From contig CM119385.1 in assembly GCA_051294905.1 (NCBI GenBank), positions 14,632,001 to 14,696,000 of the forward strand: a DNA stretch of 64,000 nt, in the 5' to 3' direction. Both the position numbers and the translations under genes were made by a program. The notes beneath the pieces were generated by a model, which made no database searches, was not told the DNA's origin, and saw nothing but the letters and a program-made list of their open reading frames with translations. Positions 1-64,000 of this stretch are shown piece after piece. The stretch comes from Botryllus schlosseri. Its lineage: Eukaryota. How positions within the stretch are numbered: the first letter of the stretch is position 1; the number at the start of each line of letters is the position of its first letter.

Positions 1-621
1 ATTGTGACGGAACGTGACGTCATATATCCAACTTCAAGTTCATGCACGAAGAAGAAACTTTCATAGATTGTCATCGTCTCTATATAATTATATCATACGC
101 CTACCCGTTTAACATGTCAGCGCTGGAAAAACGTTGCCCAAACTCTCTAATTTGTGTGGAAGATTCAGTCTCGGCACGGCTAATAACTTCAAATTTCTTC
201 AGCCAAGTCATTATACACGCCACCTTTCAAACTACTTACCTGAGCCGAACTCGCTCATTTTGTACCAATTGCCTGTATTTTCACATTCCGCGCTTCTGTT
301 TTTCTCGATCGTCGTTGAATATCAATAATTCCAGTCAGTGAATATTGGCATTATTCGTGAGGTCATTCACGTGTCTCGGCAGATGGCAGCTTTGAGTTAT
401 AGTCATAGTTATAGAAATTTCAAGTTATTGCAGAGTGCCGAGCATCCACATCTATAGGGCTGAACGCTGATATGATATTTAGTCATCTACACATCTAGGT
501 CCACATTTCTTCATTCAATAACTTCCCAAATCTCGCACTCAAAGTGCTAGGGTGCCGCGCACTATTTACCCTTTCAGAGGGTACCGGTATATCGAAAACA
601 TTGAGTATTAATGGTTTAGGG

Positions 622-895
622 CAGTGATTCCCCACCGCAGCCCCGAGGGTCGCATGCGGCCCCAGGCTAATCTACGGATAGATGCACAACACGTGGGCGT
701 CCTCCGAGGACACTTTTAAAAAAGTCAGAAAAGACGACAAATCCTCTTAAAGAAGGACGTATGGTAACCTTACAATATAATAATAATATCATAATTATAA
801 TTTTTGCTATACTTAATGAGTGTATTCGTGCGGCTCCAACCGTACTCTGAAATTCTAAATTTGGCCCTGACACCGAAAAAGGTTGGGAACCACTG
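622..895. mobile_element. hAT-type MITE containing a fragment of the TAGGGTTACCATA-ended MITE family
   Basis: TIRs CAGTGATTCCC / GGGAACCACTG; exact TSD GTTTAGGG at 614-621 and 896-903. Internal ~690-772 is the reverse complement of the left arm of 60480-60813. Confidence 0.85.
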
Positions 896-1280
896 GTTTA
901 GGGTGTTGAAGCTTCGGAATTCCAGGTACTTTTAGTTGGTCTGAAGTCATCATCACCGGTCATTTTGTACCTAAATTGAACGCCACGATAGAGCAGACGT
1001 AAAACCTGACTTGTCACCGTGTTCTTAATTGGCGTATTGCGTATTCGCAATAGTAAATATGTACCAAGGTTTTATAAAGTGTGCAAAATCAACAACCACA
1101 TCGTAACGGTTTAGGTCTACATGAAACATGTTCAGTGTTGCGCATTATGAACAATCGGGTTTTGAAATTCCATTTTAATGTAGGCCTATCCAAAAATTCC
1201 TTCTGGTACCCAGAGTAGCGATAAGTTTTCAAAGGGTGCCAGCGACAAACAAAATTTCGGGAATAGCTAATATTATAGAT

Positions 1281-2080
1281 CAGTGGTACTCAATCGGGGT
1301 CCCGCGAAACCTTTGAATTTGTAACCTATTTCTTTAATTAGGAAAAGCATGAGACAGTTTCGCTTTAGAATTGCTACAACTTCAGGATCACATCATTAAA
1401 ATGGTCGCCTGAGATGAAATATAACACTGTGCAAACTCATTTTAATTGTCAAATGACCAATAGACTGTCGATGCAAACATTTGCTATTTAGAGATGTTCT
1501 GTCGGGGTTTGTGGAAAAATGAAACGTTGGAGATAGCATTATGGATTTGGAGTTATCAGTCTCAGCAAATTACTAAACAGTCGTTTGAAATAGGAATTCC
1601 TGATTTTTTTCCCTGAACTGTCCCAATGAACGAATTGAAACCTTGCCATGAAATCCATTTTCTTCTGTGATATAACCACTAAATAACTTCAAGATGGGAT
1701 GCTAGATAGAAATGACTGGGATGGACGGGATATGTTAATTAAGAACGTTACGCGTTAATATAACATTCGCCACTAATATATCTTTGTGAAAATGGATCCC
1801 CGGCACTCGTTCATATTCAATCGACGGCGCGGGTTTTCAAGAAAATAAACACAGCAGCGAAATAATCAAAGTCTACCCAATTTATACGTATAGTGTGATG
1901 TTATTTTCAATAAAATTCATTTTGTGGCTGTTTATCTCTAGCGTGCAATCAATATTTGGACGAGACAGATGATGGATGAACGATAATTGAGCTAATTTTG
2001 AACGAAAACTTGAGGGGGCCTGCGGGGGTCCGAGGTGGTCCAAAAGGGGTCCGCGAATACAAAAAGGTTGAGAACCACGG
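1281..2080. mobile_element. Degenerate hAT-type element
   Basis: CAGTGGTACTCAA ... TTGAGAACCACGG ends with GGGGTCCGCG subterminal motifs; TSD not conserved. Confidence 0.5.
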
Positions 2081-3336
2081 TTCATGGTTTCATGTTGTCG
2101 CCAGCCATTCGCAATTTAAGAAAATGCGGACACAAGGTGGCAAACCAGAGCCGGGTGAGACAGCTTCATTTTAGAAAGATGAACAATGAACGATGACCAT
2201 GAGCACTGAACGGTGCCGTGAATGCTAATTCAGGCTCATATTCAGTGAAATATTATAGAAATTATAGAAATGTCAATTGCCGAACGTATCAATCATTCTC
2301 GAGAGCGCCTCACGATACAGTTTCCTGCGGCTCTCAACAATACTCAGAAATCATTAGTGATTGAGTAAAGAGTATCAAGGACTATCTCAATGATTCAAAG
2401 TGAATCAACTTTTAATTCCGCCTTCACGGAGAGACTTTACCTTGAGATTAAAACTGCCGCTTATTAGTCAAACACATTTGACGCCTAACGCTAAGTTGAC
2501 TTCTGACTTGACAGATAAGTCATGGTTGATTGTAATGTAATCATAGCAAACTTTATTTGAAATCAGGCATCTGTAATTACGCTCATGTTTATTCAACTGT
2601 CCATGACCTTCGTTGCTTGAACATGGATGAATGGGCCATAGTGATTTGTTGCTGGGGACATTTTCGAAGTATCCGGGTACCCGGTGGTATTACGAGCCCG
2701 TCGCGTTTTGCGAAAACATCTCAGACAGGAAAAATGATTACTCCAATACTAGTACCGGAGGATTTCATGATTTCAGTCGGACTAGAATTCAAGAATCTTG
2801 CTGCACTGAATTTAGATTCGGAATTTCAAAAAAACTTTGAATTTATACGAGACTCCTGAAAGAATCAATCACCAACGGGTACTACCACAAAATTTGATTT
2901 AGGTTTGACGCGAAATTGATTCGAGATTAGGCATAGCATACTTAGATTTGAAGATCATGACATAATTGCGTATCCTGTGTTAAACGTAGGTTATGCTGTT
3001 ATGCATCAAACAGTGAATCATTCCTAAAAATCGCATGAATGTTCGAGGTATCCTCGATTTCTTGTCCAAATCCAAATCATAACTTTCGCTCCGATCCAAC
3101 TTTACATATGATTCCATTCTTCACGATACAAAAGGCGACCTGCTGCATGTTAAAAGACAACATGCCACAGTGTTGAATACATTATGTTGTGCGTGGCGAA
3201 ATAGCGTAGTGGTATAATCCACAGCTACAACACCAATGGGTCGTGAGTTCGAGTCCGAACGAGTTCGACTCCAGAATTCATTCTTAAGGTTTGGAGGTTT
3301 ATCTATGCTCCTTCTCGCCATCTCATTCGCGTAAGC

Positions 3337-4660
3337 CAGGGGTGGGCAATTATTTGCCTCCGCGGGCCAAATGAGAAGTATAAAATACGTTGGCGGGCCG
3401 AGTGGAAAATTCCAGCTACATTCCCCAGCGCATTTTAATTTTATTTCTAAATTATATTGTTAATAAATAGTGCTCAGTGAATGTGTTGATGTTAGGTACT
3501 GAGAAAGTGACGGTTAATTAAAACAATATCTATTTCCCGTCATGATTCGAAACAATGTTAAACATGATACATTTTAAAATGTCTTTAAAGCCCTATCCCC
3601 GTTCTTCTATTAAGACTCTAAAACCATGGTTCTCAAACTACTTTAAGCACGCCTCCTTTTATAATAGTTTCGCGCTCCCCATCATGATATAACAAAATAT
3701 TAAAAAGCAGAACCAGAATGATAGCAATCCAAACGGATAGTTTGATGGCTTGAACGGCTATGGCTGTTGCTGAGAGAATTCTGAATTCTTAAAGTCGGAC
3801 AATACACAGAGCAACAACCATAAGCTGAGGGTAAATCTCGCGGAGCGCGAAATTTTTTTCATTGAACTCCGGTTTTGCGCCCTTTCCCCCCAGTTCGAGA
3901 ACCACTGCTCTTCAACGTATATGTGCGATAGTACAAAGCTTATTGTCTTGGTCGCTGCAATCCGAGCAGTGTGCAGCTTAAGTAATTTTAATGTTACGCG
4001 AAGCTTGCAGTTTTTCTGAAATTCGCCTTCCCTTGAGCGAGTGTTTCGTGTTTTTGTCATAAGACCGACTTTAATTAAAATCCTTAATCTCATCGACATG
4101 CTCGGAAAAAGCTAAAAGGACTGGTTTACCCCTGACTCCAGTATACATATATGTGGTGCTCTAAACCTTCTTTGAAATTCAGTTTTCGGCTTTCTTTTTT
4201 TGACATGTCCGTTCATCCTTAATGGGTGATAGATATCATGGGGCATATAGTAATCACGAGGACTGATGGACTTGTTTTACGAATTAGGGATTAGGAAACG
4301 TATGTATCACGTAACACTTTGGAACACATACCGTATAATGCGTAATGGGACAATATCAACAAAGAAGGTTTGAAAATATATATATGGGAAGAGTGATTTC
4401 TTGTGACTTTAATTGCTACTCACACTTTGCCACATTGCCTTTATTTCGAATCAGGATTACGCACGCGAGGTAAATACGCAGCGTAATCGTGGCATATTAA
4501 TGAACAGGCTTCTAAGTAAACGATTTCAGTTGATACAGCCAATGGTTTTAGTCATTCAAAAAGCAAGTTCTATGTTTGGATTCCCAGCAACCTTTCGCGG
4601 GCCGCACAGAATAGCTTCGCGGGCCACATTTGGCCCGCGGGTCGCACTTTGCCAGGTCTG
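3337..4660. mobile_element. hAT-type element (CGCGGGCC subterminal motifs) inserted into the SINE
   Basis: Ends CAGGGGTGGGCAA / TTGCCAGGTCTG; subterminal GGCCCGCGGG motifs are shared with 21750-22931; TSD degenerate (TAAGC/GAAGC). Confidence 0.7.
3624..3907. mobile_element. hAT-type MITE nested in 3337-4660
   Basis: CCATGGTTCTCAAAC / GTTCGAGAACCACTG ends; TSD CTCTAAAA / CTCTTCAA (6/8). Confidence 0.65.
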
Positions 4661-5590
4661 GAAGCGGTGTCTTACAAAAGTCTATAAGTGGGCCGTGCCA
4701 CAAGTCGGCAGTTACGGAATTAAAAAGGAATATCGGCCTGGTGTAATTGATCGTTGTAGTCGACACACACCATGAATACCATAAACAGCAACAGCATTAT
4801 GAGGTCGGTGGGAAATTGAACATGATTTGAAATGACACTTGACCCCTCACTTATATGCCTATACGCAGCACCCAAGAAAAGCAATAAATAGACGCAAACT
4901 TTGTGCAATGTGCAGAGCACAGAAAACCATGTCTTCTCATAATTTATTTCTATAATACTCGCGAAACAACACAAGGAACATGAAATGCTGATCCTTATCC
5001 ACGCTGATTGCTAATATATTTGCTCGAAAAGGTAGCGAAGACACCCAGCGGTGGTATAAATTTATTTTCGCCTCGCCCTGCCAATTCTAGGCTTAGGTCG
5101 CCCTTACAAAACTCGGGCAGCTGTGTGTTGATATCGGAAGCACGTACCACTTGAAAAATACCGAATAATTTAGATAAATGTCATGCTAACTAGCACTTGT
5201 GATTTACGAAAATACGCGTTGGCGCCAGATCAAGTTCAATTGGATCGTTCCAAATTTAGGACACGGATAGTATAAGTATTCCAACGTTTTTGTGACTTTC
5301 AATTATCCATAATCTGTCACCGCAGTTGCTATCCCACGTTTAGTGCGGTGCGATATTGAACGTATAGAATAAAAGGAAACTTCTCAGTTGAATTTCTAGT
5401 AATATATTCTCTTTTCAGCTAAAGACAGCGAAAAGAACCTTAAAGGTCATTTCCCTTCCATAATTAGTAAGGCATTTAGGCAAAAGCAGGTATTCCCTAT
5501 TGATTGGCCACGTTTACCGTCCTTGAGCTTGGATGTACTTGGAAGGAAGGGTTCTGCAAATGAGCAGTTTCACAAGTTTTGACCGGATGA

Positions 5591-6204
5591 TATCGTCACA
5601 CCGAAAATACAGATTTGGGTCAATTAGGCTGAGTTAGAACAAACCGAACTTGGTTTAATAATTATAATTAATACACACACTTCGGAGTGGTATCTCATCC
5701 GAGAAATCGTCTATTATCGCTTCCCGTTCCGTCTACGGAATGAAAGGGTGCGGTATCTTATTGAGATGTATATGGCTAACTACGGTACTCACGAACTTAA
5801 TGTATTAGTAATGTAATTGCGGAAAGAAAAAAGCTATACTTCGTCAAACGTCCTTCTCTATACCAACAGCGTTCAACCCCCGAGCCACGGAAGGATTTAT
5901 CGTCACACCGAAAATACAGATTTGGGTCAATTAGGCAGAGTTAGAACAAACCGAACTTGGTTTAATAATTATAATTAATACACACACTTTGGAGTGGTAT
6001 CTCATCCGAGAAATCGTCTATTATCGCTTCCCGTTCCGTCTACGGAATGAAAGGGTGCGGTATCTTATTGAGATGTATATGGCTAACTACGGTACTCACG
6101 AACTTAATGTATTAGTAATGTAATTGCGGAAAGAAAAAAGCTATACTTCGTCAAACGTCCTTCTCTATACCAACAGCGTTCAACCCCCGAGTCACGGAAG
6201 GATT
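5591..6204. repeat. 307-bp tandem duplication (2 copies)
   Basis: 5591-5897 and 5898-6204 are near-identical; I see three substitutions (GCTGAG/GCAGAG, CTTCGG/CTTTGG, GAGCCAC/GAGTCAC). Confidence 0.95.
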
Positions 6205-9200
6205 TTTGTCGGAGGAAGTTATTAACAACTGAGGAAAGCCCTCTCTAGTTTTCGAAAATCTGCGATGTTCCCAGTGCTGGCCGATGATATCCGGAGATGA
6301 ACGATCGGTTCTAACAGCGATCAAGTACAACATTCATGTAGCGTACAAAACACAGGTAACAAAACGCCGTAGGTATACACCAACACCAACTATAACAACA
6401 ACATTTATACCACAAACTATACGTTCTTATGAAGCAATTAGTTACCCAATAATTAACTAAACCTAGACGCGAGTTAAGAGGGAGGCGGAGATGCACTAAA
6501 TAAGAACTTTGTTCATAAGTTCATAAGTTCATAATCCCATAAGCCCATGAGCTTTGCTATACTCTTGAGCTAACAGCGTATAGAAAAATGTTATGTTTCA
6601 AACGATAAAAGACAGGAGTGAAAAGGATTTCGAACAGTTGCAATCCATCCAATCGACCCAGTAAACGATTATTGGAAAAAAGTTAATAGAACAATTGCTG
6701 TGAAGAACAATGAAACACCAACTAAAGAAGATTATTTCTGAGGGATTATGGGCATGGTATGTTCGCTGTTACGTTAGTGTTGGGTAGGCTACACTAACGT
6801 GAGTGATTAAGAGGCTTTTGTTGGTGAAAGAACTGTGGCAGGCATGCCACTGTGTACGTTAACAAATTCGCAAAATTGATATTCCCGTTTAGGAGAAATT
6901 TGGTCGAGAGGCTGTGTTTTGAGCCAATTTAATCGCTGCGGGAGGCGCACGTTTAGCACACTAGAACTAGGATTTAAATAAAGAGAGAGTTTTTAAGAAA
7001 AGGGAAGATTTCAGAGCATTTAAGCATATAACTAAAAACTAGCAAAAAATAACAAACATTTGGAACGAACTTGTTTCATACTTATGTTCCGTCGTAAAAA
7101 ACGAAAAATGCTTTGAATCCAGGTGTACCTTTCTTTACAATCCTAAAATCAGATTCCTCCTTGAAGTGGCCAAATTCCTGGCAAGCGAGGATTTCGCCCC
7201 GGTTGGGAACCAATGGCTGAAATTATCGAAGGAGAGGAGGGGCCTTGAGAAACCTCCAATGGAGTCGAGCTCGAACGGGCAACCCATTGATATTGTTGCT
7301 GGGGAACTTACCCCTACGCTATCTCGTCACTACCATCCTTCACAGATAAAGACAAGATTGAAAGGATGGTGTTAATTCTTCAATCAAAATTATGCGTAAA
7401 ACGCACTGCTTTTGTAGCTTCATCACAATGTATCATTAGATTCTAAATTCGGCCAAGATGCTGCAAATGCAGCGACTTCCCACACCTCTACTAATCCTTA
7501 AAAACACACCGAATTTGGCATAACCAAAGCGCCATTCCGTATTTCCTATATTTCAGGAACGCCCATCCCATATAGGCCTTCCTGGAATATAATTATGGTC
7601 ATAGTATTATTATTTTAAGCGACCTACATGTCATAATATTGGATTATACGGTCAAACCAAACGTTTTTAAGCCGTGTTATATAGCATCTGAACTTTAGTG
7701 TTTATTATCGTGCGGATTTTACTATACCACTTTGGTCATAGTTGTTTGTTAGGATACAAGAAATGTTGTTGAGAAACACCAATAAGTCTTTTGTTAAATA
7801 CGCATTAGCCACGGAACAATGTTTTCAAATTGGCAATTTGCGGAGAAACGCCACTGCAATTGCAAAGTTATAGTAAGGTTGTTATTACCTCAATTCTCTT
7901 TGGGTGGATTTGGGCTTTTAGTTCCATGAAAAGGTCTGCAAGTATAATTTGAAATCGATGTATGGCGTATGCAGATTGCATGCATTTGTCGAGAATAATG
8001 ATATAATCACATGTAGAAAGGCATGAAATCTCCTAAGGAACCTATGACGTGCAAGGGATACATACCATTTCGTTACCGACAATTTTGAAGGGAGTTCGCT
8101 CTCAATCCTTTATTGAGGTCTAATTGAAGGAAAATGAGTTCATAAATGTCAACCGTCGTTTGCTAAAAGACAGCTATTTCACATCACTTTTACTCTATTC
8201 TCGCTAATTTATCAGCTGTGGTCAAAGTATAGTCCGCGTTGGTACTCAAGTATATACGTAGAAATAATGACATAGTTTCTACTAACGTACAAGTAGGAGT
8301 AGCGAATTCCAAGACATGCCAAAACTATTTCAAGTATAGACAATACATAGAAAACGGAAGTTTGAAAAGTAAGTAGATTCAAAAAGTAGATTTGGTCGAC
8401 TTGTTCAATACTGAAAGGTGATGCAAACACAATCCAAAACTACATTCCACTTCACAGAATTAAAAAATTGTTTTGTAGACTAAAGTGAAAGCAGTTTAAA
8501 ACCATAACCGCTTAAATAAGAAGTGCAAGTATCGGCAAAACTTAATACGTTAATCCAAAAAAGTAGAACTACTTCGCTGCTGACCACTTTTGCAATTGAA
8601 ACAAATGAATTGCAACATTTGGTATAAATCATGCACAAGGCATCGGTTACTTACATACAGGCGCACTCCCATCAAGCGTGTCGTCGCAACGCCATCCGAG
8701 GGAGCAAATTTCTAACTTTTGCTATGTGTGTATACTGCCTACTGTACAAGGAATCACACTAAAGTATAGTTGCCATAAGAATGGTCATTTCCGTCACATG
8801 GCTGAGCAATAATCAATTGGAATCCATATATGCCATATATAGCCATAGATTAGTATTTTGATGTTATGGCATTACTCTCTTTAAAATTTTATCAATATTA
8901 CTCTTAATTCGCTTAATAATCATCAATATTGCTATAACTTATTCAACAAATTGTCATAGGCAGCACGCGTTGGATTTTCAATTAGTAGCACAAGCTAGAT
9001 TTTTTTGGTCATGGGTCAAAAGTCTTCCGTAGGCAAACGCTTGCTGGAAAATCTAACGTGTGCTGCCAAGTATCATGAGTAGGCCTACATGTTCTTTATA
9101 TTGTCAAATTCATTTGTAATTCATTTCAATTGTCTGTTCTTGAGTCCACCGTCACCACTATGCGTTCTTCTGGGGACAGAAACCCCGAAGTTACTAAGTA

Positions 9201-9229
9201 TAAAGGTGAATAACGAATCCCATATACAG

Positions 9230-10086
9230 CAGTGTTGGGATCAAGTCACTACCTTCGAGTCACGAGTCATCTCGATTCATTGCATATTTTGACTCGAGTC
9301 AAGGCAAGATTTTCGAAAGTGACTCGAATGAAGTCACAATTCAAGTCAAATTGAATTCTCGAAGTATGAGTGATGATTCAATCTCATTACATTTTGCTAG
9401 CTGTGTAAAAGACAGATTGTTTGGTCAAGGTCATTTATCTTGAATAAAAGTACGAATATAAAGTTAAATATACATGCAAAATCGCGTTGTATCGCTCACG
9501 CACACGTAGAACTCAGGGATATCTAATACTAGCGATCCCCAGTAGAACTGTTAATAAAATGCGTGAGCCAAAATAGAGGATCGAAAACGAAGCCTCGAGA
9601 AGTTGAAACAAATTGATATGGTACAATACACTACCCATCTACACATCCGTGAGAATATGAACTCATAACCTATATATTCGTTCGATTTATATCATACATG
9701 AGGGTTACTGCGCAATGTAAGCACTGAGCCGTCTAAGAAACAGAGATACGCTGTTATTAGATTAATATACTGCTAGTACATCAACGTAGGGCCGTTAAGC
9801 TGTAATCACCACCAGTGACCACCAGTACCACCATTGAATGACTGTTTGCCCACAGTCTCATACAAGTCACATACCGGCGGATCGCGAACAATTCGAACAC
9901 AAACAAGATTCAGTGATTTATTTGAGACCGTTTACTTGTAGACTTGAAATTGACTCGTAAATTTTGCTCCGAGTCACGAGTCAATCCACATTTCTGAAGC
10001 GCCAAGTCAAGTCAAGTCATTTTTGCAAAGTGACTCGAGTCAAGTTAAGTCATACGAAAAAATTGACTCGAGTCGTCCCAACACTG
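9230..10086. mobile_element. hAT-type MITE with GACTCGAGTC/CAAGTCAA subterminal arrays
   Basis: TIR CAGTGTTGGGA / TCCCAACACTG; exact TSD ATATACAG at 9222-9229 and 10087-10094. Confidence 0.9.
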
Positions 10087-12457
10087 ATATACAGTGGTTC
10101 TAAAACTGGGGGGCGGGGGTGTGAAAGCATCTGAAGTATCTGTGCCAGTCGGCACGTCGAACAAAGCTATATTTAGTGATATCCACTTGATATTTTAAGT
10201 TTTCTCCGCCGAAAAATTGCGGAAATGCTGCTTTCCGAAATTAGAATTACCAAAAAATACGAGAACCATAATTTAGATGAAGATATTTCGCAATACAGCA
10301 TGGATTCCATATACAGAGCATCATACCTGGTAAAAACTGACTACAAAGGTAAAGTTATAGTTTCATTGCTAAAAATACTGCCGTTTCTCCCTCACATTAA
10401 GAGTGTATTACCGCATTTTAATGGATGACTAGATAGTGCAAAAAAGCGTTTTAATAACCGTGATTTTTTATACAAATGATTTGAATGATCAGAAATGGAA
10501 TTATATATTACTAAGAAATCCTTAAAAATACATTTATAGTCTGGAATACAAAAGTCGTAACCGCGTAATTATTTAGAAAAAAAATACACAAGTTGACCGC
10601 AATACATTTGCCAAGGTCATGGAAACGACAGCCGATTTCATAATGGGATTTTGACAGATCTGTAGACAAAATTGACGCACTTTAGTAGATGCATCGAAGG
10701 AGAAAAATTATCAAGGACAGGTACCGCTGTGGATTGATAGCGATAATACGTAGAATGTCTATGGATTTTTCGCAGATAGCACGAATGTTTGCATGATATC
10801 AAACACAATCTATAGACTATAAGTGTTTTGTTATTTCTGCGGCTAAAGAAACTGAGGTGAATTATTCCCTGCATACTGTCGAATATATAACACAAATATT
10901 AATAATTTTATCATCGATATAACATTTACATCACGTCGGGGACGGGGACGTAAACGAATAGTAACTGAGTTATCGTATAGGCCCCGATCGCAGGAATCCA
11001 ACAATATTCCTTGACATTTGTTTCACTATACGAAAGTTCGTGGGGCTTCTTCGTTAACAAAGCAGGATCTCTACAGAAGCAAATTTTCCACTGGGTGGTG
11101 TTGACGATTTCACCCATAAAATGATCACCATCTTAACCCCTATTAAAAAAAACTTGGAGTGTTTTTAGAAGTTGAAATTTAGTATTTTGCGTTTGAGAAC
11201 AGATCAAAAGCAGTTCCAAAGCGATGAAGTAAATACAGCAGTTACACATAGGAGACATATTGTTGATCACCAGACGTGTAGTCATGAGTGTTACTCAATT
11301 ACAAGTAGAAATAGCAATTTCCAAGAAACGTCAAAACTGTTGGAAGAATAGTTTCAAAAATTACATTAAATTAAATTATATTATAATTTGATCGAAGGGA
11401 CGCATACCCTGAACAGTTAATTGGAGATCGCCATTTTCGAAATTGTGATGTGTATATTTGCGACTAACGCAAAATGACTAATGACACTACGTGTAGGTAT
11501 GATTCTTATGACATTTCCACTAATAAAAGTGATGAAAACTTATCACAAAACTACTTTATAATTTTTCAAACCTCAAAACGTAAAAAGTAAGTAATTCTGT
11601 TTACAAACGGCTCAGGTATATATAAGTGGATGTATTCTAAAAACACAACCACTGCAGTAAATATGGTAAATAGGGAAAATCCACTTCAGTACTTCGAAAT
11701 ACTAGAAGTAATTCGATACTGACCACCTCTGATGAGCACTAGGACGAAGTGTGGACCTACATCAACATACCACCATCTATTTCGATCTATTCCACCAATA
11801 TGGACAAGAGTGTAGGAATTTTGCGGTTGCCGGCTGAGATATAATTGCTGTTCACCACTCATGCTAGTAATCAAATGAATAGACCACAGTATCCTCATAA
11901 CTCCATCGATGTGTACAACAGTTCCATGTGTGGGCACTTAAGATTGCTTTTCCCGAATTATGTCTCAAGATTAATTCACAAAATTCCCAAGTAAGTCACC
12001 AACCGCGGTATCAACCTCTTGTTGCGGCTTGCTATCCCGATACGTCGTCGTCGAGTATATTGACAAGCGAAAGGTTTGAACTAAGCGAGAAAATGAAAGG
12101 CCGCTGGTCAGGGACGAACGTAAACGTGACCACCAACACAGTGTTTAACGCTGGTGATAAATAAGGACGGAGAGGAGTTATTTTAATTGGTTTTCATTGT
12201 AGTCACGTATTCTCGTTTCACATTGGAGAAACTCAAGGATGGGTGTTTTCCTATTTCGAATCACGCCACACTGTTACGCCATCATCCGATGGACAACGGT
12301 GTCCCACCCACAAGATACCAACAAGCAATTCGTGTCGTACGAAACTTAAAATGTTCGGTCATTGAGATGTGTGTGTACAATGAATCATCATACAGTCGCA
12401 CAATTAGTAATAATGAGGTCAAATATAATTTGGACTGTTTTCACTCTCTCACAGTCC

Positions 12458-13269
12458 CAGCCGGGAGCATTTAACCATATATTAGGAGGGCGGAAATAAT
12501 TTGCGATTGATTTATGCCTAGTGACAGATACTGTTGAAAACTGTATATCCCCAGTTCATATATGTAATAACGAGTTATATATCTTGTTAAGCGCATGCCA
12601 CGATCATGCGCAAACAAGAATTAAGTTCCCCAGCGACATGAACAATGAACATACCAAATGTTTAAATGTATTTGGTTGGTATAATGACTTCGTTACATGA
12701 TGTAAATTCGTGACCCCCTGTCTGCTACGCCAAAATACTAAACTAAAATACGCACACGATTTAAAATTGGTATTTCTTCACTGGCAAATAATTTTTCTCT
12801 TCGGTGCTGCATTTGTCTTGTGGATTGCCAGGACAGGAACATTTGGCGCGAGCCATTTATAGGCTCGTATGGACAATTGACCAAATGAACATGTTAGTTT
12901 TCGCTCAGCATAAGGGCAGTCCTTTTCGGCCAAGGTTTTTTCGCGGCCGATCGTTCTGGCACACTTCTCCGAATCACATATTACATTGCCTGAAACTACA
13001 TATGTCTTGATGCTTCGTGGCGCGGTAATGGCCGACGACGAGATGTCAATTTCTATAAATCATGCGTATTTTTTCTTGGGGGAAGATTACCCAATAATGA
13101 AGAGATTTGGCAATATCAAATCGCGCATAGCGTGAAAAAATTCGAATGAAGTTGCATAAATTAAAAAAATATTACATAATTTATGTTAATTCACGAAATA
13201 ATTTAGGGTCCCCTTCGAGCTCGGCCTCCCCCCAATTGCGGGGTTTGGGGTGCGGCAGTTACGGTCCTG
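12458..13269 (+). mobile_element. Second copy of the CAGGACCGTAAC-ended repeat (possibly hAT Tip100-like)
   Basis: Ends GCAGTTACGGTCCTG at 13269 and is homologous to 32632-33830 in inverted orientation. The left end is approximate. Confidence 0.55.
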
Positions 13270-14590
13270 TTGTTACCGATATACAGATCTAGCAAACCAG
13301 CGAATGCGATCTTAGAATAATGTACCACTGCGCTCACCACCTCATTAATCAATACTTAGGAATAGTAAAGGTCTATAAATAATTTTCATCGCGACTCCCT
13401 GTACAGCACAAAATCTACGCCGTACTTCTCTAACACACTATGCTATGCACAAACGCAAATCAAGTAAAATATATGGTATGCCTCACCAATGGCGAATTCC
13501 TTACCCAATAACCAATTGGATTAGATAGTTTGCTAGCTACTCCATGATGAGCCGTGAAAAATCGGTGTAAAATTCTAGCACAAGACGTCATTGAGAAGTG
13601 TCTATCAGGGCCCACAATTCTGAGACATGTTCTTTTAAAATTATTTTACAATCTCTTCATCCGAGTTTCTTTTATAATTTTGTTATATTCATCTCGTCGG
13701 CGGGCCCGCTTTCAATCTGGGCTTTTGTAAGATACCGCTTACGAAAACCGGATGGCCGCCAGTTCGAATAAGTTATCGCTTCAAAATTGACCTCTTTCTA
13801 ATTACCGGGCCTTACGTAGACTGTTATTTCTGCGGTGTACGTAGAGTATACACGCATGCCGATCGTGGAATATTGTTTGGTGTACTTTCAATACTTATCA
13901 TTTTCGACGGAAATGCGTGTAAGTAATGTTTGTCACATCTTGGAGCTTTACCGTCGCGCCGTAACACCGATTCTTCTTTCATTAACACTTATCTGATCTA
14001 ATGCATCTCCTAATTATATCGATGGGATTTAGAGATACTAAGTGAAAGCAGTCGATAATCGACGCGGCTCAGACGGGGCAAAACCGCCACCAATACATCA
14101 ATGCGATGTTAGATGGCATGTTAAAAATGGCTACACTTCATGACTATAATGCTGTTGAGAAACGGTGGCAAAGTTCGATATCGAAAGAAAGATTGCAATA
14201 TGTCATTTAACCGCGATAAATTTCTATTCCTCAAGCTGTACGCCTGCCGGCCGAAGATGGGATGACATCATACCACATATATGCCAGCAATCCTCTTTCC
14301 TATTTTATCACAACATATACTTTCATCAGGATACGGCTGTATCGATCCAAGATTGTGGTCAGGAGGTCAGGCCACTGTTTATCGTTCGTTAGGCAGTGTT
14401 TGGTCTAATCAACTCTATCGCGTTATAGTCAAGAAATCTATACAACAACATCAGCACAAATATTTTAGAAATTCCTGTACGATTCATAACTATTGGTCAT
14501 AGATGACTGATGAGTGGGTGATATGATTTGACAAACGGAAATTCATGGAAATTATGACAGGATCCCGATATGAAGACGGTCGGCCAGCGC

Positions 14591-14871
14591 GCGGCGAGAT
14601 ACCGTAGTGTTATAACCTACAGCTGCAACTCCAATATAGGATGTGGGTTCGAGTCCGACCGAGAACGACTCCAGAATTGCTGCTGTTAGAGGTTTATCTA
14701 GGCTCCTCCACGCCATCTCATCAGCGTTAGCGGCGTCCTAAAAAGCTTGGAAGTGGGCCGTCCTTGAAGTCGGCAGCTAGGGAATCAAAAATAAGGAATA
14801 TCGGCCTGGTGTAAATGCCCACCGTAGCCGACAAACACTATGAATAACACAAACAACAGACAACAACAACA
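14591..14871 (+). mobile_element. Full-length tRNA-derived SINE
   Basis: A/B boxes, core GAAGTGGGCCGT..AAGTCGGCAG, tail hairpin and (CAA)n end; 15-bp TSD ACGGTCG(G/A)CCAGCGC at 14576-14590 and 14872-14886. Confidence 0.92.
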
Positions 14872-15544
14872 ACGGTCGACCAGCGCAGTGACATCAGCCA
14901 GCGCTGCAGCATCATAAATGTGAATGGGCATGGGCTCGGCAGGTCAAACCTAGAATCGCCCTGACGGTGGTGGAGGTTGATATCCATCCAATGTTCCTGT
15001 AAGTGGAAACTTGCAAAAGCCTTTATAGTGGAGGCTAACTATATGTCAGAAGATCAGGAATCATATCATATAGTACGCACCGCGGCTTACTGGTGTTGTA
15101 TGGCCACGACATGACTATACCAAACCTCAATAAACCCCGTCACCTCCCTTCATGTCCAATGTCCATTGTGGAGGTATTGACCCTTGTGCAGAATCAGTTA
15201 CTTTGTGCCAGGCACAAATATTCTCTCATTTTGTCTTATTTAGTTACTAAGGCAAGTTCATGATATTGCAGTATGCATAATATTTCAGACCATGTAATAC
15301 ATTGCTTTAGTACTGACCATGGCAGTGGTTCCCAAACTTTTTCAGCTTGTTGTACATTAGAAAAATCCCGCGTCACACTTACAAGAAAAAAGGGTGTTTT
15401 TTATCTCCAAGTGTTAATGCGATGGATGTGGGTATTCATAAGAACAGAACATATTCTATTGGTCGAGCTTGCATTGTTGACAAACATACCCGCGTATGAT
15501 GAATTACAATCAGTCGCCTTCGTTTACATGTCCTAATTGCAGTT

Positions 15545-15720
15545 GGATCGGAAAAGCCATGGCAACATAATTTTTATTGCTTTTTGCACTGATCATGGAA
15601 TAGCATTTGGAACAGACTTAAAGTTCATCAAATTTGTTTTGTGGAAACAGCGACGCTTTATTATGATTCCGTATCTGCCGACTTGTTGCACGGCCCACTT
15701 CTAGGCTTTTGTAAGACAGT
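15545..15720 (-). mobile_element. SINE core fragment joined to a different 3' sequence
   Basis: The reverse complement reads GTCTTACAAAAGCCTAGAAGTGGGCCGTGCAACAAGTCGGCAGATACGGAATC and then diverges from the usual tail. The distal boundary is approximate. Confidence 0.6.
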
Positions 15721-18700
15721 AGATATACAATGCGATGAAAGAGTTATCGCTAACTAGAATTTTCAACCACACATTTCGCGACAAATTAGTCAAACATGCG
15801 TTTCTCGAATGTTTGCAATTTTCCGATTGAAGTACAAACACATGTCTGGCAGGTTTTGAGGTTAAACGCGAATTTAAGAGTAGTTTCTCCGTCGATGTGC
15901 GTACTATACTCATGACGAACGATATGGAGAATGTTTAGCATCCTTCTTCAACCTTGTATGCGGAATGTTTGGCGCTCGTGATGAACTTAAACAGGCGATC
16001 ACAGGCCACCACATTTTGACATGTTCATCCAATATGCGGCAAGTGTGTAATTACCCGGGGAATCGTGATCAGACGCATCAGTTAAAAGCAGGAGTGTGTT
16101 ATGTTCCTTATCGCGTGACCACCATATAAATGTATTGCTTTGGAATTCTCAGAATACGGGGAATAACACCAGTATGATTCTCGCTAATTCTACGCCTGCT
16201 ATTCTTGCAATTCGCAACAATATAGATATTGACGATAAGATATTTATCGTTGCTGAACAATTTATTACTGATAATCTAGTGGTGTGCCTAGTGCGCGAGG
16301 CATATTAACCCCTTCAACTTAGTTCGTGATCTCACGTCATGGATTCCTCTAATTAATATCCATATGGTGCACGTGCAGTTAATTTTCAATGTATTTTTTA
16401 ACAGAACGCATTACGTACCATGTCAGAACTTAATGGGTGATAAGCGCCACCAAACATTTTAAAATACTAATAATAATAAGACTTCTCGAGCATTCGCATG
16501 CACGATTCTCAGCAGCAAAGAAGCGAATGACGGATTCAAATACGAGAAAGTGCTCCAGAAACTGTTTGAACGACAACAATAAGCTAGACATCATAGACAG
16601 ACCAAGATTGTCAGGCCTTATGAGACAACATGCACCTTACGATAGGTCCTGCTATAGTGTAAGATCCAATTTCATGCTGAAATGACGTGGCCTGCGTTCA
16701 ATTCATTGTATGTACCATACTTATTACATTATCCACCCAGGGAGGAAGGTAAGGTTCGGTCCCAGCGTCCAACCTGTGCAAACAGTTTGTTTATCGGATC
16801 CCTCTGGTAACAGTTATATTATTTAATTTTAAATTAATATCACTCGGCGCATGACTCAATACATAAACAACACTGAATACACACTTTACCTGTCCATAAA
16901 TCAGGTTTTTATGATGCTTAGTCCTTTCCATCACTCCGTAGCGCGATTTCTAAAAGGTTGAGTTGATTTTGTGCATATCAAGTGACGAAATCAGAATCGA
17001 GCAGTGTTGGTGCAAAGAAATCGCTACCGTCTGTCTGAGGGGACAGAGGCTTGAGATGACTCTCATAACGGCATATGATTGTCCCCAACATTGTCATCAA
17101 CAGAATCTATCCTATCCCTTAAAATGCTAGTAAATTGTAACAGGGCTTCTTAGCGATAACTTGACGCGGGGACTTACGACAACTTAAGTTAGGATCGAGC
17201 ATTTTCGTCATTTTACGGATTTGCATGGGCTTCAATTACAAGAATTGCTTCGTCTGAAACCGGAGTTTTTTGACCTTAATAATAATAATATCATAATTTA
17301 TAGAGCGCCGAATATAACAATATATCATTACTACACTAAGGCGCTGTACATAAAAGGCAATAAAATATAAAAGTAAACGATATGTATAAAAGACGAAGTG
17401 CATAGTTGTAGGGCGGAATGAACACTACTCTAGTTCGAACGCTCGTGTGAATAAAACGGTCTTGATTTTGCGTTTGAAAACATATAGCGAGTCACATAGT
17501 CTGATAGAAAATGTAAGATTGTTTTGATCTACTTTGAATCTCCGATTATACTTTCAACCTACTTGTGTAATGCCATTTTTCAATATCTTATGTCAGTAAT
17601 ATGTAGTTTAGCCATGAAGTTGTTACATGACCTGAAGATGTTGTCAAAGTATAGTTCAAATAAATATCAGTGAAAAGCTTTAATCTAGTCGCTCCTCGAT
17701 TCACAAATGTCAGTTGATTAACATTTGCAAACGAATGTATAAATAGATTCGCAAGGGAACAAAGATGAGGTAAAATCAGATAATAATCGCACCAAAAATA
17801 GCCCGATATCACCCGCCCCTTTCACGAAGAGAATTGACCATATTGTCACGCGCATTTTAACAGGCAAGAACCAATCCTAGATTTTAACGCGAGGTGGAAG
17901 ATATGGGTAGCGAATCTAGTATTGATAACTAGCTGATGAAAATGTGGGGGAGGCGAAGTTTTCAAAACAATAACATGCCCCCTTTAACCCTATGAATATA
18001 CGCCACTGGGAGATTATGAGAAACAGAGGGGCAAAAATAACAAAGGGGCGATTGGGGGCCAAAACGTACGAGGGGCGCGATAGGAGGCGAACATGTTTGA
18101 ATGTTCAGTCAGATATGTTTAATTACCCGGTAACCGGCACAAAATACGCGGGGAAAACGGGTTATTCTGGAACTGCCGCAAAAGTTGACTAAAATGGTTA
18201 ACTCGCTGCAAACTATCCTCAGATACTGGGATCGCCGCGAAAAGGTTGACCTTTTACCAGCGAGCAGTGTCAGCTGTATAAATTCCCCGTTTCTATGTCC
18301 TATATCTGAGATCCGGCAATATGGGGGAGGCGCGATAAATTAATGTCGATATTGATAAGGGGCGATGTTTTATAAAAGGTTGGGGACCACTGCTGAGAGT
18401 GAAAACCCGAAAAAAATTAATCGATGTGAGTCGGTCACATTATATCACATGAAATCTGTAGTCTTTATATAATCGTAAATAGACGATTCCATATCAATAC
18501 CGAACATTGTTCTGCTCTAAATAATAAAAGCGTCCTCTCGCAGTCGCAGTCTTTGTCCCTAGTCACATGATTACCATAATTCCTTCTCAATAAAGTCCGA
18601 TTTATGTTTGGACTCATCGGATTGCGACTTAAAGAGGGAAGACAGAGGTTGACAGAGTTTTGGCCGAAAATATTCGGGTTCATTTCAATATGAATATACT

Positions 18701-20993
18701 ATTCGGACAGGAAGTTAGGAGCGAATCATCGGGGATATTCACATATTGTGGGCAAACAGGTTTTGATTGATTGCTTGCAATAAAAGCATCGATTGCGCGA
18801 GCCAATCGCTCGCTAAAAGGTATAATAATATCACACTTGAATAGTTTATGAAAGTTTGTATATTCAATTATTATCTATGCATGACACGTGCGCCCATTCA
18901 AGAAAACGGTATGTTGAGTTATATACCGTTATGGTACGTAACTTCAGTGGCGTCTCGCATGTGGATATTGCAGTCCGGTCCAAATTGACTATAAAGGATT
19001 CAACCCATACCTGCTAATTCAATGTCTTTCTTGTATGCTATCTATACTGCATGTAATATCACCCACTCCACTCTAATCGCGTATACACAAGGCCGCAGAT
19101 AGATGATATTATTATAGATATTTTACACAAGGGATTTGATATGCTACAACACATTGTGACCGTTTTTTAATCATTTTCGTCGGTGATTACAGCAATTTGG
19201 AAAGCGATATTTGCCCGCCTCAAACCGCAGTTCTAATTACATTTCCAGATATGAATACGTTTTTAAGTAATCTCTTTGGGATTGCGGCAGTTTCAAGGAA
19301 CGCACCGAGAAATCGTTCGATTTCCGGAAATTACAACACCTTCTTACCTCGCATCGTGAGCGGAGGTTGGCAATGAGATTATTACTGGATAATAGCCCAC
19401 ACACCAATTAGACGTAAGGAAGGAAAGTCCCCCTGGAATTCAATGGTCAATAAAGTAAATGTAACTCTTTGGCGCGATTAACGCAACTATTCAATAACAT
19501 GACGCAAGGCAATGTGTATTTAAACGTACGCTCAATATTCAATAAACAATCCCTCAAATCATATACTCAACGGGGAAGGAGAGACTATTTACTTGCCAAA
19601 ATCCAGTCTGGAGATATTTTCCAGAGGCAACGTTGAAGTTAATTACATAGTAAATATGGAAATAAATAAGGTTGCATGCAAAAATGTTGTTAACGAGAGC
19701 CTTGATTTAGACTCGGTGTTTCAAATGCATTTGTTTTAACCACAATTCGAAAAATAACAATGATATGAGTTGAAGAACTAGTAGACACATGTGGAGAAAA
19801 CAATAAAGATCCTACCTACAGACACTATAGATGCTATACTTTTCTTTTATGTGACCGTATCAGAATGGCGTTGAACATTCGCTATGACGTTATACACTCA
19901 ATTCAAACCGACACCTTCATCACATTTGCGGCTTTCGAAATTATTCTGTTATTCACGAGTGGCCGCCTTACAACGGATATTATTTTAATTGCTTCAAACG
20001 TGAAATTACAGTGCTAAGCATAAAACCCGTCGGAATGTATGTGCGGTCTGGTGCGGTCGCGAAATATTAATAGACATGTGTAAGTACTATGTCCAACAAA
20101 GGGAAGATAGTCACCGAGCAAATTGGTTCGACAATAATTTCGGATTTAGGTATTTTAAGATGCGTTAAGCAGAATGTTACGTAAAGTAGAATTCAATTAT
20201 ACGGCTTCGATATCAGCGATGATGACTATCTCCAGATCTACAGCATTTATATTCCCTATCTATTTTATCCCAATTTCATGATTTCAAACAATAGATAATG
20301 TGCAATAAATCAGACAGCTCCCAAGTATTCAATTGAAACACGGAGGAAAACATACAGTGCTTTTCTGGTGCCCAAGAAAGATGCAAAATATGCGGACACC
20401 AAATATTCTATAGGTTTTGTTTTGTTACAGTCACACATCGTCGCATACTGTGCTTCCAACAAATCATTGAAGTCAGCCGACAAGACACTGGCCAGTGGCC
20501 AACTGGCCATATACGTGCGTGTTCATTTGCGCTCGGGTTATTCTTACTGCAGTTTTACGTCAATACACGATATCACGTACGCTATCACGAACTAACGTCA
20601 TGTAAAACTACACAGCGGTTGCCCGAATAATGAGAAATATATAATACAATTACTTTGTTTTGTATAAGCACAGGATGATGCTCCACACAACAACGGTGAA
20701 ATTCCTTCTTAATTGCCTGTTATATTCCAGTGACAACATTCGAAAGCGCTGTGTCAATGACCTTCATTCGAAAACCTGATTGTAATATATTGAGTAGGCT
20801 TTTTTTCAGTGGGTGTATGTCCTAGCTATTGACATCAAATCCACTACGATATTTTGATAGTACGTTTGTACGGCAGGAAGGATCAGAACATGGTAACTGA
20901 TACCTTGTGAATGTTGTCGACGGTCAAATTCCGTTTAGTCGCGAAAGTGTCGGTGGAGTTTTCGTAAGAAGCTTTATTTGCCGAGATGCCATC

Positions 20994-21026
20994 CGGGGCC
21001 TACGATACTAAGTATCGTAGGCCCCG
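20994..21026. mobile_element. 33-bp palindromic mini-insertion
   Basis: CGGGGCCTACGATACT-A-AGTATCGTAGGCCCCG; 7-bp flanks TGCCATC / TGCCACC. Confidence 0.7.
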
Positions 21027-21127
21027 TGCCACCTATAAATTACATTGTGTCGGCATGCGCAAAATGACTCAGTAAGGGCACTACTGCAAATATGAGCAAC
21101 GTTCGGAAATACATTCAGTTATGAATT

Positions 21128-21645
21128 TAGGGCTGGGCACGATGATTCGAGTACTCGAATCTGAATCGAGTATTAATTTTAATGATTCGAGTCGAGTAGT
21201 AAAAGACGATTTTTTCGAGTACTGACATAATACACTCCTCGCAACTGAAAGTTTATTTACTAACGAGAATTATAGTTTGGATACTATTTTATACTGAGGA
21301 AGCCGTGATGAAACCTTGATGGGCCGTGTCGCAGCATACGAGACATAGTACCAAGCTACGAATAGTACTGGAAATAACACATTTACGAAGTCATGATCAT
21401 CCCAGAACATTGTCAAGAAGTGCCATGAAATCGGTATGGTCGAAAAAATACCAAAGTATCTTTAATGTGAAGGAGAACAGGCATTGTGTTCTTTGTGGTG
21501 GCATAAAAGGAACATATTTCGACTTTGATATAGTATATTCTATTGTGACGTCATAATGAGTGATACTCGATTACTCGACTCGACTCGAAGCGTAATACGT
21601 GATTCAGAATCGAATCACTAAGATACTCGATTTTGCCCAGCCCTT
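21128..21645. mobile_element. MITE with GATTCGAGT/ACTCGA arrays
   Basis: TIR TAGGGCTGGGCA / TGCCCAGCCCT; TSD only partly conserved. Confidence 0.75.
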
Positions 21646-21749
21646 ATGATACACGGGCTATTTCACCAAGTTCAACAATCTCGGTCACAAAAGCGAACCA
21701 AACAGACATATTCCCAAACTATACTTTCCACTTCTAACAACATATACAC

Positions 21750-22931
21750 CAAGGGTGGGCAAACTACGGCCCGCGGGCCGAATGCGACCCGCAACACCGT
21801 TCTGTGCGGCCCGCGAGAGTCTAAAGAAGCTAATTAAAAATATTAATAAAATGCGTAATAAAAATCGAAATAATGAAGGGATTTGATTTAACTTTTTCTT
21901 AGTAGATGTCACCATTATAATTCTAAAGCAGTGGTTCTCAAACTGGGGGTGGGTGGGGGTGAAAGCGTCTGAAGGGGAGCACGAAGCTGTGCTCAACTGA
22001 AAATTTTTCTTGTGCTCGGCGCGATTTACATCCAATTCAAAATGATTGCTCTGTATTTAATCTGAATTTCATATTTAAAAATGTCACATCAACAGTCGTA
22101 ACCTTACATGCCATCAAACTATCCGTTAGGTTTGCTAGCATCGTGGTTGCGTTTTGTGACATGACGATAAGGGGGCACGGAATCTTTCACCATCATAAGG
22201 TGGGGGGGGGGGGGCGTGTCTTAAAAAGTTTAAGAACCGCTGTTCTAAGGTAAATACTTCCTATGCTATTTTTTAAGTTTAATTTCTGGCGCAACAGCCC
22301 GATCTCAAGGCCCGCGCAACTTGAACGGTTTCAACTGCTAAACATCACAGAAATCCTAAACGAGATTGATATAATACGGATCACGAGTGTGATTTCAGAT
22401 TGACCACTCCAATTTTAATTATGTAGGTAATGTGCTTATAAAAAAAACGATTCGCGCGTGTCTTAGATTCGTTCTCTGTATGGGTAGAATTAGGGTATTT
22501 ATACTTTCTCTACACATTAGAAGCGTGTTGGAAGCTAACATGGTTATGATGCTGCCAGCATTATGTGTCCTGGAACTGAACCAAAAGTGGAATTAGTAAA
22601 TCTAAGAACAGATCTCTGCTCACAGATTTAAATTTCAATCCTGTTCTAACAATCGGGACAGCCGATTTTCATCTCTATAGTTTTGACAAATTGGTTATTG
22701 AAGTCGACCAGTCTACGAAATCTCGCCACTGTTTCTGACACGTATACGATATCATGAAATGCAATGTTTGGTTTATTCTAAATAAGCATATATATTATCT
22801 CCATGTCCTCATTATATAGTCAAATACCAATATTGCGTTTTGGTTTATAATCCCAATTTTATATAGTGCGACCCGCAGATGGATTCAGATGTTGAATGCG
22901 ACCCGCGAGCTCAAAAGTTTGCCCACCCCTA
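21750..22931. mobile_element. hAT-type element (GCGACCCGC/GGCCCGCG motifs)
   Basis: CAAGGGTGGGCAAAC / GTTTGCCCACCCCTA; TSD ATATACAC / GTATACAC (7/8). Confidence 0.82.
21929..22242. mobile_element. hAT-type MITE nested in 21750-22931
   Basis: CAGTGGTTCTCAAAC / TTAAGAACCGCTG; TSD TTCTAAAG / TTCTAAGG (7/8). A partial copy of its left end starts at 10092. Confidence 0.8.
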
Positions 22932-24753
22932 GTATACACTCTACACACAGTAAGTAGTTTTGACGAAAAAACTCGTAGGAGTCGTGTAACAATACAACCT
23001 CTTGAGTAAGTATTTCAAGTATCCTAGACGTATTTGAGTAACCCGAAAAAGTAGTACTTCTTTACTGACAATCATATTGCGGTATACGCTCATCGTTTGT
23101 TAAGACTTCTCAATATTAGGCGGCATTCGTATCCTAAAGTAGAACAATATAGTCATAGTATAAATTAATCTACAAATGGTACCGCGCTACAAGTTTCAGG
23201 GTTTGCATCATATCTTAAGTGGTTTGACAACTGACATAGCTGACATCAATGTTTGTAATATTTTCAAATGAAGTTACAACAGTTCGAAGTTAGATGTTAT
23301 TTCCGTGCTTTGAAACTGCTTCAACAAAGGTCAGGCATCGCCGTTATTATTCGATTGTTGAAAACGCGTAGTACGATAGGCCCATATCTGTTTATTTAAA
23401 AGTGACGCACTGCTTTCATTTGCATAGACATGCAAAACGTATCAGTTACCCGACATTCATTTGTAATGAAAATAAATGCCTTTCTTAGAAGATGATTCAA
23501 TTATGATGCAACATGTCAATTAGTCGTTGGCGAAACATTTAATATTTTGCGAAAGTGCTTTCGGTACCCAAGGTACTATGCGATAAAATCAGAGGCCACG
23601 TGAAGGTATTTATTTGAATTCATGACGCGTTAATGACATTTGACATAAACAACCATTACTACCTGATGCAAACTATCAGCCAGTCGTATTATTCAAGATT
23701 GATAAACCTGGATATGAATAAACTGCATGTGGTTGACTATGCGCAGTATCACATCATTAAAATAATTTTCATAGTTTTCGTGCAGAGATCGTTTAATTAT
23801 TATGATGCAATTTGTCTTCGGGTAAATTTTATTGTAGGCATTGAAAATTTGATTCCACGTATTGGAAAGCTGTCGAAAAGTGCTGGGATCAACATACAGA
23901 TATAGTTCCCACTTGAAATAAAACAAGAACACCGACATTCAAGCAAAACAATGCAACCAACATCTTTGAAATATTCTTGCAAACTTTCTTCAGAATTGCA
24001 ATAACGGATGTGGTACATCGATCTTTTTAACGGATGTCATTTCCCTGTTGTGATTCCTGTATGTATATGTCTAATTGTCTATGCAACTCCGGTATTATGT
24101 ATAATAGACTCATCTCCTAAACTTTCACAATTTTCAAGATGGAATCAGTATGAATCCAAGTCATGTGTTACATGCCGATAATGCCATGCGGCTCTCTGAT
24201 TATGGTCATTTGTGAGAGAAGACTGTCGACCACACCTGAGATTGCGCTCTGACAATTGACTTACTCTGTAGAGTGGATCGCTCCAGTTAAGACCCAATGT
24301 TCCAAAACTTTCCTAACAAATACACCCTAAGAGACAGACGCGAAAACAGTTATTGATGCGGGAGTTAGCAGTTAGTGGTGACCATAAGCGCCTCTCACCC
24401 GAGTTCAATTCCACGTCTTACGGCGACAAAAGAAGCTGAAAGAACGCGCACACATCCACGCAAGGAATGGAAAGAGTAAGAATGAGCCGCGGGAAAGACA
24501 TTAACATCGAAAAAGAACTGTGACATCGGGCATTAGGTTGAGGTGGATCTGTTCATTATATCGCTTATCGCATTGTACATTGTGTGTGTCTTGACCAGAT
24601 GAAAATATAACCTGACCAGGTTATTATTCGAAGTTGGCGATGAATTTCTATTGTGACATAATCAGTATTGCTCACATATTGAATCTGTGAAGTGGTGGGC
24701 TGCATAATATTAATTAACCTTATGGATGTAGTCAGTATAGTCGGCAGCTTGAG

Positions 24754-24772
24754 CGGAATATCGTAGGCCCCG
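24754..24772. mobile_element. 19-bp internally deleted copy of the palindromic mini-insertion
   Basis: CGGAATATCGTAGGCCCCG flanked by an exact 7-bp direct repeat GCTTGAG (24747-24753, 24773-24779). Confidence 0.6.
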
Positions 24773-27700
24773 GCTTGAGTTTATCCACGTATGCGACATG
24801 TTGTTTCTATTCTGTTGAAATGGATATTAAAAACGATTTCATAAGTTTTTCGGGGATTAGCGAGCAGAGAAGTCTTGAGATCGTCTGTACCATGACCGCT
24901 TCTACGCGATCTCATCAATCAGTTATCTGCATATTTGCATAGTGTCTGGTGGATGTTAATGTACTCACGGAAGTTTTCACATCGCATACCACCGTCACTT
25001 GGAATGGAAAAAGGCTCTCAAGTTCGGAGAATGTGATGTCACACAATAGTTTATTTCATCGACTGTTTAATAAGATTTCGATGGAGACATTGATATAAAT
25101 GGCATTACACCGACGTATCAGCCCGTTGCGTCTATAGCATAATAAACCCTCACCACCGCAGCAAAATGTTATACAAATACGTAACGCTGAATAGACGTAT
25201 TAGTCGTTAATTTCCTAGTTAAAATAAACGAGATAAAACCCGCACGCAAACCGGTGCGAAATTAAAGTGGTGTGGTATAGCTGAGAATATCGCAAAAATC
25301 CCGTGACCATTTTCGTTCTCGTAGTAATATGAACTATAAGCGAATCTAATATTGGACGATATTTCTATTCCTATCTCATGGTATTACGATGCCAGAAACA
25401 ATAAATTTCGAAACTTCGTAAATTGTATAGACTGAATTTCCTGAAATCTGATCATGCGTTACTAGATACCAATCCAATTCTGAAAGTACAATTTTGGAAG
25501 AAAGAATAATAATATTTATACTGTGCCTGAATATGACTTGATTTGGCGATAACATTCACGAAACCATGCAGCCGCATTTCCGTAGTTCAATAAGGCTGTG
25601 TAGTTAATTGAACTATGTTTTTTTTAAATAACCGATTAGTGCATCAAGCAGAGTACATAACCATAGCGACCCCGCATCTCAGAGAATTTTGCTGATATCA
25701 TCTTGGTAGACTGTACACTGCACAGGATCGGCATCAATATGCTGCCGCCACATGCACATGAAGTATATATTAAAAATATTAAAATTCTGATATCAATAAG
25801 TTGAAAAGTGCTGGCAACAATATGAAGACATAGTCTCCATTTTAAAGAAAAAGGCGAAAATTACGTCAAAATGATACAATAAATAATAAAATCGACTTGG
25901 CAGAATTTACTCAGAAATGAAATTCGCCATGTCATACATTGTTCTTTTCAACGAATGTAATTTTCCCTTTGCGATTCTGCTGTCTATTAGGAAGTATTTT
26001 CACCAAATCTTAGAAACTTTCATAATTTCAAAATTGAGTCAGTATGATTCCAAATGCATGCGTTACATATACCGACCACACGATTCTCAGAAATTGGTCA
26101 GAGAAGCATTCGGAAAAATTTCATATTCGTTGGGTTATTAAAATAATAAAACATTCGCGTTAAGTTTCAGGAATACATTTTGCTAGCAGTTTCCGTGGTA
26201 TTGATGCGGTTACTTGGAATCCAATTGAAGGTGTTTCTGAAGCCCATTTTGGTTAAATTTAATTTCCTGTAATTAAATGTATCTTGTATTCAAATTTTGA
26301 ATGAGAACCTATACGAAATCAGCGTTGAGCTTTTGTGCAATTTAAAGCTCGAAAACGACGCAAAGACAGTTATTATAAGGAAAAATTACGGCATATGATT
26401 TTATAAACGGCGTCATCATATTTATAGGACATCACCAATAGACTCCCTGCACACTGAATCCTTGAGAGTTGAGACACTGGAAGTTTCCATGACATTTGCA
26501 ACATCAATCATTTTCAGATCTGCCTCCATCATAACATGTGAATGTCAATCAATGCGTTTATACGAGGAAATACGAAGGTGAAGTTGTTTCTTCGGTAATA
26601 AAGTTTCACAGCAGAGTAAGTATGTACGATTGTTCACACATTCTTCCGGGTCGTTTTATTTGCATAGAAATTCGACGTCTTCGTGTCAGTGTGGGTTGCG
26701 GCGTCTTGTTTCTGAGATATGTGATTTTCAACGTTTCTTGGCCGAGGAATCATGGTAAGTACTTTTCTTGCTGTTGGGGGGGACTATATCCGCATCTAAA
26801 TTTGTACAAGTTCGAGCCCCGCATATTTACGGATCCGAAAAACGGGGCAAATCAATGGGAAATTTATTCACCAAGTTCTGATCGCTGGCGAATTGACTAA
26901 AAAAGAAAGTTCATTTTCCGAGCAGGTTCTGGGACAACCGGTTTCTGCGTCTACTTTCCGTTGAGTTGACCTTTGTTTTAGTCAGCTTTCGCGTCTTGTG
27001 CTGAATAAGCCGTCTTGGCCTTCCTTTTCTTAGCGGTGCTAATTAAATATATCTCACTGGATGTTCTAACATTTTCTCAACCCGTCACCCCCCAATCTCC
27101 CCCTTTGATATTTTAGCCCCCTTGTTTCTCAAAATTGCCAACTGGGGGACGATATCGCCCAAGGGGGCAACCACTGTTATAGATTGTATTGGTAGTCAAC
27201 AAGGACCTGTGCACGGCTATTTGAGGCCATAACCATGAATCCATGGACCACGTGTGGCTTCGCGGACCAGTGTTAATGGGTCCGTGAAAGGCAAATGTTG
27301 ACTCTACAACTATAAAACTACATTGTCCTCATTTATAAGATATGTCATTCTTTTTGACGTTGTGCTTATTTTTTCATATTTTCAGTGCTCAGTTCGTACA
27401 ACAGGGACAATAGCCCGCCCCACGGACGATGCGAAAACTAATAATTGCACTTCAGCTGGTAATAAGACCGCGTGGCGATAGGTTGACGAAAGTGATGACA
27501 TTTTTTTATTACTTAGTCACCAGGTATCTTTTTAGGCATCAACCATAGACCAGGTGGCAATGAAGCCGTGATAAGGACGGGGCGAAAGTGATGACATATT
27601 TTAGTCTTGTTTTAAAATGTTAGTCTGCTGACTGCTCGGTGATCATATTTCAATCTCGAGTGGCAGTGTGGTTGTCCTTAACCCTATGAACAGATTTAGC

Positions 27701-28674
27701 TTGTAAAAATGTGTTAATGAAGCATCCATGCTGATTCACACCTTATGTAACAGAAACTCCGAAAGCGATATCACCAATCGTTTGATTCGCCGGCTGTGAC
27801 GTGGATCTTGCATAACAAAATATTTCAACTCACAATAGTCAAATTAAGGGGTTTTCGATACGAGATGAATTTCAAAATTCATGTTTGTGGCATGGCTGAT
27901 TGAAGAGGAATGTGACCAAACGCAAAATACATCTTGAATAAACAAATCTAAACTATGCGATTTTGTTCTGTCCTGATGTCCTAGAACATGGAGCCTAGTA
28001 TGTATGGTGGCGATATGAATTCAGTGGGCAAGGTAAGGCCCATGAAAATGAACAATAATCTCCAAAATTCAATTTGACTACGTGACTCAATGTCGACATT
28101 TTTTCCCCGAAATATCTGCAATTTTAGTGAAGTAAATCAGATTTTAAGTGCCACTTATGGACATGGATTGGAAATGAATAAAAGTAAAATTGGAAAAAAT
28201 GTCCAACGGGAGAGAAACGTATTTCTTTTTAATTTCCAAAAAAGAATTCAATTATATCCGCTTGGCTTGTTTATGATACCACTGCGGCATAAAACAAATG
28301 AAAATCGTGAAATGGCAGAGTTTATAATTATATTTCATCGTTTCACTGAGACCTAATACAAATACGGCGGTTTTATTTCAAGCATGTACCGTGAAGTTCT
28401 TCCGCACACCTCCTATACCAAACGGATGTACCATGTCCATGCGGCCATAACAACTCAACAAGGCATGATATTTTCATGGTGGATTCTGATTACTAAGCGC
28501 GGAATACACCTCATAATATCTGGGAATCCATTGAATTTTACGTAAAAATAACTTTGGCAATGCGCCGGAAGTAAGCTGAAAAGTCCAAAGTCCAAAGGAA
28601 TACCCTTTGACACTTTGAATATTTATGATTTTGAAACACGGCGTTACATCCGAGCAATTATCTGTGGTCGTGAC

Positions 28675-28954
28675 CAGGCATGTGGAGTCGGGATCGCTTC
28701 ATCAAGTTTTCTCTTGATGGAGTGGAAGTCCGTTAAAATGCTTTGACTCTGAATCCAATTGTTTTTAAAATCGAACCAAATGCTCTCCAATGTTACCAAA
28801 AACTGCAGTTACAGTTACATGAGTTATTAAGTTTATCACGTATATCACGGACTTTCACACATTAATTTCTTGCCGGAACTGCAGTCGGGTGCGTTTAAAG
28901 GTTCAGGAGTCGGAGTTAGAGTCGGTGGTAAAGGGAACCGACTCCACAGTCCTG
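28675..28954. mobile_element. hAT-type MITE with GGAGTCGG motifs
   Basis: CAGGCATGTGGAGTCGG / CCGACTCCACAGTCCTG; TSD GTCGTGAC / GTCGTTAC (7/8). Confidence 0.82.
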
Positions 28955-29775
28955 GTCGTTACCTTGTAATGCAAGCATTGGTAATGTGCCAGATAGCCCA
29001 CTCACTGCATAGTATAACGGTCGCTGGACCAGAATTATGTCCATATGCCGATCAATAACAAATACCTGCGGAATTTGCTAGCGATCATCCGCAAAACCAA
29101 TTTGAATCTCCAACAAAGGAGTGCTGTGAATGGAATCGGTGAAATTGTCAATATAGACATAGCAATGATGCATACAAATAATCTGCATCGGGCGGTCGTA
29201 TTTTCCAGGAATTCCGCCATGCAAAGCGTATAACAGGCTTTGTTAACATATAAATGAATATTTATTCATTCATCCTTTATATACCACTAAAGACTCATTC
29301 GAGATCGCAGATAATATTGCAATAAAACGCGAATGCAATGGGAATATGATCCATCATGGCCATGGATCCATGAACCCCATGGGGATCCGGGGACTGGTTT
29401 TAAGGGGTCCACGAAGGGTAAATATTGAAACTTCGATTATTTACTGTAAAACTTACAAAATTGTCCTCATATATAAGATCTGTCCATATTTTAGACATGA
29501 TATGAAGCACTGGCAAAAATGCTTTGAACTAAAGAGGGCCGTGCTACTAGTCGGCAAATTAGGAATCATACAAAAGCATATCGGCATAGTGTAAAACACC
29601 AAAATTGACAAAGCACAATGAATATTAGCAAAAACAACAAAAATAACTGAAAGGTTCGGGTTCGTGCAAACACGAACTTTTGTAACAAGTTCGGTCTGAA
29701 CGCGAAAGTCTAACGTCCACTGACGTCACAATGGTAATAAATATTTCCAGACGGTATAAATGTGTACATGTACAA

Positions 29776-30202
29776 CAGAGATGAGCATGGATTAGGATTA
29801 GGTTTTGAAAAAACAGGATTTGTGAAATTTTGTCGGATTTGGATTGGATTTGGATTAGACATTTTTATCAGAACGGATTAGGATTTGGATTGGATTAAAC
29901 TATTTTCTGGGAGATTGAAATGTCGTGTGGCGAATGGCGACAAACTTTATTCAGATCAGTTATTAATGTACTTATGGTTACTAAGTTATCTTGAATCAAG
30001 TGAATCGTTGATTGTGAAAGAAAATTTTCGAATCCCTCCATTGCATAAATTAATATTTTTTCTGAATTTCCAGTTGGAATCGGATTAGGATTGGACATGG
30101 ACTTGAATATGAAAAAGTTATGGATTAGGATTTGGATTTGGATTTGAAGGTTCGGATTTGGATTGGATTAGGACATAGAAATTTCAAATCCGCTCATCTC
30201 TG
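29776..30202. mobile_element. hAT-type MITE with GGATTAGGATTTGGATT arrays
   Basis: TIR CAGAGATGAGC / GCTCATCTCTG; exact TSD ATGTACAA at 29768-29775 and 30203-30210. Confidence 0.9.
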
Positions 30203-30619
30203 ATGTACAATACTTGAATAACACAAAGTTTTCTAACGCGCAATAACATAACATGTCATTGGTGCGTTCGAAAATGTGATGACGTCACAACTATACTTGG
30301 TCCTAAATATAGGACATTTGAGATTCGTTATCTCCCCGACTGCATCTCCGCAAATGCATATCCCCATATGGCCAGTTAGATTGACAGATACCGGAGTATT
30401 AATTGCGCGTGAGGAATTTAGCACGAATATACGATTAGACGGTTTTTGGTATTTAAAAAATATTTCAAAACGAATAGTGTGTGATTTTTCAAGCAAAGTT
30501 CTTGAAAATCAGTATGACTTTGAGCACTACAAGGTTTGTCCGAATTTAAGTTCAATTGCCATTCTTGCTGCTACAGTAATGCAGTGAATGATTGTAAGTT
30601 TATATGTAAGGAATGCTGA

Positions 30620-30995
30620 CAAGACTTGTAGATACTACTTGATTTTCAAAATGCACAACTAGAACTAAAACTACTCCCTTTTCAAAACTCACAACTACAA
30701 CTAGAACTAGAATTAACGAACCAATCTGCAACTAACTAAAACACAACTAACTAGATTTAATCCGCAGCAATCGCTAATTGCCAGCACTGATAATACGGAT
30801 TACTGACTTGCAAATGAGATAAGAAATATTAGATATAGAATTATCATTTCAAAAGGACGGCGGGTTTTCGATATTTACATAATATGGGATTCGACTCAAT
30901 AAACCCGACAACTAGAACTAGAACCAGAACTACTCAAAAAATCTGTAGTTAGTTGACCGTTAACTTACTAGATTGGGATAGTTTGTACAAGCCTG
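30620..30995. mobile_element. MITE with AACTAGAACT arrays
   Basis: CAAGACTTGTA / TACAAGCCTG ends and repeated ACTAGAACT; TSD unclear. Confidence 0.6.
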
Positions 30996-32631
30996 TGCCG
31001 ATTGTTATGATTTCTGAGAAATCGTGTTATTTCATAAAAAGAAGTTTCGCGGTGTAGAACCTACCAAGATACGTTTGCGAACGTGAACTTCTAAATTATT
31101 GCGGTTTGCATACCGAATACGACCTGGAACGTCCATTCTATCTGCAGTGCATGGGTACGACATGACTGCGAAAAAATCAAACCTTGAAGGCTTTGAGAGC
31201 ATTTCAATAGTCGACACGGGGGTGAAAGGTCGGGGAATAATTTAAGAATTGAAGATAGTAAGCATACGTTTACCCTAGAAAGAATTTTCACCGATAGAAA
31301 AGCCATTATTGCTAGTTTATCAAATTGGCTAAAAAGATCAACAATCATCAACCATTCACTACACTGCTACCTTCAAAATCCGTCGAGTCGTTCAGTGTGG
31401 GTTCTAATTAAATCACCAACTTCCGAAATAACGCGCATGACATACTGTTATTCTAAAACGATCGTCCATTATATTATTGCTTGAATATCTTATCTGCAAT
31501 CTGACTTATATATAGTCCGAGATGGATTCAGAGATGTGTGATGCGCAGAAAATTAACTGAGCGGAGTCCCAGCTATATTGTTTCAACAAAATACTTCCGT
31601 AGTCAGAATTTCTTGACTGTAATGATATTATAATGTCAAGGTCGTTATTATTACAAACATTGTTTACACGACTATGTATTGCATGTATTTAACATAAGTT
31701 ATACATTATGATTAATTGCTATTATTACAGTTATATTCACTTCCTCCGGCCATTGCCGACAATCGGTACCAGAAAATTTCACGAAATATCAAACGGTAAG
31801 CGCTCTAAAAAGATTAAGAAACACTGATCTTCCGCCCAGATTGATATCAGTCGGTCTAAGTCGACTTCAAGACATGCATCAAACGATACGGGCTGGGACT
31901 GGCCCGTAAAGAAATGGTTATCGCTAAGCCGTCGTGATAATTGCATGCGAATGGGGAACGAACAGGGCAGAATGGAAGTAGGACTGATAACGGAAAAGTC
32001 GTGAACTTCATTTTCGATTGACAAGGTGCTGCGGTACCATCGTTGTATTTCACACGTGATTTTCGGCATACGCTGCCGCCATTCGTTAAAGAATAGTGAT
32101 TATATAAAACAGCTCAGTTGCAAGGTGAAAAAGATTGCAAGAAAAATTGTTATAAATTGGAATGATTTTTATTCGGGATCTGGTTTCAAGCACACAATTT
32201 TATTACTCTTCGTCACCATCCAGGCCAAGCTTTCAGCGGCTACACCAATAATTTTAATTCGGGCGTATTTTCCTCCTTGTTCGGGTCAGTTCTGTCATCC
32301 ATTTGGACTATACATAAGTGATCTACATCAGTGGTTCTCAACCGCCAGTCCGCGACGACTTTCCTGCCGGTCCGCCAGGAATATTACAATATTACACTTT
32401 AATTTAAAGATGCAATATATTGAAGGCTTGTCCATTGATAAAAAAAACATCACATTTCATAATGATTGAGAACTTCGTGAAGTGAAATTAGGTATGGAAA
32501 CATATTCGATTTGACTTGAAGTTCAGACGTGTCATTTGAAGACAAGCGAACGACAAGAAAGCCTATACCAGCTGACTCGCTTAACCGCGCCGTTTGCGCG
32601 CTTCATTCGATTTCAATTCACTCATTTTGTG

Positions 32632-33830
32632 CAGGACCGTAACTGCGGTACCCGAACCCCTCAATTGGAGACGGGCTGAGCTCGAAGGGAGTCCAAAATT
32701 ATTTCGCAAATGAGCATAAATTATGGAGTATTTTTTAAAACTTTATTCGATGGATTTTTCAATTTTTTACCACTCTTCGCGCGTTTAGTGTCACTGACTG
32801 TCTTGCTTATTGGCTGCCCTTATCTAAGAAATACACATACTGAAATAGGCATTTCTTCGACAGCCATTACAGCGCTATGACGCACCAACACATACTGAAG
32901 TTCAGGCTTAAATGGGACTTCAAAAGGTGTGCCAAAATAATTCGGCAGCGAGAAAACCTGGGCCGAAAAGGACTTCCATTTGCTGATCGAAAACTTCGAT
33001 ATATAAATATATGTCTAATTGTCCATAGGCGCCGAAATGGCTGGCGCCGAATCTCGCTGTCCTGGCAATCTGTAACCCACAGGACAAATGCCATCCCACA
33101 GGGGGAAATCATTTGCCAGTGAGAAATACCAATTCGTAATCTTGCCCGGCTTTTAGTTCAGTATGCTTGGGTGATTTCAATATCTATTCATGGGTTGTAA
33201 CCAAGTCACAAGGCTCTGATTCACAAGACAATATAATTTTGACTCGAGTCATTTTCAATTCACCACCGAGTCAAGTCCAAGTCCCAGAATAGAGTGTCGA
33301 GTCCGAGTCATAGTGTTTTGACTCGAGATCGAGTCCAAGTCATTGTGTTGACTGTTGACTGTTCATTTCCGAGTTAATGTCATGTGATACCCACTTATTA
33401 CAACACTGCTTGGTGATATCGAATGCTTCGCATATAATATATTAATTTTTCTCACTTTTAACAGTTTCTGGTAGCATTTCAAGTACCAGTACTATAAGAC
33501 GAAATAATAATAGTGTGATAAATTGAATATTCTTCGAAATGACAATGAAATGCCTGTTTTAGTAGACGTAGTCTCGAGTCATATGACTTGGTCTCAGCTA
33601 TGCGCAATGACTCGAGTACAAGTCGAGTCAATACACAAATTGACTCGAGTCGAGTCGTGTCATTTTTTATTTTTAAGAAAATGACTCGAGTCAAGTCGAG
33701 CCTCCAGAAAATCGCGACTCGCGACTCGAGTCATTACAACCCTGATCTATTCAATACAATAGTTCACGAAATAATGACATGCAAGGAAGTAATTACTCTA
33801 AGAGGCTCATTCGAATATGTTTAATTACGA
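32632..33830 (-). mobile_element. Interspersed DNA-transposon-like repeat (CAGGACCGTAAC end), interrupted by the 33190-33744 MITE
   Basis: Its reverse complement aligns by eye with about 12650-13269 on both sides of the nested MITE. The inner boundary is approximate. Confidence 0.65.
33190..33744. mobile_element. hAT-type MITE rich in GACTCGAGTC motifs, nested
   Basis: Ends (AT)GGGTTGTAA / TTACAACCCTG; exact TSD ATCTATTC at 33182-33189 and 33745-33752; many GACTCGAGTC copies. Confidence 0.8.
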
Positions 33831-34291
33831 AGTACGTGCCCTAAATTCTCTGCGATAACACCGCACTCCCTTTTACCGAGAAAATCTGATAATTCTGAGA
33901 GGATAGAAAATTTAAAGCAATATATATGCAATTAACAATATTATTGACTGATTCAGTGATGAATTATAGAAAATTTTCGCGCTTGCCGCGATTTACATAA
34001 ACTCACTTCCTACACTGAGTAAAATGAATGTGCTCACAAGTACTGGTAAAACATCGATCCCGGTCGCCCTACAAAAGTTTCAGAAGTTTGGCATATCACC
34101 CTGTGGGGTCCAAGACAAAACTTTTTTGGGGGGTGGGCTGACGAAGTGATTTTTGACCCTGATTTTGTGAATGGCCGGTATAGCTGTTGTCAGGTGTTTT
34201 TGTTCGGCGCATTGTATACATAGTAGTCAGCTTAGCAGAAATAGGCATTTCTTCGTCTTCGTCCCCTGGATGTCATCATGAACAGAATTAT

Positions 34292-35011
34292 CAACAGGAA
34301 GTTAGGATTCAGAAAATAATGGCGAACGCCAACATAGACTATTGGACTGCAAGGAATACGTTGCAAAACGAAATTAGTGATCAGGTAGTGCCACCTCTCA
34401 GTGAATTCCCACCATTGCCGAAACCGAACGCTACTTCGTATAGAATTGCGGATATTACTCCCGACGTGTCGAATAAAAACGCCGTACCAGGCCTACCAGG
34501 CCAAAACCAGTATCGCCGAAACGTATCTCAGCAACAGAGCTCAGTAGTGCAGAAGAGAGGGGATCATATCACGATCCCAATATCTGGTTTCTTTAATTTC
34601 ATTGCCGAAGTCATGAAAAACACGCTAACAAGCTTTATAGAAAAACAAAGCATCGACATTGAAGCAATCATAGAAAAATCAGCGGGCGAAAATCTTGGTA
34701 TCCCGGTGACAAAAAATCACGCATTCAGTCAGAGTAACGGAAACCAAGTTGACCAACTCAATGCCATGATGACGACTCCTGAAGTCGATATTGGAGGTGC
34801 GATCGATCTAACATTTAGTGGAGGAAATGAGGTGGATAAGTTAGAGTGCCTAGAGTCACATAACAGTCAACAAACGAGCCAACCAACAATCGAAAATATG
34901 CCCAACTACAGCATCACGAATATGACTGAGGGTGGGGGTCCACCCCTCGCGAAAGACGTACAAGAGGTCCAGAAAAAGTCGGGGAAGAACAAAGGACGTT
35001 CTTCACAATAA
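34292..35011 (+). CDS. LINE ORF1 (gag-like) C-terminal part, 5'-truncated
   Basis: QQEVRIQKIMANANIDYWTARNTL resembles the segment that follows the zinc knuckle in I-group ORF1 proteins (my recall of the family pattern E-x2-IQ-x-I...Y-x2-AR). A P/S/Q-rich tail follows. The tracked start at 34187 lies in flanking DNA outside the TSD. Confidence 0.75.
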   Translation, partial: QQEVRIQKIMANANIDYWTARNTLQNEISDQVVPPLSEFPPLPKPNATSYRIADITPDVSNKNAVPGLPGQNQYRRNVSQQQSSVVQKRGDHITIPISGFFNFIAEVMKNTLTSFIEKQSIDIEAIIEKSAGENLGIPVTKNHAFSQSNGNQVDQLNAMMTTPEVDIGGAIDLTFSGGNEVDKLECLESHNSQQTSQPTIENMPNYSITNMTEGGGPPLAKDVQEVQKKSGKNKGRSSQ

Positions 35012-38000
35012 TGCAATGGAATTGCCGCGGCATATATAGAAAGATCAATGAGCTGAAACATTTTTTAGAAGGCTTAGCGGAAGAGCCACAGATTATAGCA
35101 CTTCAAGAGTCACACTTGGTGTCCCGTTACAAGCCGAAAATCCGTGGATATAAGCTTATTCGAAAAGACCGAGATATCCATGGGGGTGGGGTCTGCTTAT
35201 TTATCAAGGAAATGTTACAGTACGAAGAAATCGAACTGACCGGATCGGACCCGATAGAAGCACAGCTTATCAAGGTTGAAGGGATCAACATCATGAACCT
35301 GTACGCTCCACCAAATCGATTACTTTCTAAGACCACTCTAGAAGCATGCTTCAACTCCCTGTATTCGAAATCAATTATTGTAGGCGATTTTAATGCGCAC
35401 CATCCATTATGGGGTAGCAGCAGTACAAACAGATATGGGCGGAACCTGTACGAAGTGATAGACGGCAATGATTTTGTGATTACCAACGTCACGGCAGGCA
35501 CTCGCATCAACATCGCGTCGGATTCTGGTGTCACATCTCTATTAGACCTATGCATTGCATCAAAAGATATCGCACTCAAAATAGAAACCACGGTCACAGA
35601 TCACTTACTTGGTAGCGATCACTTCGTCATATTTAACGCGATCAATATCCCAATCGCTATACCAGAAAATCACTTTCGGTCTTGGTCATTCCACAAAGCA
35701 GATTGGGACAGGTATAGGCGAATTGCTGAACACGAATTATTGTCTGGACTTCAAAAGGGTGATAATACCATTGAACATGCTTCCCAAGCAATCATACAAG
35801 CGGCAAGAACATGCATTCCTGTATCAAAACCTCACAGAAAGAGCTGTGTTCCTTGGTGGAACGAATCCTGCTCCAGAGCAGTTCGTCGTAAACGAGCGGC
35901 GTTTTTGAAAATGAAGCTATCCTTTCATATCGATTCAGTGGTTGCGTTCAAGAAGCAACGCGCAGAAACAAGGAAAACAATTCAAGCTGCCAAAAAATCA
36001 CACTGGGAAAATTTCTGCCTATCACTGAATAGCAATTCTAAATTAACGAAGGTTTGGCGAACAGTACGATCGATGATGGGAACCCGTACATGGAACGTCA
36101 TAAATAGTCTCAAGTCCCAAGGCATTAAATTAACAGACAACACTGATAAAGCAAACGCGCTTGCTGGACAATTTGCGTCGGTTAGTAGCGACCAAAATCT
36201 CGATCCGCAGTTTAAGGTCAGACGACAAGAGTTCATAAACGAATACATCATACCAATTATGCAAACAGAAAATCCAGCAGACGACGGTATTAATGAGCCT
36301 TTCACCATGAATGAGCTGGAAAGGGCATTAAGTCGAGGGAAAAGTACATCTCCAGGACCCGATGAAATTTGCTATCAGATGATAAGAAATCTTAACCGAC
36401 GTAGCCGAAATTATCTGCTGTCAATCTTCAATAGATATTGGAAAGATGGGCAGTGCCCGGATCACTGGCGGCACGCGATAATCATTCCATTGCTAAAAGA
36501 GGGCAAAGTCACGTCCGACCCAGCGTCATATCGACCCATATCGTTAACGAACACCACGTGCAAAGTAATGGAGAGAATGATAGCGAATCGTCTGAATTGG
36601 TTTCTGGAGAGCAAAGGTCTGATAACTCCCGTGCAAAGTGGTTTCCGGGCTCGAAGATCGACAACAGACTGCATAATGGCTCTCCATGATGAAATATACG
36701 AAGGAATTTGGAACAAACGCTCAACAATAGCAGTATTTCTTGATTTTCAGAAAGCGTATGACTTGGTATGGCGAGAAGGTGTGATCTACAAGCTTCACAA
36801 GCTTGGAATATCCGGCAACATCTTGAAATGGATATATTCATTTATCAGCAATCGCACTTTCCAAGTACGCGTAGGACAGAGTCTATCTAATACCTACATT
36901 CTAGAAAATGGCACTCCCCAGGGTAGTGTGTTAAGTCCGACTTTGTTTAGCGTAATGATTAATGATCTCCCCACAGCAGTCAACAGCACAATGAATCTAT
37001 TTGCGGACGATGCATGTATATGGGAAACAGGACTCAACATTACAGCATCGGCGAAAAATATCCAAAAATCCTTGGATGAAGTGCTAAAGTGGACAACGAA
37101 ATGGGGACTTCGTGTCAATGTGAAAAAATCAGGTGCAGTCATATTCTCCAAGCGTAGGAAACTACCGCAAGTGAACCTTCAGATAGGAGGTACACCACTC
37201 TCAATAAATAAGCAACATAAATATCTTGGAATCAAATTTGATTCGCGCCTATCGTACCGACTCCACAAGGATGCGGTCGTGGACAAATGTACTAAAAGAT
37301 TGAACATTTTGAGGGTATTAAGCGGGACATCATGGGGTGCGAGCAAGCCTTGCCTTCTAGCTGTATATAGAGCACTAATTAGATCCGTCATTGAGTATGG
37401 CTGTGGAGCGTATTTATTTTCGCCACTCTACATCATACAAGCAATACAGAAAATTCAGAACACAGCTCTGAGAATATGTTGTGGAGCTATGATGAGCACG
37501 CCAGTCTACGCCCTGCAGCATTCCTGCGGGGAACCACCAATTCACATAAGACAACTTCAAGCGTGTTATAAGTATCGCAGTATGATTCTGGCAACTCCAA
37601 ACCACCCCTGCATATCATTAACTCGAGAATCTTGGCACGAATTTTTTCCCGACTCGCCTCAGTTTATGACGTTTCATATGAAAACCAGATCCGCTTCTAT
37701 TCAAAATATTATTTTACAGTCTAGGATACCGAGTGCATGGCCGCCCTGGGTGAATCAACAGCTTGTTGTCGATTTTAAATTGACGCTGATCACCTCCGGG
37801 GCACACCATCCTGAATACATACGTCAGGAATGCGAACGTTACATAGCGACACGTTATCGCACTTATACGAAAGTATACACCGACGGTTCGAAAACAAATA
37901 CGCACGGTGGTGCAGCATTTTGGGTCGACGAAGTTCAATATTCTCATTGGGCCTCACGTGACGCCAATCAATCAATATTTTCCTCGGAATTATACGCAAT

Positions 38001-38712
38001 TATGTTAAGTCTAAATTGGGCGAGCAGCGCATGTATGCCGTCCAAACGGTTGGCGATATTCTCCGACAGTAAAAGCGCATTGACGTCGATCAAAAACAAT
38101 GGCAATTCGAATAGTTTAATTGAAACTATTATCTTACTTTGCAGAGACTTGGCAACAAATGGAGTACAAGTCACGTTTACTTGGATTCCCGCTCACACAG
38201 GAATACGTGGCAATGAAAGGGCGGATAAACTCGCAAAACTGGCCGCTAGCACACCTGGACCCAACGACGAAAACGGAACGATTCTGTCACTTCCCGAAAT
38301 GAAGTCATAGACCAATGGATTATGTACTGAGAAGTGGATGTCGGAATTAAATGGCATCGATCGAGACTCTGCGTACCTTCGTATGCACGCACCGTTCTCA
38401 TGCATTACCCGTCCACGAAATTTGTCGCGGAGGGAATCAGCAATTATATTGCGACTGCAAACTGGACACTGTAAATTAAACTCACACCTCCAACGCATGG
38501 GTTGTCACGACAGTGGTCTCTGCGAAACGTGCAGCGTACCTGAAACTGTCGAACATTTTCTACTGACGTGTCCTCGATACGATCACCAGAGACAATATTT
38601 AAAAAACGTAGCCGAACGTAGCAGTGTGAGATTTACCTTGAAATGTCTGTTGACTGATCCGCACATGGTTATTGCGGTCGTAGAATTTGTAGTTTTGTGT
38701 AGACATATCTGA
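35011..38712 (+). CDS. LINE ORF2 polyprotein (AP endonuclease, reverse transcriptase, RNase H, CCHC finger) with one in-frame TAG at 38308-38310
   Basis: APE motifs: QWNCRG, LQESH, GDFNAHHPLWG, GSDH. RT motifs: PGPD, YRPISL, QSGFR, FLDFQKAYD, GTPQGSVLSP, FADD, YLG. RNase H motifs: YTDGS, SELYAI, FSDS, WIPAHTGIRGNERADKLAK. The 38338..38712 ORF is in the same frame and carries LRLQTGH and CETC..ETVEHFLLTC. Confidence 0.95.
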
Positions 38713-39897
38713 TTCAACTATGGCTCCCTCTCAGGCCTGGTGCACAAGACCTTAGTAGTCGAGCACCATAAAACCCCTTATACATACATGAACAGAATTA
38801 ATTACGAACCAAACCCCTCTAAATGTCACTCTAGCACCATATACTTGTCATAAAACAGTTGCACACTTTACATTTCGGGTTGATTTCAATTTTTGAAAGT
38901 ACACCGGTCCGCCAAATATTTTTTGAAATTTTACCGGTCCGCGAGGTGAAAAAGGTTGAGAACCACTGATCTACATCTTGATGGTGCACCACGCAGTGCT
39001 TTTCTCAAATCAGATTTTCGTTCATATGCCCAATCGGCATCCAAAATAAGCGAAGCATCATGAATGTCAAATATTTATAAAATGATGTATAAAATACTGC
39101 ATAAATGACATGTAGCATGAAATCGATGTCTTGGGCATTTGACAAAAGCATATGACTCGACATTTTTCGTAGCACAATTGACATACTGAAAACCAACTCA
39201 TTTTCTCAACAGAATTATCAAGCTCTACTGCATGACGTGAGCTGTAATTATGCATCAAAATATATAGACGAGGCAAGCCTGTTTAGGTTATCAAGGCGGC
39301 GATTATAAGCACTAACTTATAAATAATATCACCGCAAAACAGTTTTTAAATGCTACCTTATTTGTAAAGAGTTGGCGCCAATTTCATTGGCACAAAAGAC
39401 ACCGCGACTGACTCATGTAAGGTAATATAGGTGGTAATAATGAAAACCATGTCTGTATGGAAAAGTGTAATGTTATGAATATGAATCGAACTATAGACCA
39501 TAGTGCGTTGCCATATAGAATTCCGAATAAAATTTAATTGATGAATAATATTTTTCTGACGATATCATCGAAAGACCGACCAAATGATGCCGTGTTCGTT
39601 AGCAGGACCCCTCTATGAAAAATAAACATGTCTGCAGTGAACACTACCCGGTAATGTCTGACCAGTGACCAACGCAATCTGGCTCTCTAGCAGCTCATGG
39701 CGCGTCCTAATCTAGAAAAGTGGACTCCTACTTTTTCTCAGCTTTATACCTGTTTTAGCAGACCACTGTTGAATCTTTATGGACAAAGGACATGAAATAT
39801 ATTTTCCGCTGTAGTATTTATGTTTTTATTTCAATTCCCAGAATCATACTTTGAGTTCTGATTATCTCTTAAAATGTTCTCCTAATCCCCTAAAACG

Positions 39898-40059
39898 CTC
39901 GGTTCAGGAAGCTTTCAGAATTGCAGCAAAGATTTCTTGAAAGTATCCCAGCCAACCGTAAGTAAAGTATTGAGCGCATTTTGCGATTCAATGCTTTCGA
40001 TAGCTCCACATTTCATTTACATGCCAGCAAATAACATGGAAGTCGTTGCCGCAAAACTC
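39898..40059 (+). pseudogene. PIF/Harbinger (HARBI1-like) transposase fragment
   Basis: LGSGSFQNCSKDFLKVSQPTVSKVLSAFCDSMLSIAPHFIYMP matches the family pattern ATGSFQ...G(I/V)SQPTVSR...FI.FP. The downstream catalytic IDGTH motif is not present. Confidence 0.72.
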
Positions 40060-40460
40060 TGTATTAATGAAGTTTATAAAATTTTAAACTGGCTTGCAGA
40101 CAAGCATTTACGATTAGAAAGCGCCCTTACTGTTTCAATAGCTGCTAGGTAGCCGTGATGAAGACCATTATGGCATTGCCAATGGCGCAGGGTGATTGCC
40201 ATGTCATAATCGGGCTGCTATAAGGAACATTGAGGTCTCAAAAAGTCTTTGATTCGTTTCAAGCTCATAATTAATCAAGTCATAAATAAATCACCATTCC
40301 GCAAATTTCGAGCTCATTGTCTGGACTTCAGCTTGCACTTCAATATTATTTCCCAGAATTTGCCGTTTACAAATTTATATGTGTAGTCAAGTAATCACCG
40401 AATCCTACTCAGTTCATTGATGTACGAAACGAAGTGTTAAGTTTCCCATCTCCAGCTCAT

Positions 40461-41548
40461 CACGAACAGAATTCACGAGTACGAACAAAACATGTAATAC
40501 GTATCCCGAAAATAAATATTCTTTTCGGTTGAGCAAAGTCCCGAACACGAACGCGATTACGAACACGTAATAACCCCGTCCGTCTGAACGCGAACCTTTT
40601 GGAAAGGTTCTTCGGGAACGCGAACATGAACCTCATGACGTCATGTGATGTCGTATTGCTAATTCTAACCCTACATTTCAGTGAAGTGATATATGAATGT
40701 AGGAGTACACGAGAACTAGCCACGACTCAGGTCACATAATGCCACATAGCTGAAGTACATTCTGACTTTTAAAACGTCGTCAAATGTATAAACTGGCGCT
40801 ATCAAATGATATATTAATTCCATAAAATCAATATCTTTCGTCGCTTTGCCAACGATTTCGACGAGGACAGGCAAGGGAATATAAGCTGACGCCTTAACGG
40901 TCAAGGACAGACAGGACAATGTATTCGGCGTCCGAGTATTGTTACGCTGATATTGAGCGGTGTGTAAAACGGGTTTCTTGCTACCGATATTACCCCGTTA
41001 ACAAGTTATACAGCAGTGGCCAACACCCAAATCGCACGGATTTCGTTTTTATGATACAAAAGACATATGGAGTCAAGATTGACCCCGCGCACCTGCTAGA
41101 TTTGTTTTACATCGGACAACGATATCAATTTCATTGATTGGTTGAATAAGCATTATTCGCTTACTACCTACATGTTGTTTGTTTCGCTCTTGATGTTGTG
41201 AGATTGCAGGTCCAGCTCACAGCAGAGAGTCACTAAATATTCACAAACAGAAAGCTGGATATTTCGAGAAAACTTTTGTGACTATAGGCAAGCAAAATTT
41301 TTGAGTTTGTCAACGTGCATGCTTGTTTAGTGTTGATTTTTTTATGCTGCCAGCGCCATGAATAGAGTGGCCTGCAGATGAAATACAATAAATTTCAACC
41401 AAAGCTGTTATAATGAAGTGAAAATTGTAATATATGAAAAAGGTTTACAGTGCAGAACCGATCAAGTTTCGTTTGTGAACGTGAACCTCTAAATTTCTGA
41501 GGTTCACACACAGAACGCGGACGTGAACCTCACGTTCACACCATCCCT
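40461..41548. mobile_element. Partial MITE-like element with CGAAC/GTGAAC arrays at both ends and unique internal DNA
   Basis: CGAACACGAACGCG arrays at 40461-40632 and GAACGTGAAC arrays ending GTTCACACCATCCCTA at 41548; the left TIR is missing. Related fragments occur near 29655-29705 and 31075-31110. Confidence 0.45.
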
Positions 41549-44500
41549 AATAATAACTATTTGATGAATCCTGGTTATAATTGTGCAGCATAGTTTGTTA
41601 CGCTTTGGTAGACATTCACTTGATCAAATCTAAAAGCCGCCTCTCAAATCACGAAGATATGAGTGATGTCTGTATGATGAGGTAGTGAGAATGGGATCAT
41701 CAATTCGTTTCGCTGCAAGGTGGCTGCGAGTCAGGCAAACCCTAACTCGTCAAACTCATTATAGTATTATGATCCCGATGAAAGGTGTGTTGCACAATGA
41801 ATTCGGCATCTCAGACGGAATGTATAAAATACAACGGCTGCCCTGTCCCGTCTCATAAATGTGAATAAAATAGTATAGAGATGTAGATATTATCAATAAC
41901 TGTTAAATAGATTTCAGTGTTCCAGTTAAGCAGATGTGCTATCACACCGCTCACATGCGAACGAAAGGATATTCGCCATTTGCCTTGTTCCGGTAGATCC
42001 AATCCACACGCTCAATTTTAAGTAGTCAAATGTTGGGATAAAACGTGCATCCAATTGTTGATCATGAGTGGTGTACCCCGGCCTACGAAAACTTAATTGT
42101 ACCACTAGATGAATAGATTAATGAGACAAATCACCTGCAATATTTTTAAAGTCCAAGTGAATGACGATTTCGCACTGCGGATCTTTTTATAAATGCAAAC
42201 TATAGTAAATGTCTGTTCACAGAATATCGATGTGCCTAATATCAAATTCTACCTGATAGGTCGAACACAAATCTTTGATACCATTAGATAACATTTGCCT
42301 CAAGTTTACCACGCATAGTCCTGTGTTTCTGTATTTTCATTCAACTCGGCATTTGAGCAACGCACTGCCGCAGGACTGAATGACAACATGTTTCAGCTAA
42401 TTTTAGACAAGGAGAATTAATACCAGAGCGTCTAAGAGAGCAACTTATGAACTGTCAAAAATTTGACATGTAACTAGTTGGGAGTGCCCTAGCGAAATAC
42501 AAAAGGGTATTTCTATTCGAAGGCAGTTCTCAAGGCCGTGATCGTGAAGGTGATTGACGTGCAGCAAAATCTGAACCGATGTTATCCATGCGACGTATAC
42601 TGTAATACTGTGCAAACAGACGTGAGGTCTAATGTCCGCTATTTAAAGGCGCGGCGATTCGAGTCTACAGCTTCCAATATCTTTTGGATCTTAAAGGGAT
42701 TTATCAAGCGACCCCATCGCAGTCGTGGTAGCGATAATTTCAAAGTCAAGTTCCGTGTTAGGTCAGGTAGGCTAAGAAACAAGAACCCATATGTATTAGT
42801 TATGTCCTTGCTGCGTCATTGGCAGGAGTGCCCAGATATGTAACAGTTTTATTGGATCACTCTATAAATAGTTTTCTCGCATCATCATCCGGGTTTTATC
42901 TACTAACGTACATTTCCACCCAATTCTTCTAAAATGACATACTGATTTCAAAGACGGGTCCCAGTTGAAACAGGACGGTGGCGTAATATCCGCCACGCAA
43001 CATCAACAACGAACAGAGTGTACCGACCATATTATTAGAAAAATTATGCAGCAAAATAAGAGGGATACCGGCATTGATCGGATTTCATGGACATTTAAAA
43101 GTCATATAGCGATCGCGGCGCACTATCCATAAATCGTGGAAGCTATACTAGCAATGGGATAAACACAATTTACGGTTGCTGTATTCATCGACGAATCATT
43201 AATATAAGCGAACGATTATGTGTGTCTTCGGGAAAAACAAAAGTCAGGATAAAGGAAAATGACCAAGGTCAACATTGGTAGTTGACGTAGTTGACTATTG
43301 GTGTCGTGACTGGCTTGCGACAGGCTCATGAACCTGCAAATACCCAGGACAAAATGTCCCTAATAAAATATTAGTAATAACGAAAAATGTGCCTGCACGG
43401 AACCGTGATCATGAAACAACAACGATGTTGATCTGCGATTCACAGTCATGTGATTGAGACAGATGCGTTTTGACTTTGATTATCTCTTCATATCCAAGCC
43501 CATGTAATATTCTCCATTAAGTCACACATTTGGGAGCTAACTCGCTTGGAGATCTGCTGCGGCGAGTAAGGACAAGCAATTTTTAAAGATTTGCCATATT
43601 TTGGTAGCCATATCACTCGCTGATTTACATTTGCCAAATTTCTCTGCGGTTGTCGCGTCGCTTAGTGTTTTGAAAATTGACATGATGTACGTCGACAGTT
43701 CAATTCGACTGACGAATATGTCACGACCTATGTACGATATTGAGGATTTATGGGCTATGTAACTTTGGATCGCCGCAATTCAGCTTATTACGCGGTTCGG
43801 AACAAGTTACAGCCATGATAATTAAGCGGCTCACACAAACACACCGAGTGAGTAATTGAAACGTCTGGAATAATCTCAATAATTTTATCCATGTCCTATT
43901 TTCCATTGCGCTGGCAAGAAAGCTACGACTCCTGAAATGCATTACGAAAACTCCGGTCACTGTGGTATACAGAAGTATGACGACTATTCCACTCACATAA
44001 GATTTACACAGCAACTAGGCTACCTAAGAGTATAAGAGAAGATACTACTAAAGAGACCTCTCAGGTGGAACTATCTTAAAATTCATAGCATTGTTTAGTT
44101 AGACAATATATCTATCTATTCAATAAAATACATCTAAAATTATTCGTCTTTATCTTTGATGTTAAAAGCACGCTCAACGATGTACTGCTAAACTTAACAT
44201 ACACAAATTCAATTATTTGACATATACAAAGCTCTCGACCACGTCAGACAGTGTTATAAAATTATGAGTCAACATATTGTAAAACAGAGCAATTTCGGAT
44301 TATTTGACCTCACTTTTGATCACGTTCTGCCTGTTTGTAAATGGTGATATGTCGCCTAACTTGTGATTTTGCTGACGTTTTATCGAATAAAACTATTTTC
44401 CCCCAGGACCAATAAATTATGCAAAACAACATGTAACTGTTCCTAATAAAAATGTTTCATTTTGTAATGCCCTCTGAGTGATTCACTGACGATGCATTCT

Positions 44501-45361
44501 AGGATTTGTTTGTTACTTTTACAAAGATGAGTACGTTGCATACCTCCCCCATCGACAACACGACAAAAACACAAAGAAATCATCATGGCGCATAATAGTT
44601 TACTACGGTCAATTAGGAAAATCCGAAGATAGTCTGTGCAGTATAGAAGCAGAGCGTCTGATTGTATAACGAATGCTTGTATTATCGTGTAGGCCTGTGG
44701 AAAATACACTATAATAGGTTGTGTATTAATTGACAAGCCGGTATAGCCAATAACACTGCCTTCAGGATGGGTATTTTTGACTCTCGAAAATACAATATCT
44801 GTAAAGTTCTGATAGTACGAACAGCAAAAGGGCTTTCGCGGCAGCGGTGAAAGAAATAATTTGGTGACTTCATAATATTAATGATCGTGCTCCGTGCATA
44901 ACATAGAAGCAACATCGTAGAAAGTGCTGGATATCGGCAGACTATAATGTGATGTATATAACAATCAGCTGTGGCTTGCCGGCAATCACATGATGTTAGA
45001 GCGGCCAGGCCATTTTCTATTTTTCTTTTCCTCGAGCACGGAGAATAATTTATTAGGATTAATAAGATTAGACGGTTCAGCTGAAAATGTGGCAGCTTCT
45101 TTTTATTGTTGAGGTATATCTGTGCATCGTACGCTGATGGGCTATGTCTCGTTGCAGGCGACGTCGAAACGCAGGCTTGCTTGACACAGGAAAACTGATT
45201 ATTTATGTGTCGTCGTTATATCGCACATCACATCTGCAATAAAATGGATTTCAAATCTCAGAAAGCAGTAAACGAGCCTTTCAGAAAACGTGATAACGGC
45301 GAGAGACTATTTATAGTATTAGCGTAAAACGCAACACTAATCACGTTGACGGCATGGAGGA

Positions 45362-45565
45362 TACATAAATGGGATCCAAGTTGTGGAGATTCACTCACAT
45401 CGGCGAAAGCCGAGCTTGAGTCATCAACGGATATGAGAGCTAGGCAAACGTAGGCCTACCAGTACAACGTACCGGCGAAATGTTTACCACGATTGCTGAT
45501 GCCTTCTCATTTGCCTGCTTTCAGAATTTATCTGATCACGAAGTCTTTACATAGCTTTGAAACAG
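45362..45565 (+). promoter_or_regulatory. Possible promoter and 5'UTR splice acceptors of ILP-A
   Basis: TACATAAA at 45362-45369; acceptors TTGCCTGCTTTCAG (45524) and TTTGAAACAG (45565, directly before the ATG). The two-acceptor layout mirrors ILP-B. Confidence 0.35.
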
Positions 45566-46030
45566 ATGACGATGTGTTCTTTGGAAAAAGTCGCGGTCGT
45601 GATGTTCGTCTTTGCCATATCGAGCAATGTCCCACAATCGCATGCATTTCGATCGAATGGGCGAATCAGAAGGTGTGGAAACAACGCGAAGGAATTCCTT
45701 CAATGGTTCTGCAGGGACGATTCATTCACCTTTCCATATTCTACGCATTCGGGCGCTTTATGTAAGATCTTATATTGCACGTTTCTTAAATAAGAACGAA
45801 ATACTTATCCGTTTATTTTGTAAGTAACAGCTATCTTCGGTCGGTATCGTTTCGGAGACAAAGGAGCCTATCCGTTCGTACGTTTGGCGGTGGATTGCTG
45901 CAAATACGGCTGCCTTGATTCCGAATACATGAGGATGTGTGACTATCACAAGAAAATCAAACGATGTGAAAGACGAATGCAATACCGCAAAAGAGACGGC
46001 AGGAGACGGCGTCACTGCACAAGGATATAG
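45566..46030 (+). CDS. Insulin/IGF-like peptide precursor A (2 coding exons: 45566-45761 + 45831-46030; 131 aa)
   Basis: Splicing a 69-nt phase-1 GT-AG intron (45762 GTAAGA ... TAACAG 45830) gives MTMCSLEKVAVVMFVFAISSNVPQSHAFRSNGRIRRCGNNAKEFLQWFCRDDSFTFPYSTHSGALSIFGRYRFGDKGAYPFVRLAVDCCKYGCLDSEYMRMCDYHKKIKRCERRMQYRKRDGRRRRHCTRI*. It has a hydrophobic signal peptide, a B-chain CG-x10-C, an A-chain CC-x3-C-x8-C, and a phase-1 intron in the C-domain as in insulin-family genes. The ORF track shows only exon 1 (45557..45793). Confidence 0.92.
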
Positions 46031-48344
46031 TATAATATGGGGCTCAGACATGTCATGAAACGAACAGAGAAATCTTCAATATCCACAGAAAGAATATGTA
46101 GTTGTGCTAATATGCCACCATATACCGTAATGTCATGAACAGTTATTCCACAAGACCATATATCCGCATGAAGCCCTGCACAAATATCTAGTTGGATCAG
46201 ACTAAGTAATGATATCGTATTTCACTTCTCTGACTCATCTGAAAGACTGCTACATCGAACCCATTTCAAGAGGGTGTCCAGAGTTTTTTTCCTCGTCAAA
46301 TATCATTATATAAATCCCCAGCTACGTCCACCGAAGTATTAAAACATCAAAAGTTATTGTTTTCAATTGTACTGCTTTATTTTCAGTACAGCGAGTTAAT
46401 TTGCACATTGTTATTTCTTACATATTCACTATTTATTGAATTTATTTCAACTTATATACTACTGTTTAATTATATCAACAAGATGAGTTGAAATGGCGTG
46501 GGCGTGTTGCACTGTTGATAATGCAGCAGTCGAAACTGCTCATTTCTGACAGGGACTTGGTTTATGAAGTAAGCTTTCTGAGAGAAACGGAACGTCGTAT
46601 CGCAAAGTCTATCAATTTGTCGGTGCACATGGAATGCATTTTTTTACATATCAGGTGCGTTGTATCCTCAAAATCAACCACATCTTTGACTATACACCTA
46701 ATTTTACACCCGCCTGACAATGACAACTCGCCATCACATACACGATCCTAGGTCATTCTATGTAATCAAAGGATTGATCATAATTATGCGTGTTTTCGTG
46801 TTTGTTTTAAAAATTTCTTGTCAAAGACAAAGATTAAGGCAAACCAAGTTTGTAATTGAAAGGAGAAGCTTTTGGACGATCGCTGATCATTTTCATCAGT
46901 ACAACAAGTGTAACGCATACCAAAACATCGTCGCAGGGCATACTGATCTTGAAATTGAAATATTATCTCGAGGCGGAATCGCGGAATCGCAGAGGCCTAA
47001 AACAGTGTTTTTATAATTGATGCTTGAATTGTTCATTGTACCATAGTATACTAAACATTGAATTAAGTCAGATATTAGCAATACAATTAAATATTCATAT
47101 GATTACCGATCGAAACTTGGTGTTGGTAGCTATTAAACGGTCTATTTTAAATAGGACGCCTATAGCATCTCTGCTATTTCTATCAAAACAACTTTAAAAT
47201 TTCAAAATAGTCGCAATTTTCTTCTTTTGACATTGGCAACAATGTGAATTAGGCGTTTTACGGAGACATGACTAACAAGTATGCTTCTAACAGTGCTGCG
47301 TGCTTTTTCATACTGCAATTTTCGATACCAAATGACTAAGCCTGTGTAAGGTAATATCGGGTATCACGTCAACATTGCGGAGATATCACGTAGCAAAAGC
47401 ACGTGTTTGGTAGTGTGTAATTGTTGACCTATCGCGATAAATTGTTAACAAGTTGGTAAAAATCGTGATGACCCGTTTCGGGATATCAATCGCATCTAAA
47501 ACAAAACTAGGAGATCGAAAACTCATTGGTATGTTGTGATTTTCATGCTCTCACGCGATCTATAGTAGAAGAGGAAGTTTTTATGTGTGTCCTTGTAGCG
47601 ACTAAAGTAATAGGGGGACCAGGTTCCTGTTTTGGGATAGCTGATGTTGAATTAAGTGCAACATCTTCATGTGAGATCGGGATGCCAGTGAGTTACAGCG
47701 ATACCAACAATCAAACATGTTACACGGATGGATTTCTACTAGAGAAAAATCACTACTACATGGGTTGTTTTCACTACAAACACCTGGCAATATATTTTGA
47801 CATACTGCTTGCCTCTGCATATACTATAGTATATTAAGAGTAATTCTACACATATCAGCCAACTTTGAGTCTCTCCTTAACGTGACCGTAATAATGTGTA
47901 CTTCAGGCCTACTTCATTTACCAAGAATATGTATGACTACTGTTTGTGGTCGATGGAGTTATACCCTAGCTCACATAGTATTCCAAAACAAACATCTAGC
48001 TAGACGTCAGTCTTGGATGAGTGGCGCCCAAATTTCACGGTCTGGATTAAAATTTCCAAACACATGTGGAGACGGCCTATGATGTCGGATACAAAATTAC
48101 AACGGGAAAAGAACCAAAATAACTAAACCAGACGCGTGGCCGTATATACCATCACCCCCCCCCCCGTCAAATTTCAACTATTTAGTTGAGCTCATTTAGA
48201 GCGGGTTGCGCATTTGTTTTTCAAGTTCTCTTCCTCTGGTGGAAACTGAACTTATACTACCAGGAAGTAGCATGCGATAAAAAGGACATAATAAAATAGA
48301 GTTCAAAGATTATTAGTATATACTTTTATAATTTGAGTAATCAC

Positions 48345-48423
48345 GAAATTAATTATACTTTCTCAGCAGCTGCAGAGTAGAAAAACCGAACTTCGCGAGT
48401 TCATTAGCAGTAATCAGCCAGAC
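48345..48423 (+). pseudogene. Possible degraded LINE AP-endonuclease N-terminus
   Basis: LIILSQQLQSRKTELREFISSNQPD resembles the APE start L..K..EL..FI....PD; downstream motifs are lost. Confidence 0.3.
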
Positions 48424-50739
48424 ACTCACACGATTGACCTGCCAGAACAAAAGCAATTGTTTCGACGATTCAATGTACAGCTTTCTTTCGCGGAAATGAA
48501 ACGGTATGGATCACGATCAGTCGATCACACACAAGCGTAATACAGGTCTCAGGTACAAAAGGAAATTCCATTTTAAATGGTTGAGAAGTCCAAAATGGCT
48601 GCTATGCCCCTTGTTGACTATAGGTAGTTGTGAATTATATGAAAACGAAAATAAGGTTTCGAAATTGATAGCCTCCATACCTGAAAAGTGAAGATTGCTA
48701 ATATTCTTACAGGTCAATTCAAGTCTCTATTCGAAATTGTCTGGGGATTGTCCCATTTGTCCCAGTTCACTCCTATATTTATCAACCTAGTTGTCACGAA
48801 AGAAATCTTAAATTGGATGTTGGTAAATGTGTTTGCTTGTATCGTTCATGTTGAGGTGAGCTGCTAGTAGAGCCCACAAGACGAAACACGACAATTAGCA
48901 ATACAGGAATTAACTGACTTCTAAATGAACTCAAAGCGGTAAGCTATAGCATGGTAGCAAAAACGGTATTTGCCACCTACCGTGCATTCTTGGTACACTC
49001 AAAATAAAATTAAAAATACTTATCCGAATGGAGATATAAAATTCGGAAGAATAGTACAAATACTGACAAGCTCAACACCCCCCTGAATTTTTACTGAGTA
49101 CATACATGACTTACAGTAAGTGCTTACGGGATTGAAATTGAAACAACACGCAGATATAGATTTCTCCGGCAGACGTGAAAAACTGAGTTGCGTTTAATAA
49201 TAAAACTATTGTCCCCCATTTGACGATATGGGACTGCAGATCAGAATCATAGATTTTTTTCAGGCGGCTATTACCATTTATTCATTCGTTTATTAGGTAC
49301 CCTTCACTGTGTTGTGTATATATAGCGAGTGACTCAGGCTAGGCCACCACCTTGAAATGCTATTGCGGGGCAAACTTTCAAGTGAGATGTTTACATTCTC
49401 CGATTGATGAACCGAAATGACGCAATGATTGCATCTGTCTATCCGCCAGGCGACAGCTTAACTTGAAGTAATTGTTTCTCCGTAACCTTGTTTACGCAGA
49501 ATAAAAACAAGGAGGTCTCTGGCTTATTGGCCCGAGTGTTTTTACGTACGCGGAAAGAGCCATTGCCCCACGGAAAGTCCGGTGATCTTATTTTTTTATT
49601 GGAAAGAGTTGTCAGTAGCGTATTGTGTTATAATCTAACAGTTATCAAATCGTGCAGTGCTAAATAAGACCAAGTTGCGAACGCTAGCATCATAATAATA
49701 GGCCTGTTTGTCATTAAGCGTCGTTTCATCACTCTGTGGTTGATGCTAATCCTTACCAAACCAACGCTAATGGTGTAATTAATCACAGAATATCGAGGCT
49801 TACCACGTAATGCAATCACGATCAGTCCACATGAGGCTATGTAGGCCTACGCTCGCTACGCACCCGCCCCATTGACTAGTCGCAGTTAGGCTATTTCGGG
49901 TCGTGTGTTTACTGCAATTGATTGGCACATTCTAGTGGGTGATGTCAGCATAACTTTCGCCAACGAACCAGAAATATAGACGCGTGTGTGAGGGGGTCCT
50001 GCCGAGCGTACTCTTGCTGATGAAGTAGACCAGCCTGCGATTGCAGAATAAAATCAAGCAACAAAAATACATCCTTGGACCTATTACCATAGCAACGTTG
50101 ATACGGATAAATGGAGAATTTCGAGAAACAACCTAACCTTATTCCATATATATTCATGGAAATACTGGCGGCAACCGTAATTAAATTGTGTAAAAATGTA
50201 CTTTACAATATCTGTTTGTATAACAATGTTCTTTGTAGTCAATAGCCCGAAGAAATCAATTTTTTACAATTTAATTTGATGATGATGCATCGTCTTACAA
50301 TGTGTAAGAAACGCCTCTTCGTAAATTTGAAATAAACGAAAGATGCCAGCGAACCACATGGCGGCGAAGCAGCTGTGAGCTATTATTTGTACAATCGCCA
50401 TCGGGATGGTACTATTTCTGTCCTCAGTTGGGTACTGCATGCTTCATGCTCACATAGTTGTATAGGGACCAAATGGCGCTTTGTGGAATCGTAAAAAGAT
50501 CAATGCTCAATAATGCCCTAACTATATCAGGATACACTACGTTTTACCCACAAAGGTACAGATTGTCGACTTTGCGAACGTGTGGTCGTTATATCGCACC
50601 AGAGATCAATTCACGGAGACATACTCGCAACCTTGTAACTGAAGAGATTTGTAATGAAAGCTTATCGGCTTAACAGCAAGAATATTAGTTAGTCAATGAT
50701 TATCTTGGCTGTTTCTCATATCATAGCTCATTCTTTTGT

Positions 50740-51012
50740 GGCGAGATAGCGTAGTGGTATGGCCCACAGCCGCAACACCAATGAGTTGCGGGTTCGAGTC
50801 CGACTGAGGTCGACTCCATAATCCCTGTTTTAGAGGTGTATCTAGGCTCCTCCTCGCCACGTGATCCGCGTAAGCGGTGTCTTGTGAAAAGCCTAGAAGT
50901 GGGCCGTGCTACAAGTCGATAAATATTGAATCGAAAACTAAGAATATCGGCCTGGTGTAATATGACCAATGTTGTCGAAACACCAACAATGTCAAATAAA
51001 CAAGCAAACAAA
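50740..51012 (+). mobile_element. Full-length tRNA-derived SINE between the ILP genes
   Basis: GGCGAGATAGCGTAGTGGT A box, GGGTTCGAGTCC B box, conserved core, tail GGCCTGGTGT...GACC...GTCGA.ACACCA, (CAAA)n end. Confidence 0.92.
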
Positions 51013-53593
51013 CAGGCTCAGTCTGTAACTATATACTAACTAGCATCGAATTTGTACATGAAACTCGAATAATATCCAAACTTATCGTGTATGATTGGTG
51101 AAGTACCATGATGAATAATTCAATTTCCAATAAACTCTCTACTATACATCAAAATGTCACGGCTATTTTGCGAAGACTAATGCTCTAATCTGAACCGGAT
51201 CCTTGGTGAAAGGTGTTTGCTGCAGGGGTCGCAGACCTCTACAAATTTCAGATGAGGTAGAACCTACAGGACATTGTAGGCGGCTAAGAAACTATTCGTT
51301 CAATTAAATGTATACATACTAAAGCTGCATTTTCACATCGGTTAATAATTAACACTTTAACATAATTTGCATATAACATTGGCAAAGTAACAGTCTGCGT
51401 TTGTTAGGAAGAATCGGCATCTCACAGCAAGTTATGATTCTCATTGCAAAGAGTCCGTGAAGCATATTTTCATTCCTAGCATTTAATCATATTGACCGTC
51501 AGGACGTGGAACATTTTAGGGGAATAAAATGGTTCGGGATCAAAACCGTTTGGGAATCCATCAATGGTGCGGAGTCTCCTATCAGCACATATTCTCTGTA
51601 TATGTATTGAAAGCGTGGAAGGATTATCTGAGTCCGCTGTCATTCATCTACATAAAAATATTTAATCGTATACTGTAATTATGTGTAATGTATACTGTAG
51701 CTCTGTCGAAATAGAGAGTATTACTCGGTAAAATAATTTCATAAAAAAGCTTATGATATCCCAACGATAAGTGGATTTAACTGTCTCACACATTCAAATT
51801 GAGATTTCGTGGAAACTAAATAGGGTCAGAGGATTACCCGAATGGCAGAGATGGATAGAGTATTTATCATTGGTACCCAAACTGTATAGTAAATAACTGC
51901 GCTCTGCCCTCGCAGCAAGGAATGCAACATACAAAATATTCGTTTTAAAAGCAATATTTAATAACAAATAAATTGTAATTGACCATACACCCTCCCATAT
52001 TATTATTATTAGCAATCTGAAAGTAATTCATATTTGTTGAGAGGACAGCCTAACGGCTTGACCGGTTTCCAACTTGCACTGCACATTTAAGAGCATGTGA
52101 AATGAATTATCGTGGTTTTATGAGACAAATCTCGACTGATCGTAAGCTTTTGTCATTTAGTGTCAGTCGTAGGTACTAGGTACTCGAGTACTACTGGGGA
52201 ATTTGGAGAGTCAAGAAACAGAGCTACCCAATTAATTTACTTGTAGAAATAGATAATGTCAGATTACTTAACAAAAATGTCGTCAATAGTATCATTCGTG
52301 CTTGAATCTTAAAAAAGAAAATCGGAACATCATACTCAAAGATATCAAAACGTTGTTTGGATTGCAGCGAACGATTAATTACATTTCCTTCCCAGCCGGA
52401 CATCGAGAGACGTGTTCACCGCAGAATCGCTGGAAGATTCATGTAGCACGTATCTAATAAATGTACAGTAGCAATTTTTGTAATAAGAAGGACATAAAGT
52501 TCGTGGAGTCACCTTATAGATGTCAAAAGGATCAAAATGAGGTTTGGTTTGAGGCAAGATGACTTATCGACTTTATACATTACGCTTGCTATAATTTGCA
52601 TAATCTCAGGCTTATCGCGTATTTGAAAAACAATTTTACATGACTAATTCAAATCATATTAAATTTACCACTAGATGCCCAAATTCCATGGTATTTTGAA
52701 GAGATTGATGTGTAAACTTCAAGCAATTAAATTAGCAATATAGCGGTTTTATTGGTAATATAATCTCCCCGGCCACATTAAATAAATGCAATCGTGGATT
52801 GAACAGTTGCGATAATCATTAGTATCAGAATATATGAGACTTGAACACGTGTGTAAAAAACGAAATAGGTGTAAGGTAACTGGAGAACACTCATTAATCC
52901 CTCTGAAATACGGCGGTTTCGGAGATCGTGTTTAGTATAGAAACAAATTGGAGACAGGTTATTTTTAATTTCTATTGTCGCCGAATGTTGTGTAATCAAA
53001 TTTTACGTCGAAATCAACTTCTTGTGGGATGCAAAATTGCGCTGGTCTGGATATTAAAATGAAAATTATTAGGTGACTGACGAACAATACAATAGAATTA
53101 CGGAGAACACGGAGGTAGCGTAAAGGTTTTGTTTAGTCATAAATTTTATGTTGCTGTCACTATAGTGACGAATTTTATGGAAGTGCTGAGAAATGTACGG
53201 AACAAATCATCACTATTTCGATACTGTTGGTCTGCGGAAGTCAAGCAATACTCAATCCCATTCGATTCTGTCATGCAGTCATAAATCGGAAACATTGGCA
53301 TGACATTTTTGATATGTCAATATTAGATCCTTTATATTTTCATCACGCGAAGCAGATGCATGATTGTGCATGGTAACTTATATATTTGTATCAAATGATT
53401 GCAAGTGATTGCAGAATAGTAATGAAAAATAATACTGTACTATACTGAAATACTCTGAAAGTAATACAGAGCTGCAACATTGCAGCAAACAGTATAGTCG
53501 ATCATAATGCCAAATCTTACGCTTCTGTTATCTTGTTACTTTGATTCCATAGAAGTATAGCAATAGTCCGCAAGACTAAAGCATGACCCCAAT

Positions 53594-55621
53594 CAGACAT
53601 GGGGTAATCGCGATTAGTAATCGTAATCGATTACGACGATTACAGCATTTTCAAGTAATCGTAATCGCAATCGATTACATTCGAAAAAATTCCGAAGTAA
53701 TCGTAATCGTAATCGACTACTTCGCATATTTAATCGATTTCTTTGTGAAAGAACGATTACTTTTTATTTGTACGACGACTGTGACATAAACTGAACATTC
53801 GTTAACAAGCAAGAGATATTATACCAGTTATTGGGTCACAAACGTCTGATTTTCAAATGCCATTGCTCATTATTCCGTCAGAAGTAGCCTATTAGCTGTG
53901 CTCGTCTTTGCGTAAGAAGTATCCAGCACATTCCACACTGATAGTAAATAGATAGTCGATGTACATTAGTGTGATTGTAAAACACCCACCATTCAGTATA
54001 TCGGGTAATCAATATATTTCAGACGCCACTACCTCGCTGCAGGATAATTAATCACGTCTCTGCCTAGTTTAAAATAGCAACTTTTGTATTGATGTTTGGT
54101 TATGCTTAGTTAAACGCAATTTGACCGTTTCTGCTTGGCGAGCAGTAGGCCTATGTGCTGGTACGAGCGTACACCAGACAAAGATTTGAAATTTTGTACT
54201 AATCAAATAAAATATTACGGTTTCCACAACAAAGCATTAAAAATCAACAGCTGGTGATATATATCATAACCGGGCCGTTTTTTTGCCGTTTCTCGTAATG
54301 GCAGCTTGCATTACATTATCTGTATTAAGTTGAAGGCAGAATTTTATTTTCACCTTCTCTTATTCTCATATTATTCTACTCAAAACGGGCGTCAATGGCT
54401 ATTTCACAATTCTTTACTGAAGATTTGGACCTGCCGCCATAGCCATCGGCTTATAGTATATACCATGTTACCGTGGGTTGTAGCTAGAATCAGAATCAAA
54501 ACAGCAAAATCGTCCTCCACTCCAAACGTTGGTCTTGGGCCCCCAAAGGGTAGTCAATTTTTAACTTGAAGATTTAATTTCGTCAATAACATTGGTAATT
54601 GCATTATATTGCATTTTTAATCCTATCTCAGCCTCCGAAGGTCAGACTTACCTGAAGAGCAGGGGGCGCGTAATCCATAATTATAACATCTGGTATCTTG
54701 CAATAATTACTGTAGTGCATGTTGTTAATTCGTGACCTCCGGTCTGTTATATAGTCAAAAGATATTGTAGTGGCCCAAACTTAGCAGACTAAAAGAAAAA
54801 CTTTCGTGAGACGCACACACAAATTGTCATGTCTAATGCTCTGTGGGTGCCTGCGGGGCATTTGCATCGTGGGCTCAGATTGGAAGGACCGGACTGTTAG
54901 TCACGCCCACCCAGCGCGGCTATTGACAATGGACACATACCCCAAATTTCGGCCAACGTCTTTCTTTGATAGCACACTTCGTAGAGTCGCATGTTGGCCT
55001 AAACTGCATATGTCTTTTGGTGTGTCGGGGCGCGGTATTGACTGGCACCATAATGCCTATTACTATGAGTTATGCAACCTTTATTTCTTGAGGGGAGACG
55101 TTTGCATTTCGAAATCAAGCTATCTAGAGACATTTAAATGGCAAAGCTCAAAGAGAATTTTCAAGTTAATGAAATCTGTCGAGAATACGCTATAATTTAT
55201 GTTGGTTCACGAAATACTTTTGAGTCCCCTCTGAGCACGCTCCGCATCCTATTGGAGCATTTGGGGTGCAGCAGTTATGGACCTGGCAATAATGCAAATC
55301 ATTGGGTGCGATAAATCGTCCTTTATAAAATGGGCAATCTGTGCATTGTGACGTAACAAGCAAATGTCACATCTGTTTTAAAGAAATATGTTATCTCATT
55401 AGGCCTTTTCAGCGCAATCCATGTATTGTCTTCCAATATAACTACTAAGATGCAAAATAAATGTAATCGTGAGTAATCGTGATTACTTTTCCAATGTAAT
55501 CGTAATCGTAATCGACTACTTCCTGATTTTGCTGTAATCGTAATCGTAATCGTAATCGCGTGATTCCGAAGTAATCGTAATCGCAATCGATTACATTCAT
55601 GAAGTAATCACCCCATGTCTG
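53594..55621. mobile_element. 2.0-kb non-autonomous hAT-type element with GTAATC(G) subterminal arrays
   Basis: TIR CAGACATGGGG / CCCCATGTCTG; exact TSD ACCCCAAT at 53586-53593 and 55622-55629. Confidence 0.92.
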
Positions 55622-56859
55622 ACCCCAATATTATAGTAAATCCATCGTCTTATTGTTGACTTGAGGGCGTTACAAATAAAGTGAAGACTCCATTGTGTCG
55701 GGCTATATTTTGCAAATCATATCAAATTCGAACTACGTCTATATATTGCCGATATGGATGGATTTGGGCCATACTGACGTTCGGCTACTCAGGAATAATG
55801 ATAAATATCAACTTCAGCCGGCTGTTGAATGATCATGATGCAAAAGCCGTGTTTGCTCCATTATAGCAACAACAGCTTGGCAACGAATAGACTTTAAACA
55901 CGAATAACTGATCCCATTTTGATTGACTTTTTGTAGATTTCTATTACTAACATCAATTTTACGGAAGAATCTGAGCAACATCAATCATTTTATTGAATTC
56001 GTTCACACTTTGTATTATCGCCACTACAAAATCATAAATTATTTTCGAAGAGCCGATCGCAAATCACGAACAAACGACAACATGCATATCATAGCATAAC
56101 TGTGGACGTGAATTCGGCATGATTGAAAATTATCGATATTCTATTCGTCACCGTATATCACTGTCTACCTTCCCGATTTTTCCAACCTGCCCGCAAGCCA
56201 AAAAACGATGCCTCCCCCTGCCTCATGTCGAACGAAATTACATTCAACTGAAACGTTCTAGAAGCCGTCAAATAAATTTCAACCGGTTTTTATGAATCAA
56301 ACTTCACGTTTGGTTATACGCACTGGATGCGATTATAATAACTAGCATAAATTTAGAGTTTAACGTTGACGCAAAGAGGCTTTTGACATTTTCACAACTA
56401 ATGATTACAACATTTCCATCGCACTTACACGGTTCGCGTGGGATTCACTGTCGTGCAGGTCAAAAATTCACGAACGCTCGTTTTCTGTTGTCGGTTGATT
56501 TTACGACTATTCCCCGAGTATATATATTTAGACTCGACATTTGCTCTCCTGATTATCATGGGAAATTTCTCGAATGCTGCTTTCGGTAGAATATAACTTT
56601 ACCTTTGAGGTAAGCAGGACCGTGTCATTTGTTTTGGAACGTTTACGGGTTCTCATACGATGGCATGCCGATTGACAAACTTCCGAAATGTATGTTGTTA
56701 TTGTGTTTATAATTCATGGTGTTTGGCCATACATATGGACATTTTACACCAGACCAATATTCCTGTTGATTGGTCCATGTCATTTTCACTCTAGGATTTT
56801 GTAATACACCGCTTGTGCTGCACGAAGTCTAGATAAATCTCGAACACAGCGGGTGGGTG

Positions 56860-56915
56860 GACTCTGAAGTTGACCTCGGTCGAACTCGAACCCACGACCC
56901 ATTGATGCTGCAGCG
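56860..56915 (-). mobile_element. SINE head fragment
   Basis: The reverse complement gives GCTGCAGCATCAATGGGTCGTGGGTTCGAGTTCGACCGAGG, matching the SINE head. Confidence 0.6.
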
Positions 56916-57860
56916 GTGGAAATATATTCATTATGCCCTGTTCATTTCACGCTCGATTTAAAATTCAATCAGCTGTGATTTGGTGACGCACATAGTCCTA
57001 TATTTTGTACGCACCGAAATCAATTATGATTATTGAATGCTTACAATATGCACCGTGTGGTTTCATATAGACCCAAGTTGAATGTGAAATAATATATAAA
57101 AAGAGGCCCGTCCTTTAGATACGCAAAGGAGTATAAGCTGCGTTGGTGATTTGACAAAACACATTCATATGAAACTCACGCAATTTATATTTATGAGCTA
57201 TTTGTAATATTAAAGACGGCGAGATTTTATTCATCCTATACTTGAGTATAGGGCATAGTCAAATCCAAATCAATATATCAAAACACGACATTTACTACTT
57301 CCCGATTCATTAATTCCCACTTAATTATCACGAAGCAGGAAATACGATATCCCCATTCACGGGTTCATCCACATGCTGTTTCCCGTGAAAGCGATAAGTC
57401 TCTGTGATGTCAATTTGTGTTAACACCTCGCATTATTCAATTAGAAAAAAAGTGTCTGTACGGTAGACATCGCGAAGTTTCTTCTGTCACATTCACCCGG
57501 GAATTCGCTTGCAGCTGCCAATTGACTTTATTCCCTCTGCGAGACATGACCCGCACGTTTCGCACTATTATTACCCGAGACAAATTTTGAGGGACTTAAA
57601 TACATTAATCTTAACAGGAAGCTATCGGTGAAAACAGAAACGTTTGGCACATACCAGTAGTATGAAAGTAAACCAGTGGTTTGGAGTAAGGTCATGATCC
57701 GCTGAACGATACTCTTTAAAATGATTTGGCGGTAGTGGATATACGCAGTTCTCGCTTGTAACAATCGCAGGAACAGAATTTAGTACATGGCGTATGTGTG
57801 CAAATTGTGTACACTCGTTAGTTTACATCGAGTTACCATTTTGAAATGGAATTTCCAATT

Positions 57861-58256
57861 GAATAGTATATTATTCATATTGAAATGAACCCGAATATTT
57901 TCGGCTGACACTCGCCAGGGGTAATCGTCAGCAACTAGTAGAGAATTTTAAAGAATACTGTACATCAACAATCGCATCACAAAATATGACGTCACCGGCA
58001 TGAAATTTCGAATATTCGGGGCGGAGAGAGCGCTTAAGCTCAATGTACTATTTTTAGATGGTACACAAACTCCTTCTGTAGACACAGGCTTGGTAGGTGC
58101 ATTTTGATAAAAGTGGATCCCAAGGCACCCAAATGAAAGTGTTGTTTATTGTTGATATACAATGTTATTTCCAATTCTTTGCTACTTACTGACCATTACC
58201 CCTGACGAGTGTCAGCCGAATATACTCGGGTTCATTCCAATATAAATATACTATTC
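57861..58256. mobile_element. MITE with ~70-bp TIRs and an AATT target duplication (Sola1-like by TSD, inference)
   Basis: GAATAGTATATT..GAACCCGA..TTCGGCTGACACTCG.CAGGGGTAAT and its inverse at 58185-58256; AATT on both sides. Another TIR copy lies at 18661-18714. Confidence 0.75.
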
Positions 58257-58602
58257 AATTGTATGTTGAAGTTCTGTACCTCCAAGAAGCTCTTCGAATG
58301 GAATTTCCAATATTATATGTATGAATTTATAGTTACAAGTAACACGCGACAGATAATATAACTCAGAGACTCCGATAAAAATTCCGTTCGTTGTAAATGG
58401 ACAATTGGGCATAGTCATATTAAACGTTTTTTTTTCTAGTATCAAATCGGCGAACGCATTCGGTATAGTGTGAATAATGATTGGTAGAACATACACGCAA
58501 TCGTATAACGATGACCTTTTCGACATGACTACATATTATGATTATGGATACCACACGTGGATCAAATTCGAGTGCAATCATCACTGTTGTGGGCGATCGT
58601 AA

Positions 58603-59118
58603 TATATATGCACTACAGAAGAAATGCACTGCCTGTGTTTACAAAAAGTTGATCGCACCGAAAACCGCAATGTCACCCTGCTGTCGCCATCCAGTCACGT
58701 AGGTTGGAGTAACTGGTACCAAGCAGCACATATATCAGAATAGGTAAGTAGTTTAGGCATTCATGATTAACGCCAAAATAGTATGCTTTACTAATCGGCT
58801 AGCATTCGCTAATTACGTGAAAGCTTTACAATTTCAACACCGATCGTGATCACGTCTCTACTTAGCAGGATATTATCTTAGCTGATCTCTCCTTTTAATT
58901 AAGGTCAATTTTCACCTCTCCTAGCGTATATAAACATCGGATATGAACGGAAAAGGCAGTACGTTCAAGTAACGAACTTTGTGTCGGCATAGCATTGTGG
59001 ATGATCGGTATATTTGTAGGAGTATTCAGCAGGTTGCTGGTAAATGGGAATGATATCGAAGTAAAATCGCCTTATTTTACAGGTCGCTAGAATAAAGTTA
59101 CCTATTAACAGACACAAC
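58603..59118 (+). promoter_or_regulatory. Probable promoter and 5'UTR intron of ILP-B
   Basis: Consensus donor AG|GTAAGT at 58743/58744; acceptors CCTTATTTTACAG (59082) and CTATTAACAG (59111) just before the ATG; TATA-like TATATAT at 58603-58609 and TATATAAA at 58927-58934. A 5'UTR intron is typical of insulin genes. The TSS cannot be determined from sequence alone. Confidence 0.45.
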
Positions 59119-59592
59119 ATGGAAACAAGAATGACTGTAATGCTTGTGGTGACTATGACTCTTTTCGTCGGTTTCGCCCCGATCGAAGGTAAACGATACA
59201 ACGGATTGATTCAGAGATGCGGACAAGACGCTGTGAATTTCCTGAAGTGGATGTGTGAGGATTCGTCGTTTAAATTTCCGTTCCCCTACGAATACTTGCG
59301 AAGTAAGTACACCAATTTTGATGCTTGCTTATTGCTCAATCGATCCGTTCATTCACGAAGTATACATCTCACGTTTTCAGTATTACGCCTGTACCGGGAT
59401 CCGTACAAGGATACGTATCCGTTTCAAAGCGCTGCTATGAATTGTTGCCGGTACGGATGCCCGGAAACCACTTACCTACGAATGTGCAGGTATCACAAAA
59501 GAATCCAACGGTGTGAAAAGCGGCAAAGGCATCACCGAACGCATCACGGAAGAAGGAAGGCCAAGCGCATCTGTCACATCAGCAGGAATTAA
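59119..59592 (+). CDS. Insulin/IGF-like peptide precursor B (exons 59119-59302 + 59381-59592; 131 aa spliced, 157 aa if the intron is retained)
   Basis: A 78-nt phase-1 intron (59303 GTAAGT ... TTTTCAG 59380) sits at the position equivalent to paralog A. Spliced protein: METRMTVMLVVTMTLFVGFAPIEGKRYNGLIQRCGQDAVNFLKWMCEDSSFKFPFPYEYLRILRLYRDPYKDTYPFQSAAMNCCRYGCPETTYLRMCRYHKRIQRCEKRQRHHRTHHGRRKAKRICHISRN*. It has a signal peptide, CG-x10-C and CC-x3-C-x8-C. Identity to paralog A is about 50% (42/84 by manual alignment) from the B-chain to RCE. Confidence 0.94.
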   Translation: METRMTVMLVVTMTLFVGFAPIEGKRYNGLIQRCGQDAVNFLKWMCEDSSFKFPFPYEYLRSKYTNFDACLLLNRSVHSRSIHLTFSVLRLYRDPYKDTYPFQSAAMNCCRYGCPETTYLRMCRYHKRIQRCEKRQRHHRTHHGRRKAKRICHISRN

Positions 59593-60387
59593 TCCCACTT
59601 GATGAACAGTAGTTTCGAGACTGCCAAAATGCCAAAACTATTTCGTTGGTTTTATAATATCAACGAACTTTTATTTTACAGCTTTTTGATACCACTGTGA
59701 ATTTTCTCTGCTAATATTATACGAAACAATATATACTTGCGTGCTATGCGTTATAAAATTGAAAGGTTGAAATTGAAAGCTCAGGGCATCTTCGGGAGTA
59801 TCCAAAGTAGGGATGAAAATATGATGGGGTGGTTACGGAGAAATATTCGGACAGGTTACAGTATATATGTTACACTTGCTGCTAAGGAATATATGTTAGC
59901 CTATACATACGCAGGGTCTGCGTCAGTAATTGCAGAATAACTATAATCAAACTTAGTATATCTAGCACTAAAATGAGACTGATAGACATCACGGAGTCGC
60001 TCATAATGCTTCCAGGCAGCAGGATTAACCATGGTAATGATCACTGCTGAATATTGCCACCACAAAACAATCCAGCAAGCTACACTCGATGATCTTGCGG
60101 TTTTTTAGCATCTCCATACTGCCAGAGAAAATAAACTGCGCCTCTTCTCCTCCACGTGGCGTGCGCGTAAAATCCGCGAATGCGAAGTGTTTCCGAACAC
60201 GCATTTAATACATTGAGCTATGGTGCACTTGAATGCGACATCTTTACATCGCGGAAGACTGTAATGTCAGCATCACCAGGGATCGAGAACCTTGGCCCGC
60301 GAGCCATATATGGCTCTTTTGGGTGTAAGATATGGCTCTTTGCGAAATTTTTAATTTTGTGATCAATTTCACAATATTGCAGCAACT

Positions 60388-60417
60388 CGGGGCCTACAAT
60401 ACTTATCGTAGGCCCCG
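60388..60417. mobile_element. 30-bp palindromic mini-insertion
   Basis: CGGGGCCTACAATACTTATCGTAGGCCCCG; 7-bp flanks AGCAACT / TGCAACT. Confidence 0.7.
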
Positions 60418-60479
60418 TGCAACTTGGTAGTAGATTTCCATGACGGCCAGAATAATTATCCTCGTGGCAGCATAAACAC

Positions 60480-60813
60480 TAGGGTTACCATACGTCTTCT
60501 TTTCAGAGGATTTGTCCTCTTTTTTGACTTTTTTGAAAGTGTCCTCGGAGAACGCCCTTTTTTATCCTCTTTTTTGAGAATTTTGGTCAAATTTACGGCC
60601 AAATTTGACTGAGATGCCGTAAATCATCACCGAAGTAACGCTCCAGCGGGTATTTCGGGAGCTGAGCCGGAAATTTGACCTTTTTTTGTTTTAGTCAACC
60701 GACCACGAAGTAGGAAAAATTTACCATTTTTTCAGGATTTTCCTCCGATTTTGCAAGTCTGAAAATTCTGAAAAAGCGTCCTCTTTTCAGATTTCCAAAA
60801 TATGGTAACCCTA
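60480..60813. mobile_element. hAT (Blackjack-like TIR) MITE
   Basis: TIR TAGGGTTACCATA / TATGGTAACCCTA; exact TSD ATAAACAC at 60472-60479 and 60814-60821. A degenerate relative lies at about 63037-63265. Confidence 0.9.
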
Positions 60814-62149
60814 ATAAACACGTCTTTGAGAGGTTAAGGCAGCGGGATATCCACTAGCCAATGTTAGGGGCTTGTACCGTCCTCTTTTCAAAATCCCCAA
60901 ATTTAAGTTGCTGTCGCGCCGGCGACTAACACCACTCGCGAAGTCGATCTAGCCACTATCGCGCGCCTCGGAATCTTGGATTGCACGATACCTTGATTGG
61001 TCAAAGATAATAGCAGACATGGCCACGCTTGTAAAACAATGCAGTTTTCAAATACACATTGTCTTCCTGATCTACGCCAACAAATGAATTGCCTTGGAAG
61101 TGACATTCACAATTACAAATTCAAATTAAAAACAACGCAATAGCTATTCATGTTTTTGACGTTCCTGAAGAGAGCCAGTCGAAAAGCTTCGAGTGGAATA
61201 AATTTTGGCAACATGAACGTATTGTGTGCTGCAATACTGGAGTTACAATTAAAAATATTGGGTCAATATGGCTCTTCGGTAGAAAATAGTTCCCGACCCC
61301 TGCATACACTCTACAATCAGGAGCTTAAACAATACCTGAATAGACCAATATTGAATACACGTGACGTGATAGAAATATAGCATAAATACATATTGTACAC
61401 CAGCAACCTATACGGTCACAAATAGATTGTTATGATGCGTTCGAGGCAATATGACGTGATGATTTTTTATCGCTGTATCTCAAAAATAGCATGTTTGGGC
61501 GACTCTGTCTTCCGGTATCAATCCCTGTTGTTATTATCCATAAACGAACTGAACGCGTGCGATACGCTACTGTCGCAAAATGACATAATATGTCATCAAC
61601 TTTTCCCGGACCCGACCGCAACATGGGCTGACTCGCGTTCACTTTAATCAAGATAAAAAAAATTTGAAGCAATTCATTTTTGCGCACAAGGAAGACGAAA
61701 ACAACACCAGCGCACGCATGCGTTTCTCCCGTAAAGGCAGTTCGAATCAAAGATGACATTATGTCAGTCTTGTGACATTTTGGCGTGACCGCGACTCTTC
61801 GAAGTACTCATAATTTCGTTTCGATAGCCAACCAAATGGAAAATCATTCGCATTTACTCACTATCATAACCTGACGGTAATCAGTAGGGAGCATCGGTGA
61901 AAGGTTACTAAATTGAACAAAGTCACATGAGCCTGCGCGTCGATACACTGATTCCTACGTCAACATTCGAGGCGACTGGAACTTGCAAAAAATGTTTCTT
62001 GATGGTGAGTTCCACATTAACCATGTTTATGAATTACACGTAAACAAGACACGTTTAGGGTAGTGCAATGTGACATTGTTGTTTGCAGTATTCATGGTGT
62101 TTGACGATTACAATGGTCATTTACACTATATGAAGATATCACTTATTTT

Positions 62150-62298
62150 TGATCCCGTAGCTGCCGACTTGTAGCACGGCCCACTTCTAGGCTTTTTAAA
62201 GACACCGCTTACGTGAATCAGATGGCGAGGCGGAGCCTAGATAAACCTCCAACACTTCGGTAGGAATTCTGTAGATTATACCACTACGCTATCACGCC
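62150..62298 (-). mobile_element. SINE copy with internal head deletion and no 3' tail
   Basis: The reverse complement begins GGCGTGATAGCGTAGTGGTATAATC and contains the core GAAGTGGGCCGTGCTACAAGTCGGCAG. Confidence 0.8.
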
Positions 62299-64000
62299 AC
62301 TGGTGCAACGTGTATCGTATGTGAGAGTTATTATTGGCAGCACAGTGGGGGATGCTGATGTATTTCAACTTTCGCTATGCTTAGTAAGGGATATCTAAAC
62401 TAGCGATATTCGTGGCACATATACATTATACATGTGTCAGGCTTCCGATCTATTAAAATGTAGACGCGGCGTTGATGGGTGTGATAAAGCCAGGCCGTGT
62501 TCTTTTGGCATTTCGGGAACCAAATGCCAAACTGCCAAAAATAAAGATTGTAAAATCCCAAAACTAAGCTATTTTAGGTGTTTTTGGCATATACCAAAAT
62601 ATCTATTTTTACGAACGTTTTAGATAGAAATGTCAACAAGTATGGAAATGAGTCTGCATGAAGCAACAAAACAAGTGTGTAACGCTAAAATCCGAAATTG
62701 AGGCTCGTGAACCCTTCGGAAGTCTATTTATTCTGCGTAATGAGAATGAAAATATTAGCATCAAGGCAAAATAGCCGAGTACTGAAATCTCGATTTACGA
62801 TATACTGTTGATTGATCAACTCGGGTAGTAAATGACATCCATCAATTAGAGGGATGTAGCTCAATGCCAATGAATTTTCCTCTTGTCACCTCTCGCGCAT
62901 TTTTCTTACACCATGAAGCCGACGCGCGCGACCCATGCTGCATTTAAGTCGACGTGTATATAGTTCCATTTATTTCAACTAATTAATCAAAATGTCAGCA
63001 TATCGTGCAATCACGTGCGATCTCGTTGGACAATAGCAGGATAACCATAGGCTACGTCCTCCTTTAAAGGGATTTGTCTTCCTTTTTGAAGAAATGTCCC
63101 CCTTCGCCCAAATACCGAATCGTAAAAAAGTGGGTAATTCGGGAGTCGAGTCAAAGTGATGACCTTTTTTAGTCATCACAACATGATTTCCAGTAAATAT
63201 TTGAAAATCAGTCGTTTTCAATTTCTCTAAACGAACTTTCCCAATTCCAAAATATGGTAACCCCAGACCGGTGGTTCTTAACCTGAGGGTAATTACCCCC
63301 AAATGGGTGATTTACCAATTCTTTGGGGGGTGATTCAAATTGGCGTTTTTTGTATACTTCTAACGGTGCACTGAAGTATTGTCAAACGTAAATATGAATG
63401 TAGGCTAACTTGTATTTTTGCGAGCTTGTTTATATTTCGTTTCACACACCATCACATGCTGTGATATCATCGTAACCAATATTGATAATGAATAAAGGGG
63501 CCGAGTGTAGTTTAGTATAGTCCTTGATAAGTCCAGTCTATTTTGCAGTAGTGCTTATCATATATTGTTGTGCATGGTGGCAAATTGAAAGACAACAAGG
63601 GGCGTCTAAGTTTAGCTTTACACCTATAACGCAGTAGCAATATCGTAGAAATATACTTGTTAGTATTGAAAAGTCTAGTGGTCTATTCTAGTCTGTAAAA
63701 TTAAATCTAAAACCATTAAAATGCCTTCTGGGTTCGCCTACAAAATGAATAAGCAATCTTAGTCATGATGGCATTGAACTTTCAGATTGAATTTTCTTCA
63801 ACTTATTACTGTGAAGTAGGATTTTGTGCAATGGTATCTATCAAAACGAATTAGGTTTGGGATTGACAGTTACATGAGATGCTGTCTATTATCCTACCCT
63901 TGTATAGATTTGACCACTGGAAAACACGAAAACAGCAACAACCTTCCCATTGACTTGATCATTTTAAAAGGCATTTCAGTGTAGATTATGACGTCATACT

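What the first reader, a model, noticed from the sequence alone, without database searches (positions are those of the whole stretch)
45566..59592. Tandem pair of divergent, single-chain, eight-cysteine insulin/IGF-like genes
Seen: two same-strand genes 13.5 kb apart, both 131 aa after splicing, about 50% identical in the core. They share the intron position and phase, the six-Cys spacing and unusual residues (FL.W.C in the B chain, YPF before the A chain, RMC.YHK.I.RCE after it). Paralog A is invisible in the ORF track without splicing. Established: CG-x10-C plus CC-x3-C-x8-C defines the insulin/IGF/relaxin superfamily. Neither C-domain contains KR/RR/KK, and neither B chain has the relaxin RxxxRxxI/V motif. 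Inference: these are uncleaved IGF-like hormones from a lineage-specific duplicated subfamily that may be undescribed. This is my best candidate for the novel system in the window.
Basis: partly seen in the sequence, partly recalled or inferred. Interest (0 to 1): 0.8.

Follow-up and report, generated by a model that had tools for sequence, protein, structure and literature searches.

The report
Sea-squirt array of divergent insulin-like genes
The two genes are real, spliced, secreted-type distant relatives of insulin/IGF (expression shown for gene A only) and belong to a nine-locus gene array of a family that all sea squirts seem to share but that databases still call "uncharacterized".

Summary
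Gene A (45566-46030) and gene B (59119-59592) each have two coding exons split by a short phase-1 GT..AG intron. Each encodes 131 aa with a hydrophobic leader, CG-x10-C, CC-x3-C-x8-C and two more Cys in a very basic tail. Identity is 39% overall and 48% in the core. RNA-type contigs from three runs carry A's exact splice junction.

They are not an isolated pair. The genome holds eight intact copies and one pseudogene within 182 kb of one chromosome-sized contig. A and B fall in different sub-clades of that array.

The family profile finds about 23 relatives. Every named one is an ascidian "uncharacterized protein" (Styela, Ciona, Phallusia, Clavelina).

Insulin-superfamily membership rests on:
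- the Cys signature;
- the conserved phase-1 C-domain intron;
- profile hits to solved chains, all of them IGF, relaxin, INSL or insulin (best E 0.005);
- one distant member that reaches Pfam's Insulin cut-off;
- a confident core model (pLDDT 88) whose best structural neighbours are IGF, proinsulin and insulin-like peptides.

Pfam's Insulin model does not hit A, B or their close relatives.

The single-chain IGF-like mode of action and the fourth disulfide are inferences. The scan had already noted the distal part of this cluster (s1-243931). I rate it a new variant of a known kind, of moderate interest.

The parts
45457..46447 (+). Approximate extent of the gene A transcript (5' UTR about 110 nt, 3' UTR about 420 nt)
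   Evidence: Contig pieces of runs X4 (45457-45761 + 45831-46206), X25 (45535-45761 + 45831-46284) and X20 (45593-45761 + 45831-46447), plus raw RNA read depth of X23. An ATTAAA lies at 46338.
45566..45761 (+). Gene A coding exon 1: hydrophobic leader, B domain (Cys37..Cys49 = 45674-45712), F.FP motif and the start of the C domain
   Evidence: splice donor confirmed
45762..45830 (+). Gene A intron, 69 nt, GT..AG, phase 1, contains in-frame stops
   Evidence: Joint 45761->45831 in contigs of three runs; zero RNA read depth in that bin
45831..46030 (+). Gene A coding exon 2: rest of the C domain with YPF, A domain (CC..C..C = 45896-45940), helical extension with Cys7 (45965-45967), basic loop, Cys8 (46016-46018), stop
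59119..59302 (+). Gene B coding exon 1: leader, B domain (Cys34..Cys46 = 59218-59256), F.FPF motif
   Evidence: The junction position matches the spliced, cDNA-like contig of the relative P0001.
59303..59380 (+). Gene B intron, 78 nt, GTAAGT..TTTCAG, phase 1, open in frame (which is why B shows as a 157-aa ORF)
59381..59592 (+). Gene B coding exon 2: YPFQ, A domain (59443-59487), Cys7 (59512-59514), basic His/Arg/Lys loop, Cys8 (59572-59574), stop
   Evidence: RNA-like contig sets hold about half of the sampled words of 59000-59800.

Best explanation
Genes A and B are two members of an eight-gene (plus one pseudogene) tandem array on G000 contig C15 (14.621-14.803 Mb). A is shown to be transcribed and spliced. 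For B, expression is only suggested: RNA-like contig sets hold about half of its sampled words. The array encodes a tunicate-specific, highly divergent clade of the insulin/IGF/relaxin superfamily.

Each protein is built as follows:
- a signal-type leader;
- a B domain (C-G-x10-C) followed by a conserved F-x-F-P-F;
- a short C domain of about 20 residues, interrupted by the phase-1 intron typical of the superfamily and ending in YPFQ;
- an A domain (CC-x3-C-x8-C) whose second helix runs on through YHK to a seventh Cys;
- a strongly basic loop of 16-20 residues closed by an eighth Cys.

Inferred mechanism: the protein is secreted as a single chain, like IGF, because A and B have no dibasic site in the C domain. 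It folds into the insulin core with the three canonical disulfides and a fourth Cys7-Cys8 bond that ties the basic tail into a loop. It then acts as an extracellular ligand, most likely on the single tunicate insulin/IGF-type receptor tyrosine kinase. The F-x-F after the B-domain's last Cys aligns with the IGF/insulin aromatic triplet. The basic loop may bind the extracellular matrix or be nicked at its G-R-x-x-R / R-x-K-R sites, which would leave a disulfide-linked two-chain form.

Shown here: gene structure, splicing and transcription of A, selective constraint, family range, and superfamily-level similarity in sequence and predicted fold. Inferred: secretion, lack of C-domain cleavage, the fourth disulfide, the receptor and the function.
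For: - Gene models and shared phase-1 intron in all eight paralogs. The same intron phase and position occur in the Ciona and Styela genes. A phase-1 C-domain intron is stated to be characteristic of all insulin genes in PMC8286064.
- Splice and transcription of A.
- Constraint: 6 synonymous to 2 non-synonymous polymorphisms; pN 0.38 against saturated pS between A and B, and pN 0.22 against pS 0.89 between B and P0001.
- Array.
- Family range: 25 representative hits, about 23 of them real. Every named one is an ascidian 'uncharacterized protein'.
- Superfamily link:
  - The profile of the family against PDB sequences returns only IGF-I/II, relaxin, INSL3/5 and insulin (15 of 15 and 20 of 20 rows). 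The best is IGF-I at E 0.005, aligned through the B, C and A domains.
  - Family member P0016 scores 23.1 bits against Pfam Insulin (cut-off 23), covering positions 4-81 of 81.
  - The core model has pLDDT 88 and pTM 0.74, with helices placed as in insulin.
  - Its top Foldseek PDB rows are IGF-II, mini-proinsulin and IGF-I, with TM by target 0.54-0.67.
  - AFDB rows after the Ciona family member are ILP5, relaxin and insulin-like domain proteins, with probability up to 0.93.
  - The top three Atlas shape matches are INSL5a, relaxin-3-like and ILP7. Language-model neighbours are all insulin families.
- Cys7-Cys8 pairing: both are conserved across the family, and both are lost together in P0007.
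Against: - Pfam's Insulin model gives no hit on A's or B's pieces, on the B read-through, on the close spliced relative P0001, or on this cluster in a six-frame search of the genome.
- Every individual structural match is statistically weak (Foldseek PDB E >= 1). The Foldseek searches with the full-length model (PDB, AFDB Swiss-Prot) and both VIA-align searches (full-length and core models) did not list insulin-family chains.
- The models are of the relative P0001 (62% identical to B), not of A or B.
- B's junction was not checked with reads of this species.
- Two paralogs (c1, c8) do have KR in the C domain, so 'uncleaved' is not a family rule.
- TyrA19 of insulin/IGF is Met here.
- No receptor, processing or tissue data exist.
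Confidence: 0.72

Rival explanations
1. They are relaxin/INSL-like ligands that act on leucine-rich-repeat or RXFP-type G-protein-coupled receptors rather than on the insulin receptor kinase.
For: A-chain-only hits of the family profile include relaxin, relaxin-3, INSL3 and INSL5 at E 0.04-0.7. Structural neighbours include relaxin (probability 0.93), INSL5a and relaxin-3-like. PMC8286064 argues that some invertebrate insulin-related peptides use such receptors.
Against: The B-chain RxxxRxxI/V motif is absent from A, B and all paralogs. The best full-length alignments are to IGF-I/II and include the F-x-F region. Known relaxin-type precursors are cut at dibasic sites, and these are absent from the C domains of A and B.
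Confidence: 0.12
2. The insulin fold has been recruited for a non-endocrine job. The protein would be a fast-evolving, secreted, highly cationic factor, for example matrix- or tunic-bound, antimicrobial or defensive, or reproductive, and the basic disulfide-closed loop would be the active part.
For: The array shows birth-and-death evolution: a pseudogene and near-identical recent copies c6/c7 with dN/dS 0.59. Paralogs are strongly divergent, with pN 0.38-0.45. The Cys7-Cys8 loops carry 4-9 Lys/Arg in 16-20 residues, 9 in A and B.
Against: The most conserved residues are those of the insulin core and the F-x-F-P-F / YPFQ stretches, not the tail, whose sequence and length vary. The family is old and is kept as a single gene within at least 10 kb either side in Ciona, which is unlike typical defence arrays.
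Confidence: 0.12
3. The Cys pattern is a chance resemblance or convergent, and the genes are not related to insulin or are not functional.
For: No Pfam Insulin hit on the genes themselves. Weak individual E-values in the fold searches.
Against: Splicing and transcription are shown, and purifying selection is evident. All 15-20 profile hits among 177,635 PDB sequences are insulin-superfamily chains. The intron phase and position match the superfamily. A family member reaches the Pfam cut-off. Several independent structure libraries put insulin-like proteins on top.
Confidence: 0.03

Closest known systems
Vertebrate IGF-I / IGF-II
   Same: Both are single-chain B-C-A proteins with a short C domain and a C-terminal extension beyond the A domain. 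The region C-G-x10-C-x-D-x-x-F-x-F aligns residue for residue with IGF-I's [20 protein letters not shown]. IGF-I gives the best sequence hit (E 0.005), and IGFs are among the best fold hits.
   Different: There are two extra Cys after the A domain. The A-domain's last helix is predicted to continue for about 15 more residues. The basic tail gave no Pfam match in the family-wide scan, so it is not detectably like the IGF E domain. Met replaces TyrA19. Orthology is not shown. The genes score below Pfam's Insulin threshold.
Ciona INS-L1, INS-L2 and INS-L3 (Olinski et al. 2006, as cited in PMC12702675)
   Same: These are the tunicate insulin-superfamily genes already described, labelled relaxin-like, insulin-like and IGF-like.
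   Different: The Ciona member of the present family is XP_002128503 / F6RUP4. Its only names are 'uncharacterized LOC100177666'. It has no Pfam Insulin hit and no other insulin-like gene within 10 kb on either side. I could not read the 2006 papers, so non-identity with INS-L3 is inferred, not proven.
Octinsulin and eight-Cys multinsulins of ambulacrarians (Veenstra 2021, PMC8286064)
   Same: They also have eight cysteines, implying four disulfides. Octinsulin has a single phase-1 intron. Both occur in lineage-specific tandem arrays.
   Different: Those precursors have KR convertase sites, and multinsulin genes have four coding exons with an extra phase-2 intron. Here there are two coding exons and no conserved KR in the C domain, and both extra Cys lie after the A domain. 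None of the family's motifs occur in that paper's sequence supplements.
Canonical insulin-like gene of the same genome (C6:7862768-7863163)
   Same: It lies in the same genome and belongs to the same superfamily.
   Different: It is hit directly by Pfam Insulin at 28.6 bits, lies on another contig, and has a different B chain (LCGSQLLSVLHSIC). The C15 array is therefore additional to the ordinary insulin-like genes.

Membership tests
Insulin/IGF/relaxin superfamily | Six-cysteine signature: C-x11-C in the B domain and CC-x3-C-x8-C in the A domain | tested here: met
   Present in A, B and all six other paralogs, and in every full-length relative of alignment A2 except P0022, which has three extra residues after the CC.
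Insulin/IGF/relaxin superfamily | Phase-1 intron inside the C domain | tested here: met
   Phase 1 in all eight paralogs and in the Ciona and Styela genes. A's junction is seen in RNA contigs. The criterion is taken from PMC8286064.
Insulin/IGF/relaxin superfamily | Significant match to Pfam PF00049 (a detection tool, not a defining trait) | tested here: not met
   No hit on A's or B's exon pieces, the B read-through, P0001 or P0002. The six-frame genome search with PF00049 does not hit the array. Only distant family members hit: P0016 at 23.1 bits (cut-off 23), P0018 at 16 bits, P0015 at 13.5 bits. The spliced A and B proteins themselves could not be submitted by reference.
Insulin/IGF/relaxin superfamily | Profile-level sequence similarity to known members | tested here: met
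   The family profile against 177,635 PDB sequences gives 15 of 15 (A1) and 20 of 20 (A2) rows that are IGF, relaxin, INSL or insulin. The best is IGF-I at E 0.005 across the B, C and A domains.
Insulin/IGF/relaxin superfamily | Insulin fold: one B helix and two A helices packed around three disulfides | tested here: inconclusive
   The core model of relative P0001 has pLDDT 88 and helices between the Cys positions as in insulin. The top rows are IGF-II, mini-proinsulin and IGF-I (TM by target 0.54-0.67) but at E >= 1. AFDB rows are insulin-like with probability up to 0.93, and Atlas TM is 0.43-0.50. VIA-align did not list the family. Disulfide geometry could not be read, because no coordinates were available.
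Insulin/IGF/relaxin superfamily | Secretory leader | tested here: inconclusive
   All paralogs have a hydrophobic N-terminus of about 20 residues, modelled as a helix at residues 2-17. No signal-peptide predictor was available.
IGF type (single chain) | Short C domain without convertase sites, and a C-terminal extension | tested here: met
   There are 36-38 residues between the B domain's last Cys and the CC of the A domain. A, B, c4-c7 have no KR/RR/KK there; c1 and c8 each have one KR. An extension of 29-34 residues follows the A domain in A and B.
IGF type (single chain) | Activation of the insulin/IGF receptor tyrosine kinase; orthology with vertebrate IGF | not testable with these tools
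   No receptor assay is possible. The sequences are too short and divergent for a trustworthy orthology tree, so none was attempted against vertebrate IGFs.
Relaxin/INSL type | B-chain RxxxRxxI/V receptor-binding motif | tested here: not met
   The B helices read CGNNAKEFLQWFC (A) and CGQDAVNFLKWMC (B), with no Arg pair. The same holds for the paralogs.
Octinsulin / multinsulin (ambulacrarian eight-Cys peptides) | KR convertase sites flanking the C peptide; for multinsulin, four coding exons with an extra phase-2 intron | tested here: not met
   Two coding exons and one intron. No conserved KR in the C domain. No motif match in the paper's sequence supplements. Criteria are from PMC8286064.

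The most novel reading that the evidence does not exclude
This is a fourth, tunicate-wide class of chordate insulin-superfamily ligand, beside the insulin-, IGF- and relaxin-like genes. Its signature is a disulfide-closed, furin-cleavable basic loop after the A domain. Maturation would then nick that loop, giving a two-chain hormone by a route different from C-peptide excision, and/or the protein would use a receptor or matrix partner other than the insulin receptor kinase.
Probability: 0.2. Interest if true: 0.75.

Novelty: new variant of a known kind. Interest (0 to 1): 0.58.

Why it matters
Tunicates are the closest living relatives of vertebrates, and reviews credit them with just three insulin-like genes whose functions are unknown (PMC12702675).

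This finding adds an expanded clade, conserved across ascidians, that standard domain models miss. It changes the count of insulin-superfamily ligands at the base of the vertebrates. It also gives a natural series of single-chain, four-disulfide insulin scaffolds with variable basic tails.

It poses a testable question: does one receptor kinase serve all these ligands, or do some use another partner? It is also a practical warning that Pfam-based inventories undercount insulin-like genes in fast-evolving lineages.

Tried and rejected
- Pfam on exon pieces, on the B read-through and on P0001/P0002 gave no Insulin hit.
- Foldseek with the full-length P0001 model (pLDDT 72) found nothing useful in PDB or Swiss-Prot models.
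- VIA-align wide searches with both models listed only generic helical matches at Z < 5. I re-modelled the core alone, which did give insulin-family neighbours.
- Literature searches for the family's peptide motifs and for the Ciona and Styela accession and LOC numbers found nothing relevant. Motif search in Veenstra's supplements found nothing. Searches for the Ciona INS-L names found no open paper with sequences.
- Two of the 25 profile hits are false positives and were dropped. P0013 is a 3217-aa repeat protein on a bacterial-looking contig. P0025 is a 401-aa repeat protein with a recurring QQLCE(F/Y)H(R/K)KHGHC motif.
- A multinsulin/octinsulin identity was considered and rejected on exon number, lack of KR sites and Cys placement.
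- I did not submit the spliced A or B protein as typed letters to any tool. Results for 'the protein' therefore rest on exon pieces, the in-frame B read-through and the relative P0001.
- No complex prediction was run. The receptor gene was not assembled, and the tool takes no eukaryotic references.
Full report
**What is in the sequence**

Two + strand genes lie at 45566-46030 (A) and 59119-59592 (B), with start codons 13,553 bases apart.

- A is split by a 69-nt intron (45762-45830, GTAAGA..AACAG) that contains stop codons.
- B is split by a 78-nt intron (59303-59380, GTAAGT..TTTCAG) that happens to stay open in frame. This is why B shows up as a 157-aa ORF.
- Both introns are phase 1, and both spliced products are 131 aa.

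Each protein has, in order:
- a hydrophobic leader;
- C-G-x10-C;
- a conserved F-x-F-P-(F/Y);
- a stretch ending in YPF;
- CC-x3-C-x8-C;
- Y-H-K and a seventh Cys eight residues after the A domain's last Cys;
- a very basic loop (16 residues in A, 19 in B, nine Lys/Arg each);
- an eighth Cys close to the C-terminus.

Identity between A and B is 39% overall and 48% from the first Cys to Cys7.

**Are the genes real?**

I laid four runs on 44800-47000.
- Contigs from three of them (X25 and X4 of one study, X20 of another) carry exactly the joint 45761->45831 with GT..AG ends. Together they outline a transcript from about 45457 to 46447.
- Raw reads of a bulk RNA-seq run (X23) cover both exons and give zero depth in the intron bin.
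- The variants seen in those runs inside A's coding sequence are six synonymous and two non-synonymous. Both non-synonymous changes lie in the tail.
- Between A and B, synonymous sites are saturated (pS 0.91) while pN is 0.38. Between B and its closest relative P0001, pS is 0.89 and pN 0.22.

These are the marks of expressed genes under purifying selection.

B's junction was not checked with reads of this species. It is supported in other ways:
- consensus splice sites;
- the same phase and position in all paralogs;
- P0001, a 130-aa protein 62% identical to B, encoded without interruption on a 1.2-kb assembled contig, whose sequence runs straight across the homologous junction;
- P0002, which keeps an in-frame intron at that same spot.

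RNA-like contig sets of several studies hold about half of the sampled words of the B region.

**Not a pair but an array**

The window is G000:C15:14632001-14696000. Searching the whole 495.5-Mb assembly with B's exons and with a family profile finds the family only on contig C15 between 14.621 and 14.803 Mb.

After fetching 224 kb around the window, I modelled eight intact two-exon genes. All have a phase-1 GTAAGT or GTGAGT donor at the homologous place.

| Gene | Start on C15 | Strand | Length (aa) |
|---|---|---|---|
| c1 | 14621087 | + | 139 |
| A | 14677566 | + | 131 |
| B | 14691119 | + | 131 |
| c4 | 14721107 | + | 133 |
| c5 | 14780196 | + | 136 |
| c6 | 14800096 | - | 167 |
| c7 | 14801673 | - | 150 |
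| c8 | 14803192 | - | 153 |

A c8-like second exon with a stop codon in the A domain lies at 14800842-14801063.

- c6 and c7 are recent copies (dS 0.20).
- The other pairs compared (A/B, A/c4, B/c1, c1/c5) are saturated at synonymous sites.
- In a maximum-likelihood tree, A pairs with c4 (support 98/95).
- B pairs with P0001 (100/100), inside a group with c1, c5 and a Styela clava protein (90/95).

So A and B are not each other's nearest paralogs, and their split predates speciation within the group. My results agree with it and join the two ends.

**Who else has it?**

A HMMER profile of the family, read against 1.84 billion cluster representatives, gave 25 proteins at E <= 0.001. Two are repeat-protein false positives. 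The rest share the whole architecture, including Cys7 and Cys8.

All members that carry a name come from ascidians and are called 'uncharacterized' or 'unnamed':
- Styela clava: XP_039265314, XP_077976300, XP_077976301
- Ciona intestinalis: XP_002128503 / F6RUP4
- Phallusia mammillata: CAB3261911
- Clavelina lepadiformis: CAK8697241

From my own knowledge of taxonomy, these four genera represent all three traditional ascidian orders. The others come from unnamed transcriptome, metatranscriptome or metagenome assemblies. The window's organism is therefore almost certainly an ascidian (inference).

The Ciona and Styela genes have the same phase-1 intron. Styela has another family member 10 kb downstream. 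The Ciona gene has no other insulin-like gene within 10 kb on either side.

**Is it insulin-related?**

Evidence for:
- The Cys signature is present.
- A phase-1 intron in the C domain is present, which Veenstra (PMC8286064) describes as characteristic of all insulin genes.
- Profiles of the family against all PDB chain sequences returned only insulin-superfamily molecules. With alignment A1, 15 of 15 rows were of that kind, and with A2, 20 of 20. The best was prepro-IGF-I at E 0.005, aligned from the leader through the B, C and A domains. C-G-x10-C-x-D-x-x-F-x-F lies on IGF-I's [20 protein letters not shown].
- Three distant family members hit Pfam Insulin, and one (P0016) reaches the curated cut-off over the whole model.
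- A model of the core of P0001 (residues 26-108, 32-row alignment) is confident (pLDDT 88, pTM 0.74). It has a helix between the two B-domain Cys, a helix over the CC, and a last helix that begins after the A-domain loop Cys and runs on past Cys7.
- Its Foldseek neighbours in the PDB are led by IGF-II, mini-proinsulin, IGF-I, viral insulin-like peptides and single-chain insulins, with TM by target 0.54-0.67.
- In AFDB clusters, the first row is the Ciona family member (TM 0.86, E 5e-5). After it come insulin-like peptide 5, relaxin and 'insulin-like domain' proteins with probabilities up to 0.93.
- The top three of the ESM Atlas shape search are INSL5a, relaxin-3-like and ILP7.
- The language-model neighbours are all insulin families.

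Evidence against:
- Pfam's Insulin model does not hit A, B or close relatives, nor the array in a six-frame genome scan. That scan instead finds an ordinary insulin-like gene on contig C6.
- No single structural match is statistically significant.
- The full-length model and the VIA-align searches did not recover the fold.

Taken together, I regard superfamily membership as well supported and subfamily placement as open.

**How it probably works (inference)**

- A and B have no dibasic site between the B and A domains. The spacing there (36-38 residues from Cys to CC) is IGF-like, not proinsulin-like. A single-chain mature form is therefore the simplest expectation. However, c1 and c8 each carry a KR, so this is not a family rule.
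- The relaxin B-chain motif is absent.
- The strictly conserved F-x-F-P-F occupies the place of the B24-B26 aromatic triplet that insulin and IGF use on their receptor kinase (established knowledge). I therefore favour the single tunicate insulin-type receptor kinase as the target. Its existence is taken from the table in PMC12796670.
- Cys7 and Cys8 are conserved throughout, and both are missing together in P0007. This suggests they pair and close the basic loop.
- That loop contains a recurring G-R-x-x-R / R-x-K-R pattern (A: RRRR; c1: RKPR; c5: RAKR; Styela: RRSRR). It could be a matrix- or heparin-binding element. It could also be a furin site whose cleavage would leave the tail piece attached by the disulfide.

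None of this has been tested.

**Comparison with what is known, and novelty**

- Reviews list three tunicate insulin-like genes (relaxin-like, insulin-like, IGF-like; Olinski 2006) with no known function.
- The Ciona member of this family has no name other than LOC100177666 in NCBI or UniProt. It shares its 90% cluster only with its own older version, has no Pfam hit and sits alone. I infer that it is not one of the three, but I could not read the original papers.
- The family differs from ambulacrarian octinsulin and multinsulin in exon number, in lacking KR sites and in where the extra Cys lie.
- It also differs from molluscan eight-Cys insulins, whose extra Cys are, from memory, at the N-terminal ends of the chains.

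I class it as a new variant of a known kind. It is an undescribed, tunicate-wide, four-disulfide, IGF-like clade of the insulin superfamily, locally expanded here to eight genes. Interest is moderate: it revises the ligand inventory of the vertebrates' sister group and is easy to test, but it does not overturn a principle.

Noticed in passing
window 34187-38712 (+): An apparently intact non-LTR retrotransposon. It has a 274-aa ORF1 with no Pfam hit. Its 1099-aa ORF2 has endonuclease, reverse transcriptase and RNase H domains. A 124-aa ORF with a zf-RVT match follows. It lies between array members c1 and A.
   Followed up: partly
G000:C15:14800842-14801063 (-), outside the window: A c8-like second exon with a stop codon inside the A domain and no matching first exon, wedged between c7 and c6. 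With the near-identical c6/c7 pair, it suggests a recent duplication of a [c8-like + c7-like] unit followed by decay of one copy.
   Followed up: partly
Styela clava XP_077976300 and XP_077976301 (P0004, P0006): NCBI lists these as isoforms X1 and X2 of one gene (LOC120341590). They differ along their whole length, leader included, and look like two neighbouring paralogs merged into one gene model.
   Followed up: no
G000:C6:7862768-7863163 (L011) and G000:C10:2556613-2556762 (L012): These are the only places in the genome that Pfam's Insulin model hits (28.6 and 18.3 bits). The C6 locus has a leader and a B chain reading LCGSQLLSVLHSIC, so it is an ordinary insulin-like gene separate from the C15 array. 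I did not check whether it is one of these.
   Followed up: partly
P0012, P0017, P0019, P0021, P0023 (database proteins): Several database 'proteins' of this family are read-throughs from exon 1 into the intron, so the B domain is followed by unrelated sequence. Automatic gene callers thus systematically mis-predict these short two-exon genes.
   Followed up: no
window 53583-53789 (+) and 55445-55600 (-): Two short ORF artefacts between A and B have similar odd repeats (RLRL / DYDY / ITIT). One overlaps a (GTAATC)4 microsatellite at 55534-55558. They may be copies of a small repeat element in opposite orientation.
   Followed up: no
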